Shown here: piece by piece, positions 1-50,708 of the stretch
How the letters are laid out: every line of letters begins with the position of its first letter
Position numbering within the stretch: the first letter of the stretch is position 1
Position numbers and translations under genes: made by a program
Source of the DNA: Burkholderiales bacterium
GTDB lineage: Bacteria > Pseudomonadota > Gammaproteobacteria > Burkholderiales > SG8-39
Assembly: GCA_036006885.1 (NCBI GenBank)
Contig: DASYPG010000162.1
Coordinates: forward strand, 1-50,708
Direction: 5' to 3'
DNA length: 50,708 nt
The notes under the pieces: generated by a model
The model's input: only the letters and a program-made list of their open reading frames with translations
Databases searched by the model: none
What the model was told of the DNA's origin: nothing

Positions 1-1
1 C

Positions 2-883
2 CAGATCGGTATCTTCGTCATCCTCGCCTCGAGCTTCAACCTGATCATCGGCTACGGCGGGCTGATGAGCATCGCACACCCGATCTTCTTCGCGCTCGGC
101 GCCTATGGCTCGGCGCTTCTGTGCCAGGCGAGCGGGATTCCGGTGCCCATCGGTATGGTGTTTGGCATTGCGGTCGCGATGCTGGCTTCCGTCGCGGTGG
201 CACTGCCGTCGCTTCGCGTCTCCGGCGACTACCTCGTCATCGCCAGCATCGGCCTGCAGCTTGGCGTGCTGCAGATCATCAAGAATTCGGAGTGGACCGG
301 CGGCCCAGGCGGCTTCACCAATATTGCGCCGCTCATCAAGACGACCGGCCCGGCGGCGATCTGGGGCTACGTCGCACTCGTGGCCGTCGCCGCATTGGCG
401 ACGATCCTGGTGGTGCGCTGGCTCGTGAGCGGCGACTATGGGCGCGCCATTGCCGCGATGCGCGACGACGAGGAGGCGTTCAGGTCGCTCGGGCACGATG
501 CGGTGAGCATCAAGCTCGTACTATTCGCCGTCGGGTCCGGATTGGCCGGGCTCGCCGGCGGGCTCTACGCCCACTATTTCCTGTTTGTCACGCCGGAGCA
601 GTTCGAAATCCTGTATTCGGCCGCGATGCTCACCATGGTCGTGGTCGGGGGCATCCGCACGGCGTGGGGGCCAGCCCTAGGCGCAGTGCTCCTGCAGTTC
701 CTGCCCCAGGCGATCAACTTCCTCAAGCTGCCCTCTTCGGTGACCGGGCCGCTGCAGGGCATCCTGTTTACCGGGCTGGTGCTCGTTTTTCTGTTCCTTC
801 GGCCGCAAGGGCTGCTTGGCCGCGCGCCCGGCACGCGCACCATCGTTGAAGAGGACGACACGACCGAGGCGGCCCCCAGGTGA
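2..883 (+). CDS. Liv-type (HAAT family) ABC transporter permease, LivM-like; 5' end outside window
   Basis: The frame of ORF 65..883 stays open back to nt 2 (QIGIFVILASSFNLIIGYGGLMSIAHPIFFALGAYG, a LivM/LivH-type core). The protein is hydrophobic and multi-TM. Its stop overlaps the next start (GTGA at 880-883). Confidence 0.8.
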   Translation, partial: QIGIFVILASSFNLIIGYGGLMSIAHPIFFALGAYGSALLCQASGIPVPIGMVFGIAVAMLASVAVALPSLRVSGDYLVIASIGLQLGVLQIIKNSEWTGGPGGFTNIAPLIKTTGPAAIWGYVALVAVAALATILVVRWLVSGDYGRAIAAMRDDEEAFRSLGHDAVSIKLVLFAVGSGLAGLAGGLYAHYFLFVTPEQFEILYSAAMLTMVVVGGIRTAWGPALGAVLLQFLPQAINFLKLPSSVTGPLQGILFTGLVLVFLFLRPQGLLGRAPGTRTIVEEDDTTEAAPR

Positions 884-1632
884 GCGAAGTCGTCCGCACG
901 GAAGGGTTAATCAAGCGCTTCGGCGGCGTGGTCGTCGCTGACGGCGTCAACCTCAGCCTGAAGAGCGGCCAGATCGTCGGCCTCATAGGCCCCAATGGCG
1001 CTGGCAAGACCTCGCTCTTCAACCTCATCAGCGGCGTGATTGCGGCCGACGCCGGTGCAGTCAAGCTGCACGGGCAGGAAGTGAGCAGGCTGCCCATGCA
1101 TGCACGCGCGCGCCTCGGGATCGCGCGCAGCTGGCAGCACAACCGCCTGTTTCCCTCGCTCACCGTGATGGAGAATCTCCTGCTGGGCGAGCGCCGCCGT
1201 CCCGGCGCCTCGCCGGTCGGGGCCTACTCTCGCGGCTTCGTGCGCTCGCCGGCCGAGACCCGGGAGCGCGCCATGGCGCAGCTGGAGAAGGTGCGCATGA
1301 CGCACGCAGCCCACCGCTTTCCGGCCGAGTTCTCCTACGGCAAGCAGAAGCTGATCAGCCTCGCGCGCGTGCTGATGAACGACGGCGCTTGCCTGCTGCT
1401 CGACGAGCCGATGGCCGGCGTCGAGGGGCCGGCGTACGAGTCGATCAAGAGCGTGGTGCGCGCGGAGGCGGCGGCGGGGCGCGCGATCTGCGTGGTCGAG
1501 CACAACATCTCCTTCATCAAGGATCTGTGCGACCTCGCGGTGTTCATGTTCGCCGGCCGCATCGTCCAGACCGGCACCGTGGACGAGATGATGCGCAGCC
1601 CCCAGCTCACCGAGCTCTACTTCGGCGCCTGA
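880..1632 (+). CDS. ABC transporter ATP-binding protein, LivG-like
   Basis: Walker A GPNGAGKT, signature-like FSYGKQK and Walker B LLLDEPMAG. GTG start is coupled to the upstream permease. Confidence 0.85.
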   Translation: MSEVVRTEGLIKRFGGVVVADGVNLSLKSGQIVGLIGPNGAGKTSLFNLISGVIAADAGAVKLHGQEVSRLPMHARARLGIARSWQHNRLFPSLTVMENLLLGERRRPGASPVGAYSRGFVRSPAETRERAMAQLEKVRMTHAAHRFPAEFSYGKQKLISLARVLMNDGACLLLDEPMAGVEGPAYESIKSVVRAEAAAGRAICVVEHNISFIKDLCDLAVFMFAGRIVQTGTVDEMMRSPQLTELYFGA

Positions 1633-1638
1633 TCAGGC

Positions 1639-2331
1639 ATGACCGCGTTGCTCACCTGCACCGACCTCCACGCCTGGTACGGTTCGCTCCATGCGCTGAA
1701 GGGTGTGTCCGTCAGCTTCGCCGAGCGCGAGCGCATCGCGGTATTCGGGCACAACGGCTCGGGCAAGTCGACCCTGTTCAAGTGCTGCGTCGGCTCCCTT
1801 GCAACGCGAACGGGGGCCATCGAGTTCGCCGGCCAGGCCGTCACGCCTGGCGCGGTACACCGCAACGTGCAGCTTGGCATGGGCTTCGTGCCGCAGGACC
1901 GCAACGTATTCAGGGATCTCTCCGTCGAGCGCAATCTGCGCATCGCCGGCCTCAAGCGGCGGAACGACGACCTCGCGCCGATCTGGGAACTCTTTCCCGT
2001 GCTGCGCTCGCGGCGCAACCAGGACGCCGGCACCATGAGCGGCGGCGAGCAGCAAATGGTGGCGCTTGGCATGGCGCTCATGACGCAGCCGAAGATGCTG
2101 CTGCTCGACGAGCCGACCACGGGGCTTGCGCCGGCGCTCGCGAAGAACGTGCTCGAGACGGTCGAGCGCATCAGCCTGAGTCTGGGCATCGCCATCCTGA
2201 TCATCGAGCAGAACGTGCCGCGCACGCTCGCCATCGCCGATCGCGCGATCATCATGAAAGGCGGCCGCGTATTGTCCGACGGGCCGGCGCAGGCCCTGCT
2301 CGGCAAGCAGGATCTCTGGAACTGGTTCTAG
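1639..2331 (+). CDS. ABC transporter ATP-binding protein, LivF-like
   Basis: Walker A GHNGSGKST, signature MSGGEQQ and Walker B LLLDEPTTGLAP. At 230 aa it is typical of the second ATPase of Liv/Urt-type systems. Confidence 0.85.
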   Translation: MTALLTCTDLHAWYGSLHALKGVSVSFAERERIAVFGHNGSGKSTLFKCCVGSLATRTGAIEFAGQAVTPGAVHRNVQLGMGFVPQDRNVFRDLSVERNLRIAGLKRRNDDLAPIWELFPVLRSRRNQDAGTMSGGEQQMVALGMALMTQPKMLLLDEPTTGLAPALAKNVLETVERISLSLGIAILIIEQNVPRTLAIADRAIIMKGGRVLSDGPAQALLGKQDLWNWF

Positions 2332-2334
2332 CGG

Positions 2335-3728
2335 CTACTTGACCTTGCCTGGAATCGGCGGCTGCCCGATGCGGCGCCACAGGTATTTGCCGTGACCGCC
2401 CTTGCCAACCACCTTGTTATCGTCCATCACGGTAACGCCGCGCGAGATCGCGCGCACGGGCCAGCCTTTGAAGTTCCAGCCTTCGTGCAGGTTGTACTCG
2501 GCGTACGAGGCGAAATCGGCGGCGTGCAGCTCGCGCTCCTTGTTGAGATCGACCAGCGTGAAATCGGCGTCCGCGCCGGGCGCGAGGGAGCCCTTGAGCG
2601 GCGAGAGGTCGAACACCTTCGCCGGAACGGAGCCGAGGAGCTGGCAGATGCGCTGCAACGGGAGCTTTCTCTTGTGATAGCCCTCCGAGAGCATCACCGG
2701 CAGCATGCTCGCGGTGGCGGGAAAGCCCTGCGAAGCGAGCCAGAGCGGCTTGTCCTTGTTGACCTTCTTGCGGGCGTTGTGGTCGGAGGCGACGAGGTCG
2801 ACGGTGCCGTCGAAGATCGCTTCCCAGATCGCCTCGAGGTCGTCCTTCGTGCGGAACGGCGGGTTCGCCTTGCCCATGCCGCCCAGGTCGGAATCTTCCG
2901 TGTGCGTGAGGTAGTGCGGGCAGGTCTCGACGATCACGTCCTTGAAGCGGCTGCGCCAGAAGCGGATTACATCGAGCGCCTTGCGCGACGAGATGTGCGG
3001 GAAGTACACCCGCGCCCCGAGCTCTTCAGCGAGGTACATGGCGCGCAGCGCGGGCTCCGACTCGGTGATCGCCGGCTTGGATGCGGACCAGTCTTTCAGC
3101 GTGTTGCCGCCGCGCGCCTGGACCTTGCGCCGCTCGCGGTTGACGATCTCGATGTTCTCGGTGTGGCAGACGACGATCGGCCGGCCGACGCGGGCGGACT
3201 CCTTCAGGAGGTCGTAGAAGTAGCCGTCGTCGGTGCCGTCGAGGCCGAGGTAACGGCCTTCCTCACCCTTGAAGTTCATGAAGTACTTGAACGACGTGAC
3301 GCCGTAGTCCTTCACGTACTCGCCCAGCTCCTTGATGTGCAGCTCGTTCGCCGTGCTGAAGTGGAAGCCGAAGTCGACGTGCGCGCGTTCGACCGCGTGC
3401 TGGAGCTCGCGGCGGAAGACGTCGCCGTACGCCTCGTTGTTGAGGAAATAGCCGAGGACGGTCGTGAAGCCGCCCTGTGCGGCGTTGGCGGTCTCGGTCG
3501 AGTACTCGGTGATCTTTTCTCCCATGCCGAAGTGCACATGGCAGTCGATCAGGCCCGGGAATACGTGCAGCCCCTTCGCCGACTGCTCCGGCACGACCGG
3601 CGAGGAATTGGAAACTGAGGCGCCCGGCGCCAGCAGCGAATCGATCTTGCCGCCCTTCACGAGCACGTCCTTCTTCTCCGGCTCGCGGTCCGGAAATACC
3701 AGCGTGCCGCCGCGCAATACGAAGTCGG

Positions 3729-3732
<4 letters not shown>
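2335..3732 (-). CDS. Cyclic amidohydrolase of the dihydropyrimidinase / D-hydantoinase / allantoinase group (465 aa)
   Basis: Start taken at ATG 3732 (MTDFVLRGGTLVF). The 141 upstream codons of ORF 2335..4155 are Arg/Ala/Gly-rich and overlap the next gene. Metal ligands occur in the expected order: HxH (LIDCHVHFG), carboxylatable Lys (SFKYFMNFK), H (VVCHTEN), H (YFPHISS) and D (VASDHN). Confidence 0.85.
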
Positions 3733-4732
<1,000 letters not shown>

Positions 4733-4736
<4 letters not shown>

Positions 4737-5653
4737 GAGCGGCGCTTCTGGTCGCCGAAGAGCTGCAGCATGGCCTCGCGCAGCCAGCGATTCGCCGAGT
4801 CGTTCTCCACGCGCGCATGCCAGTAGAGCGAGACGGCGAAGCTCGGGATGGAGATCGGCAGCGGATGGACCTTTACCTTCACCAGGCCCGCCCACACGTC
4901 CGCGACGTGGGCCGGCAGGCTGACGATGAGATCGGTGCCCGCGACGATGAGCGGGATGACCACAAAATGGGGTACGCGCAGCGCGACGTTCTGCTCCACG
5001 CCATGCTCGGCAAGCGCGCGCTCGAGCTGCTGGTGGCCGGAGCCCATCGAGGAAATGAGCACGTGGCGCGCCGAAAGGAACTCCTTCAGCGTGAGCGCGC
5101 CGCCGCGGCGGCCGAGCGGATGATCCGGGCCCGTCATGCACACGTAGTGCTCCTCGAAGAGCGGTGCGCGCCGGATCTTGTCGCGGAGCTGCGGCAGGTA
5201 GCCGACGGCGAGGTCGATGTCGCCGGTCTCCATGCGCACGGCGAGCTCGGCGGCCGGCAGCTGCGCCGTCTCCAGGCGCAGCTGCGGGCTTTCCTGGTGG
5301 AGGTGGCGCATGAGCGCCGGCAGCAGCACCGTCTCGCCAACATCGGTCATGTATACCCGCAGGCTGCGCGCGGTGCGGCGCGGATCGAAGGCCTCGCGGC
5401 CGTTGAGTGCGCGGCGCACCATGGCGAGGGCATCGGTCAGCGAGGGCGCGAGCTCGAGTGCGCGCGGCGTCGGCAGCATGCCGGCGCGCGTGTTGACGAA
5501 TAGCGGATCGCCGAGCTCGCGGCGCAGCCGCCCGAGCGCGCTGCTCATCGCCGATTGCGTGAGTCCTATGTCGGCCGCGGCGCGCGTGACGTTGCCGTGG
5601 CGGAGCAGCGCCTCGAACACCGGCAGCAAATTCAGATCCGGCGTTTCGTTCAC
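4733..5653 (-). CDS. LysR-family transcriptional regulator (306 aa)
   Basis: GTG start at 5653 (VNETPDLNLLPVFEALLRHGNVTRAAADIGLTQSAMSSALGRLR, an LTTR wHTH). No ATG lies upstream before the HTH. Its stop overlaps the COG0523 start. Confidence 0.8.
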
Positions 5654-5677
5654 GTATTTACACTGTGGATGAAAGCA

Positions 5678-5692
5678 ATCAACGCCATCGAT
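5678..5692. promoter_or_regulatory. Candidate LTTR box (ATC-N9-GAT, a T-N11-A type dyad) in the divergent intergenic region
   Basis: ATCAACGCCATCGAT lies in the AT-richer 90-bp gap between the LysR gene and the isochorismatase-like gene. AGGAGA (5731-5736) sits upstream of ATG 5744. Confidence 0.3.
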
Positions 5693-5743
5693 TTGACTGA
5701 TAATTATAGGTCTGCCTAGACTCAATCGAGAGGAGAGCCGCGC

Positions 5744-6454
5744 ATGAAACCCTGGGACGGCATCGTCAGCGAGGAAGACCAGAAGCAGACCTTCGCGGCC
5801 GGCTTCGGCCGTCCGGGCGGCGTCGGCAAGCGTCCGGCGCTCCTCATCATCGACGTTCAGTACCGCACCATCGGCACGACGCCGAAGCCCTTCTGGGAGG
5901 CGATCAAGGAATATCCGACATCGTGCGGCGAGGTCGGCTGGAACGCGGTGCGCAACATCGCGCTGCTGCTCGCCGAATTCCGCCGCAACGAGTGGCCGGT
6001 GCTCTATCCGCACGTCGCGCCGAAGAACAAGGCTACCGACGGCGGCCGCCTCGCCGAGAAAGTGCCCGCGATCATGAACATCCCGCAGAAGGGCTACGAG
6101 TTTCCGGCTGAGATCGCGCCGCGCGAAGGCGATGTGCTGCTGCCGAAGAAGCACCCGAGCGCCTTCTTCGCCACGCCGCTCGTCAGCCACCTCATCGATC
6201 TCGGCGCCGACACGCTGGTGGTGACCGGCTGCACGACGAGCGGGTGCGTGCGAGGCAGCGTGGTGGACGGCTTCGCCTACAACTTCCGTGTCCTGGTGCC
6301 GCACGACGCGGTGTACGACCGCTGCTCCGCCTCGCATGCCGTGAACCTCTTCGACATGGCGGCGAAGTACGCGGACGTCGGCACTAGCGCCGAGATCCTG
6401 GAAAAGCTGCGGCCACTCGCGAAGAGCGCCGAGCCTGTGCGCAAGGTCGGCTGA
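5744..6454 (+). CDS. Isochorismatase-family cysteine hydrolase (N-carbamoylsarcosine amidase / RutB / NicF / BiuH-like amidase)
   Basis: Complete D-K-C triad in context: LLIIDVQY, LLPKKHPSAFF and VVTGCTTSGCVRGS. Good RBS. Divergent from the LysR gene. Confidence 0.8.
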   Translation: MKPWDGIVSEEDQKQTFAAGFGRPGGVGKRPALLIIDVQYRTIGTTPKPFWEAIKEYPTSCGEVGWNAVRNIALLLAEFRRNEWPVLYPHVAPKNKATDGGRLAEKVPAIMNIPQKGYEFPAEIAPREGDVLLPKKHPSAFFATPLVSHLIDLGADTLVVTGCTTSGCVRGSVVDGFAYNFRVLVPHDAVYDRCSASHAVNLFDMAAKYADVGTSAEILEKLRPLAKSAEPVRKVG

Positions 6455-6461
6455 GCGCTCC

Positions 6462-7016
6462 GTGCGCGAGGCCGTACTCGTCCTCGACATGACGCGGGAC
6501 TCGATCGCGCCCGAGGCGCGCGCGGTCGAGATGCGCCGCGCTATCCTTTCCGGAGTGAAGAGCTACCTCGCATGGGCGCGCGGCAAGGGCATGCCGGTGG
6601 TGTTCGTCTGCAGCGCGCGCCGGCGCACGGACAAGTGGTTCCTCAAGCACTGGGAGCTCGCCAACGAGATCTGGCAGCCGGGTCAGCAGCCGATCGCCGA
6701 GCTCTTCGACGCGAGCAAGGACATCATCGTCCACAAGCGCCGCTACAGCGGCTTCTTCGCCTCCGACCTCGAGATCACGCTGCGCGAGCTCGAGGTCGAT
6801 TCCCTGCAGCTCATCGGCTGGTCGACGGCGCTCGCGGTGGCGACCACGGCGGTCGACGCCTGGCAGCTCGGCTTCCCGACGACCGTGGTGAGCGATCTCA
6901 CGATCGCGCACGCCTGGGGCGGGCACACGGTCGACGAGAGTCAGAAGTGGTCGCTCGACTACATCGCGGCGATGGCGAAGTCGAGGATCGTTCGGTCTGA
7001 AGAACTGATGCAATGA
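6462..7016 (+). CDS. Isochorismatase-fold paralog lacking the nucleophilic Cys (184 aa)
   Basis: GTG start. The Asp (LVLDMTRD) and Lys (IVHKRRYSGFF) motifs are present. The GxxTxxCVxxTxxDA block reads GWSTALAVATTAVDA, so Cys is replaced by Ala. Confidence 0.7.
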   Translation: MREAVLVLDMTRDSIAPEARAVEMRRAILSGVKSYLAWARGKGMPVVFVCSARRRTDKWFLKHWELANEIWQPGQQPIAELFDASKDIIVHKRRYSGFFASDLEITLRELEVDSLQLIGWSTALAVATTAVDAWQLGFPTTVVSDLTIAHAWGGHTVDESQKWSLDYIAAMAKSRIVRSEELMQ

Positions 7017-9667
7017 GCATCGACGGGCGCGCCACGAGGCGCGAGCTGTGTGCCGGCGGCTCTGCATTCGAGTACTACAGCATCGCGGCGGCGGAGGAGC
7101 TCGGCCTCGCCGGCGTGTCGCGGCTACCGTTCTCGCTCAAGGTCGTCCTCGAAAACGTGCTGCGACAGCAGGGCGAGGGCCGCTCGGACGGCGCCGACAT
7201 CGCGGCGGTAGCCGGATGGCTCGCCACGCGCCGAGCCGAGCGCGAGATCGCGTTCCGCTTTACGCGCGTGCTGATGCCTGATTCCTCCGGCGTGCCGCTG
7301 CTCGGCGACCTGGCCGCGATGCGCGACGCGACGATCCGCCTCGGCGGCGACCCGAAGCGGCTCAATCCTTCCGTGCCGGTGGATCTCGTCGTCGATCACT
7401 CGGTGATGGTGGATGCCTACGGCACGCCGGACGCCGCGGTTCGCAATCAGGCGCTCGAGCTGCAGCGCAATGCCGAGCGCTATGCCTTCCTGCGCTGGGG
7501 CGGACAATCGTTCGCGAATCTGCGCATCGTGCCGCCCGGCAACGGCATCTGCCACCAGGTGAATCTCGAATATCTCGCGCGCGTGGTGTGGACCGCCGAG
7601 CGCGACGGCCGGCGCGTCGCGTATCCCGATTCCGTGCTCGGCATGGACAGCCATACCGCGATGATCAACAGCCTCGGGATCCTCGGCTGGGGCGTCGGCG
7701 GGCTCGAGGGCGGGGCGGGTGCGCTCGGCGAATCGATCGCCATGCTGGTGCCCGAAGTCGTCGGCGTTCGCCTCGTGGGCAAGCTCAAGCCCGGCGTAAC
7801 GGCTACCGATCTCGTGCTCACCGTGACGCAGACGCTCCGCCGGCACAAGGTCGTCGACAAGTTCGTCGAGTATTTCGGGCCAGGCGTCGCCGAGCTCGCA
7901 CTGCCCGACCGCGCCACGATCTCCAACATGACTCCGGAGAACGGGGCCACGATGGGCTTCTTTCCGGTCGACGCCGAAACGCTGCGCTATCTCCGGCTCA
8001 CCGGCCGCGACGAGGCGCAGGTCGCGCTGGTGGAAGCCTATTGCAAGGCGCAGGGCCTGTGGCGCGATGCGAATACGCCGCCGCCCGAGTTCACCGGGGT
8101 GATGGAGATCGATCTCGCTGCCGTCGAGCCGAGCGTCTCGGGTCCCAGCCGGCCGCAGGACCGCGTGCCGCTGGGCGAGGCACCTTTGGTGTTCAAAAAA
8201 TTCCTCGGGAGGGGCGTTTCCGAAAAACCCACCTTGAAAGACGGCGACGTCGTCATCGCCGCCATTACGAGCTGCACGAACACGTCGAATCCCGCGGTGA
8301 TGATCGGCGCGGGGCTGCTCGCGCGCAATGCGGTGGCGCGCGGGCTGAAGCCGCGTCCCTGGGTGAAGACGTCGCTCTCGCCCGGCTCGCGCGTGGTCGC
8401 CGATTACCTGGAGAAGAGCGGGCTGCAAACCTCGCTCGACGCGCTCGGCTTCCAGCCCGCGGGCTACGGCTGCATGACGTGCATGGGCAATTCCGGACCG
8501 CTGCCGCCGGAGGTGGACGAGGCGATCAAGGACGGCGGCTTGACCGCCGTTGCAGTGCTGTCCGGCAACCGCAACTTCGAGGGCCGCGTGCATCCAGCGG
8601 TCCGCGCCGCCTTCCTCGCATCGCCGCCGCTCGTGGTGGCATACGCGCTTGCCGGTAGCGTGCTGGTGGATCTCGCCTCCGAGCCGCTCGGCGAGGATGC
8701 GCAGGGCGGCCAGGTGTATTTGCGCGACATCTGGCCGGAGCGCGGCGAGATCGACAGCGTCATAAAAAAAACAATTAACCCAGCGCTGTATCGCGAACGG
8801 TACGCCGACATAGGCGAGGATTCGCCGCAATGGCGCGCGCTCGCCTCCGGCACCGGCACGACGTTCACGTGGAACGAGCGCAGCACGTTCATCCGCCGGC
8901 CACCGTTCTTCGACGACATGCGCGCCGAGCCCGAGGGGCCGGCCGACATCCGTAGCGCGCGCGTGCTCGGCATGTTCGGCGACATGTTCACCACCGACCA
9001 TATTTCGCCGATCGGCGTGATCTCCAAAGGGACACCGGCTGCGGGGTATCTGGCCTCGCTCGGCATCGCGCCGCGCGACTTCGTCAACTACGCTGCGCGC
9101 CGCTTGAACCACGATGTCATGATCCGCGGCACCTTCGCCAGCACGCGCGTGCGCAACGAGATGACGCCCAATGTGGAAGGCAGCTCTACGGTGCACTATC
9201 CCGACGCCGAGCGCATGCCCATTCACGCCGCTGCCGCGCGCTACCGAGAGTACGGCGTGCCGCTGGTGGTGATCGCCGGCGCGGAGTACGGCGCCGGCTC
9301 CTCGCGCGACTGGGCGGCCAAGGGAACGCGATTGCTCGGCGTGCGCGCCGTCATCGCCGAGGGTTTCGAGCGCATCCACCGCTCGAACCTCGTCGGCATG
9401 GGTGTGCTGCCGCTCGAGTTTCCCGCCGGCGTGACGCGCAAGACGCTCGCGCTCGCGGGTGATGAGGTCATCGACGTCGTCGGTATCAATGGCACGATGG
9501 CGCCGCGCAGCCAGCTCGACTGCACTATCACGCGCGCCGACGGCAGGCCCGAGCGCTTACGCCTGCTCGCCCGCCTCGACACCAAGCGCGAGGTCGAGTA
9601 TTTCCGCCACGGCGGCCTGCTGCACTACGTGGTGCGGCACCGCCTTTCACATGAGGTCCCAGCATGA
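7013..9667 (+). CDS. acnA: Aconitate hydratase, AcnA/IRP type (884 aa)
   Basis: N-terminus is ...LPFSLKVVLENVLR. Fe-S cysteine ligands ITSCTNTSNP and GYGCMTCMGNSG are present and the length is typical. ATGA overlaps at both ends. Confidence 0.9.
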   Translation: MSIDGRATRRELCAGGSAFEYYSIAAAEELGLAGVSRLPFSLKVVLENVLRQQGEGRSDGADIAAVAGWLATRRAEREIAFRFTRVLMPDSSGVPLLGDLAAMRDATIRLGGDPKRLNPSVPVDLVVDHSVMVDAYGTPDAAVRNQALELQRNAERYAFLRWGGQSFANLRIVPPGNGICHQVNLEYLARVVWTAERDGRRVAYPDSVLGMDSHTAMINSLGILGWGVGGLEGGAGALGESIAMLVPEVVGVRLVGKLKPGVTATDLVLTVTQTLRRHKVVDKFVEYFGPGVAELALPDRATISNMTPENGATMGFFPVDAETLRYLRLTGRDEAQVALVEAYCKAQGLWRDANTPPPEFTGVMEIDLAAVEPSVSGPSRPQDRVPLGEAPLVFKKFLGRGVSEKPTLKDGDVVIAAITSCTNTSNPAVMIGAGLLARNAVARGLKPRPWVKTSLSPGSRVVADYLEKSGLQTSLDALGFQPAGYGCMTCMGNSGPLPPEVDEAIKDGGLTAVAVLSGNRNFEGRVHPAVRAAFLASPPLVVAYALAGSVLVDLASEPLGEDAQGGQVYLRDIWPERGEIDSVIKKTINPALYRERYADIGEDSPQWRALASGTGTTFTWNERSTFIRRPPFFDDMRAEPEGPADIRSARVLGMFGDMFTTDHISPIGVISKGTPAAGYLASLGIAPRDFVNYAARRLNHDVMIRGTFASTRVRNEMTPNVEGSSTVHYPDAERMPIHAAAARYREYGVPLVVIAGAEYGAGSSRDWAAKGTRLLGVRAVIAEGFERIHRSNLVGMGVLPLEFPAGVTRKTLALAGDEVIDVVGINGTMAPRSQLDCTITRADGRPERLRLLARLDTKREVEYFRHGGLLHYVVRHRLSHEVPA

Positions 9668-10530
9668 ATCCCAGGAAGAAGTTCCGCGAGCTCATCGGTG
9701 GACGCCGCTACGTCGTCGTGCCGGGCGCATACGACACGCTCACCGCGCGCCTGGTGCAGGGGGCCGGCTTCGATGCCGTCTACCTCACGGGCGGCGGCTA
9801 TTCGCGCGCGAATGGCTATCCCGACATCGGCCTCATCACCATGAGCGAGGTCACCCAATGGATCTCGCGCACGGTCGACGCCGTGGAGATCCCGGTGATC
9901 GCCGACATGGACGCCGGCTATGGCAATGCGCTCAACGTTATAAGAAGCGTGCGCGAGTACGAGAAGACCGGCGTTTCGGCGTTCCACCTCGAGGACCAGG
10001 TGTCGCCGAAGAAATGCGGCCACTACGAGGGCAAGCAGGTGGTCTCGAAGGCCGAGATGGTGGGCAAGATCAAGGCGGCAGTGGACACGCGGCGCGACGC
10101 CGACATGGTGATCATCGCCCGCTCCGACGCCCGCGCGATCGAGGGCTTGCAGGCCGCGCTCGACCGCGTGAACGCGTATCTCGAGGCGGGCGCGGACGTC
10201 GGCTTCGTCGAGGCGCCTCAGTCGCGTGACGAATTGGCGGCGGCGGCCCGGCAGCTGAAGAAACCTTCGCTCGTCAACATCTTCGAGGGCGGGAAGACGC
10301 CGGTGCTGCCGGTGCGCGAGCTCGAGGCGATGGGCCATCGCATCGGCATCTATCCCTCGCAGACGCATCGCGCGGCGATCGCGGCGGCGAAGAAAGTACT
10401 TGCCGTGCTGAAGCGCGACGGCGACACCGCCGCCATGGATTCGGAGCTCGCCACTTTCATGGACCGCGAGGAGGCGGTGAATTCCAAGCACTGGCGCGAT
10501 CTCGAGACGAAATACCTGAAAGACGTCTGA
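9664..10530 (+). CDS. Isocitrate lyase / PEP mutase superfamily lyase (2-methylisocitrate lyase / dimethylmalate lyase-like), 288 aa
   Basis: GAYDTLTARL, DMDAGYGN and the lyase-type loop EDQVSPKKCGH (K-K/R-C-G-H). This argues for C-C lyase rather than mutase chemistry. Confidence 0.8.
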   Translation: MNPRKKFRELIGGRRYVVVPGAYDTLTARLVQGAGFDAVYLTGGGYSRANGYPDIGLITMSEVTQWISRTVDAVEIPVIADMDAGYGNALNVIRSVREYEKTGVSAFHLEDQVSPKKCGHYEGKQVVSKAEMVGKIKAAVDTRRDADMVIIARSDARAIEGLQAALDRVNAYLEAGADVGFVEAPQSRDELAAAARQLKKPSLVNIFEGGKTPVLPVRELEAMGHRIGIYPSQTHRAAIAAAKKVLAVLKRDGDTAAMDSELATFMDREEAVNSKHWRDLETKYLKDV

Positions 10531-10534
10531 GCGC

Positions 10535-11434
10535 ATGCGCCTCACGCTGTGCGAGAACATGCGCGCAGTGCCTTACGTGCCGTTCTATCTCGCGCTGGCG
10601 GGCGGGTACTGGGAGAGCGAAGGGCTCGATATCCGCCACGTGGTGTCGCCAAGCACCTCGCGCACGGCAACGGCGCTCCTCGAGGGAACGGTCGACGTCT
10701 CGTGGGGCGGCCCGATGCGCGTGATGATGCATCACGACGCCGATCCGGCGTGCCCGCTGGTGTGCTTCGCGCAGGTCGTGGCGCGCGATCCGTTCATCCT
10801 CGTCGGCCGTACGCGCAAGCCCGCGTTCCGCTGGCACGACCTCGTCGGCCTGCGCGTCGCGCCGGCGGGCGACGTGCCTACGCCGTGGATGACCTTCCAG
10901 GACGACCTGCAGCGCGCCGGGCTCGACCCGGCGTCGATCGCCGGGCGTCGCGTGCGGCCGATGGCGCGCAACCTCGACGCCTATCGCCGCGGCACGGTCG
11001 ATGTGGTGCAGGTCTTCGAGCCCTACGCCGATGCATTGTTGAGCGAACGCCTCGGTCACGTCTGGCATCGCTTCACCGAGCGCGGCGACATCGCCTACAC
11101 GACGTTTTATGCGCCGCGCCGCTTCACGCGGTCGCGGCGCGAAGCGTGCCGGCGCCTGGTGCGCGGCATCGCGCGCGCGCAGGCCGCGCTCTTCGCCGCG
11201 ACGCCGGCGGCGATCGCCGACGCGGTGGCGAGCTTCCTGCCGAAGCTTACGCGCGTGGCGCTCGCGCGCATCGTCGGCGCTTATCGCACGAGCGGCTTGT
11301 GGTCGAAGACACCCGAGCTGCCGCCGTCGCCCTATGTGCGGCTCAAGGCGGCGCTGATTTCGGGCGGGCTCATCCGCAGCGACCCGCCGTACGAGCGTCT
11401 CGTCGACGCGGAACTTTCGCAAGCGGGCTCATGA
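10535..11434 (+). CDS. NMT1/THI5-fold (SsuA/TauA/ThiY-like) protein without a signal peptide
   Basis: VPYVPFYLALAGGYWESEGLDIRHV...LLEGTVDVSWGG resembles NitT/TauT-family binding proteins. The N-terminus (MRLTLCENMRAV) has no hydrophobic or lipobox leader. Confidence 0.6.
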   Translation: MRLTLCENMRAVPYVPFYLALAGGYWESEGLDIRHVVSPSTSRTATALLEGTVDVSWGGPMRVMMHHDADPACPLVCFAQVVARDPFILVGRTRKPAFRWHDLVGLRVAPAGDVPTPWMTFQDDLQRAGLDPASIAGRRVRPMARNLDAYRRGTVDVVQVFEPYADALLSERLGHVWHRFTERGDIAYTTFYAPRRFTRSRREACRRLVRGIARAQAALFAATPAAIADAVASFLPKLTRVALARIVGAYRTSGLWSKTPELPPSPYVRLKAALISGGLIRSDPPYERLVDAELSQAGS

Positions 11435-12378
11435 GCGCCGTACCGACCATCGATATCAGCAAGCACGAGGCGGCGGAAGAAGTGGCGCGTACCTGCGAAG
11501 AGACCGGCTTTCTCATCATCTCCGGCCATGGGTTCCCGCAAGAGCTGCTGGCGCGCGCGCAGCGCGAGCTCTTTGCTTTCTTCGATCTGCCAGCGGAGGT
11601 GAAGAACCGCTGGCACCCGACCGGTCCGTCGAAACAGCGCGGCTACCACGGCTTCGCGACGCGCGGGCTCGCCTACACCCTCGGGGCACAGACGCCGCCC
11701 GACCTGCGCGAGACCGTGTTCCTCGGCCCGGTCGACGACCATCGCGCTTACTACGCTGGGCTGCCCGAGGCCGCGACGAGCTACGCGCCTAACCTGGTCC
11801 CGGATGAGCTCGAAGCGACGCTGGTCGCGCTCTACCGGGAATACGAGCGGCTGGCGCGCGACATGATGCGCGTCTTCGCTGTGGCGCTAAAACTCCCGGA
11901 AAGCCACTTCGACGGCACGCTCGATCGGCACTTCAGCATCATGTCCTGCCATCACTACCCCGCGCTCGAGAAGCCGCCGCTGCCCGGGCAGCTGCGCACC
12001 GGCGCGCACACCGACTACGGCGCGATGACGCTTCTCGCCGCGACGGACGCCGAAGGCGGCCTGGAGGTGCGCATGCCCCACGGCGCCTGGGCACCCGTGC
12101 AGCCGCGCGCCGGGGAATTCGTCGTCAACCTCGGCGACATGATGGCGCGCTGGACGAACGAGCGCTGGGCCTCGACCCTGCACCGCGTGGTCAACCCGCC
12201 GCTCGGCAGGGCGCAGAGCCGCCGCCTATCGATCGGGATGTTCGTCCATCCGAATTACGACCAGCGCATCGAATGCGTGCCGACCTGCCTCGCCGCGGGC
12301 GAGACGCCTCGCTACCCGGTGATCACGGCCGGCGAGCACATCAAGCGCAAGATCGAGCGCAGCCATGAAACCGCCTAG
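11431..12378 (+). CDS. 2-oxoglutarate/Fe(II)-dependent oxygenase, isopenicillin-N-synthase-like family (315 aa)
   Basis: Start ATG 11431 (MSAVPTIDIS); the upstream part of ORF 10549..12378 is out of context. Motifs: HxD (GAHTDYGAMTLL), distal His (STLHRV) and RxS (RRLSIGMF). Confidence 0.85.
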   Translation: MSAVPTIDISKHEAAEEVARTCEETGFLIISGHGFPQELLARAQRELFAFFDLPAEVKNRWHPTGPSKQRGYHGFATRGLAYTLGAQTPPDLRETVFLGPVDDHRAYYAGLPEAATSYAPNLVPDELEATLVALYREYERLARDMMRVFAVALKLPESHFDGTLDRHFSIMSCHHYPALEKPPLPGQLRTGAHTDYGAMTLLAATDAEGGLEVRMPHGAWAPVQPRAGEFVVNLGDMMARWTNERWASTLHRVVNPPLGRAQSRRLSIGMFVHPNYDQRIECVPTCLAAGETPRYPVITAGEHIKRKIERSHETA

Positions 12379-12776
12379 CCGACGAGCGCGATGCACTCGA
12401 TCTCGATCTTCATTCCCGCCGAAAGCTGCACGCCGCAGGTCGTGCGCGCCGGCGGGTCCTTGGGGAAGAACTGCCAATACACCGCGTTCATGTTCTCGAA
12501 TTCGAGCATGTCGTAGAGGAGCACGTTGATCTTGACGACGCGCTCGAGCGAAGAGCCGGCCGATTCGAGGAGATGGCGCATGTTGGTGAGCGTCTGGCGC
12601 GTCTCGTGGGCCATGGTGCCGGGGCTGCGCTCGCCGGTTTCCGGGTCGGTGGAGAGCATGCCGGAGAGAAAGATGAAGTCCCCGGCGCGGATGCCGGGGC
12701 TGTGCGGCAGGTTGAAGTTGCGCGAGACGTTGAGGCGCTCGTTTCGTGGCGTGATGATTTGTCTTTCGATCGGCAT
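12375..12776 (-). CDS. RidA/YjgF/TdcF-family protein (133 aa)
   Basis: AGDFIFLSGMLSTDPETG ... PPARTTCGVQL ... IEIECIA. GAGGAAG RBS. Its stop shares a CTAG tetranucleotide with the convergent oxygenase stop. Confidence 0.85.
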   Translation of the reverse strand: MPIERQIITPRNERLNVSRNFNLPHSPGIRAGDFIFLSGMLSTDPETGERSPGTMAHETRQTLTNMRHLLESAGSSLERVVKINVLLYDMLEFENMNAVYWQFFPKDPPARTTCGVQLSAGMKIEIECIALVG

Positions 12777-12791
12777 GCGGCGCTTCCTCGG

Positions 12792-13199
12792 TCAGGCGAG
12801 AGCGATGGCGTCGAGCTGCACCTTGAAGGCGTCCATGATGCGCACGCTCCACACGGTGCGCGCCGGCGGCCCGCCCGGCACGTATTGGCGATAGACGCGG
12901 TTCAGTGCGTCGTACTCGATGCGGTCGTAGACCATCGCGCGCACCTGCACCAGGCGCTCGAGCGAGGAGCCGGCGCCCTCCAGCACGAGCTTCAGGTTCT
13001 GGAACGCGCGGTGCGCTTCGCTCGTCAGCGTGCCGTGCAGCCGCTCGCCGGTGTGCGGATCGACCGGCAGCACACCTGAGAGGAACAGATAGGGGCCGGC
13101 GCGGATCGCGCTGCTTTGCACCCAGCCGTAGCCGGCGGCCATGTCGAGGCCGGGGCAGGGCGGCGGGACCACGATGCGCTCGAGTGCCGGAGCGTTCAT
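12792..13199 (-). CDS. RidA/YjgF-family paralog (135 aa)
   Basis: Start ATG 13199 (MNAPALERIVV). Motifs AGPYLFLSGVLPVDPHTG ... PPARTVWSV. Confidence 0.8.
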   Translation of the reverse strand: MNAPALERIVVPPPCPGLDMAAGYGWVQSSAIRAGPYLFLSGVLPVDPHTGERLHGTLTSEAHRAFQNLKLVLEGAGSSLERLVQVRAMVYDRIEYDALNRVYRQYVPGGPPARTVWSVRIMDAFKVQLDAIALA

Positions 13200-13344
13200 G
13201 ACAGGGTGAATTCTAGTGGGCCATGACGCCGTGCAAGTACCGGCCCAACCACTTACGAACGCTGGGTTCGGAGACCCCGTAACAACCATGTCGAGAACCA
13301 TTTCGAGTCGACGGGCGAACGTGACCTTTGAGCGGTGCTTCTCG

Positions 13345-14295
13345 TCACACGGGGTTCATGCTTTGCGGCTGCAAGAGCGGCTTAGCGACCTTCTGGCAAG
13401 TAGACAGGCTGACGGGGCGCGCCGCGGCGATGACCGCCTTGGCCATAGCGGCGGCAACCTGAGTAAGCGGCGTATCGGTGCGCGTGAACATGCCGACGGC
13501 GAACGCCGGCAGCGGCTCGGCGACCGGTATTTCCCGCAGAAGATCTCCGAGCAGCGGATCGCAAAGCAGCTGGCGCACCAGAAAGCCGAGCATGTCGGTC
13601 TTCGCGATCAGCCTGATCGCCGTGTTGTAGGACTCGCACTGGGTCACCTGCTTCGGGACGGGCAATCCGGTCGGCGAAAATGCCTGGGCGAATGGACCAT
13701 CGGGCGCGTCCAGCGGAAGCAGCGACGTCCAGCACGCGTCGGCGAGCTGTGCGAGCGAGGTCGCCTTTTCGAGCGGATGACCCTTGCGCGCCACGACCGC
13801 GAAGTCGTTCCGGAACAGCGGGCGGAACGCCAGGCCGGAGTCGAGCGTGACGAGGGCCTTCCGGCAGATCGCAAAGTCGAGCGTTTCGTCCCGCACCATT
13901 GGAATGAGCGAATGGGGAAGGCCTTCGGCGATGTGAATTCGCGCCTGGGGGAACTGCTGCCGGAAGCGCGTAAGGGCCTCGGGTACCACTATCGCGGAGG
14001 TCGGCGAGACTCCGAAGGCCACAGCGCTTGCGCTCTGGCCTAGCTGGTCGACCTCCTCCTCGGCCTTGCGCAGCTCGGCCTGCGCGGCCCGCGCCCGTGC
14101 GAACAGCGCACGCCCGGGCTGGGTGGGCACGACGCCCGTCGGGGTCCTGCGGAGTAACCGCGCGCGCAGCTCGGTTTCCAGGCCCCGCACGCTTCGGGTA
14201 ATCGCAGGCTGCGACACCCCCAGCTTGCGCGCCGCGGCGCGTATGCCGCCCGACTCCACCACAGCGATGAAATCCCGGATTTGGTTGAGCTTCAC
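13345..14295 (-). CDS. LysR-family transcriptional regulator (316 aa)
   Basis: MKLNQIRDFIAVVESGGIRAAARKLGVSQPAITRSVRGLE is a wHTH, followed by an LTTR substrate-binding domain. Confidence 0.9.
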   Translation of the reverse strand: MKLNQIRDFIAVVESGGIRAAARKLGVSQPAITRSVRGLETELRARLLRRTPTGVVPTQPGRALFARARAAQAELRKAEEEVDQLGQSASAVAFGVSPTSAIVVPEALTRFRQQFPQARIHIAEGLPHSLIPMVRDETLDFAICRKALVTLDSGLAFRPLFRNDFAVVARKGHPLEKATSLAQLADACWTSLLPLDAPDGPFAQAFSPTGLPVPKQVTQCESYNTAIRLIAKTDMLGFLVRQLLCDPLLGDLLREIPVAEPLPAFAVGMFTRTDTPLTQVAAAMAKAVIAAARPVSLSTCQKVAKPLLQPQSMNPV

Positions 14296-14419
14296 GAGTG
14301 TTAACCGTTATGTGCTAATTCCGCGGCGGCCCAATAACCGCTGCGCATCGCGACACCAACTTGATCATCTTACCGCGATGGAGCACGCATGGTCAGATGA
14401 AGCTCAGGAGGAAACAAGC

Positions 14420-15796
14420 ATGAATAGAAGGCTCGTAACATCCTCGTTGTTGGCAGGCTCGATCGCCACCTTGTTCTTGTCCAAAGTCGAGATCGCGTCT
14501 TCCCAGTTCAGTTTCAACGCCAGCGATCCCGGCGTGCGCGGCGGAGCTCCAGGTGCCGGCAGGCCGTTCGCCAACTTGACCGCGAACCAGCGCGCATTCT
14601 TCGACTCGGGCGCGGCCGATTTCGCGGCCGCGGAAGAAGTCGACGAAGGTCTTGGCCCGCGGATGAACCTCGACAGTTGCGGCGGCTGCCACATCCAGCC
14701 CACGCTCGGCGGCACCAGTCCGTTCGTGAATCCCCAGGTCGCATTCGCCACGAAGAACGGAGGAACCGACACGCTTCCCTCCTTCATCCGACAGAACGGA
14801 CCGGTGCGCGAGGCACGCTTCGTGAAGAATCCGGACGGAACCGCGGACGGCGGCGTGCACGCGCTGTTCACGATCACCGGCCGCACCGGAGCCGACGGCT
14901 GCACGCTCGAGCAATCGGACTTCGCGGCGCAGCTCGCCAACCGCAACGTCATCTTCCGCATTCCTACGCCGACCTTCGGCGCCGGGCTGATCGAGCAGAT
15001 CCCCGACGCGCAGCTCCTCGCGAACCAGGCAAGCAACACGTCGCGGAAGCAATCGCTCGGGATCCGGGGCAAGCCGAACTTCCACGTCGCGGGCCGCACC
15101 ATTACCGGCATGACCAACAACAACGGCAACGACGGGACGATCGCGCGCTTCGGCTGGAAGGCGCAGAACAAGTCGCTGATGCTGTTCTCGGGCGAAGCCT
15201 ACAACGTCGAAATGGGCATCACCAACGAGCTGTTCCAGACCGAGCGCGAAGAAGCGCCTCAATGCCAGTTCGCGCCGGTGCCGAACGACGTCACCAACTT
15301 CGACGCCACGACGCCCGTCGAGGTGCTCGGCGGGGTCGAGCGGTTCGCGAACTTCATGCGCTTTCTGGAGGCGCCGCAGCCTTCTCCGAACGCGCCCGGA
15401 GGAGCCGACTCGATCGCAAACGGCAGGCAGAAGTTCGTCGACATCGGCTGCGCGCTGTGCCACACGCCCTCGTTCACCACGAGCAAGTCGACGGTCGCGG
15501 CGCTCAGCGAAAAGCCCGTGAACCTGTTCTCCGACCTCCTGGTGCACGACATGGGCGACGGACTGGCCGACGGCGTGAGCCAGGGCGAGGCGGGTCCCAG
15601 GGAGTTCCGCACCGCGCCGCTGTGGGGTCTCGGTCAGCGGATCTTCTTCCTGCACGACGGGCGGACCTCGAACCTCGAGCGCGCCATCAGCGAGCACTCG
15701 AGCAACGGCTCCGAAGCGAACGGCGTCGTCAACAACTTCAACAACCTCGGCGAGCGAAGCAAGCAGGACATCCTCAACTTCCTGCGCTCGCTGTAG
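14420..15796 (+). CDS. Secreted di-haem c-type protein, DUF1111 family (putative peroxidase / thiol oxidoreductase-like), 458 aa
   Basis: Start ATG 14420 after AGGAGGA. Signal-like N-terminus. Two CxxCH motifs (CGGCH, CALCH). C-terminal FRTAPLWGLG...FLHDGR is typical of this family. Confidence 0.75.
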   Translation: MNRRLVTSSLLAGSIATLFLSKVEIASSQFSFNASDPGVRGGAPGAGRPFANLTANQRAFFDSGAADFAAAEEVDEGLGPRMNLDSCGGCHIQPTLGGTSPFVNPQVAFATKNGGTDTLPSFIRQNGPVREARFVKNPDGTADGGVHALFTITGRTGADGCTLEQSDFAAQLANRNVIFRIPTPTFGAGLIEQIPDAQLLANQASNTSRKQSLGIRGKPNFHVAGRTITGMTNNNGNDGTIARFGWKAQNKSLMLFSGEAYNVEMGITNELFQTEREEAPQCQFAPVPNDVTNFDATTPVEVLGGVERFANFMRFLEAPQPSPNAPGGADSIANGRQKFVDIGCALCHTPSFTTSKSTVAALSEKPVNLFSDLLVHDMGDGLADGVSQGEAGPREFRTAPLWGLGQRIFFLHDGRTSNLERAISEHSSNGSEANGVVNNFNNLGERSKQDILNFLRSL

Positions 15797-15812
15797 CCCG
15801 CCCTACTCATCG

Positions 15813-15845
15813 ACCCGCGCCGGGATCCGGCGCGGGTTCTTTCGC
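15813..15845 (+). terminator. Rho-independent terminator candidate after the DUF1111 gene
   Basis: ACCCGCGCCGG-GAT-CCGGCGCGGGT gives a perfect 11-bp GC-rich stem. It is followed by TCTTTC. Confidence 0.6.
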
Positions 15846-15888
15846 TCGGCGAAGTCAACCGGACCGAGTTGCGCTACCTTCTGCTCCC

Positions 15889-17049
15889 ATGCGCTGGATC
15901 AAGAGCCCGGCCTGGGACCTCGTCTGGGTCCTGAACCCGCTGTGGTTGGCCCCCCTTGTCCTGCTGCTGGCGCGGGGTCATGACGACGTGCGCGCGAGCC
16001 CGGTGGACGGGCTGTTCTTCGCCCTCACGGTGCCTCTGTGGTTCGGCCACCGCATCTCGTCAGCCTGGCTGGCTTACGCGACCCCGGCCTACCGTCCCCT
16101 GCTGGCCACGCAGCGGCTCCGCTTCGTAGTGGCCCCCTTGGCCATCGCCGTGGCCTGTTTCGGACTGCTGCTGGCGCCCGAGAGCGTGCTGCCGATGCCG
16201 CTGACCGACCGCGTCGTCTGCTGCGCTATCCTGGACTACCTGCTGGTGAGTCACCATTTTGCCGCGCAGCACTTCGGGCTGCTCAGCCTCTACCGCGCAC
16301 GCGCGGGACGAGCGTCGGACGCGATAACGCGACGGCTCGATCGGTGGTTCGCGCTCGTCGTAGGCGGCGGTTTCGTCGTGCTGGCAGAGGCCTTGGCTGG
16401 ATCGATCGCCTTTCAGGAGCGCTGGATCGACCCGCTGCTGGGAGCAGTCGGGTCGAGGGTGTTCGCGCGCACGCTGCGCGATGGCGGCATCGTCTTCGTC
16501 CTGATTCTGACCGTTCTGATGCTGGGCGTCGAACTGCGCTCGCAACGCCCGTCGCTGCCGCGCGTCGCCTACGTCCTCGGCGTCTCGGCCATGGTGCTGT
16601 TCGCCTTTCTCGCGCGCGACCCCTTCCTGTTCATCGTGCTGTGGAGCGTGCAGCATTGGAGCGCCGCGATGGGGCTCGCCTCGCTCGCGGCTTCCGGTGG
16701 GGTCCAGGCCACTGGCGCGCGCTGGCAGCGGCTGTTGGCGCCCATCAATCGGCGCGGCTGGGCAGTGCTGCTCGTGCTCGCCGTCGTCTCCACGCTGCTG
16801 CTACCCGTGATGGAGGTGGAGGCTGTGAGCGACGAATACGCCTACGCCGACCGTATCTTCGGCGAAGCGGCACGGTGGCTGCGCTCCTCGCCCTTCGTGC
16901 CGGCGCTGCTGGCCTTGGGCTTCGCGGCCGGCTTCATTCACTACCTGCTGGATCGCGCTGCCTTCCGCTTCTCCTCGCCCGACGTGAGGCAGGCCGCCCG
17001 AGGGCTGCTTCTGGGTGGCCGCGGGAACGCCCTGCAGGAGCACCATTGA
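15889..17049 (+). CDS. Polytopic membrane protein of unknown function with conserved-looking His motifs (386 aa)
   Basis: Start ATG 15889 (MRWIKSPAWDLVWVLNPLW). About 9-10 hydrophobic segments. His clusters: WFGHRISS, VSHHFAAQHFG, VQHWSAAMG and FIHYLLDR. I recognise no family. Confidence 0.55.
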   Translation: MRWIKSPAWDLVWVLNPLWLAPLVLLLARGHDDVRASPVDGLFFALTVPLWFGHRISSAWLAYATPAYRPLLATQRLRFVVAPLAIAVACFGLLLAPESVLPMPLTDRVVCCAILDYLLVSHHFAAQHFGLLSLYRARAGRASDAITRRLDRWFALVVGGGFVVLAEALAGSIAFQERWIDPLLGAVGSRVFARTLRDGGIVFVLILTVLMLGVELRSQRPSLPRVAYVLGVSAMVLFAFLARDPFLFIVLWSVQHWSAAMGLASLAASGGVQATGARWQRLLAPINRRGWAVLLVLAVVSTLLLPVMEVEAVSDEYAYADRIFGEAARWLRSSPFVPALLALGFAAGFIHYLLDRAAFRFSSPDVRQAARGLLLGGRGNALQEHH

Positions 17050-17885
17050 AAACGATCACTTTTATCGGCCTCGGCGTCATGGGGCGGCTGATGGCGGCGA
17101 ACCTGGAGGCCGCCGGGTTCACCGTCCAGTCCTTCGACCTGAACCGGAAAGGCAACCGGAAATCGGCGCGCGCGGCGGCTGAAGGGGCCGATGCGCTGAT
17201 CACGATGCTGCCCGACGGCGATTCGGTGCGCGAAGCGGTGCTCGAGGCCCTTCCCTCGATCAAGCCCGGTGCCGTGGTGGTCGACATGAGCTCGTCCGAT
17301 CCGGCCGGGACGCGCGCCCTGGGACTTGCCTTGTCGAAGAATCGGATAGGAATGCTCGACGCGCCGGTGTCGGGCGCGAAGCTCAAGGCCAAGGACGGGA
17401 CGCTGTCGATCATGGTCGGCGGCGAGAAGGAAGCCTTAGCCAAGGTGCTTCCGGCTCTGCAGAAGCTGGGAAACCAGATCTTCCACGTGGGACCGCTGGG
17501 GGCCGGCCACGCGGTGAAGGCGCTCAACAATTACCTCGGCGCCGCCGGCACGCTGGCGGGATTCGAGGCGTTGCTGATCGCCGAGAAGCTCGGGCTCGAT
17601 CCGATGCCGATGCTGGACGCAATCAACGCCTCGACCGGCCGAAACAGCACCACCGCGCGCAAGATCCCCCAGGAGGTGATCAGCGGCGCCTTCAACTCGG
17701 GATTCAAGCTCGCGCTGATGACCAAGGACGTCGGGATCGCCGCCGACATGGCGCGCGGGCTGAAGCTGAACACGCCGTTCCTGAAGGAAACACTGAGGCA
17801 CTGGCGCGCGGCGCAGAGAAAGCTGCCGCTGGAGGCCGATCACACGGAAATCTACAAGTACCAGAAGAAGCTTACACGCGGATGA
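17046..17885 (+). CDS. NAD(P)-dependent beta-hydroxyacid dehydrogenase (3-hydroxyisobutyrate / tartronate-semialdehyde reductase family), 279 aa
   Basis: TTG start at 17046 overlaps the upstream stop (TTGA). Rossmann motif ITFIGLGVMGRLMAANL; LDAPVSG; GAGHAVKALNN. Confidence 0.8.
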   Translation: MKTITFIGLGVMGRLMAANLEAAGFTVQSFDLNRKGNRKSARAAAEGADALITMLPDGDSVREAVLEALPSIKPGAVVVDMSSSDPAGTRALGLALSKNRIGMLDAPVSGAKLKAKDGTLSIMVGGEKEALAKVLPALQKLGNQIFHVGPLGAGHAVKALNNYLGAAGTLAGFEALLIAEKLGLDPMPMLDAINASTGRNSTTARKIPQEVISGAFNSGFKLALMTKDVGIAADMARGLKLNTPFLKETLRHWRAAQRKLPLEADHTEIYKYQKKLTRG

Positions 17886-18859
17886 ACAAGTCGAATATGT
17901 CCCACGCTCGTGCGCTGCTCGCTTTTCTCTTGTGTTTGTGTGCAACCGGTGTGTGGGCGCAACCGTATCCTGCAAAGCCGGTGCGCGTGGTCGTGCCGTG
18001 GCCGCCCGCAGGCGTGACCGACGTGCTGACGCGCGCGCTCGCGCAGGCGATGAGCGAGTCGACCGGGCAGCAGTTCGTGGTCGAGAACCGCCCCGGCGCG
18101 GGGGGCACGCTCGGCCTCGCGCCCGTGGCGAAAAGCGCGCCCGACGGCTACACCATCGTCGCGAGCGACGTGCCGAGCCACGCGATCAGCGCGACCCTGT
18201 ACGCCAAGCTGCCGTACGACGTGCTGAACGACTTCGAGCCGATCGCCATGATCGCCGGCTCGCCGATGGTGCTGACGACCCATCCCTCGCTCGGCGTGCG
18301 CACGCTGCCGGAGTTCATCAAGCTCGCCAAGGCGAGTCCCGGCAAACTGTCGTACGGCTCCTCCGGCAACGGCTCGATCACGCACCTCGCGGTCGAGCGC
18401 CTCAAGCGCGAAACCGGCATCGATCTGGTGCATGTCCCCTACAAGGGAACCGTGCCGGCGATCGCCTCGGTGCTGGCGGGCGACACCGCGCTCGCCTTCG
18501 GCACCATCCCGGGCGTCGTGCCGCACGCCAAGGCCGGCAAGCTGGTGCTGCTCGGCGCCTCCTTCGGCAAGCGCTTCTCGCAGATCCCCGAAGTGCCGGC
18601 GATCGCCGAGACGGTGCCGGGCTACGACATGGGGTTCTACACTGCGCTGTTCGCGCCGGCGAAAACCCCGAAGGAGATCGTGGACAGACTCCACCAGGAA
18701 GTGGTGAAGGCGCATGCGCAACCCAAGGTGAAGGAGGTCTTCGCCAACAGCGCGGCCGAGCCCGGCGCGATGACGCCGGCGCAGCTCAAGCAGTACATCG
18801 CCGCCGAGGTGAAAGCCTGGGGCGAGGTAGTCAGTGCGGTGGGGCTCAAGATCGACTGA
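17882..18859 (+). CDS. Bug-family (TctC-like) tripartite tricarboxylate transporter substrate-binding protein
   Basis: Signal peptide; VVVPWPPAGVTDVLTR...ENRPGAGGTLG. ATGA overlap with the upstream gene. No TctA or TctB in the window. Confidence 0.9.
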   Translation: MNKSNMSHARALLAFLLCLCATGVWAQPYPAKPVRVVVPWPPAGVTDVLTRALAQAMSESTGQQFVVENRPGAGGTLGLAPVAKSAPDGYTIVASDVPSHAISATLYAKLPYDVLNDFEPIAMIAGSPMVLTTHPSLGVRTLPEFIKLAKASPGKLSYGSSGNGSITHLAVERLKRETGIDLVHVPYKGTVPAIASVLAGDTALAFGTIPGVVPHAKAGKLVLLGASFGKRFSQIPEVPAIAETVPGYDMGFYTALFAPAKTPKEIVDRLHQEVVKAHAQPKVKEVFANSAAEPGAMTPAQLKQYIAAEVKAWGEVVSAVGLKID

Positions 18860-18885
18860 CGGCGAGCGCAGTACGGAGCAACCGT

Positions 18886-20403
18886 TTACCGAAGATCCGC
18901 AAACCGGTTCGCTTCGACCGGACGCCCGAGCGCACGCAGCAGCAGATCCTTCAGCGCAGGCGTTTCGCTGTCGACAGCAGCAAGCCAGCGTTCGTTTGCT
19001 TGCGCCTCCTCCAAGGCGATCGCACGCGCCTCTTCGAGCAGTTCGGCTTCGTTGACCTTGGTGCAGCGGCCGTCACGGACGACTACTTCCCCTTCTACCA
19101 GCACCGTACGCACGTTGGCGCCGTTTTCGTACATCACGAGATGCTGATAGACGTCGCCCCGCGGTTTCCAGGCCACGCCGCTGATGTCGATCAGGGTAAG
19201 ATCGGCGCGCCTGCCCTCCTCGATGGCACCGACCTTGCCGGCAAGGCCGACCACGGGGGCACCGCCCTCGCTCGCCAGCCGGAAGGCCGAGCGGGCATCG
19301 ATCCAGTGCTCGGGCTGCGTATCGGCCACGCGCGAAAGAAGCGAAGCGAACTTCGCCTGCTCCAGGATGCTGACTGCGGCGCCGCTTTGTCCATCGGTGC
19401 CGAGGGCGATGTTGACCCCGGCCCGCAGCAGCGCCGCCGCGGGCTGGATGCCGCTCCCGAGGATGAGGTTGCTGACCGGGTTGTGGACGACGTTCACGCT
19501 CCGCTCCGCTGCGAGCTCTACGTCTTCCCGCCTGCACCAGACGAAATGCGCGAGCGAGCTGCGCTGATTCACAAGGCCGAAACGATCGAGGTAGCGCACA
19601 AAGCTGCCGCCGTGCTCCGGCGGCGCCATCAGGTATTGGGTCTTGGCCTCCAGCAGATGGGTGTGCAAACCCACGCCATGCCGCGCCGCGAACTCACCGG
19701 TAAGTTCGAGCAGCCTGGTCGTGCATCGCTGCGGCCCGTCAACGCCGAGCATCACGCCAAGGCGTGCATGAGTGCCGTGCCAGCGTTTGACCAGGTGCTC
19801 CATCAAGACGAAGTACTCTTCCGGCGGCGGCCGCTTGGCAGCGCGCCAGCGGCTGCGCACATCGTCCGGCAGCGCGCCCTGGTCGATGGGCAACGAGTCG
19901 AGATACATCCGGTCCTCGTACATCGGCGCCACGACGGCTCGAATTCCGATGTCGCGGTACGCCGCGAGCGCCGCCTCCACATTTTCCACCGACGGCAGCA
20001 AGCCGTCGCGCAGGTGGTCGACGTGCGAAGTGATGCCGCGTTTGAGCATCGCCATCGCATGCAGGCTTGCACCCACGTAAGCTGCGCGCCTCGAGCGCGG
20101 CGCACGCCGGGCCATGGCGCGAATCACGAAGAGATCCAGCGGCTCACCGGGCACCGCGCCCTGGAGCATCGCCGACTGGGAATGTGTGTGGCTGTTGATC
20201 AGACCGGGAATAGCGAGCAAGCCGCTGGCGTCGATCGCCTCCGTTTCCGCGGCGAACTTCGGCGCGGCGTCGGGCGCGGTCACGCCGACGATGCGCCCGT
20301 CCTCGATCCAGATGTCGGCGCGCTCGGACGAGGCATACGCGGCGCTCCTGACGACCTCGGCGCCGAGGATACAGCGGCGCCTCGCGGCAGCCTCGGATCG
20401 CAT
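18886..20403 (-). CDS. Amidohydrolase, TRZ/ATZ - cytosine/guanine-deaminase-like subgroup (505 aa)
   Basis: HxH (PGLINSHTHS), GLHTHLLE, LAHFVW and ALGTDGQS. The start overlaps the upstream stop by 1 nt (TGATG). Confidence 0.8.
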   Translation of the reverse strand: MRSEAAARRRCILGAEVVRSAAYASSERADIWIEDGRIVGVTAPDAAPKFAAETEAIDASGLLAIPGLINSHTHSQSAMLQGAVPGEPLDLFVIRAMARRAPRSRRAAYVGASLHAMAMLKRGITSHVDHLRDGLLPSVENVEAALAAYRDIGIRAVVAPMYEDRMYLDSLPIDQGALPDDVRSRWRAAKRPPPEEYFVLMEHLVKRWHGTHARLGVMLGVDGPQRCTTRLLELTGEFAARHGVGLHTHLLEAKTQYLMAPPEHGGSFVRYLDRFGLVNQRSSLAHFVWCRREDVELAAERSVNVVHNPVSNLILGSGIQPAAALLRAGVNIALGTDGQSGAAVSILEQAKFASLLSRVADTQPEHWIDARSAFRLASEGGAPVVGLAGKVGAIEEGRRADLTLIDISGVAWKPRGDVYQHLVMYENGANVRTVLVEGEVVVRDGRCTKVNEAELLEEARAIALEEAQANERWLAAVDSETPALKDLLLRALGRPVEANRFADLR

Positions 20404-21413
20404 CAGAGCATGCGCTCGGCGCGCGGCGGGAGAAACGCCGGGTTGAAAACCTGCTCGGGAGCTGGCGCCCGCTCCAGCCCGAACGCTTTTGCCACGCCTT
20501 CCGACTGGCGCTGGAGGCGGGTCCGGTTTGCCTCTCCCAGGCCGTTCATGCGCGCCCCCGGCGTGGCGATGATCTGTACGAGTGCCTTGAGCCGCTGGAG
20601 CTCGGCGGGGACGTTAATCGTCGGCTCGCGCTGACGCACGTACTCGATCGCCGCGTCGGGATTGGCAATCGTCTCCTTGAGGCCGCGGTTGTACGCGCGC
20701 AGAAAAGCCGCTACGGCCTTCGGATTCTCCTGCATGAATTTCGGGCTGACCAGGATGCCATTGCCATAGATCTGCACCCCGTAGTCCCTGTAGTTGAACA
20801 GCACCAATTCGTCCGCCTTGATGCCCATGGCTTCCATATTTCCGACCTGAAAGCTGGGAAATCCAGAAGCGGCCTCGAGCTGGCCGCGGGCGAGGAGCGA
20901 GAAGTTCAGTCCTGGTTGCAGGGTCTGCCACTTGACGGTTGCGAGGTCGATGCCCTGAGCCTGCGCGAAGATCGGGAAAAGCTTGCGGGCAGAATCGAAA
21001 GTCGGGCCGCCGATCGTTCGCCCCGACAGATCCTTCGGACTGAAGATGCCGTTCTTCTTGAGCGTGATGATGCCGGCCGGGGTTGCATCCTGCGTGATGT
21101 ACACAACTTGCACCCGCGCGGCGGCCTCCGGGTTCTTGGACAGATGCTCGATCAGAGCGGTCGTGTCGCCGTAGCCCATGTCGTAGGTGCCCGAGGCGAC
21201 GCGCTGCACCGCGGCTGCGGAGCCTGCGCCCGCATCCAGGGTAACGCTGAGCCCCTGTTGCGCGAAGTACCCTTTGCCCTGCGTGAGGAAGAACGGCGTT
21301 TGCTGGCCATCGATCACCCAGTCCAGCGTGAACTTGACCCGGGCGGCCTCCTGTGCGGCCGCTGCTCCGGTAAGCAAGAGCCCGGCGAGCGCGGCGATTG
21401 CGATGCGGTTCAC
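20403..21413 (-). CDS. Periplasmic NMT1/THI5-like (NitT/TauT family) substrate-binding protein, copy 2 (336 aa)
   Basis: GTG start and signal peptide (AALAGLLLTGAAAAQ). FTLDWVIDGQQTPFFLTQGKGYFAQQGL. Clear paralog of the upstream gene. Confidence 0.8.
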   Translation of the reverse strand: MNRIAIAALAGLLLTGAAAAQEAARVKFTLDWVIDGQQTPFFLTQGKGYFAQQGLSVTLDAGAGSAAAVQRVASGTYDMGYGDTTALIEHLSKNPEAAARVQVVYITQDATPAGIITLKKNGIFSPKDLSGRTIGGPTFDSARKLFPIFAQAQGIDLATVKWQTLQPGLNFSLLARGQLEAASGFPSFQVGNMEAMGIKADELVLFNYRDYGVQIYGNGILVSPKFMQENPKAVAAFLRAYNRGLKETIANPDAAIEYVRQREPTINVPAELQRLKALVQIIATPGARMNGLGEANRTRLQRQSEGVAKAFGLERAPAPEQVFNPAFLPPRAERML

Positions 21414-22414
21414 TTCAGGGGCAGCCGCTCGGGAAGCGGCGGCAGAAAGCTTGCGTTGAACAGCTGATGCGCGGTCGGCTTGCTCTTGAGCTGGACCGAA
21501 GAGCCGACGTACTCGATCTGCTTCTCGAGCGTCGGCATGTCGATGTGGCCGAGGCCCGTGTCCCTAGTTCGGGAAGTGAGGATCGCGGGGCGCAGCAGGC
21601 TAAGCCGCTCCATCTCCTGCTTGAATTCGGTCAGCGGGTCGCGTGCGTTCAGCGCTTTCACCGACGCTTCGGGCTCGGCGAGCATCTCGCGGAACGCGCG
21701 GTTCATGGCGCGCACGAAGCCTTGCACCGCCTTCGGGTTCTTCTGGATCAGCTCGTTCGATACCATCAGGCCGTTGCCGTACACGCGGACCCCGACATCG
21801 GCGACCTTCAGCTCGACGAGGTCCTCGCGTTTGACGCCGCGCGCCTCGAACTCCAGCGGCACCGTGAGGAAGCCGCCGCAGGCGACCGCGGCGCCGCTGA
21901 TCACGGCGTTGGCGCGCAGTTGCCCGTCGACCGTGACCCACTTGATCGAGGCGGGGTCGATCTTCGCCGCGCGCGCGAACACCGGGAACATCTTGCGCGT
22001 GACCTCGAAGGGCTGGCCCGCGATCGACTTGCCGGCGAGGTCGGCGATGCTCTTCGCCCCGGACTTCTTGAACGCATAGTAGGCGAGCGGCGCTTCGTCG
22101 TACTGCAGGTACACCATCTGCAGCCGCGTCTGGCCGGGATTGTTGCCGTAGTACTCGATCAGCGCCGACATGTCGCCGAGGCCCATGTCGTAGGCGCCGG
22201 TGTGGATGCGCTGGATCGCAGCGGTGGAGCCCGAGCCCGCGTCGACCTGCACGTCGAGCCCTTCCTGCTGGAAGTAGCCGCGCTGCAGGCCGAGCCACAT
22301 GAACGAGGTCTGGCCTTCGAAGCGCCAGTCGAGCGTCATCTTGATCTTGGTCTGGGCCTCGACCACCGCGCACACGCAGAACAGGACCGAAAAGGCTGCA
22401 AGCCTGGCTCTCAC
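21410..22414 (-). CDS. Periplasmic NMT1/THI5-like (NitT/TauT family) substrate-binding protein, copy 1 (334 aa)
   Basis: GTG start at 22414 (VRARLAAFSVLFCVCAVVEAQ is a signal peptide) overlaps the oxygenase stop (GTGA). MTLDWRFEGQTSFMWLGLQRGYFQQEGL. Confidence 0.75.
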   Translation of the reverse strand: MRARLAAFSVLFCVCAVVEAQTKIKMTLDWRFEGQTSFMWLGLQRGYFQQEGLDVQVDAGSGSTAAIQRIHTGAYDMGLGDMSALIEYYGNNPGQTRLQMVYLQYDEAPLAYYAFKKSGAKSIADLAGKSIAGQPFEVTRKMFPVFARAAKIDPASIKWVTVDGQLRANAVISGAAVACGGFLTVPLEFEARGVKREDLVELKVADVGVRVYGNGLMVSNELIQKNPKAVQGFVRAMNRAFREMLAEPEASVKALNARDPLTEFKQEMERLSLLRPAILTSRTRDTGLGHIDMPTLEKQIEYVGSSVQLKSKPTAHQLFNASFLPPLPERLPLK

Positions 22415-23409
22415 ATCATCCCCCTCTTGGATGCAGACGGCGCGAAGCCGTAGCTGCGCTTGAACATCTCGTAGGTGTGCTCGGACGCGGTGCAGGGCGC
22501 GAACTTCGGCGGGTTCGCCGCGTCGGTGCACGTCGGCAGGCATTCGATGCGCGAGTCGGGCCGCGGGCTGTAGAAGAACGCGATCGAGTAGCGGTCGCGC
22601 GAGCTGCTGTTGTTCCTCACGCGGTGCATGTTCGAGCGGTACAGGCCGTTGGTCCAGCGCTGCATCAGGTCGCCGAGATTGACCACGAAGGTGCCTGCTA
22701 CCGGCGTCGCCTGGATCCACTCGTCGTTCACGTTGCGGACCTCGAGCCCGCCGAGGCCGTCCTGCGCGAGCAGGGTGATGCCGCCCCAGTCGGTATGCGC
22801 GCCGGCGCCGAGCTGGTTGGCGAGCGCGGCCTGCGGATGCGGCGGGTAGCGCAGCAGCCGCAGCGTGGTGCCGGGCATGTCATAGAAAGGCTCGAAGTGG
22901 TTCGCCGGCAGCTCGAGCGAGCGCGCGAGCACTGCGAGCACGCGGTTGCCGAGCGAGCGCATCGCGGCCTGGTACTCGAGCGTCTGCTCGCGAAACCCGG
23001 GCAGGCCTCGCGGCCACTGGTTGTGCCCGAAGCCGCGGATTCGCTTCTGCGCCCAGGGGTGCTCGTCGGGCAGCTCCATCGCGCAGTAGAAGCTTTCCTT
23101 GAGGTCGGGCGGCGCCTTCTCCGCGGTTGGATCCTGGCTATCGAGGATCTGGCCGCCGACCGGCTCGTAGCCGGCGGTCGAAGGCGACTTCTTCATGTGG
23201 ATCGCGAGTTTCTGCTCGGCCGGCAGAGCATAGAAGCGGCGCGAGCAGTCGAACTGCGCGTCGATCAGCGCCTGCGGCACGCCGTGGTTGGCGACGTAGA
23301 AGAATCCGATCTCGCGGCAGGCCTTGTGGACTTCCCACGCCGCCTTGCTTCCCAACAGATCGACGACCGGGATGGTCTTCGCGGGCTGAGCTGGGGTGTA
23401 GACAATCAT
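22411..23409 (-). CDS. 2-oxoglutarate/Fe(II)-dependent oxygenase, isopenicillin-N-synthase-like family (332 aa)
   Basis: IPVVDL...GFFYVANHGV, HxD (GAHTDWGGITLL), SNMHRV and RYSIAFF. Confidence 0.85.
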   Translation of the reverse strand: MIVYTPAQPAKTIPVVDLLGSKAAWEVHKACREIGFFYVANHGVPQALIDAQFDCSRRFYALPAEQKLAIHMKKSPSTAGYEPVGGQILDSQDPTAEKAPPDLKESFYCAMELPDEHPWAQKRIRGFGHNQWPRGLPGFREQTLEYQAAMRSLGNRVLAVLARSLELPANHFEPFYDMPGTTLRLLRYPPHPQAALANQLGAGAHTDWGGITLLAQDGLGGLEVRNVNDEWIQATPVAGTFVVNLGDLMQRWTNGLYRSNMHRVRNNSSSRDRYSIAFFYSPRPDSRIECLPTCTDAANPPKFAPCTASEHTYEMFKRSYGFAPSASKRGMM

Positions 23410-23512
23410 GTAAGCGCGCGGAGCAATTTCCCGCCGGCGCAGACCGTTTTGCGCCCGGCTGAACGCTTATACCCCTCGCGTGAAATACTACGGACCTGAA
23501 GTTCATTCTGCA

Positions 23513-25801
23513 ATGACATCCTTTCTGCGATCCAGAACGAAGACCGCGTCCCAGGGTATCGGCAAGCCGATTCCACGCAAGGAGGACGAACGCCTGCTGC
23601 GGGGCCAGGGCTGCTATACGGACGACCTCAACCTGCCGCGCCAGGCGTACGCCGGCGTGGTGCGCTCGCCGCATGCACATGCACGGATCCGGAGCATCGA
23701 TACCAGCACCGCGCTGGCCATGCCCGGCGTTCTCGCGGTGCTCACCGGAAATGATGCGGAGCAGGACGGGCTGAAGCCGGTTCCGTTCCGTCCGGTGTCG
23801 CCGAATCCGCACGAAGTCCAGCTGAAGGCCTCGTTCCTCGCCCCGTATCCGCTTCTGCCGCAGGACCGGGCGCGCTTCGTCGGGCAGGCGGTCGCCCTCG
23901 TCGTCGCCGAAAGCGCCATGGCCGCCAAAGACGCCGCCGAGCGCGTGGCGCTGGACTACGAGCCGCTTCCCGCGGTCACCGCCACCCGCGCGGCTGCGGA
24001 AGGGCCGCGTCTGTGGGGCTCGCCCAACACCTGCTCGGACACCACCGTCGGCAATCCGGTGGAGGAGCCGTTCAAGCGCGCGTCTCATGTCGTCACTCTG
24101 GAGACGACGCTGAATCGCGTCACCGGCGTGCCGATGGAGCCGCGGGCGGCGCTCGGGAGCTATGACGAGCAGGCAAAGCGCTACACGGTCTACGCGTCCT
24201 GCGCCGGCCCGCACCGCGCGCGCGCCGAGATCGCGGGCGCGCTCGGCGTGCCCGAAAGCGAGGTGCGCGTGGTCACGCGCGAGCTCGGCGGCAACTACGG
24301 CACGCGCAACAACCTCTACCCCGAGTTCGCGCTCGTGGCATGGGCCGCGCGGCGCCTCGGCCGGCCGGTCAAGTGGACCTGCGAGCGCACCGAGGCGTTC
24401 CTGTCCGACGAGCATGCGCGCGATCTCGTCTCGCGCTCCGAGCTCGCGCTCGACGCAGAGGGCAATTTCCTCGCGATGCGCTGCGATCACGTGAGCAACG
24501 TCGGCGCGCACGCGGTGTCGTTCATCCCCCTGACCAAGGGCATGGCGATCTCGACCAGCGTGTACCGCTTTCCGGCGGCGTCGATTCGCGGTCGCGCCGT
24601 GATGAGCACCACGTCGCCGACCACGCCCTATCGCGCCGCCGGCCGGCCGGAAATGATGTTCATCCTCGAGCGGCTGATCGACATCGCCGCGCGGCGCCAC
24701 GGCTTCGACCGCGTCGAGCTGCGGGAGAGAAACCTCATCCGCAAGGAGGAGCTTCCCTATCGCACCAACACGGGCCTGGTCTACGACAGCGGCGACTACC
24801 TCGGCGTGCAGGCGCGGGCGCTCGAGCTCGCCGACTGGAAAGGGTTCGAGAAGAGGCGGCGGGAATCCCGCGCGCGCGGACGCTGCCGCGGCATCGGTTT
24901 AGGCCACTACGTCGAGCTGAACACCGGCGCGCCGCGCGAGCGCGCCGAGATTCGCGTGCTGCCCGAGCAGCGCGTCGAGGTGGTGCTCGGCACGCTCTCC
25001 GCAGGCCAGGGGCACGAGACGAGCTTCGCCCAGCTCGTCGCCGAATGGCTCGACGTCGATCCCGCCCGGGTGAGGCTCCTGACCGGCGACACCGACCTCA
25101 CGCCGATCGGCGGCGGCTCGCACTCGGGCCGCTCGATGCGCATGGGCGCGGTGGTAATGGCGCACGCCTGCGACCGCATCGTCGAGCAAGGAAAGCAGCG
25201 GGCATCGGAACGTCTCGAAGTTTCTGCAAAAGACTTGGAGTTTGAAAGCGGACGGTTTCGCGTCAAAGGCACCGACCGCTCGGTCGGCCTGTTCGACCTC
25301 GGAACCCTGGTCTCGAGCTACGACGAGACCACGCCGCTGCCGTCCTACCCGTTCGGCTGCGCGGTGTGCGAGGTGGAAGTCGATCCGCAGACCGGGGTGG
25401 TCGAGGTCGTGCGCCACTCCACCGTCGACGACTGCGGGCGGGCGGTGAACCCGCTCATCCTGCACGGGCAGACCCACGGCGGCATCGCCGCGGGCGTCGG
25501 CCAGGCGCTATGGGAGGCGTGCCGCTACGATCCCGAAACCGGGCAGCTCCTGTCCGCGAGCTTCATGGACTACGCCATGCCGCGCGCCGACCAGCTGCCG
25601 ATGTTCGACACCGAGATCAGCGAGATTCCCTCGACCACCAATCCGCTCGGGATGCGCGGCGGCGGCGAAGGCGGCACTACACCGGCGCTAGCCGCGGTCG
25701 CCAACGCGGTGGTGGACGCGCTGGCCGAGTTCGGCGTCGAGCACCTGGACCTGCCGCTCACTCCCGAGCGCGTGTGGCGGGCGATTCACCGGAAGAGCTA
25801 G
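23513..25801 (+). CDS. Xanthine-dehydrogenase-family molybdopterin-binding subunit, CoxL form-II-like; no adjacent Fe-S or FAD subunits
   Basis: IGKPIPRKEDERLLRGQG, PYRAAGRPE loop and C-terminal GMRGGGEGGTTPA. Start ATG 23513 is preferred; GTG 23480 is an alternative. Confidence 0.8.
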   Translation: MTSFLRSRTKTASQGIGKPIPRKEDERLLRGQGCYTDDLNLPRQAYAGVVRSPHAHARIRSIDTSTALAMPGVLAVLTGNDAEQDGLKPVPFRPVSPNPHEVQLKASFLAPYPLLPQDRARFVGQAVALVVAESAMAAKDAAERVALDYEPLPAVTATRAAAEGPRLWGSPNTCSDTTVGNPVEEPFKRASHVVTLETTLNRVTGVPMEPRAALGSYDEQAKRYTVYASCAGPHRARAEIAGALGVPESEVRVVTRELGGNYGTRNNLYPEFALVAWAARRLGRPVKWTCERTEAFLSDEHARDLVSRSELALDAEGNFLAMRCDHVSNVGAHAVSFIPLTKGMAISTSVYRFPAASIRGRAVMSTTSPTTPYRAAGRPEMMFILERLIDIAARRHGFDRVELRERNLIRKEELPYRTNTGLVYDSGDYLGVQARALELADWKGFEKRRRESRARGRCRGIGLGHYVELNTGAPRERAEIRVLPEQRVEVVLGTLSAGQGHETSFAQLVAEWLDVDPARVRLLTGDTDLTPIGGGSHSGRSMRMGAVVMAHACDRIVEQGKQRASERLEVSAKDLEFESGRFRVKGTDRSVGLFDLGTLVSSYDETTPLPSYPFGCAVCEVEVDPQTGVVEVVRHSTVDDCGRAVNPLILHGQTHGGIAAGVGQALWEACRYDPETGQLLSASFMDYAMPRADQLPMFDTEISEIPSTTNPLGMRGGGEGGTTPALAAVANAVVDALAEFGVEHLDLPLTPERVWRAIHRKS

Positions 25802-25825
25802 GAAAGGTCCAAAGAGAAGTCGCTC

Positions 25826-26788
25826 CTAGCGAACGAACTCCAAGGTATAGGCCTTCTTCCAGTCGAGGTTCGCTGGAAGCGCGCCCGCAGCCTGCATCTC
25901 CTTGGTGAAGCGCTCCCAGCGCGCGTCGGTCATGAAGCCGATCCTGCCGCCGGCGGCATCGCCCGAGTCGATCAGGCCGAGGCGCTTCATCTCGCCGTGC
26001 GAGAACTCCATCAGGTCGACTTCCATCTGCGGGTTGTCCTTCTTGATCGCGGCGTGGGCCGCCGCGGGGTTGGCCAGGTAGCCCGCCCAGCCCTCGCGCG
26101 ACGCGCGCACGAAAGCACGCACGACTTCGGGGCGCTCCTTCAGGGTCTTCTCGGTGACGTCGATCGTGGTGGCGTAGTTGGCCCAGCCATAATCCGCGAG
26201 CAGCAGGCTCTGCAGGTTGAGGCCGACCTTGCGCGCGTTCCAGGCGTCGTTCGTCACGAAGCCCTGCTGCGACAGCATCTTGTCGGAGCCCAACGCACCG
26301 TAGCCCGGCTCGAAGCCGCGGATCTGCTCGTCGGTGAAGCCGAACTTGCTTTTCAGCCATGGCCAGTAGTTGGTGCGTGCGATCGCCGGCAGGCGGATCG
26401 GCTTGCCCTTGAGATCCTGCAGCTTGTCGTGGCCCACGCCGGCGTGAGTCACCAGCGTCTGCGGATCCTTCTGGAACACGGCGAACACGGTGACGATCGG
26501 GACGCCCTGCGCCTGGGCGTTCAGCGTGCGCATCGCCGTGCCCATGATGAAATCGGTCTGGCCCGCGGCGAGGAGCTGGTGCACGTTTACCTGCGGACCG
26601 CCGGGCCGCAGCGTGACGTCGAGGCCGTACTTCTCGAAGATGCCGGTGGCCTTGGCGTGGTAGAGGCCGCCGTGCTCGGCCTGCGGGTACCAGTTGAGGG
26701 TGTAGCTCACCGGAGTGAGCTTCTTCTCCTGCGCCCACGCCGCCGTGGCCGTCATGAATGCCAGCGCAATCGAAACCAGGACCTTCAT
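25826..26788 (-). CDS. Periplasmic NMT1/THI5-like (NitT/TauT family) substrate-binding protein, third type (320 aa)
   Basis: Start ATG 26788 (MKVLVSIALAFMTATAAWAQ is a signal peptide). YTLNWYPQAEHGGLYHAKATGIFEKYGLDV. Divergent from the ABC ATPase gene. Confidence 0.8.
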   Translation of the reverse strand: MKVLVSIALAFMTATAAWAQEKKLTPVSYTLNWYPQAEHGGLYHAKATGIFEKYGLDVTLRPGGPQVNVHQLLAAGQTDFIMGTAMRTLNAQAQGVPIVTVFAVFQKDPQTLVTHAGVGHDKLQDLKGKPIRLPAIARTNYWPWLKSKFGFTDEQIRGFEPGYGALGSDKMLSQQGFVTNDAWNARKVGLNLQSLLLADYGWANYATTIDVTEKTLKERPEVVRAFVRASREGWAGYLANPAAAHAAIKKDNPQMEVDLMEFSHGEMKRLGLIDSGDAAGGRIGFMTDARWERFTKEMQAAGALPANLDWKKAYTLEFVR

Positions 26789-26840
26789 CCGCAGCTCCCG
26801 ATGGTTCCGCTCATGGTAAGCACTATACTTCGGCCAATCA

Positions 26841-27626
26841 ATGAGCGACGCATTCGTCGAAGTCGACAAGGTCGACCTCGCCTATGACGAGGTGGGCGGC
26901 AACGCCATCGAGGACGTTTCGCTCTCGATGAAGGAGCACGAGTTCATCGCCATGGTCGGCCCGAGCGGCTGCGGCAAGTCGACCTTCATGAAGCTCTGCT
27001 CCGGGCTGCGGCGCCCCAGCAAGGGTCAGGTGATCGTCGAGGGGCACGAGGTCTCGGGGCCGCTCAAGATCGTCGGCATGGCGTTCCAGAACGCGACCCT
27101 GCTGCCGTGGCGCACTACGCTCGACAACGTGCTGCTGCCGCTCGAGATCGTGCAGCCCTACCGCGCCAGCTTCAAACGCGACAAGGAAAAATACGCGTTG
27201 AAAGCGAAGGAGTTGCTGCACTCCGTCGGGCTGGACGGTTACGAGAACCGTTTCCCGTGGGAGCTCTCGGGCGGGATGCAGCAGCGCGTCTCGATCTGCC
27301 GCGCGCTGGTGCACGAGCCGAAGCTGCTACTGCTCGACGAGCCGTTCGCTGCGCTCGATGCGTTCACCCGTGAGGAGCTGTGGCTGGTGCTGCGCGACCT
27401 GTGGATGCGCAAGCGCTTCACCGTGGTGCTGGTCACGCACGACCTGCGCGAAGCGGCCTTCCTCGCCGATACGGTCTACGTGATGAGCAAGCGTCCCGGC
27501 AGGATCCTCGCGCGGCGCGTGATCGACATTCCGCGGCCGCGTGAGCTCGAGGTCACCTACACCGACAAATTCGTCAGCATCGTGCACGAGCTGCGCGAGC
27601 ACATCGGTCGAATCAGAAAGGCCTGA
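26841..27626 (+). CDS. ABC transporter ATP-binding protein, NitT/TauT (SsuB/TauB/ThiZ-like) family
   Basis: Walker A GPSGCGKST, signature LSGGMQQR and Walker B LLLDEPFAALD. Confidence 0.9.
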   Translation: MSDAFVEVDKVDLAYDEVGGNAIEDVSLSMKEHEFIAMVGPSGCGKSTFMKLCSGLRRPSKGQVIVEGHEVSGPLKIVGMAFQNATLLPWRTTLDNVLLPLEIVQPYRASFKRDKEKYALKAKELLHSVGLDGYENRFPWELSGGMQQRVSICRALVHEPKLLLLDEPFAALDAFTREELWLVLRDLWMRKRFTVVLVTHDLREAAFLADTVYVMSKRPGRILARRVIDIPRPRELEVTYTDKFVSIVHELREHIGRIRKA

Positions 27627-27630
27627 AACC

Positions 27631-28407
27631 GTGGCGGCAAGCCGACGCAGCCTCGAACGCTGGTCACCATGGATGGTGCTCGCGGCGATCCTGATCCTGT
27701 GGGAGCTCGTCTGCCGCGCGTTCCACGTCTCGGACTTCATCTTTCCGTCGCCTTCCGCGATCCTGCTGTCGCTCAGGCAGTACGCCGGCCCGATTTCCGG
27801 CCACGCCCTGCAGACCTTCTGGACCACCATGGCCGGGTTCGCGATCGGCGTCGGGGTCGGCCTGGTGATCGGCGTCATCGTCGGCTCGTCGCGCCTCATG
27901 TACACGGCGCTCTATCCTCTGATGGTCGGGTTCAACAGCATCCCCAAGGCGGCCTTCGTGCCGGTGCTGGTGGTGTGGTTCGGCATCGGCACGGTGCCGG
28001 CGATCCTCACCGCGTTCATCATCTGCTTCTTCCCGATCACGGTGAACGTGGCCACCGGGCTCGCCACCATCGAGCCCGAGCTCGAGGACGTGCTGCGCGC
28101 GCTCGGCGCGAGCCGCATGGACGTGCTCATCAAGGTCGGGCTGCCGCGCTCGCTGCCGTTTTTCTTCGCCTCGTTGAAAGTGGCGATCACGCTCGCCTTC
28201 GTCGGATCGGTGGTGTCGGAGACCGTCGCCGCCAACGAAGGCATCGGCTATCTGATGATGTCGGCCGGATCGCAGATGCGCATGCCGCTGGTGTTCGCCG
28301 GCCTGATCGTCATCAGCGTGATGGCAATGGCCATGTACGCAGTGTTCGCGGTGATGGAGCGGCGCATGACCGGCTGGGCCACCCGCGGGATGGATGCGCG
28401 TGCCTGA
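27631..28407 (+). CDS. ABC transporter permease, NitT/TauT (SsuC/TauC/ThiX-like) family
   Basis: GTG 27631 lies just after the ATPase stop. About six TM segments. EAA-like loop ALGASRMDVLIKVGLPRSLP. Confidence 0.85.
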   Translation: MAASRRSLERWSPWMVLAAILILWELVCRAFHVSDFIFPSPSAILLSLRQYAGPISGHALQTFWTTMAGFAIGVGVGLVIGVIVGSSRLMYTALYPLMVGFNSIPKAAFVPVLVVWFGIGTVPAILTAFIICFFPITVNVATGLATIEPELEDVLRALGASRMDVLIKVGLPRSLPFFFASLKVAITLAFVGSVVSETVAANEGIGYLMMSAGSQMRMPLVFAGLIVISVMAMAMYAVFAVMERRMTGWATRGMDARA

Positions 28408-29740
28408 GATCGGCGACCTGAGAAGCTTCCTCGAGGCGGCGCGCAGGGCCGGCGAGGTTCACGAGATCCGCCGCGAGGTCGATCCGGTGCGCGAGCTCGG
28501 CCGGGTCCTCGCCGCCTGCGAGCGCGCCGGAAAGGCGGCGTACTTCCATGCAGTCAAGGGCTTCGACATCCCCGTGGTCGGCAGCCTGCTCAGCTCGCCG
28601 AAGCGCATCGCGTTGGCTCTGGGATGCGAAGTCGCGCAGATCGGCGAGCGCATGGCCGCTGCCACGGAAAAGCCGATCGCACCCGTCCTTCATCCAGGGA
28701 GGGCGCCGTGCCAGGAGGTCGTGGTGAAGAAACCCGATCTCACCAAATGGCCGATTCCGACCCATTCGCCCCTCGACGCCGGTCCCTTCATTACCGCAGG
28801 AGTGGTGATCGCGCGCGACCCGGAGAGCGGGCGCCACAACCTCTCGTACAACCGCATGCAGATCTACGGCCCGGATCGCGCCGGAGTCAGCATGAACATC
28901 TGGCGCCACATCAAGGCGTTCTTCGACAAAAGGGAACCGCGTGGGGAGAACCTCCCCTTCGCCGTGGCGCTGGGTCCAGATCCGGTGGTGATGATGGCGG
29001 CGGCGTTCCGCTACGACGGCGACGAGTACGAGGTCGCGGGCAGCCTGCGCGGCGCTCCGATCCCGGTGGTAAAGGCGCTCACTTGCGATCTCCTCGTCCC
29101 TGCTTTCTCGGAAATTATCCTGGAAGGCGAGGTGCTCGCCGGCGAGCGGCAGATGGAAGGCCCGATGGCCGAGTTCACCGGCCACTACTCCGGGGCCGAT
29201 CCCAAGCACGTGGCGAAGATCACAGCGATCACGCACCGTGCGAAGCCGATCTTCCAGACCATGAACGGCGGCGGCTACGAGCACGTGAGCCTCGGCAACA
29301 TGATCACGCGCGAGCCGCTGCTCGCGCGCTTCGTGCGCCACATCAGCCCGCGCGTGAGCGCGGTGCACCTGCCGCCCTATGCCGCGGGCTTCACCGCGAT
29401 CGTGGCGCTCAACGATCCCCAGCCCGGCGAGGCGCGCAACGTCGCCATCGCCGCGATGGCGGCGCACGTCAACTTCAAGACCGTGATCGTGGTCGACAGC
29501 GACGTCGACATCTTCGACCCCGCCGACGTGATGTGGGCGCTCGCCACGCGCGTGCGCTGGCACCAGGACGTGGTCCCCATCCCCGGCGCGCACGGCAACG
29601 AGCTCGATCCCAGCACCGAGGAGCACGGCGTCGCCTCCAAGGCGATCATCGATGCGACGCTGCCGCCGGAGAAGCATAAGCGCTACGTCAAGGTGGCGTA
29701 CCCGCCCGTCGACCTGGAACGCTACCTGAAGGGAAATTGA
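28394..29740 (+). CDS. UbiD-family (prFMN-dependent) decarboxylase, paralog 1 (about 446-448 aa)
   Basis: DLRSFLEAARRAGEV N-terminus, HNLSYNRMQ and EGPMAEFTGHYS. It overlaps the permease 3' end. The start is ATG 28394 or GTG 28400. Confidence 0.85.
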   Translation: MRVPEIGDLRSFLEAARRAGEVHEIRREVDPVRELGRVLAACERAGKAAYFHAVKGFDIPVVGSLLSSPKRIALALGCEVAQIGERMAAATEKPIAPVLHPGRAPCQEVVVKKPDLTKWPIPTHSPLDAGPFITAGVVIARDPESGRHNLSYNRMQIYGPDRAGVSMNIWRHIKAFFDKREPRGENLPFAVALGPDPVVMMAAAFRYDGDEYEVAGSLRGAPIPVVKALTCDLLVPAFSEIILEGEVLAGERQMEGPMAEFTGHYSGADPKHVAKITAITHRAKPIFQTMNGGGYEHVSLGNMITREPLLARFVRHISPRVSAVHLPPYAAGFTAIVALNDPQPGEARNVAIAAMAAHVNFKTVIVVDSDVDIFDPADVMWALATRVRWHQDVVPIPGAHGNELDPSTEEHGVASKAIIDATLPPEKHKRYVKVAYPPVDLERYLKGN

Positions 29741-29750
29741 GCCTGGATCG

Positions 29751-31154
29751 ATGCGCACGCTGATCGAGGACCTCGAGTTCGTCCTGACCGCCGACCGGGA
29801 CGAGCGGGTTCTGCGCAATGCCTCGGTCGTGATCGAGAACGACCGCATCGCGGACCTGGACTCCCGCGAGGAAATCGCCCGGCAGCATCCGAAGCGGTCT
29901 TTCGACAAGGTCATCGACGGCAGGCGCTACGGCATGACGCCCGGGTTCATCGATTCGCACGTGCATCTGGGCGAGACGCTGTCGCGCGCGGTGTTTCCGG
30001 ACCAGCTGCCGACGACGGACTGGGTGCTGAACTGGGCGAAGCCGTTTTACGCCCACACCGACGCGCGCGACGAGGTGGTCGGCTCGACGCTCGCAATGGC
30101 CGAGATGCTACGCTGCGGCACGACCTGCTTCCTCGACATGGGCGCGCACAACGACGTCGCCGGCGTGGTCGGCGCAATTGATCGCGTCGGCATGCGCGGC
30201 ATCACCGGGCGCCATGCCGCCGACGTGCGCCCAGCCGTGGCGCCGGAAGGCTGGACCGAGGAAATGCTCGCGCACCACTACTTTCCCGACTCCAGGACCG
30301 CTTTGCGAGAGCTCGAGCACGTAGTCAAGGACTTCAACGGCGCCGCGCGGGGACGCGTCCGCGCCTGGGTGAACATCGAGGGCAAGGAGCCGTCCTCCAG
30401 CCTGGAGCTGCACCTCGGAGCGCGTGCGCTCGCGGAAAAGCTCGGCGTCGGCACGACCTATCACCTCGCCACTTCCAGCGAAGAGGCCAGGGCCTGCGCG
30501 GAGAGATTCGAGACCACGCCGGTCAAGCGCGTCGCGCAGAACGGCGGCCTCGGCGCCAACCTCGTGATCGCGCACGCCGTCGCCGTGACGCCCGAGGAGA
30601 TCGAGCTCATGGCGCGCGCGGGGACCAAGGTGGCGTTCTGCCCCGCGGCTTCGATCAAGCTCGGCAAGGGCGCGACGCGCATCGGCCGGTATCCGGAGAT
30701 GCTCGAGGCCGGCATGCGGGTCGGCGTCGGCACCGACGGCGTTTCGGCGGGCGGCAACTTGAGCCTGATGCGCCAGATGTACCTGGTGGCCGGGATGTTC
30801 AAGGATGCGCGCATGGACTCCACCGTGCTCGGCGCCGCCAAGGCCTCGCGCATGGCGACCATCGAGGCGGCCGAGCTCCTCGGCTGGCAGGACGAAATCG
30901 GCTCGCTCGAGCCGGGCAAGAAGGCCGACTTCGTGCTGTTCGACCTCGACCACTTCGAATGGGTGCCCTACGGCGACCCGCTGCAGGCGCTGGTGTACTC
31001 GGCGAGCCCGGCGTCGATCGCGCAGACCTGGGTCGACGGCCGCGCGCTCTATCGAGACGGCTGGGTGCAAACGCTCGACGAGAAGAGCCTGCACGCCGAA
31101 GCACGCGAACGCGCCGTGGCCATCGTCAAGCGCGCCGGGCTGGCTCGAAAATAA
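29751..31154 (+). CDS. Amidohydrolase, TRZ/ATZ (chlorohydrolase/deaminase-like) subgroup (467 aa)
   Basis: HxH (PGFIDSHVHLGE), TTYHLATSSEE, IAHAV and GVGTDGVS. Confidence 0.8.
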   Translation: MRTLIEDLEFVLTADRDERVLRNASVVIENDRIADLDSREEIARQHPKRSFDKVIDGRRYGMTPGFIDSHVHLGETLSRAVFPDQLPTTDWVLNWAKPFYAHTDARDEVVGSTLAMAEMLRCGTTCFLDMGAHNDVAGVVGAIDRVGMRGITGRHAADVRPAVAPEGWTEEMLAHHYFPDSRTALRELEHVVKDFNGAARGRVRAWVNIEGKEPSSSLELHLGARALAEKLGVGTTYHLATSSEEARACAERFETTPVKRVAQNGGLGANLVIAHAVAVTPEEIELMARAGTKVAFCPAASIKLGKGATRIGRYPEMLEAGMRVGVGTDGVSAGGNLSLMRQMYLVAGMFKDARMDSTVLGAAKASRMATIEAAELLGWQDEIGSLEPGKKADFVLFDLDHFEWVPYGDPLQALVYSASPASIAQTWVDGRALYRDGWVQTLDEKSLHAEARERAVAIVKRAGLARK

Positions 31155-31287
31155 ATGGTGACTGTCGCCGTTTTTTAGTACAGTTTCGGCGTGAGTAGAA
31201 GCGGTCAGCCGGGCCGCCTCGGGTGACATGAGGTAACTGCGCTCGGTCGGAAATTGCTCACCCCCTTCCGTCCTGACCGGAGCATCA

Positions 31288-32142
31288 ATGATCATCGATT
31301 TGAGCTGCTATCCAACCCAGGTGGTCGACACCGCCTGGCGGCACGACGGCGATCCCTTCACGGGCGAGCGCCTGCTCAAGATGATGGACGGCCCGTACTA
31401 CGTGAACGGCAAGCCGCGCCGCATCGACAAGGCGTTCATCCAGCCGCCGCAGGGCAATACGCTGCACCACTTCACCAACGACCACCTCGACCATCGCGAG
31501 GGCATCCGCGCCTACATGGCCTACACGGTCGAGCTGGTGAAGAAGTATCCGGACCGCTTCATCGGCTGCTTCGTCTACAACCCGCGCTATGGGATCCGGG
31601 AAGGCGTCGAGGAGTTCGAGCGGCACGTGAAGGAATTCGGCTTCAAGATGCTGCAGCTCAACGCCAACATGCACGCGTACCGGCCGGATCGCGCCAAGGA
31701 CTGGGTGCGCCCCGTGCTGAGGAAGGCGGAAGAGCTCGGGATCCTGGTCAAGCTCCATACCGGCGACGGCCCGTACAGTATTCCCACCGAGTGGGTGCCG
31801 CTCATCAAGGAGTTCCCGAGGGTCGATTTCATCATGGCGCATTTCGGCGTGCAGACCGGCGGGGTGTATTGCTTCGAGGCGTTCCAGTGGGCGATGGAGC
31901 TCGCCAACGTCTACTGCGAGTCGGGATGGTGCCTGCAGTCGCGCATCGTCGAGTTCGCGAAGGACCTGCCCAAGCACAAGATCCTCTTCGGCTCGGACAC
32001 GCCGCCGAACGAGCCCGGCATGTGGATCCGGCTCCTCGAGGTGCTGTGCATGGAGCCGCCGCAGGGCATGAACCTCGACGAGGATACGCTCGAGGGCTAT
32101 CTCGGCAATAACACGGCCCGGATGATCGGTCTGAAAACATGA
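31288..32142 (+). CDS. PF04909-type (ACMSD/LigI-like, amidohydrolase-2) protein, copy A, N-terminal HxH motif degenerate (284 aa)
   Basis: GGAG RBS. The N-terminus reads MIIDLSCYP where copy B has MIIDTHLHP. The later ligand positions are kept (KLHTGDG, MAHFG, FGSDTP). Confidence 0.7.
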   Translation: MIIDLSCYPTQVVDTAWRHDGDPFTGERLLKMMDGPYYVNGKPRRIDKAFIQPPQGNTLHHFTNDHLDHREGIRAYMAYTVELVKKYPDRFIGCFVYNPRYGIREGVEEFERHVKEFGFKMLQLNANMHAYRPDRAKDWVRPVLRKAEELGILVKLHTGDGPYSIPTEWVPLIKEFPRVDFIMAHFGVQTGGVYCFEAFQWAMELANVYCESGWCLQSRIVEFAKDLPKHKILFGSDTPPNEPGMWIRLLEVLCMEPPQGMNLDEDTLEGYLGNNTARMIGLKT

Positions 32143-33056
32143 TTATCGACACGCACCTGCACCCCACGAACCTGGTCGACGAGGCCTGGCGCCATACCGG
32201 TACGCCGTTCAACGGCGAGCGCATGCTCAAGCTCATGGACGGCCCGTACATGATCAACGGCAAGCCGCGCCGCATCGACATGGGATTCATCCAGCCGCCG
32301 CCGGGCAACACCGTGCACCGCATCGGCGGCGGCACCGGCCGCCAGGGCATCCGCGACTACATGGCCTACTGCGCCGAGCTGACGCAGCGTTATCCCGACC
32401 GCTTCATCGGCGACTTCAACTTCAACCCGCGCTTCGGGCCCGAGGAAGGCGCGCTCGAGCTCGAGTTCCACGTCAAGGAGTACGGCTTCAAGATGCTGAA
32501 GCTGCACTCCAACATGCACAACTACCGCCCCGACCGCGCGCTCGACTGGCTGCGCCCGGCGATGAAGATGTGCGCGAAGTACAACGTGGTGGTGCTGATC
32601 CACACCGGCGACGGCCCCTACAGCATCCCGACCCAGTTCTACCCGGTGATCCGCGAGTTTCCGATGGTGAACTTCATCATCGGGCACTTCGGTATCCAGA
32701 CCGGGGGCAACTATTCGTTCGAGGCGTTCTGGATGGCGATGGACACACCGAACGTGGTGTGCGAGTCGGGCTGGACATTCCAGTCGCGCATCGTCGAGTT
32801 CGCGCGCGAGCTGCCGCGGCACAAGATTGTCTTCGGCACCGACTCGCCGCCGAACGAGCCAGGCATGTGGCTGCGCGAGCTCGAAGTGCTGTGCGGTCCG
32901 CCGCCGCAGGGGATGAACCTCGACGAGGACGGACTCGAGGACTACATGGGCAACAACATCGCCCGCCTGTGCGGCATCAGGACCACGCCGCCGCCGCGCA
33001 ACATGGACGAAGCCAAGGCGCGCCTCAAGGACAGCTACGCGGGAGTGCCAAAATAG
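32139..33056 (+). CDS. PF04909-type (ACMSD/LigI-like, amidohydrolase-2) protein, copy B, motifs intact (305 aa)
   Basis: ATGA overlap with copy A. Motifs IIDTHLHP, LIHTGDG, IGHFG and FGTDSP. Roughly 60% identical to copy A by eye. Confidence 0.75.
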   Translation: MIIDTHLHPTNLVDEAWRHTGTPFNGERMLKLMDGPYMINGKPRRIDMGFIQPPPGNTVHRIGGGTGRQGIRDYMAYCAELTQRYPDRFIGDFNFNPRFGPEEGALELEFHVKEYGFKMLKLHSNMHNYRPDRALDWLRPAMKMCAKYNVVVLIHTGDGPYSIPTQFYPVIREFPMVNFIIGHFGIQTGGNYSFEAFWMAMDTPNVVCESGWTFQSRIVEFARELPRHKIVFGTDSPPNEPGMWLRELEVLCGPPPQGMNLDEDGLEDYMGNNIARLCGIRTTPPPRNMDEAKARLKDSYAGVPK

Positions 33057-34396
33057 AGCAGGACTTCCATCGCTTCCTCGAGCGCTACCGCGCCGAGCAC
33101 GCCGACGACGTTCTGGTCCTGGATGACGAGGTGGCCGCCGACCAGGAAGTCACCGCGGTCCTGTGGACGCTCGCGGCGCAGGGACGCGATCCGATGCTCG
33201 TATTCGAGCGGGTCGGCGGCACCAAGGTCGTCACTGGCATTTTCTCCTCGCGCCAGCGCATTGCGCGCCTGCTCGGTACCGACGTTGCCAACCTCCATAA
33301 GACCTATCAGGAAAGGGCGCGCAAAGCGGTCGACCCGAAGGTCGTTTCCACTGGGCCGATCCTGGGTTCGGTGGAAGAAAAAGTCGATCTGACCAAGCTG
33401 CCGCTGCTGCGGCATTTCGAGACCGACAAGGCGCCCTACATCACCAACGGCATCGTCGTGTGCGAAGGATCAACCGCCTTCAGCGGAAACCTGAGCTACC
33501 ACCGCGCGATGCTGCACTCGAAGAGCGAGCTCGCCACGAGCCTGCATTCGCGCGGGCATCTCTGGCGCCTACTGGAGATGGCGCGGGAGCGGAAGAAGCC
33601 GCTGCCGGTAGCGATGGTGATCGGTGCGCATCCGCTTTTCATGCTGGCGGCCTCGGCCAGGGTGGGCTTCGGCGCCGACGAGCGGCGCATTGCCGGAGGG
33701 CTCTTGGGTTCTCCTCTCGAGGTCATCAAGACGCCGAAGTACCAGATTGCGGTGCCGGCGGCGGCGGAGTTCGTGCTCGAAGGGCTCATCGACCCCGATG
33801 CCAAGGTCGACGAGGGGCCGTTCGGCGAGTTCACCGGCTATTCCTCGAGCCGCACGACCAACAATCTGTTCCGCGTCGAAACGCTCATGCGCCGCAAGGA
33901 TGCGATCCTGGTCGACGTCGCGGGCGGCAACGCCGCCGAGCACCTGAATCTCTCCCGGGTGCCGCGCGAATCCGAGATGGCCGAGAAGCTGATGGAGCGC
34001 TTCCCGGGCGTCACGGCGCTGCACTATCCGAACTCGGGGGTGCACTTCCACGCCTATGTGGCGCTGCGCGCGCGCCGCGAGGGGGAGGCGCGGCAGGTGA
34101 TGCTGGGGCTGCTCGGCTGGGATCCCTATCTCAAGACCGTGATCGCGGTCGACGACGACATCGATCTCGCCGACGACTCGCAGGTCATGTGGGCGCTCGC
34201 GACGCATTTCCAGCCGCACCGCGACGTCGTGATCATCGACGGCCTTCCCGGCAACGCGCTCGACCCGTCGGCATCGAGCGTCGGCACCACCTCGCGCATG
34301 GGGCTCGACGCCACGCGCGGGCCAAATTTCGAAGGCGTGCGCGCGAGAGTGTCCGAGGCGGCGCTGGCCCGCGCCAGGAAGATCCTCAAGACCTAG
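33053..34396 (+). CDS. UbiD-family decarboxylase, paralog 2; 5' end unresolved (no canonical start; apparent -1 frame break at an A4 run)
   Basis: UbiD homology begins at IEQDFHRFLERY (33053 onward); EGPFGEFTGYSS is present. The only in-frame canonical start upstream is GTG 32969; the next one downstream would delete the conserved N-terminus. Confidence 0.7.
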   Translation: MEQDFHRFLERYRAEHADDVLVLDDEVAADQEVTAVLWTLAAQGRDPMLVFERVGGTKVVTGIFSSRQRIARLLGTDVANLHKTYQERARKAVDPKVVSTGPILGSVEEKVDLTKLPLLRHFETDKAPYITNGIVVCEGSTAFSGNLSYHRAMLHSKSELATSLHSRGHLWRLLEMARERKKPLPVAMVIGAHPLFMLAASARVGFGADERRIAGGLLGSPLEVIKTPKYQIAVPAAAEFVLEGLIDPDAKVDEGPFGEFTGYSSSRTTNNLFRVETLMRRKDAILVDVAGGNAAEHLNLSRVPRESEMAEKLMERFPGVTALHYPNSGVHFHAYVALRARREGEARQVMLGLLGWDPYLKTVIAVDDDIDLADDSQVMWALATHFQPHRDVVIIDGLPGNALDPSASSVGTTSRMGLDATRGPNFEGVRARVSEAALARARKILKT

Positions 34397-35373
34397 GTCA
34401 GGCAGCTTCGCAGGCCGCGGTCGAGCTCGCTCTTCTCCAGGTTGCGGCCGATGAACACGAGCTTGCTCACCGGCTCCTCCCGGCCCCACGCGTCGGCGGC
34501 ACGCAGGTCCGTGATGCGGTGGACGCCTTGCAGCACGTAGCGGCGCGGCTCGTCTCTGAAGGCGAGGATGCCTTTGAACCGGAAGATGTCGTCGCCCTTG
34601 TCCTCGACGAGTTTCCTGACGTAACCCTCGAGGCGCTCGCGGTCGAAGGGTTGCTCGAAGACGAAAGACTCCGACTCGAGCGAGGGGTCGTGCTGGTGCT
34701 CGTGGGCATCGAGGAAGTCCGGCGCGATCGCCATCGTCTGCGCGACGCTGAAGGCGCCGATGCCGAGAATCTCGTCGAGCCGCACCTTGGCATGGCTCGA
34801 GCGGAGGATCGGCGCGGTGGCGTTGAGCTGCCGCAATCGTTTCTCGACCCCCGGTAATTCCTTTTCCGGGAGCAAGTCGATCTTGTTCAGGATGATGCGG
34901 TCGGCGATCACGATCTGGTCGAGCGCCTGGTTGTCGTGGCGCTGCAGGCTCGGGTCGTCGAGGTGGCCGCCGATGTGCTTCGCGTCGACCAGCGTGACGA
35001 TGGCGTCGAGGCTCACCTGCCTCGCCACCTCGGTGTCGACGAAGAAGGTGGCCGCGACCGGCGTGGGATCGGCCAGGCCGCTCGTCTCGACCAGGATGTG
35101 GTCGAACTTCTCGCGCCGCTTCATCAGGTCCTGCAGGATGCGCAAGAGATCCGCGCGCGCAGAGCCGACGCAGCACACGCAGCCGTTGGTGAGCTCGAAG
35201 ATCTCCTCATCGGCCGACACGATCAGGTCCGAGTCGATGTTGATTTCGCCGAACTCGTTCTCGATCACCGCGATGCGGTGGCCGTGCTTCTGGGTAAGGA
35301 TGTAATTGAGCAGCGTGGTCTTTCCCGAGCCCAGAAAGCCGGTGAGGATGGTCACCGGAACTGCGGTTTGCAT
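34393..35373 (-). CDS. COG0523 / CobW-type G3E GTPase with His-rich insert (326 aa)
   Basis: ILTGFLGSGKTTLLN, GCVCC, VETSGLADP, LNKIDL and a His-rich stretch DAHEHQHD. The start overlaps the stop of the Mo subunit by 1 nt. Confidence 0.9.
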   Translation of the reverse strand: MQTAVPVTILTGFLGSGKTTLLNYILTQKHGHRIAVIENEFGEINIDSDLIVSADEEIFELTNGCVCCVGSARADLLRILQDLMKRREKFDHILVETSGLADPTPVAATFFVDTEVARQVSLDAIVTLVDAKHIGGHLDDPSLQRHDNQALDQIVIADRIILNKIDLLPEKELPGVEKRLRQLNATAPILRSSHAKVRLDEILGIGAFSVAQTMAIAPDFLDAHEHQHDPSLESESFVFEQPFDRERLEGYVRKLVEDKGDDIFRFKGILAFRDEPRRYVLQGVHRITDLRAADAWGREEPVSKLVFIGRNLEKSELDRGLRSCLT

Positions 35374-37640
35374 CAGTGCTTTTCTTTCTGTCTCAGGCCG
35401 TTCAAGACATCTTCCGGCGTGATCGGGTAATGGCGGAAGCGCACGCCGATTGCGTTGTACACCGCGTTGGCGATCGCAGGCCCGATGGCGATGATCGGAT
35501 CCTCGCCCACGCCCTTCGCGCCGAACGGACCGCCGGGATCGGGCGCGGTTTCGAGAAGGATGGTGCGGATCGGCGGCATGTCCATGGAGAGCGGCATCTT
35601 GTAGTCGACGAAGCCGGCGTTGAGCGAGCGGCCGGTCTGCGGGTCGATGACGTAGTCCTCGGTCAGCATGTGGCCGATGCCCTGCTGGATGCCGCCCTCG
35701 ATCTGGCCCGCCGCGGCCACCGGATGGATCACCCTTCCGATCTCGTGCACCGGAATCACCTGCAGCACGTCGATCTGCCCGGTCTCGGTATCGACCTGCA
35801 CCTCCACGAAGTGCGCCGCGAACGAATACGACTTGGTCGGCTTGTAGGTCGCCGAGGCGATGAGCTGAGGAGTCGGCAGCCCCAGCTTCGGGCCGACGGC
35901 ATCCCGCACGCTGATGCGGCGATCAGAGCCTTTGACGCTGACGATTCCTTGTCGGACTTCCAAATCTTGAGCAGAAGCTTCGAGGGCTTCGGCTGCAATC
36001 GCGAGCATCCGCTTCTTCACCTCGGCGGCCGCCATCTGCGCGGCGCGCCCGCCCATGTACGTGGTGTGGCTCGCGAACGCGCCGATGTCCCAGGGCACGA
36101 CGTCGGTATCGCCGTGTACCACCGACACGTCCTCGAAGCGCAGGCCGAGTTCCTCGGCCACCACCTGCGCGAGCGCGGTGTGGGCTCCCGTGCCGAGGCC
36201 GGTCGTGCCGGTGAAAAGCTGCGCAGTGCCGTCGTCGTTCATGCGCACCGTCGCGTTTCCCTGCTCCTTGATTCCCGGATACGCGCTCGAGCCGTGCATC
36301 TCGCAGCCCATGCCCCAGCCGCGGCGCAGGGGTTTTTCGGAAGAAGCGAGGTGAGGCCGATTTCGTTTCTTCCAGTCAGTCTCGAGAATGCCGCGACGAA
36401 TGCAGTCCTCCAGCCCATGTCCAACGATGGGATGCCCCGAAGGCGATAAGTCGCCCTCACGCACGGCGTTCCTGAGCTTCAGCTCGGCCGGGTCCATGCC
36501 CAGCTTCTCGGCCGCCTCGTCCATCTGGATGTCGAGCGCGTAGTAGGTCTGCACCACGCCATAGCCGCGGTAGGCGCCCGCGATGGGCGTGTTGGTGTAG
36601 ACCGCGCTTCCCTCGAGCAGCACGTTGTCGCAGCGATAGAGCGACGTGAGCGCCGTCGTGCCGACCGCGGTCACGCCGGGCGCGTGCGAGCCATAGGCGC
36701 CGGAATTGAACGTGATGCGCGCCTGGCGCGCGGTGATCGTGCCGTCACTCCTGAAGCCCTGCTTAAGCCACACCGTCCCCGGATGGCGCGAGCGGCCGCC
36801 GAGGAACGTCTCCTTGCGCGTGAACTCCATGCGCACCGGACGGCCGGTCTTCTTCGCGAGCAGCGCGCACAGGAATTCGCTCTGGAAGAGATCCTGCTTG
36901 GCGCCGAAACCGCCGCCCATGTGGTCGACCAGCACGCGCACCTTGGTAAGCGGCAGCCCCAGCACTTCGGCGAGGATGCCGCGCACCATGAACGGCGTCT
37001 GCGTCGAGATCCACATCGTGAGCCGTTCCTCGCTCCACTGCGACACGCACACGTTCGGCTCCATGTACGCCGGCGTCGGCCGGCCCATCGTGTAGGTGCC
37101 CTCGAGGATGACGTCGGCCTCCCCGAAGCCTTCTTCGACGTCTCCTCGCCTGACCGTAACTGGATCGACCACCAGATTGTCGTTGCGCAGGTCGTGGATC
37201 TTGACCGAGGAAGACAACGCCTGGTCCACGCTCAGAAGCGCAGGCAGCTCCTCGTATTCCACTTCGATGAGATCGAGCGCCTCCTCGGCGATCTCCTCGC
37301 TGACGGCCGCGACCACGGCGACGCTCTCGCCCCAGTAGCGCACCTTGCTGTCGAGGATGTACTGGTCCCTCGTCACCGACGCCGAGCGCGGGTGCGGCGA
37401 GCCGTAGTGCAGTACGCGCGGCACGTCGTGGTGGGTGAGCACCGCCTTGACGCCGTCATAGGCGAGCGCCCGGGTCGCGTCGATTCGCTTGATTCGCGCG
37501 TGGGCGACGTTGCTGCGCTTGGTCTTGGCGTGCAGCATGCCCGGCAGGCTGAGATCGCCGGCGTACTGCGCGCGCCCGCTTACCTTGCCCGGCATGTCCG
37601 GCCGGCGCTGGCTCTCCCCGACGACGGCGAGCTTGCTCAT
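35373..37640 (-). CDS. Molybdenum hydroxylase large (molybdopterin-binding) subunit, xanthine dehydrogenase / aldehyde oxidase family (755 aa)
   Basis: Start ATG 37640 (MSKLAVVGESQRRPDMPGKVSGRAQYAGD). Motifs GAYRGYG and GPFGAKGVGEDP. ATGA overlap with the Fe-S subunit gene. Confidence 0.9.
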   Translation of the reverse strand: MSKLAVVGESQRRPDMPGKVSGRAQYAGDLSLPGMLHAKTKRSNVAHARIKRIDATRALAYDGVKAVLTHHDVPRVLHYGSPHPRSASVTRDQYILDSKVRYWGESVAVVAAVSEEIAEEALDLIEVEYEELPALLSVDQALSSSVKIHDLRNDNLVVDPVTVRRGDVEEGFGEADVILEGTYTMGRPTPAYMEPNVCVSQWSEERLTMWISTQTPFMVRGILAEVLGLPLTKVRVLVDHMGGGFGAKQDLFQSEFLCALLAKKTGRPVRMEFTRKETFLGGRSRHPGTVWLKQGFRSDGTITARQARITFNSGAYGSHAPGVTAVGTTALTSLYRCDNVLLEGSAVYTNTPIAGAYRGYGVVQTYYALDIQMDEAAEKLGMDPAELKLRNAVREGDLSPSGHPIVGHGLEDCIRRGILETDWKKRNRPHLASSEKPLRRGWGMGCEMHGSSAYPGIKEQGNATVRMNDDGTAQLFTGTTGLGTGAHTALAQVVAEELGLRFEDVSVVHGDTDVVPWDIGAFASHTTYMGGRAAQMAAAEVKKRMLAIAAEALEASAQDLEVRQGIVSVKGSDRRISVRDAVGPKLGLPTPQLIASATYKPTKSYSFAAHFVEVQVDTETGQIDVLQVIPVHEIGRVIHPVAAAGQIEGGIQQGIGHMLTEDYVIDPQTGRSLNAGFVDYKMPLSMDMPPIRTILLETAPDPGGPFGAKGVGEDPIIAIGPAIANAVYNAIGVRFRHYPITPEDVLNGLRQKEKH

Positions 37641-38089
37641 TTCCTCATCTCCTCGGCTGCCGCCTGGATCGCCTCGACGATCTTCGTGTACCCGGTGCAG
37701 CGGCAGATGTTGCCGGCGATGCCGAAGCGGATCTCGTCCTCGCTCGGGTTCGGGTTCTCGTCGAGCAGCGCCTTGGCCATCACGATCATCCCGGGCGTGC
37801 AGAAACCGCACTGCGCACCGCCGAGCCGGATGAACTGCTCCTGCAATGGATGCTCGATTCCTTCGATCGTGACCACCTCGTGGCCGTCGGCCTCGACCCC
37901 GAGCATGAGGCACGAATTGAGCGGCTTGCCGTCCACCAGCACCGTGCAGGCGCCGCAGTCGCCCACGTCGCAGCCCTTCTTCGTGCCGGTCAGGCCGGCC
38001 TCGTTGCGCAACGCGTCGAGGAGGCTGCGCCAGGGCTCGAGCTCCAGCTCGCGCTTCTCGCCGTTGAGCGTAAGGGAGATCTTCTTCAC
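37637..38089 (-). CDS. (2Fe-2S)-binding small subunit of molybdenum hydroxylase (150 aa)
   Basis: CDVGDCGACTV, GAQCGFCTPG and NICRCTGY. Confidence 0.95.
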   Translation of the reverse strand: MKKISLTLNGEKRELELEPWRSLLDALRNEAGLTGTKKGCDVGDCGACTVLVDGKPLNSCLMLGVEADGHEVVTIEGIEHPLQEQFIRLGGAQCGFCTPGMIVMAKALLDENPNPSEDEIRFGIAGNICRCTGYTKIVEAIQAAAEEMRK

Positions 38090-38943
38090 CGGGCGAGGTC
38101 CAAGGCTCTTTGCAGGGCCCGGCGCGTCAGGACGCCCACCATTTCCCGCCGGTAGGCGGCGTTCGCGCGCACGTTGCTGATAGGCCGGGACTCTTCGAGC
38201 GCCGACTGAGCCGCGCGTTCGATCAGCGCGGCATCGATTTTCCGCCCGCTCAGAAGCACCTCGGCCTTCTTCGCACGGATTGGTGTAGGCGCGACGGCTC
38301 CCAGCACGATCCTGATCTCATCTTCTAGTGTGAGAGTCACTGCTACACCCACCGTCGCGAGCTCCATCGCCTTGCGTCGGCCGTGCTTGATGTAGATCTT
38401 GCCGGTGCGGGGCGCGGGCGCCGGAACCGCGATCTCGGTCACCAATTCGTCGCTCTTCAGCACGGTCTTGCCCGGCCCGGTAAAGAAGTCCTCCAGCGGC
38501 ACGCTCCGCGTGCCCTGCCCGCCGTGGATCGAGACCACGGCGCCGTCGGCGATCAACGGCGGCAGCGTGTCGGCCGACGGCGAGGCGCGGCACACGTTGC
38601 CGATGATCGTGGCGCGGTTGCGCACTTGAATGGACCCGAGCTCACGCACCGCCTGCACCAACGACGGGTAGTGTTTTATCGTGGTGGAAGAAACTTCTAT
38701 TTCCCTCGCCGTGACCAGCGCCCCGATGCGCAGCCCGGCCTGCGGGTCGAAGCTCAAGGCGCCGAGGCCCGGGATTTTCTTGATGTTGACCACGCAGTCG
38801 GCGCGGCGGAGCTGCTCCTTCAGCTCGACCAGCAGATCGGTGCCGCCCGCGAGCGGCTGGGCGCGTCCTCCGTAGCGCGCGAGCAGGGCAGACGCCTCGG
38901 CGAGCGTGGCCGGCTCGAAATACTCGAAGCGCCTCAAGCGCAC
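38086..38943 (-). CDS. FAD-binding medium subunit of molybdenum hydroxylase (CoxM/XdhB-FAD type, about 285 aa)
   Basis: GTG 38943 (VRLRRFEYFEPATLAEA) or TTG 38937. Motifs PLAGGTDLLVELK and IKKIPGL. Confidence 0.85.
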   Translation of the reverse strand: MRLRRFEYFEPATLAEASALLARYGGRAQPLAGGTDLLVELKEQLRRADCVVNIKKIPGLGALSFDPQAGLRIGALVTAREIEVSSTTIKHYPSLVQAVRELGSIQVRNRATIIGNVCRASPSADTLPPLIADGAVVSIHGGQGTRSVPLEDFFTGPGKTVLKSDELVTEIAVPAPAPRTGKIYIKHGRRKAMELATVGVAVTLTLEDEIRIVLGAVAPTPIRAKKAEVLLSGRKIDAALIERAAQSALEESRPISNVRANAAYRREMVGVLTRRALQRALDLAR

Positions 38944-39929
38944 TCCTTCTTGAGCGCATCGTAAGTGTCGCGGATCCACTGCGCGATAGCGGTGTTCTGC
39001 TCGATCAGCGAGTAGTTCACTCCGCCGCCGTAGTCGGCCATGTCGATCATGTCGGTCGTGATCCAGCGCAGGCGGCTGTTCCTCGGGTTCGCGAGATGGC
39101 GGCGCAGGACGCGCCGCACCACCTCCTTGCAGGACTCTACCCGGTAGGCATGCCACGGATGGAACCACTCGCCGGGCCGCGGCTTCTTGAACGGGTATTG
39201 GCAGGCGCGGCCCCAGGTGCCGGTTTCCTTGAGCTCGCCCGGGTTCTTGGGTCCGTTGGGGGAGACCGGGCGCACCTGCAGCCAGTTGATCGTCCCCTGC
39301 GAGATCCAGTCGTCGAGCACGTTGCCCGGCTCGTACGGATCGATGACCAGGCGGCCGGCTTCGACGTCCTCGCGGATGCCGCTCACATCCTGTTCCTCGG
39401 GGTTGTCGACTTTCAGCAGGATGTGGCTGTGGTCGAGGACGAAGTTGAACGGCAGGCCGCGCGCGCGCACCTTGTCCGCCACCGGGTTGATGCGGCGAAA
39501 ATCTTCCGACCACATGTAGATGTGGACCTCGAAACCGATCTCGATGCCGAGCTTCTGGCCCAGCTCGTGGGCGAGCACGTAGAACGCCACCACCTCGTCG
39601 TCGCTCACCGTGCGCCCGCTCGCGTGCTTCGCGCGCAGCATGATGTCGTGGCATTGCGCGCCAGTCTCCTTGCAAAGCCGCAGGTTCTTCTCGAGTTGCG
39701 CCTCGTCCTTGCCCGCGGCGTAAGACCACAGGCCGGTGCGGATCGGCAGGGCGTGCTTGTGCGACGCGCGCACGTACTCCGCTTCCTGCCCGGGCTGCGG
39801 CATGCGGTCGAAGTGGTCGAACACCCCCGCCGCCTTCACCAGCCGGAACTGCTCGTCGACGCTCGGAGGCTGCCGCGGCACGCCCTGGGCGCCGCGCCCG
39901 TTGCAACCGAGCGAAATCCCGTCAAGCAT
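38934..39929 (-). CDS. Probable xylose-isomerase-like TIM-barrel (sugar-phosphate isomerase/epimerase-fold) protein, function unknown (331 aa)
   Basis: Motifs reminiscent of AP_endonuc_2-fold metal sites (IGFEVHIYMW, FVLDHSHIL). The assignment is tentative. Confidence 0.45.
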   Translation of the reverse strand: MLDGISLGCNGRGAQGVPRQPPSVDEQFRLVKAAGVFDHFDRMPQPGQEAEYVRASHKHALPIRTGLWSYAAGKDEAQLEKNLRLCKETGAQCHDIMLRAKHASGRTVSDDEVVAFYVLAHELGQKLGIEIGFEVHIYMWSEDFRRINPVADKVRARGLPFNFVLDHSHILLKVDNPEEQDVSGIREDVEAGRLVIDPYEPGNVLDDWISQGTINWLQVRPVSPNGPKNPGELKETGTWGRACQYPFKKPRPGEWFHPWHAYRVESCKEVVRRVLRRHLANPRNSRLRWITTDMIDMADYGGGVNYSLIEQNTAIAQWIRDTYDALKKECA

Positions 39930-40623
39930 CGACCAGCGCCTCCGACAGGCTCGCGGCCGGGCCCGGCTCCGCGTCGACGTGCAGCTGCTTCTCGAGCGTG
40001 TTCAGGTGGCTTGCGATCCGCCTTGCCGCGAGCACCGGGTCGCGTTTGGCGAGGGCATCGACGATCTCGCGGTGCTCGTCGGCGCCGCAGTACGCGGGCC
40101 GCGAGCCCCTGTGCGCGAGGGTGAGGAGCGGCGTACGGCAGATGAGATGCTCCATGAAGCGGTCGAGCGCCGCGTTGCCGGCGAGCTCGGCCAGCAGCTT
40201 GTGGAAGCGAATCGACAGGCGCTGTCCGGTCCTGCGGTCGCCGCGGTCGTAGGCCTTCTGCTCCTCGGCGACGAAAGCGCGCAGCTCGGCGAGCTGCTTC
40301 GCGCCGATGCTGCGTGCGAGGCCCTGCACTACCGCCGATTCGATCACGCGCCGCGCCTCGAACACGTCGCGGGTCTCTTCCGGCGTCGGATTGGCGATGA
40401 CCGCGCCGCGGTTGGGGCGCAGCTCGACGAGCAGGCTGTGGCCCAGGCGCGCCAGCGCCGTGCGCACCGCGCCGCGGCTCACCCCGAGCAGCTCGGAGAG
40501 ATCCCGCTCCACGAGCTTGGTGCCCGGCGCGAGGCGGTGATCGAGAATCGCGTTCAGGACGGCGTTGAACACCCGGTCCTCGGCCGCGCGCCCGCTGCGT
40601 GGTTTCATCGGGCGCATCTTCAC
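39922..40623 (-). CDS. GntR-family (FadR/FCD-type) transcriptional regulator
   Basis: LVERDLSELLGVSRGAVRTALARL is a wHTH, followed by an all-helical C-terminal domain. The start is GTG 40623, ATG 40617 or ATG 40608. Confidence 0.85.
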   Translation of the reverse strand: MKMRPMKPRSGRAAEDRVFNAVLNAILDHRLAPGTKLVERDLSELLGVSRGAVRTALARLGHSLLVELRPNRGAVIANPTPEETRDVFEARRVIESAVVQGLARSIGAKQLAELRAFVAEEQKAYDRGDRRTGQRLSIRFHKLLAELAGNAALDRFMEHLICRTPLLTLAHRGSRPAYCGADEHREIVDALAKRDPVLAARRIASHLNTLEKQLHVDAEPGPAASLSEALVDA

Positions 40624-40639
40624 CGTGCGCCCGGCGAAA

Positions 40640-40670
40640 TGTCAACAAGTCGGCTCCAATTTTGTTGACA
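40640..40670. promoter_or_regulatory. Inverted repeat TGTCAACAA-N13-TTGTTGACA in the GntR / xdhA divergent region (candidate operator with embedded -35-like hexamers)
   Basis: Perfect 9-bp arms at 40640-40648 and 40662-40670. Each arm contains TTGACA facing outward. TACCCT lies 18 nt downstream of the right hexamer. Confidence 0.45.
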
Positions 40671-40706
40671 ATCCGTGCCCGGCCCCCCTACCCTGTCCGG
40701 CAGGAC

Positions 40707-42095
40707 ATGAAGGCCGCCCTCGACTTTCTGCTGAACGGCGAGCGCGTCTCGCTGGCGGAAGAAAATCCTTCGCGCACGCTGCTCACCTGGCTGCGCGAGG
40801 CGCGCGGCCTGGTCGGCACCAAGGAGGGCTGCGCCGAAGGCGATTGCGGCGCGTGCAGCGTGGTGCTCTCCGATGTCGGGCCCGGGGGCAAGCTGCGCTA
40901 CCAGCCGGTAAACGCCTGCATTCTGTGCATCGGCGCGCTCGAGGGGAAGGAAGTCATCACCGTCGAAGGGCTCAAGAAAGGCGATCGGCTGCACGCGGTG
41001 CAGCAGGCCATGGTCGACTGCCACGGCTCGCAATGCGGCTTCTGCACGCCGGGCTTCGTCATGGCGCTCTACGCCCATTGCAAGAGCGGGGCGCCCCCCG
41101 AGCTCTCCGACGCGATCGCCGGAAACCTGTGCCGCTGCACCGGCTACCGGCCAATCCTGCAGGCGGGCAAGCGCGCACGCGAGCTCGCCGACTGGCAGCA
41201 GGAAGCGGCCGAGGATGCGGCGCGCGCGAAGCGCATCGTCGCGCTCCCCAAAGAAACGACCCGCGTCAAAGGCTTTTTCAGTCCACTCAGCGTCGCCGAG
41301 TTCGCGCGCTACCTCTTGGAGCACCCGAAGGCCAGCGTCCTCGCCGGCGGCACCGACGCGGGACTGTGGATCACCAAGGAGCACCGCCAGCTCGACGATA
41401 TCGTCTACATCGGCCGGGTCGCCGAGCTCGGGAAAATCGAAGAGACCCCGAGGCAGCTCGAGATCGGCGCGGCGGTGACCTACGCCGAGGCCTACGAGGC
41501 CCTGGAGCGCATCCATCCGCACATCGGCGAGCTGCTGCGGCGGCTGGGCGCGGTCCAGGTGCGCGCGGTCGGGACGCTCGCCGGCAACATCGCCAACGGC
41601 TCGCCGATCGGCGATTCGATGCCGGTGCTGCTCGCCCTCGACGCGACGCTCACCCTGCAAAAGGGCGAAGCCGCGCGCGAAGCGCGGCTCGCACGCTTCT
41701 ATACGGGCTACCGCAAGAGCGTGCTGCTTCCCGGCGAGTTCGTCCGGAGCATCCGCGTGCCGAAGCTCGCGCCCGGCGCGCGCTTCGCCGCCTACAAGCT
41801 GTCCAAGCGCTTCGACCAGGACATTTCTTCCGTGTGCGCTGCCTTTCACGTGGAAGGCAACAAGGCGAGGTTCGGCTTCGGCGGCATGGCCGCAACGCCT
41901 GCGCGTGCACGCCAGGCAGAGGCCGCCTACGCAGCGAAAGGCATCGAAGCAGCCTGCACGGCGCTGGTCGAGGACTTCAGCCCGATCTCCGACCCAAGGG
42001 CGTCGGCCTGGTATCGCCTCCGCGCCGCGCAGGCGCTGCTGCGGAAATTCCATGCCGGCGCGAGCTCGCGCGCGCTGCTCGATATGGCCCCGTGA
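40707..42095 (+). CDS. xdhA: Xanthine dehydrogenase small subunit (2Fe-2S + FAD), XdhA (462 aa)
   Basis: Start ATG 40707 (MKAALDFLLNGERV). Motifs CAEGDCGACSV, GSQCGFCTPG, NLCRCTGY and GGTDAGLW. Confidence 0.9.
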   Translation: MKAALDFLLNGERVSLAEENPSRTLLTWLREARGLVGTKEGCAEGDCGACSVVLSDVGPGGKLRYQPVNACILCIGALEGKEVITVEGLKKGDRLHAVQQAMVDCHGSQCGFCTPGFVMALYAHCKSGAPPELSDAIAGNLCRCTGYRPILQAGKRARELADWQQEAAEDAARAKRIVALPKETTRVKGFFSPLSVAEFARYLLEHPKASVLAGGTDAGLWITKEHRQLDDIVYIGRVAELGKIEETPRQLEIGAAVTYAEAYEALERIHPHIGELLRRLGAVQVRAVGTLAGNIANGSPIGDSMPVLLALDATLTLQKGEAAREARLARFYTGYRKSVLLPGEFVRSIRVPKLAPGARFAAYKLSKRFDQDISSVCAAFHVEGNKARFGFGGMAATPARARQAEAAYAAKGIEAACTALVEDFSPISDPRASAWYRLRAAQALLRKFHAGASSRALLDMAP

Positions 42096-42096
42096 C

Positions 42097-44388
42097 GTGA
42101 TCCACCAGGCGCTGGCCCACGATAGCGCGGCGCTGCACGTCAGCGGCGAAGCGCGTTACGTCGACGACCTGCCCGAGCCCCCGGGCACGCTGTACGCGGC
42201 GTTCGGCATGTCCACCGAGACGCACGCGAGGATTCTCGCGCTCGATCTCGCTCCGGTGCGCGCGGCCGAGGGCGTGGTGGCGGTGCTCACCGCCGCCGAC
42301 ATCCCGGGCGCCAATAACATCGGCCCGGTCGTGGCGGACGAACCGGCGCTGGCGACGAACTTGGTGCAGTTCCGCGGCCAGCCGCTGTTTGCCGTCGCGG
42401 CCACCCGCGTCGAGCTCGCCCGGCGCGCGGCGCGCCTCGCCCGCGTCGAATACGAGCGGCTCGATCCGGTGGTGACGATCGAGCAGGCGCTCGAGGCGAA
42501 CCAGTTCGTGCTGCCGAGCGTGAGGTGCGAGCGCGGCAGCGTGGCGAGCCTCCCCGGCGCGGCAAACCGGATCAGGGGCCGGCTGCGTTGCGGGGCGCAG
42601 GAGCACTTTTATCTCGAGGGACAGGTCGCGCTCGCGATTCCGGGCGAGGGCGGCGAGATGCTGGTGCACTCCTCGACCCAGCATCCGAGCGAAATCCAGC
42701 ACCTCGTGGCCGCGGCGCTCGGCGTGCCCGACGCCGCCGTGACGGTCGAGCTGCGGCGCCTCGGCGGCGCCTTCGGCGGCAAGGAAACGCAGGCGGCGGT
42801 CTACGCGGTCGGCGCGGCGCTGCTCGCCCGCGCCACGCGGCGTCCGGTCAAGATGAGAGCCGACCGGGACGACGACATGGTCGGCACAGGCAAGCGCCAT
42901 GACTTCCTGTACCAGTACGACGTGGGTTTCGACCGCACGGGACGCATCGAGGCGCTCGACCTGACGCTCGCTTCGCGCTGCGGCCTGTCGGTGGACTTGT
43001 CCGGCGCGGTCAACGACCGGGCCGTGTTCCATTGCGACAACGCCTACTTCCTGCAGAACGTGCGCATCGTCTCGCATCGTTGCAGGACGCACACCGTGTC
43101 GGGCACCGCGTTTCGCGGCTTCGGCGGACCTCAGGGCATGTTCGCGGCGGAGGCGGTGGTGGCGGCAATCGCGCGGCACCTCGGCATCGATGCGCTCGAC
43201 GTGCGAAAGCGCAACCTCTACGGGCCGGCGCCGCGCGACGTCACGCACTACGGCATGACGCTCAAGGACAACGTCCTGCCCGAGCTCATCGACGAGCTCG
43301 AGGCGCGCTCCGAGTACCGCCGGCGCCGCGAGGCGGTGAAGGCCTTCAACGCTTCGTCGCCGTTCTTCAAGCGCGGCTTGGCCCTCACGCCGGTCAAGTT
43401 CGGAATCGCCTACACCGCGCAGGCGATGAACCAGGGCGGCGCGCTGGTGCACCTTTACACCGACGGCAGCGTGCACCTGAACCACGGCGGCACCGAGATG
43501 GGCCAGGGACTGATGATCAAGGTGGCGCAGATCGTCGCCGCGGAGCTGCAGGTCGACCTCGAGCGCATCCAGGTCAGCGCCACCTCGACCGGCAAGGTGC
43601 CCAACACCTCGCCCACCGCGGCCTCGAGCGGCACCGACATCAACGGCGAGGCAGCGCGCGACGCGTGCCGCACCCTCAAGCAGCGCCTCGTCCGGCATTG
43701 CGCCGAGACCTACAAGGCGCGCCCGGACGAAGTGGTGTTCCTGCCTAACCAGGTCGCGATCGGAGCCGCGAAGACGCTCACCTTCACGCAGCTCGTGCGC
43801 GAAGCGTACCTCGCGCGCGTGCCGCTCTCCGCGACCGGCTATTGGCGCACGCCTGAAATCCAGTTCGACCGCGAGCGCTGGCGCGGCACGCCCTTCTACT
43901 ACTTCGCTTACGGCGCCGCGGTATCCGAGGTCGCAGTCGATGTCCTCACCGGCGAGTCGCGCCTGCTGCGCGCCGACCTGCTGCACGACGCCGGCCGCTC
44001 GCTGAACCCGGCGATCGACCGCGGCCAGATCGAGGGCGGGTTCATCCAGGGCATGGGCTGGCTCACCATGGAAGAGGTCGTCTGGGACGACCAGGGGCGC
44101 CTCCTCACGCACGCGCCCTCCACCTACAAGATCCCGGTCGCGAGCGACTGCCCGCCGGTGTTCAACGTCTGGCTGTGGGAAAAGGGCGAGAACGTGCGCG
44201 ACGTGGCGCATCGCTCCAAGGCGGTCGGCGAACCGCCGCTGATGCTCGCGCTTTCGGTGTTCCAGGCGATCGCCGACGCCGTCGGCGCGACCGCTGGCTC
44301 ACGCGAGCCGGTGCCGCTCGAGGCCCCCGCGACGCCCGAGAACATCCTGAAGGCCATCCATGAGCTACATCGAAATCCGGGTCGTTGA
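42097..44388 (+). CDS. xdhB: Xanthine dehydrogenase molybdopterin-binding subunit, XdhB (763 aa)
   Basis: GTG 42097 lies 1 nt after the xdhA stop (VIHQALAHDSAALHVSGEARYVDDLP). Motifs FRGFGGPQG and KAVGEPPLML. Confidence 0.9.
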   Translation: MIHQALAHDSAALHVSGEARYVDDLPEPPGTLYAAFGMSTETHARILALDLAPVRAAEGVVAVLTAADIPGANNIGPVVADEPALATNLVQFRGQPLFAVAATRVELARRAARLARVEYERLDPVVTIEQALEANQFVLPSVRCERGSVASLPGAANRIRGRLRCGAQEHFYLEGQVALAIPGEGGEMLVHSSTQHPSEIQHLVAAALGVPDAAVTVELRRLGGAFGGKETQAAVYAVGAALLARATRRPVKMRADRDDDMVGTGKRHDFLYQYDVGFDRTGRIEALDLTLASRCGLSVDLSGAVNDRAVFHCDNAYFLQNVRIVSHRCRTHTVSGTAFRGFGGPQGMFAAEAVVAAIARHLGIDALDVRKRNLYGPAPRDVTHYGMTLKDNVLPELIDELEARSEYRRRREAVKAFNASSPFFKRGLALTPVKFGIAYTAQAMNQGGALVHLYTDGSVHLNHGGTEMGQGLMIKVAQIVAAELQVDLERIQVSATSTGKVPNTSPTAASSGTDINGEAARDACRTLKQRLVRHCAETYKARPDEVVFLPNQVAIGAAKTLTFTQLVREAYLARVPLSATGYWRTPEIQFDRERWRGTPFYYFAYGAAVSEVAVDVLTGESRLLRADLLHDAGRSLNPAIDRGQIEGGFIQGMGWLTMEEVVWDDQGRLLTHAPSTYKIPVASDCPPVFNVWLWEKGENVRDVAHRSKAVGEPPLMLALSVFQAIADAVGATAGSREPVPLEAPATPENILKAIHELHRNPGR

Positions 44389-45091
44389 GACCCGCGGCTC
44401 CACGCCGCGCGAGTCCGGCACGCGCATGTGGGTCGGCGCATCCGAGATCCGCGGCACCATCGGCGGCGGCAATCTCGAGTACACCGCGCTCAAGATCGCG
44501 CGCGAGATGCTCCTCTCCGGCGAGACCGAGCGCCAGCGCAGGTTCGTTCTCGGCGACGCGCTCGGCCAATGCTGCGGCGGCAATACCACGCTCGCCTTCA
44601 AAAGGGCAGAAGAAATCGAAGGGGAAGAAGATCGATTCGACGTGGTGCTCTTCGGCGCCGGCCACGTCGGCAAGGAAGTCGCCCGCATCCTGGAGCGGGT
44701 TCCCTGCCGCCTGACGTGGGTCGATCAGCGTCCCGAGCAGTTCCCCTCGCAGACGAGCGCCCAGGTCGTGATCGAGGACGAGCCCATCTTTGCCGTCGAC
44801 GAAGCGCCGCCGGGGGCTTTCTACGTCGTCATGACTCACAGCCATGCGCTCGACTACGAGATCGTGGAGCGCGCACTGCAGCGCAAGGATGCCCGCTTTG
44901 TCGGGATGATCGGCTCTGAAACCAAGGCGGCCAAGCTGCGCTCGCGCCTCAAAACGCGCAGGATCGACGCATCGCGGCTCGTTTCTCCGATCGGTCTGTT
45001 CAAGGCCGGCAAGCATCCCGCTGAAGTGGCGGTATCGGCGGTGGCGCAGCTCCTTCAGCTGCGCCAGGAAGCTATTTCATCCGATCCTTGA
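44360..45091 (+). CDS. xdhC: Xanthine dehydrogenase accessory (Mo-cofactor insertion) protein XdhC
   Basis: RGSTPRESGTRMWV, GTIGGGNLEY and FGAGHVGKEV. It overlaps the xdhB 3' end by 29 nt. Confidence 0.85.
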   Translation: MSYIEIRVVETRGSTPRESGTRMWVGASEIRGTIGGGNLEYTALKIAREMLLSGETERQRRFVLGDALGQCCGGNTTLAFKRAEEIEGEEDRFDVVLFGAGHVGKEVARILERVPCRLTWVDQRPEQFPSQTSAQVVIEDEPIFAVDEAPPGAFYVVMTHSHALDYEIVERALQRKDARFVGMIGSETKAAKLRSRLKTRRIDASRLVSPIGLFKAGKHPAEVAVSAVAQLLQLRQEAISSDP

Positions 45092-45590
45092 TCTTCTCGA
45101 GCGCGCCGCGCGCGCACTCTTCGTCGAAATTCCCGCCGGGAGCGCCGCTCACGCCCAGGCCGCCGATCGTCTGGCCGCCCGCGGTGATCGCGACTGCGCC
45201 CTGCGCGTAGGTCACGTTCGGCAGCGGCGTCTGCGGCACCGTGGTGGGCGCGGCCTTCGCCATGCGGTCGGCGATCGCCTTGGTGGTTTCTTCCTTGCGC
45301 GCCAGCCCGAGCGAAGCGATCGTGTAGGCCTTGTAGTACGCGTTGTCCATCGAGTGGATCGGCGCGCCGTCGCCGCGCAGCAGGGCCTGGCGCACGCCGT
45401 CGAGATCGACCACCACGGCGACGACCTTGTAGCCGTTTTTCGCGCAGTTCGCGACCGAGTCGCCGACGAGCTGGTTCGCCAGCTGGGCGGACAGCTTGTG
45501 CGTCGTGACAAGGCCTTGCGCGTTGAGCGCCGGCGCCGCGGCGAACGCGAGAGAGAATGCAACCGCTTGCAGTGCAGAAATGCGAGACAT
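45072..45590 (-). CDS. GlcG/HbpS-like (DUF336) haem-binding-fold protein with a signal peptide (172 aa)
   Basis: Signal-like MSRISALQAVAFSLAFAAAPALNAQG. Motif GGLGVSGAPGG. GGAGGA RBS. The 3' end overlaps the xdhC 3' end by 20 nt. Confidence 0.75.
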   Translation of the reverse strand: MSRISALQAVAFSLAFAAAPALNAQGLVTTHKLSAQLANQLVGDSVANCAKNGYKVVAVVVDLDGVRQALLRGDGAPIHSMDNAYYKAYTIASLGLARKEETTKAIADRMAKAAPTTVPQTPLPNVTYAQGAVAITAGGQTIGGLGVSGAPGGNFDEECARGALEKIKDRMK

Positions 45591-45674
45591 GGGACTCCTC
45601 CGTTGGATGTGGCCGGCTGGGCCGCGGCCACGATAGAGGAAAACCGCGGCGCGCGGAAGTGCTTGAGGCGACCC

Positions 45675-47078
45675 TCAGAGGCGCGGCGCGCGCAGGTGCC
45701 AGTCGGTGACCCGCTGGAACGCGTGCCCCGCGCGCAGCGCGGTCGCTTCGTCGAAGGGCCGGCCAACGAGCTGCAGGCCGATAGGCATCCCGTCGCGGCT
45801 GAAGCCGGCGTTGGCGCACACGGTCGGCAGCCCGAGGTAGCTGCCCGGGCGGGTGAGGCGCGTGATGCGGGCGAGGACCGCGGCGGTGCGCTCGCTCCAG
45901 CCGAGCTCGGTCTCCGCGATGGCGGGGGTCGCAATGCCGAGCACCGGCGCGTGCAGCAGGTCGACCTTGGAGAACACCTGTGCGCAGAATTCGGCGAGCG
46001 CCGCGCCGCGCATGCGCAGGGCGTCGATGTAGGCCGTCGCCGGGATCGCAAGCCCCTGCACCAGGCGCCCGCGCACCTGGTCGGAATAGTCGCCGCCCCG
46101 GGTACGCAGCCACTCTCGGTGGAGCGCGGCCGCCTCGGCCGTGCTGATGAGCACTGCCGCCGCGTTGTAAGCGGCGAAATCCGGCACGTCGACATCGACG
46201 ACGCTCGCGCCGAGCCGGCGAAACGCTTCGAGCGATGCCTCCATGGCGGCGGCGACCTCGGGCTCGCATTCGTCGTAGAAGTGCTGGCGCGGACGACCCA
46301 GGCGAAGCCCTTTTATCGGGTTTTCCAGTTGATTGACCCAGTTTGGAACAGGCCGTGGGTCGCAGGTTGGATCCAGAGGATCGGGACCTGCGATCAGCTG
46401 CCCGATGAGCGCCGCGTCCTCCACCGTTCGAGTGAGCGGACCGACGGTGTCGAGCGAGTGGGAGAGCGGCATCGCGCCAGCGCGGGACACGCGCGCGTAG
46501 GTCGGCTTGATCGCGGAGGTGCCGCACATGGCGGCCGGAAGGCGGATCGAGCCGCCGGTGTCGGAGCCCAGTCCCGCGAAGTTTGTCCGCGCCGCGATCG
46601 AGGCGCCGGTCCCGGATGAAGAGCCGCCGGTGATGCGCTCGGGGTCCCACGGATTGCGGCAGTGGCCGTAATGCCAGTTGTGCCCGGTGGGACCGAGCGC
46701 GAATTCGGTCATGTTGAGCACGCCGAACTGGATCGCGCCCGCGGCATCGAGCCGCTCGAGCGCCGTCGCGGTGGTCGGGGCGGGGCGCTCGCGCAGGATC
46801 CGGGAGCCGCACGACGACGCGACGCCCGCGCGGTAATACATGTCCTTGTGCGCCATCGGGACGCCATGGAGGGGGCCGCGAGCCGGCTCGCGATCGGCGC
46901 GGCGCGCCGCTTCGAGCGCGTGGCTTTCGTCGATGCGCAGGAAGCAGTTTACTTTCGGCTGCACCTGCCGCGCGCGCTCGAGAACCGCCTCCATCGCGGC
47001 CAGCGCGCTGGTGCGCCGCTCGCGGATCGCGGCGGCGAGCTGCGTGCAGGAAAGCGCGAGGATCTCGTCCGGGCTCAT
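45675..47078 (-). CDS. Amidase-signature amidohydrolase, AtzE-like (467 aa)
   Basis: K-cisS-S triad context: GVPMAHKDM, GGSSSGTGA and GSDTGGSIRLPAA. ATGA overlap with the small upstream ORF. Confidence 0.85.
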   Translation of the reverse strand: MSPDEILALSCTQLAAAIRERRTSALAAMEAVLERARQVQPKVNCFLRIDESHALEAARRADREPARGPLHGVPMAHKDMYYRAGVASSCGSRILRERPAPTTATALERLDAAGAIQFGVLNMTEFALGPTGHNWHYGHCRNPWDPERITGGSSSGTGASIAARTNFAGLGSDTGGSIRLPAAMCGTSAIKPTYARVSRAGAMPLSHSLDTVGPLTRTVEDAALIGQLIAGPDPLDPTCDPRPVPNWVNQLENPIKGLRLGRPRQHFYDECEPEVAAAMEASLEAFRRLGASVVDVDVPDFAAYNAAAVLISTAEAAALHREWLRTRGGDYSDQVRGRLVQGLAIPATAYIDALRMRGAALAEFCAQVFSKVDLLHAPVLGIATPAIAETELGWSERTAAVLARITRLTRPGSYLGLPTVCANAGFSRDGMPIGLQLVGRPFDEATALRAGHAFQRVTDWHLRAPRL

Positions 47079-47260
47079 GGCGCCTGGCGCCGCTGCTCTA
47101 GGAGATAGAGGCCAGGCTCGGCTTCGAGCGGCAGCCTGGCAAACGGCTCGGCCGTGGTCTTGAAGATCGAGGCGAGGATGTTACCCGCGGCCTCGACGTG
47201 CGTCGGACTGGGCTGCACGCCGTGCTCCTCGATGAGCGTCTTTGCGAGCGTCGGATTCAT
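47075..47260 (-). CDS. Small (61 aa) AtzG-like / DUF4089-like protein, probable partner subunit of the amidase
   Basis: Start ATG 47260 (MNPTLAKTLIEEHG...). ATGA overlaps on both sides. The size, position and ...FARLPLEAEPGLY pattern resemble AtzG-type partners of AtzE-type amidases. The call rests on recall, not a search. Confidence 0.55.
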   Translation of the reverse strand: MNPTLAKTLIEEHGVQPSPTHVEAAGNILASIFKTTAEPFARLPLEAEPGLYLLEQRRQAP

Positions 47261-48429
47261 TTGAGGTCGGCTCCGGATCGGTACCAGCGCTCGAGCAGCG
47301 CGCGCTCTTCGTCGGTCATGGCGGTGAGGTTCCCCGGCGGCATGGCCTTCGATCGCGCCGCCTGCTGGTAGATTTGCGGCGCGGCCGCGCGCACTCGCTC
47401 GGGAGTATCGAGCTTTACGCCCTTGGGTGCTTCCGCCAAGCCCTGGAAGCTGGGCTTGTCCGCGTGGCAATTCACGCAACGCACTCCGATGATGCCTTGC
47501 ACTTGCGCAAAGGGAACCGGGCCGGCCTCGGGCACCCCTCTCGGCGCGAGGAAAATGGCGCTCGCGACGAAGACGAGCACCCCGAGGGCCCACACCCATG
47601 CCGGCGCGCGGCCCTTGTGGCGCATCACGAACCACACCCGGACCAGGGCGCCCGCGACCGTCATCGCGACGAGCGCGAGCCACGCCGAGCGCGCGCCGAA
47701 CACCGCGGCGTAGTGCCCGGAGATCATGGTGAAGACGACCGGCAGCGTGAAATAGGTGTTGTGCACGCTGCGCTGCTTGCCCAGCACGCCGTCGCGCGCG
47801 TCCGGCTCGCGCCCCGCCTTCATCGCCTCGACCATGCGGCGCTGGCCGGGGATGATGACGTGGGCGACGTTCGCCACCATGATGGTTCCGAGGATCGCGC
47901 CGTAGTGGATGAAGGCGCCACGCCCGCCGAAGATCCGGGTGAGGCCCCAGGCGGCCAGCCCGAGCAGGACCAAGAGGGCAAAACCCAAGGCGAAATCGTT
48001 CCTCGCCAAAGGAGAACGGCACAGGCCTTCATAGATGGCGTACCCGCCGACGATGAAGGCGAGGCCGAGGCCGATCGCCCAAGGCTTGGAGAGCGGCATC
48101 ACCTGCGGGTCGACGAGGTAGAACTCGGCTTGGGCGTAGTACATCAGCGCGAGCAGCGCAATGCCGGTGAACCAGGTCCAGTACGCCTCCCACTTGAACC
48201 AGTGCAGCGTCGCCGGCATGCGCGCCGGCGCGAGCCTGAACTTTTCGGCGCGGTAGAAACCGCCGCCGTGGATCGCCCACAGCTCGCCGGCAATGCGAGG
48301 ATCGCCCGACGGCTCGAGGTGATTGTCGAGCCAGATGAAATAGAGCGACGCCCCGATCCACGCGATGCCGACGATCACATGCGCCCAGCGCAGCGCGAGG
48401 TTCAGCCACTCGAGGGCATAGGCTTCCAC
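47257..48429 (-). CDS. puuD: Membrane-bound urate hydroxylase PuuD (cytochrome c domain at the C-terminus), 390 aa
   Basis: MEAYALEWLNLALRWAHVIVGIAWIGASLYFIWLDNHL, ELWAIHGGGFY and LHWFKWEAYWTW. C-terminal CVNCH haem-c motif. Confidence 0.85.
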   Translation of the reverse strand: MEAYALEWLNLALRWAHVIVGIAWIGASLYFIWLDNHLEPSGDPRIAGELWAIHGGGFYRAEKFRLAPARMPATLHWFKWEAYWTWFTGIALLALMYYAQAEFYLVDPQVMPLSKPWAIGLGLAFIVGGYAIYEGLCRSPLARNDFALGFALLVLLGLAAWGLTRIFGGRGAFIHYGAILGTIMVANVAHVIIPGQRRMVEAMKAGREPDARDGVLGKQRSVHNTYFTLPVVFTMISGHYAAVFGARSAWLALVAMTVAGALVRVWFVMRHKGRAPAWVWALGVLVFVASAIFLAPRGVPEAGPVPFAQVQGIIGVRCVNCHADKPSFQGLAEAPKGVKLDTPERVRAAAPQIYQQAARSKAMPPGNLTAMTDEERALLERWYRSGADLK

Positions 48430-48440
48430 TTATTGGCGCG

Positions 48441-48773
48441 TCAGGCGCCGCCCCGAAAGCAGGAGTAGCCCCACGGCGTGCACTTGAACGGCAAATGGTA
48501 ATGCTGGTCCGGATTGGAAACGCCAAAGCGGTAGGTCACGACTTCGAGAAAGGGGACTTGGGGCAGGTCGACCCGCTGACTGCGATACCAGTCGGCGACG
48601 TGGAAGACCGCCTCGTAGAAACCGGGGGCTACCCGCTGGCTCACGTCCAGTGTCCCTTTGTCCGACGTCTCGCCGCCAGCGACCAGCCGGCCAGCGTGCC
48701 GAAGCTCGACGCGCATGCCCGCGGCGACGACACCCCGCGAGACGTCGACTACATGGATGGACACCCCCGGCAT
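48441..48773 (-). CDS. Transthyretin-like protein, divergent HIU-hydrolase paralog with a non-canonical C-terminus (110 aa)
   Basis: Start ATG 48773 (MPGVSIHVVDVSRG). HYHLPF is kept, but the protein ends CFRGGA instead of the YRGS tetrapeptide. Confidence 0.7.
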   Translation of the reverse strand: MPGVSIHVVDVSRGVVAAGMRVELRHAGRLVAGGETSDKGTLDVSQRVAPGFYEAVFHVADWYRSQRVDLPQVPFLEVVTYRFGVSNPDQHYHLPFKCTPWGYSCFRGGA

Positions 48774-49732
48774 CAATTCAGCTTCGCGCCTGAGTCCTTG
48801 ACCGGCTGATACCAGTCTTTGACCTGCGCCGCGACGAAAGCGGTGAACTGCTCCGGCGTCATGTCGCGGCTCTGGACGCCGAGCTCGGCGAGGCGCTGCG
48901 CGACCTTCGGATCCGCGAGCGCCTTCTTGTTGGCCGCGTTGATGCGCGCGACGACCTCGCGCGGCAGTCCGGCGGGTCCGGAAATACCGAGGAAGTTCTC
49001 CGCCACCAGCTTCCTCTGGCCGAGCTCCTGCACGCTCGGCACGTCGGGCGCCATCGGAGCGCGCGCGGGCGAGGTGACGGCAATGGCGCGAAGCTTCCCG
49101 TCCTTGATGAACGGGACGTTCTGCGGCAGCGTGTCGATGGCGAGCTTGATCGTGCCCGACAGGAGATCGTTGTGCATGGGCGAGGAGCCCTTGTAGCCGA
49201 CGTGCTCCATGCGCAGGCCGTAGTCCTTCTTCATCGTCTCGCCCACCAGGTGGCCGATCGAGCCGATCCCGCCCGAGCCGTAGTTCACCGGGTTCTTCTG
49301 CGCCTTGATCCACGCGATGAGCTCCGCCATGTTCTTCGCCGGGACCGAGGGATGGATCACGAACACGTTCGCCACCGAGCCGATATAGGCGGCGTGGGTG
49401 AAGGCCTTGACCGGGTCGTAGCGCGGCTCGTCCTGCATCGCCGGCGAGATGCTGATCGGCGCGCTGTTCGAAAGGAGCAGCGTATAGCCGTCGGGCTCGG
49501 CGCGCGCCGCTTCGTTCGCCCCGATGGTGCCGCCGGCGCCGGGCTTGTTGTCCACGATGATGCTCTGGCCGAGCTCGGTCTGCAGCGGAATCGCGATCAG
49601 GCGCGCCACGATGTCGGACGAGCCGCCGGGCGCGAACGTTACGATCACGCGCAGCGGCTTGGTGGGCCAGCTTTGCGCCGTCACGTTCGTCGACGCGGCA
49701 AGAGCAAGGACGATGATGCTGAGAAATTTCAT
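48773..49732 (-). CDS. Bug-family (TctC-like) substrate-binding protein
   Basis: Signal peptide; RVIVTFAPGGSSDIVAR...DNKPGAGGTIG. Confidence 0.9.
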   Translation of the reverse strand: MKFLSIIVLALAASTNVTAQSWPTKPLRVIVTFAPGGSSDIVARLIAIPLQTELGQSIIVDNKPGAGGTIGANEAARAEPDGYTLLLSNSAPISISPAMQDEPRYDPVKAFTHAAYIGSVANVFVIHPSVPAKNMAELIAWIKAQKNPVNYGSGGIGSIGHLVGETMKKDYGLRMEHVGYKGSSPMHNDLLSGTIKLAIDTLPQNVPFIKDGKLRAIAVTSPARAPMAPDVPSVQELGQRKLVAENFLGISGPAGLPREVVARINAANKKALADPKVAQRLAELGVQSRDMTPEQFTAFVAAQVKDWYQPVKDSGAKLN

Positions 49733-49735
49733 TTT

Positions 49736-50068
49736 TTAGCTCCCTCTATAGATCGTATAGCCCCAAGGCGAACACAGCAGCGGCACGTGATAGTGCGCCG
49801 CTGCGTCCGCGATCGTGAACCGGATCGGCACTACGTCGAGGAACCCCTGGCCGGCGAAGTACGCACCGACGTGGAACACGAGCTGATAGGTTCCGGTGCG
49901 AAAGCTGGCTGCGTCCAGGAGAGGCGCGTCGGTGCGCCCATCGCGGTTCGTCGTCGCCTTCGCAACAAGCGTGCCAATTTCGTTTTCGAGACGATAGAGC
50001 TCAACCGCGATGCCGGCGCCGGGCTTGCCGCGCGCGGTGTCCAGCACGTGGGTGGTGAGCCTACCCAT
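49736..50068 (-). CDS. uraH: 5-hydroxyisourate hydrolase (110 aa)
   Basis: HVLDTARG and [19 protein letters not shown], with the canonical C-terminal YRGS. Confidence 0.9.
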
Positions 50069-50582
50069 TGACGATCTTTTCCAGCCGGCCGCGCGTGATA
50101 TGGCCGATCTGCTCGAGCGCAGCCTTGAGCTCGGAGCTCGAATCGTTCAGGGCTCGACGCTCCATTTCAGTCACTACACTTGCACGAGTTGAGTGCAAAC
50201 GCAGCGCCACGATGCACGGAAAGCCGTGCCGCTCGCGGTAGCGCCGGTTCAGCCTTTGCATGGCCTCAACCTCGTCTCGGGTCAATTGAAGAAAACCAAG
50301 CCGGCCCTGCTCGCTCGACGAATCCACTGTCAGCGCGCCCTGCTTCGCTTCCTTGCCCGCCAGTTCGGGATGCGCGCGCACCAGGGCGAGCTGCTCTTCC
50401 CTCTTCGCTTCGGCGACGGCCTGCATCATCGCCGCGTGAAGCGCGTCGAGCGAGCCGAAAGGCTTCTTCTGCCAGGCGCGCCGCGCCACCCACGGCGAGT
50501 GCTCGAACACGCCGCCGAATCGCTCCACGAACTCGCGTTCCCCCAGCGCATTCACTGCGGCGAGCACCGCGGCGAGCTCCAC
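50061..50582 (-). CDS. uraD: 2-oxo-4-hydroxy-4-carboxy-5-ureidoimidazoline (OHCU) decarboxylase
   Basis: [23 protein letters not shown] and [16 protein letters not shown] 50582 is preferred as the start because ATG 50645 and ATG 50642 would overlap the divergent gene. Confidence 0.8.
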
Positions 50583-50589
50583 GCACGCT

Positions 50590-50599
50590 AGTGTACACT
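50590..50599. promoter_or_regulatory. Perfect 10-bp palindrome AGTGTACACT centred in the 25-bp gap between the divergent uraD and amidohydrolase genes
   Basis: The sequence is its own reverse complement. It has a GT-N-AC core of the kind used by GntR-type operators. Confidence 0.4.
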
Positions 50600-50607
50600 C
50601 GAGCGAA

Positions 50608-50708
50608 ATGGCAGAAGCGCCGCGGGTCGAAGCGTCTCGCATCATGCAGCGCTGCGATGCGCTGGCGCGGCATTCGGAGCTGCCTGGAGGACTGACCCGC
50701 GTCTTTCT
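50608..50708 (+). CDS. 5' end of an M20-family Zn hydrolase, allantoate amidohydrolase / N-carbamoyl-amino-acid hydrolase-like (3' end outside window)
   Basis: MAEAPRVEASRIMQRCDALARHSELPGGLTRVF matches the typical N-terminus of this family (…RCDxLxxxSExPGxLTRvfLs). Only 33 codons are visible. Confidence 0.5.
   Translation, partial: MAEAPRVEASRIMQRCDALARHSELPGGLTRVF

Follow-up and report, generated by a model that had tools for sequence, protein, structure and literature searches.

The question raised by this locus is whether seven consecutive co-directional genes, encoding an ABC importer, two UbiD proteins and three amidohydrolase-superfamily proteins, belong to a single pathway and, if so, to which one. 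We analyzed the window, an entire 50,708-bp MAG contig that is also the scope of all searches for missing genes. A sequence-only reading had described these genes and a divergent gene for an NMT1-fold substrate-binding protein (SBP), and both the gene calls and the Pfam searches bore out the arrangement and the families:

25826–26788 (−), SBP1, secreted NMT1-fold binding protein divergent from the importer operon (Pfam NMT1, 7e-32; signal peptide)
26841–27626 (+), ABC importer ATPase (Pfam ABC_tran)
27631–28407 (+), ABC importer permease (Pfam BPD_transp_1; GTG start)
28394–29740 (+), UbiD-1, predicted HmfF-like prFMN-type decarboxylase (Pfam UbiD_N/UbiD/UbiD_C; TIGR00148 above cut-off)
29751–31154 (+), AH1, TRZ/ATZ-type amidohydrolase (Pfam Amidohydro_1; all NCBIfam equivalogs below cut-off)
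31288–32142 (+), PF04909-A, predicted non-catalytic alpha subunit of 6,7-dihydroxylumazine isomerase (DHLI) (Pfam PF04909; Ser6/Tyr8; LA1_0152 description)
32139–33056 (+), PF04909-B, predicted catalytic, Zn-dependent DHLI beta subunit (Pfam PF04909; His6/His8/Asp235; LA1_0151 description)
33053–34396 (+), UbiD-2, predicted xanthine-8-carboxylate decarboxylase (XCDC), start codon uncertain (Pfam UbiD domains; LA1_0150 description)

The permease gene starts 4 nt past the ATPase stop and overlaps UbiD-1 by 14 nt; UbiD-1 is separated from AH1 by 10 nt and AH1 from PF04909-A by 133 nt, and the two PF04909 genes overlap by 4 nt. UbiD-1 and UbiD-2, the two equal-sized UbiDs said to bracket the amidohydrolase-superfamily genes, are indeed both about 448 aa, with a mutual identity of just 34%.

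The sequence-only reading took the seven genes for one uncharacterized pathway, with the two UbiDs catalyzing equivalent bracketing steps and the PF04909 proteins being lactonases or non-oxidative decarboxylases. The small gaps and shared direction of the genes favor it, and PF04909 members do include decarboxylases and lactonases. We nevertheless consider it very improbable, as the PF04909 pair carries the exact isomerase alpha/beta signature, is 77-84% identical to proteins from clusters of lumazine-degrading genera and, together with UbiD-2, accompanies CobW and lumazine dehydrogenase (LuDH) genes in isolates, not UbiD-1 or AH1. A pathway from pterin and lumazine pigments to xanthine has been described in the soil bacterium Cupriavidus sp. 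LA-1, where twin PF04909 proteins form an alpha/beta DHLI (LA1_0152 and LA1_0151 respectively, 65% identical to each other) and the adjacent UbiD is XCDC (LA1_0150) (Doi, Maeda & Takaya, 2025; PMC12391406). In the window, alpha and beta are 64% identical and share the diagnostic residues of the LA-1 subunits: beta carries His6, His8 and Asp235, and alpha has Ser6 and Tyr8 in place of the two Zn-binding histidines, a pattern that is the same throughout all related loci. By this signature the two proteins are the subunits of an isomerase, only one of them catalytic, rather than a pair of decarboxylases or lactonases.

Comparison with isolate clusters from Cupriavidus, Burkholderia and Ensifer yielded identities of 75-77% for alpha (to the first PF04909 gene), 83-84% for beta and 62-66% for UbiD-2 (to the UbiD following DHLI beta), with Cupriavidus campinensis giving 77%, 84% and 66% respectively. 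The C. campinensis cluster agrees in gene order with LA-1 cluster I, down to the UbiX, PDA and two NCS2 transporter genes, and served as a proxy, so that orthology to LA-1 rests on this cluster and the diagnostic residues; an Ensifer plasmid has the same annotated set. In the UbiD phylogeny, UbiD-2 falls in a clade distinct from UbiD-1 and HmfF. No canonical in-frame start codon for UbiD-2 was found near its conserved N-terminus, and the candidates are ATA 33053 (7 nt after GGGAG), GTG 32969 and GTG 33131.

The unit proposed by the sequence-only reading ends too early, since the known pathway runs on along the other strand through CobW and a molybdenum dehydrogenase (34393-38940) and is followed by the purine trunk:

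34393–35373 (−), CobW/G3E GTPase of the LA1_0143 type (Pfam cobW and CobW_C)
35373–37640 (−), LuDH-type molybdenum subunit (Pfam MoCoBD_1/2)
37637–38089 (−), LuDH-type [2Fe-2S] subunit (Pfam Fer2_2 and Fer2; 70% identity to Cupriavidus)
38086–38940 (−), LuDH-type FAD subunit (Pfam FAD_binding_5 and CO_deh_flav_C; 63% identity to Cupriavidus)
38934–39929 (−), 331-aa protein within the GntR-LuDH operon, overlapping its neighbors at both ends
39922–40623 (−), GntR/FCD regulator heading the LuDH operon (Pfam GntR and FCD)
40599–45091 (+), XdhA/XdhB conventional xanthine dehydrogenase and XdhC chaperone, for the step after xanthine (Pfam)

The molybdenum subunit is 69% identical to that of C. campinensis and 67% to that of Ensifer; its start codon (ATG, 37640) overlaps the stop of the Fe-S gene, and its stop codon shares 1 nt with the start of CobW. 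The CobW GTPase (49-57% identical to the GTPase of isolate clusters, 57% for C. campinensis) belongs to a type reported to accompany DHLI beta invariably (PMC12391406) and is likely a Zn-insertion or folding helper for DHLI. The 331-aa protein had no Pfam, NCBIfam or PDB match, and its isolate homologs are located in Ndm-like methylxanthine demethylase clusters.

With the biochemistry taken from the literature and the orthology shown here, the core very probably encodes an LA-1-type lumazine/pterin-to-xanthine pathway. The three-subunit molybdenum dehydrogenase (35373-38940, −) would hydroxylate lumazine to 7-hydroxylumazine and then 6,7-dihydroxylumazine, whose pyrazine ring the PF04909 pair, as an alpha2beta2 isomerase, would contract to give xanthine-8-carboxylate; beta would be the Zn catalytic subunit and alpha its non-catalytic partner, with the CobW GTPase aiding metal loading or folding. 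UbiD-2 would then remove the carboxyl group, and XdhABC, PuuD urate oxidase and OHCU decarboxylase, all encoded downstream on the contig, would carry xanthine to allantoin.

Some parts of the LA-1 set are missing. XCDC requires prFMN, yet UbiX, which is present in the C. campinensis cluster, was found neither by any Pfam scan of the contig (no PF02441 match) nor by a tblastn search of it with the Ensifer UbiX (nothing at E<=1e-3), in agreement with the earlier reading; prFMN for both UbiDs would come from a ubiX elsewhere in the genome. The cluster also lacks an NCS2 transporter and an ortholog of the pterin deaminase of LA-1, to which AH1 and a second amidohydrolase, AH1b, are only 28-33% identical.

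Orthologs in the known pathway were thus found for three of the seven to eight genes of the proposed unit, and the single-pathway reading is largely refuted by these orthology results. Its general idea of N-heterocyclic acid processing was correct; its statement that no characterized pathway has this composition fails for the PF04909 pair and UbiD-2 (PMC12391406) and holds for the importer, UbiD-1 and the TRZ/ATZ amidohydrolase. The locus is best explained as a composite of a known lumazine/pterin core and a lineage-specific accessory set, whose left module of unexplained genes extends upstream to about 18886:

18886–20403 (−), AH1b, TRZ/ATZ-type amidohydrolase (Pfam Amidohydro_1; NCBIfam deaminase-type matches below cut-offs)
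20403–21413 (−), SBP3, secreted NMT1-fold binding protein (Pfam NMT1, 7e-39; signal-peptide-like N-terminus)
21410–22414 (−), SBP2, secreted NMT1-fold binding protein (Pfam NMT1; GTG start 22414 after GAGGGGG)
22411–23409 (−), 2-oxoglutarate/Fe(II) (2OG) oxygenase of the DIOX_N type (Pfam DIOX_N and 2OG-FeII_Oxy)
23480–25801 (+), Mo0, orphan CoxL-type molybdenum hydroxylase large subunit (Pfam MoCoBD_1/2)

Mo0, the LuDH-type enzyme and XdhABC are the three XDH-family molybdenum hydroxylases correctly reported to flank the block. Mo0 lacks dedicated genes for Fe-S and FAD subunits, shares 30% identity with the LuDH-like subunit and matches glyceraldehyde-DH and CODH-type NCBIfam models best, all below cut-off.

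The order ATPase-permease-UbiD-1 is a conserved run across loci (81-92% identity), alongside which Mo0 (orthologs of 62-91% adjoining UbiD-1 in many loci) and the 2OG oxygenase (74-93%, in L004-L011) recur. SBP1 orthologs (82-94%) adjoin this run and SBP2 orthologs (71-85%) are present in UbiD-1 loci, SBP3 being 39-41% identical to SBP2. Remote PDB relatives of SBP1 are THI5 and ThiY, and the ATPase matches NCBIfam models of the taurine/nitrate/sulfonate type, all below cut-off. The 2OG oxygenase has 9OVH as its best PDB hit (1.7e-67; thymine dioxygenase merely 4e-39) and may perform side-chain oxidation or demethylation; other side-chain oxidases adjoin UbiD-1 elsewhere (Rieske/VanA_C in L004, FAD_binding_4 in L034). 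AH1, which shares 28% identity with the Cupriavidus PDA ortholog, retains the HxH metal motif but has HLAT where deaminases have HxxE. The HLLE of AH1b, a candidate pteridine deaminase, is a canonical HxxE motif aligning with HLSE of that same ortholog; the orthologs of AH1b (71-72%) lie near UbiD-1 in L004, L005, L007 and L018.

UbiD-1 belongs to a new, tight HmfF-like subfamily, within which identities are 77-95% and outside of which they reach no more than about 46%, and its orthologs were found only in uncultured Burkholderiales MAGs. The catalytic and cofactor positions (N...R, E, EGPxxE, H, R) are retained in the alignment. UbiD-1 could, with the importer and AH1, serve a separate pathway for another (hetero)aromatic (di)carboxylate, FDCA-like or a pyridine or pyrazine acid, whose genes would be no more than neighbors of the lumazine genes on one catabolic island, perhaps with a common supply of prFMN or molybdenum cofactor. 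Its closest PDB entry is PtHmfF (6H6V, 1.7e-89) and its JGI name is 2,5-furandicarboxylate decarboxylase, but it is just about 41% identical to true HmfF from isolates, no hmfG or hmfH lies nearby, and Arg331 of PtHmfF, kept in Cupriavidus HmfF, is Gly in every UbiD-1. The 133-nt gap after AH1 and the unrelated contexts of AH1 orthologs (71-78%) also speak for separation, as does a sister sub-clade, at 78-81% identity to UbiD-1 and with the same residues at the aligned active-site positions, that sits in TctC/aromatic-acid contexts (TctC/CoA-ligase/Rieske) without pteridine genes; the substrate of UbiD-1 therefore need not be a pteridine. Against this, the clade of the window's UbiD-1 has DHLI and/or XCDC within 10 kb in 13 genome loci and 3 metagenome or MAG contigs, the only loci lacking them being those whose contigs end too soon. 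The link is kept in six differing gene orders, some with UbiD-1 directly after XCDC or directly before beta; had the genes come together on an island by chance, their proximity should hardly have survived six rearrangements. We consider a separate pathway unlikely.

UbiD-1 might instead serve the step of UbiD-2, as a partner subunit (phenylphosphate carboxylase, to subunits of which NCBIfam shows both UbiDs distantly similar, likewise has two UbiD-like subunits), as a second XCDC or as a guanine-8-carboxylate decarboxylase of a parallel pterin branch. Both UbiDs keep their catalytic residues, and five loci (L012, L013, L016, L017 and L025) have XCDC and UbiD-1 side by side on the same strand. 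However, UbiD-1 is absent from the clusters of lumazine-degrading isolates and is joined to the importer operon more often than to XCDC, while the XCDC of LA-1 functions as a homohexamer needing only the UbiX-made cofactor, and 6,7-dihydroxypterin is not a substrate of the LA-1 DHLI (PMC12391406). This makes a shared step quite improbable.

Our preferred explanation, a known core joined to a pteridine front end, is probable as a whole; for the front-end role of the accessory set itself we see about even chances. The ABC importer, UbiD-1 and AH1 match no characterized pathway, and this add-on is seen only in uncultured Burkholderiales. Comprising the importer and three secreted NMT1-fold SBPs, UbiD-1, Mo0, the 2OG oxygenase and the two TRZ/ATZ amidohydrolases, the front end would most likely import decorated (carboxy-, alkyl- or amino-substituted) pteridines and trim them to lumazine or 7-hydroxylumazine. 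For removal of the C6 side chain from pterins, only chemical routes are known (PMC12391406). UbiD-1 would decarboxylate a pyrazine-ring carboxylate of a pteridine, for which pterin-6-carboxylate or its 7-oxo form is a tentative suggestion.

We called genes by ORF listing combined with Pfam and NCBIfam scans of the window (67% G+C), and in this way recovered every gene family that the sequence-only reading had named. The genes of the block, with its divergent binding-protein gene and three genes further upstream, are the following:

18886-20403: AH1b, TRZ/ATZ amidohydrolase, upstream of the block
22411-23409: DIOX_N-type 2OG oxygenase, upstream of the block
23480-25801, + strand: Mo0, CoxL-type Mo hydroxylase large subunit
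25826-26788, - strand: SBP1, secreted NMT1-fold binding protein, divergent
26841-27626, + strand: ABC ATPase
27631-28407, + strand: ABC permease
28394-29740, + strand: UbiD-1 (Pfam UbiD_N/UbiD/UbiD_C)
29751-31154, + strand: AH1, Amidohydro_1 (TRZ/ATZ-like)
31288-32142, + strand: PF04909-A (putative isomerase alpha subunit), starting MIIDLSCYP
32139-33056, + strand: PF04909-B (putative isomerase beta subunit), starting MIIDTHLHP
ending at 34396, + strand: UbiD-2 (putative xanthine-8-carboxylate decarboxylase)

The close spacing described from the sequence was borne out at the junctions from the ATPase to PF04909-B (gaps of 4, 10 and 133 nt at the first, third and fourth junctions, overlaps of 14 and 4 nt at the second and fifth), as was the NMT1-fold protein diverging at the left end, which is secreted. 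The observation is confirmed overall, and its interpretation is partly supported. A promoter and terminator scan of 25700-35500 returned nothing above the shuffled expectation. At the conserved N-terminus of UbiD-2, ATG, GTG and TTG are absent. Only the ATA at 33053 is preceded by a Shine-Dalgarno-like GGGAG, at a distance of 7 nt; the alternatives are GTG 32969, with an 88-nt overlap with PF04909-B, or GTG 33131, with 26 conserved residues lost. The anomaly may reflect a non-canonical start codon or a mistake in the assembly.

When the whole block was searched by blastn against plasmids and chromids, only the part carrying PF04909-A, PF04909-B and UbiD-2 was matched (~76% nucleotide identity), by sequences from Cupriavidus, Burkholderia, Ensifer, Shinella and Paracoccus. 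On an annotated Ensifer plasmid, the neighbours of this trio were LysR, an NCS2 transporter, XDH FAD, Fe-S and Mo subunits, a GTP-binding protein, two amidohydrolases, UbiD, UbiX and XdhC, so that the conserved unit is the PF04909 pair with UbiD-2, CobW and a three-subunit Mo enzyme, and not the seven co-directional genes. A full-text literature search for a gene cluster combining UbiD, xanthine dehydrogenase and amidohydrolase yielded one paper, on lumazine/pterin degradation cluster I of Cupriavidus sp. LA-1 (Doi, Maeda & Takaya, Commun Biol 2025, PMC12391406). This cluster is induced by lumazine and encodes a molybdenum lumazine dehydrogenase (LuDH, LA1_0145-0147), an alpha2beta2 "amidohydrolase 2" isomerase converting 6,7-dihydroxylumazine to xanthine-8-carboxylate (DHLI, LA1_0152/0151), a UbiD-family xanthine-8-carboxylate decarboxylase (XCDC, LA1_0150) served by the UbiX LA1_0144, a GTP-binding protein that improved DHLI solubility and activity (LA1_0143), a pterin deaminase (PDA, LA1_0140) and two purine/pyrimidine transporters (PMC12391406). 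In the beta subunit of DHLI, His6, His8 and Asp235 are putative Zn ligands; the alpha subunit is 65% similar to beta, lacks the two His and is non-catalytic yet required; a CobW-type GTP-binding protein is the constant companion of beta, and the deaminase and XOR types differ by lineage (PMC12391406).

We used a Cupriavidus campinensis replicon, which has the same gene order as LA-1 cluster I (alpha, beta, UbiD, NCS2, FAD, Fe-S, Mo, UbiX, GTPase, ..., NCS2, PDA), as a stand-in for LA-1, and inferred orthology to LA-1 via this proxy together with diagnostic residues. Window proteins were 77% (alpha), 84% (beta), 66% (UbiD-2), 57% (GTPase), 69% (Mo), 70% (Fe-S) and 63% (FAD) identical to their C. 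campinensis counterparts. PF04909-B carries the DHLI beta signature, with His6 and His8 in its first nine residues and Asp235, and PF04909-A, which overlaps it by 4 nt and is 64% identical to it, has Ser6 and Tyr8 instead; the same dichotomy was found in all related loci fetched. A PDB sequence search with the beta subunit returned no relative. UbiD-2 shared 62-66% identity with the UbiD encoded after DHLI in Cupriavidus, Ensifer and Burkholderia, and in a neighbor-joining tree it clustered with XCDC-type proteins of isolates, apart from UbiD-1 and HmfF. Converging on UbiD-2 from the opposite strand is a tightly overlapping operon (34393-40623) of GntR, an ORF without Pfam match, FAD, Fe-S, Mo and GTPase genes, in which the GTPase (34393-35373, -) has cobW and CobW_C domains and the LuDH-type subunits occupy 35373-38940 (-). 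The window thus shares with LA-1 cluster I the alpha-beta-UbiD order, the residues of beta, the His-less alpha with similar alpha/beta identity, the CobW-type GTPase, the three-subunit Mo dehydrogenase and conventional xanthine catabolism nearby. The enzymology itself goes back to observations made on Alcaligenes faecalis in the 1960s. Judged by orthology, the core of the window is predicted to be a new member and variant of the lumazine/pterin pathway published in 2025.

The sequence-only reading had proposed decarboxylases or lactonases for the PF04909 pair, which signature and orthology instead assign to DHLI. Its statement that no characterised pathway has this composition fails for the pair and UbiD-2, published in 2025, and holds for the side of UbiD-1 and the importer. 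We also considered thymine salvage, with the 2OG oxygenase as thymine-7-hydroxylase and the PF04909 proteins as isoorotate decarboxylase, and rejected it, as the pair is DHLI by signature and orthology and the top PDB relative of the oxygenase is not a thymine dioxygenase.

Unlike LA-1 cluster I, the window has no UbiX, no NCS2 transporter and no PDA ortholog. The absence of UbiX noted from the sequence was upheld by Pfam scans of the window, which contained no PF02441, and tblastn gave no match either there or among the MAG loci; three comparison loci (L001-L003) do carry it. Where LA-1 and C. campinensis have ubiX, the stop of the Mo subunit and the start of the GTPase overlap by one base, and ubiX is likely encoded elsewhere in the genome. 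The best window matches to the Cupriavidus PDA were AH1 (28%) and AH1b (33%, over half its length), and no LA1_0140-type ortholog was present, whereas PDA orthologs of 52-54% occurred in three related MAG loci (L008, L016 and L029). The window further differs from LA-1 in that its dehydrogenase operon has gained a Pfam-less gene, placed before the FAD subunit, and in being joined to an NMT1-type ABC importer, an HmfF-like second UbiD, Mo0, a 2OG oxygenase, AH1 and AH1b. In three Burkholderiales MAG loci (L006, L008 and L010), DHLI beta lay alone, without alpha, directly between UbiD-1 and XCDC; loss of alpha has been reported only for Actinomycetota, and alpha is essential in LA-1 (PMC12391406).

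UbiD-1 and UbiD-2 are divergent paralogs in one locus (34% identity), both with the three-domain UbiD_N/UbiD/UbiD_C architecture and both above the TIGR00148 cut-off of 245 (343 and 293 bits, respectively). Positions N147, R152, E210, E254, E259, H296 and R304 of PtHmfF, the Pelotomaculum FDCA decarboxylase, are invariant in the UbiD-1 and XCDC groups; in Fdc1 and UbiD the corresponding residues (N...R, E and EGPxxE) serve metal/cofactor binding and acid-base catalysis, and on this alignment UbiD-1 looks catalytically competent. PtHmfF (6H6V, E 1.7e-89) was also the nearest solved structure and nearest characterised relative, while the nearest homologs on isolate replicons were HmfF proteins of canonical hmfF-hmfG-hmfH clusters (~41% identity) and the nearest full-length relatives in a representative library of 1.84 billion proteins were 45-46% identical. 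Hundreds of metagenomic sequences were 77-95% identical, so that UbiD-1 represents a tight, discrete subfamily, and among 185,579 species-representative genomes all its close relatives came from uncultured MAGs, nearly all Burkholderiales.

Identity of UbiD-1 with HmfF itself (e.g. that of Cupriavidus necator pENH92) would fit the equal length, the three domains and the shared catalytic N/R/E/E/H/R; both would perform similar chemistry on a carboxylate alpha to a ring heteroatom, and a side-chain oxidase and a molybdenum hydroxylase lie near both. We ruled it out on the ~41% identity to C. necator HmfF (~41-46% across the HmfF comparison), on context and on PtHmfF Arg331, a residue with a presumed role in the enzyme, which is conserved in Cupriavidus HmfF but replaced by Gly throughout UbiD-1 and by His throughout XCDC. 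In the neighbor-joining tree UbiD-1 was a sister clade of HmfF, not nested inside it; neither hmfG (UbiX), hmfH (GMC oxidase) nor hmfR was found near UbiD-1 in the window or the MAG loci, where its neighbours are pteridine genes and the ABC importer, although an hmf context was present in one comparison locus (L037). Two UbiD proteins in one locus also recall phenylphosphate carboxylase, which has two UbiD-like subunits in one enzyme; NCBIfam scores to its subunits were far below cut-off, its small subunits were missing from the Pfam scans of the window, and the XCDC of LA-1 works alone. A literature search for UbiD enzymes acting on pterins or xanthine-8-carboxylate returned only the 2025 paper (PMC12391406).

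UbiD-1 sequences form two groups. In the group containing the window, DHLI and/or XCDC genes lay within 10 kb in 13 genome loci and 3 metagenome/MAG contigs, and were missing only where contigs end too soon. We distinguished six arrangements: importer-UbiD-1-AH1-alpha-beta-XCDC; importer-UbiD-1-beta-XCDC; importer-UbiD-1-one gene-alpha-beta-XCDC; importer-UbiD-1-Rieske/VanA_C-binding protein-AH1b ... alpha-beta; alpha-beta-XCDC-UbiD-1; and UbiD-1-Mo0 ... alpha-beta-XCDC. The first, which is the gene order highlighted from the sequence, was restricted to the window and one other locus (L007). That the linkage of UbiD-1 with DHLI and XCDC is kept through six arrangements argues for a functional tie of UbiD-1 to the lumazine route. 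UbiD-1 was repeatedly accompanied by ATPase and permease (81-92% identity), NMT1 binding proteins, Mo0 (62-91%) and the 2OG oxygenase (74-93%); in other loci the place beside UbiD-1 or beside its importer was taken by an oxidase of the FAD_binding_4 type or a Rieske/VanA_C oxygenase, and ORF mining of the gaps beside UbiD-1 in other loci uncovered no recurrent extra gene. The second group is a sister sub-clade (comparison loci L009, L014, L015, L020 and L028), 78-81% identical and with the same aligned active-site residues. In the contexts inspected (L020, equivalent to L033, and L028, equivalent to L038/L039), UbiD-1 was always followed by a TctC binding protein and surrounded by CoA-ligase, acyl-CoA dehydrogenase, Rieske dioxygenase, cupin and aromatic-acid genes; pteridine genes were absent from these surroundings, which are a different, also uncharacterised, acid-decarboxylation context.

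Both amidohydrolases share fold and HxH metal motif with the pterin, isoxanthopterin and 8-oxoguanine deaminases of the cog0402 (TRZ/ATZ) group, in which an HxxE motif is typical of deaminases. AH1 fell below the cut-off of all NCBIfam equivalogs and matched isoxanthopterin deaminase 2PAJ at no better than 6e-16. At the HxxE position, AH1 and its orthologs have HLAT, AH1b has HLLE and the Cupriavidus deaminase HLSE. Orthologs of AH1 (71-78%) had unrelated gene contexts, both in Pandoraea and in a different region of a MAG contig, and only in the window and its sister MAG did AH1 lie between UbiD-1 and DHLI. We therefore rejected AH1 as an ortholog of the LA-1-type pterin deaminase, given its low identity and these contexts, and consider AH1b, which has the HxxE motif, a better, albeit weak, candidate for the deaminase step.

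The importer consists of a secreted NMT1/THI5-fold (SsuA/TauA-like) binding protein, a BPD_transp_1 permease and an ABC ATPase, and none of its proteins reached the cut-off of an equivalog model, hence no substrate is predicted. Its sole liganded structural relative is ThiY (3IX1, 7e-12), a match so remote that the pyrimidine precedent is a lead and not evidence. The window encodes three secreted NMT1 binding proteins (20403-22414 and 25826-26788, all -), 24-41% identical to each other, for one ATPase/permease pair, which suggests that one translocator may serve several related ligands. Mo0 has no adjacent Fe-S or FAD subunit genes and neighbours UbiD-1 in many MAGs; it may borrow the small subunits of LuDH. 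The constitutive lumazine/xanthine-oxidising enzyme E2 of LA-1 also belongs to the COX group (PMC12391406).

Beyond the GntR-LuDH operon lie XdhABC, an amidase, a PuuD-type urate oxidase and an OHCU decarboxylase, and the contig carries a purine/N-heterocycle island. The Pfam-less ORF (38934-39929, -, 331 aa) overlaps both its neighbours within the operon and found no counterpart in Pfam, NCBIfam or the PDB. Among its 357 homologs, of which NCBI labels some "xylose isomerase", is a 63% homolog in Ndm-like methylxanthine N-demethylase clusters of Cupriavidus alkaliphilus (L040) and Paracoccus aerodenitrificans (L041) with Rieske/VanA_C oxygenases, reductase, GST, Xan_ur_permease, Zn-ADH and esterase genes; the ORF seems to belong to a family not yet recognised, with a link to the catabolism of xanthine- or pteridine-type compounds. 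Elsewhere on the contig, LysR regulators and two RidA genes border a separate block at 5744-12378 with two isochorismatase-family genes, an 884-aa aconitase-family protein, a member of the PEP-mutase/isocitrate-lyase family, an NMT1-like protein and another 2OG oxygenase of the DIOX_N type. At 14066-17049 (+) lie a gene for a di-haem oxidoreductase (DHOR) and, after it, a 415-aa ORF without Pfam or NCBIfam match.

From orthology and published biochemistry, the window is predicted to encode the activities leading from lumazine via 7-hydroxylumazine, 6,7-dihydroxylumazine and xanthine-8-carboxylate to xanthine. LuDH would convert lumazine or 7-hydroxylumazine to 6,7-dihydroxylumazine, DHLI alpha/beta with the help of CobW would yield xanthine-8-carboxylate, UbiD-2 would decarboxylate this to xanthine, and XdhAB, PuuD and OHCU decarboxylase would carry xanthine to allantoin. 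Ahead of these steps, we infer that the accessory genes could form an uptake-and-trimming front end for decorated pteridines. The oxygenases and Mo0 would either turn a ring substituent into a carboxylate or introduce a hydroxyl group into the ring; the carboxylate would be taken off by UbiD-1 and the 2-amino group by a TRZ/ATZ enzyme. Such a front end would mirror the logic of the hmf pathway (side-chain oxidation, UbiD decarboxylation, molybdenum hydroxylation). Pterin-6-carboxylate, the stable compound in which photo-oxidation of folates and biopterin ends, is an attractive candidate substrate. According to the LA-1 authors, the loss of C6 side chains from 6-substituted pterins is known only as chemical removal, and the degradation of some pterins is unexplained (PMC12391406). 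The case for a pteridine front end is circumstantial, the main caution being the sister sub-clade, which has identical aligned active-site residues in non-pteridine contexts. We regard as possible, yet on balance doubtful, the specific proposal that UbiD-1 is the first enzymatic pteridine-carboxylate decarboxylase and acts with the importer and its three binding proteins, Mo0 and the 2OG oxygenase or another side-chain oxidase to strip C6/C7 side chains. Pteridines derived from folate, biopterin or pigments would then have a hydroxymethyl or formyl side chain converted to carboxyl and then to H, and the products would enter the lumazine-to-xanthine pathway.

It was not until 2025 that the lumazine/pterin pathway was elucidated, and the window places it, rearranged and lacking UbiX and NCS2, in uncultured Burkholderiales that are abundant in soil. 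In annotations, the names DHLI alpha/beta and XCDC can now replace the generic "amidohydrolase" and "UbiD family" for the PF04909 pair and UbiD-2. What is left as new is the accessory module of UbiD-1, importer, Mo0 and oxygenase, and that the cluster of an uncultured soil lineage has lost UbiX, NCS2 and PDA. Together with about 16 related contigs, the window supplies testable candidates for the genes of an enzymatic front end, namely the new subfamily of HmfF-like UbiD proteins, the dedicated ABC importer and its three binding proteins, the orphan Mo subunit and side-chain oxidases. If the reading of UbiD-1 as part of this front end is true, it would provide a biological route for a step now attributed only to abiotic chemistry.

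Follow-up and report, generated by a model that had tools for sequence, protein, structure and literature searches.

Gene Organization at the Locus

The window, i.e., the whole 50,708-nucleotide stretch of DNA that was analyzed (contig DASYPG010000162.1), came from an uncultured soil Burkholderiales bacterium. A minus-strand operon for urate breakdown occupied its right-hand end, and the following features were assigned in and around this operon:

40599..45091, plus strand: xdhA-xdhB-xdhC, xanthine dehydrogenase and maturation factor, convergent with the operon (Pfam matches for xdhB and xdhC)
45072..45590, minus strand: GlcG/HbpS-like (DUF336) gene, downstream of the amidase gene (PF03928, 2.4e-22)
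45644..45656, minus strand: GC hairpin with a trailing T run (terminator-like), 19 nt past the amidase stop codon
45675..47078, minus strand: amidase-signature enzyme (ATG 47078 to TGA 45675, 467 aa)
47075..47260, minus strand: small-subunit ORF, divergent AtzG/GatC-like (ATG 47260 to TGA 47075, 61 aa)
47257..48429, minus strand: puuD, membrane urate hydroxylase ending in a cytochrome c domain (GTG 48429 to TGA 47257, 390 aa)
48441..48773, minus strand: second transthyretin/HIU-hydrolase-like gene, kept in related operons (PF00576, 3e-19)
48773..49732, minus strand: TctC/Bug-family periplasmic solute-binding protein (PF03401, 8.4e-64)
49736..50068, minus strand: uraH, 5-hydroxyisourate hydrolase (PF00576, 3.1e-37)
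50061..50645, minus strand: uraD, OHCU decarboxylase, start codon uncertain (PF09349, 1e-45)
50608..50708, plus strand: 5' end of a divergent allantoate amidohydrolase gene, the remainder lying on contig C166

The operon began with uraD, uraH, the TctC gene, and the second transthyretin-like gene, all spaced or overlapping by 11 nt or less, continued with puuD, and ended with the small ORF and the amidase gene. Two ATGA sequences joined the last three genes, at 47260-47257 (puuD and small ORF) and at 47078-47075 (small ORF and amidase), the stop codon overlapping the next start in each. The original prediction had described this chain of puuD, 61-aa ORF, and amidase at the end of a uraD-uraH-...-puuD operon; its coordinates and both overlaps were confirmed. 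PuuD combined a Urate_ox_N membrane domain (PF06181 over residues 3-294, 4e-121) with a haem c motif, the C-terminal domain containing a weak PF13442 match and a CxxCH stretch with the motif CVNCH.

The hairpin beyond the amidase stop codon was consistent with the end of the operon, despite the same-strand GlcG/HbpS-like gene beyond it. The regional count of terminator-like patterns was not above chance, and only the position of this hairpin was suggestive. The GlcG/HbpS-like gene also followed the amidase gene in related loci L002-L005 and was not found after it in L006-L008 or L012. The three xdh genes were retained beside the operon in relatives.

Coding Status and Remote Homology of the Small ORF

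GC content of the small ORF by codon position (0.68/0.45/0.82) resembled that of the neighboring genes, and pairwise dN/dS against four orthologs ranged from 0.09 to 0.42. A chance reading frame was rejected on these two observations. Length and frame were preserved within the subclade of the window. Public data contained 37 clusters of small-ORF proteins at 75-92% identity, nearly all of them 61 aa long. The family as a whole spanned 42-66 aa, and an alignment of 20 homologs had 24 invariant columns.

The small ORF had no match in sequence searches of Pfam, NCBIfam, or PDB, either as a single sequence or as a profile. This included PF02686 (GatC) and PF13318 (DUF4089), the latter giving no match at E <= 1 (Pfam threshold 24 bits) and nothing at the small-ORF locus in a six-frame search of the genome. 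Its relatives likewise missed the curated AtzG-like and GatC models. In the protein atlas only sub-threshold leads were obtained, to AtzG-like (0.84) and GatC (0.83) clusters.

For comparison at the profile level, AtzG-like genes were gathered from 401 Burkholderiales genomes; a word-index homolog search with a true AtzG-like seed gave two proteins. In an hhalign comparison, the small-ORF family and 29 PF13318 proteins aligned colinearly over 54 columns with a probability of 79% and E 1.6e-5. The real alignment scored 28.7, whereas none of 60 column shuffles exceeded 13.5 and the reversed alignment gave 8.6; as a yardstick, AtzG against GatC reached only 26%. This match supports a distant kinship with AtzG-like proteins at the level of sequence profiles, as opposed to membership in their family.

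Placement of the Amidase

The amidase matched PF01425 (6.8e-106), and its best NCBIfam match was the AtzE family, below both cut-offs (358 vs. 461 bits for NF006631 and 342 vs. 426 bits for TIGR02715). Four positive controls, all of them amidases linked to AtzG, scored 669-721 bits. On a quick LG+G4 tree, 24 AtzG-linked amidases formed one clade (100% SH-aLRT), and the window amidase was placed in a separate clade (99% SH-aLRT) with urate-operon and Roseomonas-type sequences. By sequence, the amidase descends from GatA and belongs to a sister clade of the AtzE family, outside of that family itself.

The Lys-cisSer-Ser triad was intact: all 30 clade members in the alignment shared K78, S153, and S177. 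An Arg was retained opposite R358 of GatA, which we take to be a substrate-binding residue. The position aligned to GatA D425, presumably the glutamine-binding Asp, was a Thr. By pairwise score the best PDB match was Pseudomonas aeruginosa GatA (2e-86). The amidase and its partner share with GatC-GatA the fold family and the small-subunit-first gene order. They differ from GatCAB in having no GatC Pfam match, no gatB neighbor, and no GatA insertion. A canonical gatC-gatA was found separately on contig C44, and on this ground housekeeping GatCA was rejected as the identity of the pair.

Predicted Complex and Loss of the Partner

A model of the small protein in complex with the amidase scored 0.94, vs. 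0.00 for the best of three controls. In calibration, 58 of 80 solved complexes and 2 of 110 mismatched pairs attained such a score, counts that are approximate because the model inputs were our own alignments. Agreement between runs was 97% of contacts or higher, and the pLDDT of the partner was 94 or higher. The predicted interface fell around residues 300-370 and 394-446, on a helical face of the amidase. The model supports binding of the small protein to the amidase. Since solved GatCA and AtzEG complexes exist, the high score may reflect likeness to these and not binding by this particular copy.

In Roseicella, a small ORF with a stop/start overlap, annotated there as a 70-aa gene, lay before the amidase gene of clade members. 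The same arrangement was found for two paralogs in the genome of the window and in other Burkholderiales families. A small subunit is the rule in this sister clade of AtzE, but it has been shortened or lost in several orthologs within urate operons. It was cut to 42-43 aa in two loci (L006 and L013) and was absent from six (L008, L011, L012, L038, L046, and L152). Four of the genomes without the ORF had no homolog anywhere at E <= 0.1, and relocation of the gene was rejected for these genomes. In L010, L014, and L015 a 226-aa ORF belonging to no Pfam family took its place upstream of the amidase gene. This absence from several orthologous operons counted against the original prediction.

These losses and truncations would fit a small ORF that is in decay and no longer has a function, beside an amidase that works alone. 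We regard this as improbable: purifying selection, a length and frame maintained within that subclade, and the invariant columns all speak against decay, as does a confidently predicted interface that was conserved only where a partner exists. Among orthologs of the clade that lacks the partner, residues at the predicted interface shared 34-42% identity with the window protein, vs. 65-69% elsewhere; in close orthologs that carry the partner, the ratio was approximately 1.

Comparison With AtzE-AtzG

Among the closest known systems was AtzE-AtzG (PDB 6C62), which serves Pseudomonas sp. ADP as 1-carboxybiuret hydrolase and is likewise a GatA-derived Ser-cisSer-Lys amidase. In both systems a gene for a non-catalytic partner (roughly 60-70 aa) precedes the amidase gene with a stop/start overlap, the partner profiles are colinear, and the GatA insertion is absent from the amidase. 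AtzG is obligate for the solubility of AtzE (PMC6219798). The window pair differs in its amidase, which scores below the AtzE cut-offs and forms part of its own clade, and in its partner, which PF13318 does not recognize and some orthologs have lost. It also has no adjacent AtzD, AtzH, or AtzF. The original prediction had likened the pair to AtzG/AtzE and GatC/GatA and proposed checking for membership in DUF4089/AtzG and in AtzE (TIGR02715). The likeness held for architecture (remote profile homology, predicted complex, shared deletion relative to GatA, and catalytic triad), but neither protein proved to be a member of the corresponding family.

Distribution and Genomic Contexts

Adjacency of puuD and the amidase gene was confined to one narrow lineage, occurring in two of 85 PuuD-bearing genomes among the 401 Burkholderiales sampled. 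The close linkage to the opening oxidation of urate breakdown, on which the original prediction had leaned, carries little functional weight. Roseicella and Paraburkholderia relatives of the pair had unrelated neighbor genes, and the paralogous pairs in the genome of the window adjoined TctC genes and no purine genes. The clade is not tied to a single substrate, because close relatives of the pair occur without purine genes nearby.

The rarity of the adjacency and these contexts favor a reading in which the place of the pair in the operon is incidental: the two proteins would act on an unrelated carboxylated amide imported via TctC/TTT, their genes having been inserted behind puuD in one lineage. 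We consider this unlikely. Within the lineage the amidase gene stayed in the urate/xdh supercluster across 56-90% identity, and distant clade members from other families again adjoined uraD/uraH/PuuE or xdhABC. The clade members in purine contexts were L156, L155, and L149.

Purine Catabolism Genes in the Genome

The end of the window was identical to the end of contig C166 over exactly 141 nt, and C166 continues the window. The full allantoate amidohydrolase scored 575 bits against NF006775 (cut-off 479). In addition to this enzyme, C166 encoded PuuE, a class-V aminotransferase, AllK, AllH, AllG, and AllF. This gene set is the oxalurate/oxamate branch, a route that ends in oxamate. Each of the four relatives searched had PuuE, an M20 allantoate-amidohydrolase-like gene, and AllG on the contig with its purine cluster. 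Ureidoglycolate lyase and allantoicase were not found in the four genomes G000, G600, G408, and G215. In genome G365, AllG was not found and the amidase was present at 59% identity, a point against the role in this branch proposed below. The cluster contigs contained no GGT/HpxW-type gene, and GGT-family genes were located on other contigs.

A bona fide allophanate hydrolase (844 bits) was encoded on contig C651, next to a xanthine-type permease. Together with AtzE being the nearest curated family to the amidase, this would agree with a true functional AtzEG equivalent. Such a pair would act on 1-carboxybiuret, or a close analogue, arising from non-enzymatic oxidation of urate by way of triuret or cyanuric acid, and would pass its product to the allophanate hydrolase. 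That reading is improbable, given that the amidase reaches half the score of real AtzG-linked amidases and falls outside their clade, that no AtzH-like gene lies beside the pair, and that the allophanate hydrolase sits on a different contig. Neither AtzD nor barbiturase was found in the 92.8% complete genome, which is a weak argument since the same search was also silent in control genomes.

Candidate Function of the Pair

We lean toward a reading in which the amidase and the non-catalytic 61-aa protein, descended from GatC/AtzG, form an AtzEG-like unit that probably releases ammonia from a small carboxylated amide of the oxalurate/oxamate branch. The small protein would wrap the helical face of the amidase, yielding a cytoplasmic Ser-cisSer-Lys amidase from a lineage that is sister to the AtzE family and as yet has no name, co-transcribed with the genes for conversion of urate to allantoin. 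The adjoining cluster would then carry allantoin through allantoate and ureidoglycine to oxalurate (class-V aminotransferase), and oxalurate to oxamate and carbamoyl phosphate (AllFGH, AllK).

Deamidation of oxamate or of oxalurate is our best guess for the step performed by the pair. In the first case, hydrolysis of oxamate to oxalate and NH3 would recover the fourth urate nitrogen, and the pair would be functionally analogous to Klebsiella HpxW. HpxW, a member of the Ntn/GGT family with an unrelated fold, frees the last urate nitrogen from oxamate, and the analogy comes from pathway logic. In the second case, oxalurate would be split into oxamate, CO2, and NH3, the role proposed for HpxY (see below). 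An oxalurate amidohydrolase would be redundant here because AllFGH/AllK already dispose of oxalurate. The amide-hydrolyzing role in the ureide pathway put forward in the original prediction is plausible in light of the branch encoded on C166, and is weakened by the relatives of the pair in unrelated contexts.

Enterobacteriaceae already provide known pairs of AtzG/AtzE type beside purine genes, in their ggt-atzG-atzE-atzH (hpxWXYZ) cluster (PMC6219798; PMC12625717). In Klebsiella, this cluster lies among purine-catabolism genes and adjoins allantoate amidohydrolase and transaminase genes (PMC6219798). PMC12625717 names HpxY as oxalurate amidohydrolase, citing Huynh and Stewart (2023). The window pair can be likened to HpxX-HpxY in type and in its setting among purine-catabolism genes. 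It differs in that neither a ggt-like hpxW precedes it nor an atzH-like hpxZ follows it, in being flanked by puuD and the GlcG/HbpS-like gene, and in the AllFGH/AllK genes of its cluster.

In bacteria whose allantoin passes through oxalurate and AllFGH, the route stops at oxamate, in which one of the four urate nitrogens is still bound. To our knowledge, no enzyme releasing this nitrogen has been assigned outside of Klebsiella (HpxW), and the pair described here is a concrete candidate. Several GGT-family paralogs encoded elsewhere in the genome could also be the oxamate amidohydrolase.

A further-reaching proposal, which we put forward tentatively, is that this pair supplies the amidohydrolase missing from the oxalurate/oxamate branch in Burkholderiales, either as a non-homologous replacement of HpxW or as an HpxY-like oxalurate amidohydrolase, and that its small partner founds a new, unannotated family of GatC-derived subunits. 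If so, this family displays stages of loss, from 61 aa through 42 aa to none, with the amidase surface remodeled where the partner is gone. The AtzEG-type design of an amidase with a vestigial GatC-like subunit appears to reach past the curated AtzE and AtzG families, into an annotation gap where the small partner is currently labeled "hypothetical protein." Orthologs with a full partner, a shortened partner, and no partner form a natural experiment that could reveal how an obligate scaffold subunit becomes dispensable.

Operon organization

The urate genes form a tightly packed row on the reverse strand of the window, beginning with uraD.

Genes of the urate operon and its 3' flank
50061 to ~50645, reverse: uraD, first of the row
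49736-50068, reverse: uraH
48773-49732, reverse: TctC/Bug solute-binding protein
48441-48773, reverse: second transthyretin/HIU-hydrolase-like gene, between TctC and puuD
47257-48429, reverse: puuD (Urate_ox_N match, 4e-121; CxxCH haem c motif kept)
47075-47260, reverse: small ORF (61 aa), ATGA overlaps at both ends
45675-47078, reverse: amidase-signature gene (PF01425 match, 6.8e-106)
19 nt 3' of the amidase stop, same strand as the amidase: GC hairpin with a T run
45072-45590, after the amidase: GlcG/HbpS-like (DUF336) gene

Re-reading the sequence upheld every coordinate of the puuD-small ORF-amidase layout in the original prediction: at both the puuD/small ORF and small ORF/amidase junctions, the stop overlaps the next start as ATGA. 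The xdhABC genes lie on the opposite strand, convergent with the operon. The second transthyretin-like gene, which sits beside a canonical uraH, was kept in all related operons (66-89% identity). The GlcG/HbpS-like gene was found in the four closest relatives (L002-L005) and was absent in L006-L008 and L012; it is therefore no fixed component of the module.

The small ORF and its relationship to AtzG

GC content by codon position in the small ORF (0.68/0.45/0.82) was like that of puuD and the amidase and unlike that of the two other frames, and pairwise dN/dS against its four closest orthologs was 0.09-0.42. A word-index search returned 37 clusters of relatives at 75-92% identity from uncultured Burkholderiales, with a length of exactly 61 aa in nearly all of them. 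A profile search of 1.8 billion representatives returned 28 clusters at E ≤ 1e-3, and in all except two of these the proteins were small (30-84 aa). The pattern that these proteins have in common is ..QGV....(about 20)..A..F..L.FE.EP..F..EQRR.AP. By these sequence criteria, the small ORF qualifies as a genuine gene.

The AtzG likeness proposed for the small protein held only as remote kinship. Membership of DUF4089/PF13318, the AtzG-like family, was not borne out: among Pfam profiles, neither PF13318 nor GatC matched the small ORF or its relatives, and no PDB match was found, profile query included. However, hhalign aligned the small-ORF family with 29 PF13318 proteins encoded upstream of amidases in other Burkholderiales at 79% probability (E 1.6e-5, 54 colinear columns), with a score of 28.7 vs. 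13.5 for the best of 60 column-shuffled controls and 8.6 for the reversed alignment. The AtzG-GatC relationship, which is accepted in the literature (PMC6219798), reached only 26% by hhalign. The 68-aa ORFs upstream of Roseomonas-type amidases matched the small-ORF family at 94%. Judged by profile-profile comparison, the family appears to be a distant relative of AtzG-like proteins.

Amidase identity and phylogeny

The closest curated family of the 467-aa amidase was AtzE, yet it scored under both cut-offs: 358 bits vs. 461 on NF006631 and 342 vs. 426 on TIGR02715. Its relatives scored 306-356 on the AtzE models, and four positive-control amidases with a PF13318 partner scored 669-721. A 99-sequence tree was rooted on GatC-linked GatA and, being a quick LG+G4 search with several long branches, was read only at strongly supported splits. 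AtzG-linked amidases formed one clade (SH-aLRT 100%), and the window amidase fell in another (99%) together with the urate-operon group and a Roseomonas-type group. The expected AtzE (TIGR02715) membership thus gave way to a separate clade.

Residues K78, S153, and S177 were invariant. The insertion of about 17 residues that follows the AEAxS motif in GatA was missing, as it is in AtzE. The Arg aligned with GatA R358 was kept, while the D425 position was Thr; we take both GatA residues to have roles in glutamine binding. A housekeeping gatC-gatA pair on contig C44 of the same genome excludes the small ORF-amidase pair as housekeeping GatCA.

Distribution and loss of the small subunit

Species-representative genomes contained 14 loci in which the amidase, at 63-90% identity, lay downstream of puuD, all in uncultured Burkholderiales. 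The 61-aa ORF preceded it in L002-L005. In L006 and L013 the small ORF was shortened to 42-43 aa, retaining the C-terminal half only, and a comparable short remnant was present in L007. In L008, L011, L012, L038, and L046 puuD directly abutted the amidase. Other genes separated the two in L014 and L015, among them a 226-aa ORF immediately upstream of the amidase, also found in L010, a short contig that stops before puuD. This ORF, conserved and without a Pfam family match, replaces the small ORF and overlaps the amidase start.

Positions of the 226-aa ORF
L015: 5330-6007
L014: 5330-6007
L010: 1062-1739

No small-ORF homolog was found anywhere in four partner-less genomes at E ≤ 0.1, and its absence needs at least two losses on the tree. 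Outside the puuD-linked urate-operon group, having the partner is the norm: it was present in L009 and L016, at Roseomonadaceae loci (annotated in Roseicella as a gene of 70 aa that shares 4 nt with the amidase), and in eight of nine clade members from other Burkholderiales genomes, the exception being L152. Two paralogous pairs with TTGA and GTGA stop/start overlaps occurred in the window's own genome, G000 (L116, C554:5464-8036; L117, C401:1487-3006); their amidases were about 48% identical to the window's. Immediately upstream of one of these pairs lay a TctC gene.

Across 401 evenly sampled Burkholderiales genomes, PuuD occurred in 85 and an amidase match (E ≤ 1e-90) in 37. Adjacency of puuD and amidase occurred only in G000 and its congener G450, the latter without the small ORF; puuD with a complete pair is therefore rare and lineage-specific.

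Predicted complex and interface evolution

Complex models of the small ORF and amidase scored 0.94, 0.94, and 0.93, against 0.00 for the best of three controls; the runs shared at least 97% of contacts, with partner pLDDT of at least 94. In calibration, 58 of 80 solved complexes reached the mark, as did 2 of 110 mismatched pairs; these counts apply only roughly to our input of a 30-row alignment per chain. Because GatCA and AtzEG complexes are already solved, the pass may mirror likeness rather than binding by this copy.

Using the interface residues of the complex model, the partner-less ortholog clade was 34-42% identical to the window amidase at the predicted interface vs. 65-69% over the remaining chain (ratio 0.52-0.64). 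Close orthologs with a partner gave ratios of 0.98-1.09, and L008, where the partner was lost recently, 0.95. Interface evolution points the same way as the predicted binding. The small protein is probably a structural, non-catalytic subunit stabilizing a Ser-cisSer-Lys amidase.

Purine pathway context

The final 100 nt of the window belong to a divergent gene, and the window end (50568-50708) overlaps contig C166 by exactly 141 identical bases. C166 thus continues the window, the purine supercluster having been split by assembly.

Content of C166 (L113, G000:C166:1-11941)
Allantoate amidohydrolase (NF006775, 575 bits vs. cut-off 479)
Allantoinase PuuE (523 vs. cut-off 425)
Class-V aminotransferase; carbamate kinase; AllH
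AllG, AllF, and a second TctC, on the other strand from AllH

PuuE, an M20 allantoate-amidohydrolase-like gene, and AllG were each on the purine-cluster contig in four of four relatives searched. Searches of G000, G600, G408, and G215 turned up no ureidoglycolate lyase/allantoicase (PF04115). AllFGH is oxamic transcarbamylase (PMC11326118).

From family knowledge, the encoded route would run from urate through HIU, OHCU, allantoin, and allantoate to ureidoglycine, then by transamination to oxalurate, which would yield oxamate and carbamoyl phosphate, the latter giving ATP, NH3, and CO2. Oxamate would be left over with one quarter of the urate nitrogens.

AtzEG, its origin from GatCA, and the spread of atzG-atzE-atzH clusters are published, as is an enterobacterial ggt-atzG-atzE-atzH (hpxWXYZ) cluster adjoining allantoate amidohydrolase and transaminase genes (PMC6219798, PMC3560190). 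HpxY is called an oxalurate amidohydrolase in PMC12625717. The idea that purine catabolism can involve an AtzEG-like pair thus has precedent. New here are the sister clade missed by curated AtzE and AtzG models, the pair's placement behind puuD and next to an oxalurate branch of AllFGH type, the presence of three paralogous pairs within one genome, and graded small-subunit loss with faster change at the modelled interface.

Candidate substrates

The amidase probably deamidates a small anionic amide formed downstream of urate. Oxamate is our tentative first choice; oxalurate or another ureido-carboxylate is a somewhat less probable substrate. Products of the carboxybiuret type, formed by chemical oxidation of urate (PMC7948467), are improbable candidates; a bona fide allophanate hydrolase (844 bits on NF006043) adjoins a xanthine permease on contig C651 of G000.

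A substrate unrelated to purines is unlikely, ranking between the ureido-carboxylates and carboxybiuret; the small remainder falls to other compounds. Clade members from other families were likewise found in purine surroundings. In another Burkholderiales family, L156 (G215:C12:38500-57900) carried uraD-uraH-NicO-like permease-small ORF-amidase-VOC/glyoxalase-PuuE-like deacetylase-Asp/Glu/hydantoin racemase-TctC, divergent from allantoate amidohydrolase and PuuE. In L155, xdhABC lay 2.7 kb downstream of a clade-member amidase, and in L149 PuuE lay 8 kb from one; other clade members had no purine neighbors.

The C651 locus (L118, 4800-13200) carries a second AllK-AllG-AllF set, divergent from the allophanate hydrolase, which is followed by the xanthine-type NCS2 permease and a TctC gene. 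The cluster contigs carried no GGT/HpxW-type gene; elsewhere in G000, several GGT paralogs occurred. A GGT-family gene adjoined a PuuE-like polysaccharide deacetylase paralog at G600:C30:7876-9962 and G000:C179:1927-2860. These loci may represent an HpxW-like module elsewhere in the two genomes. On G600:C30, a contig that also carries an AllG paralog, the GGT gene match was split into two neighboring pieces.
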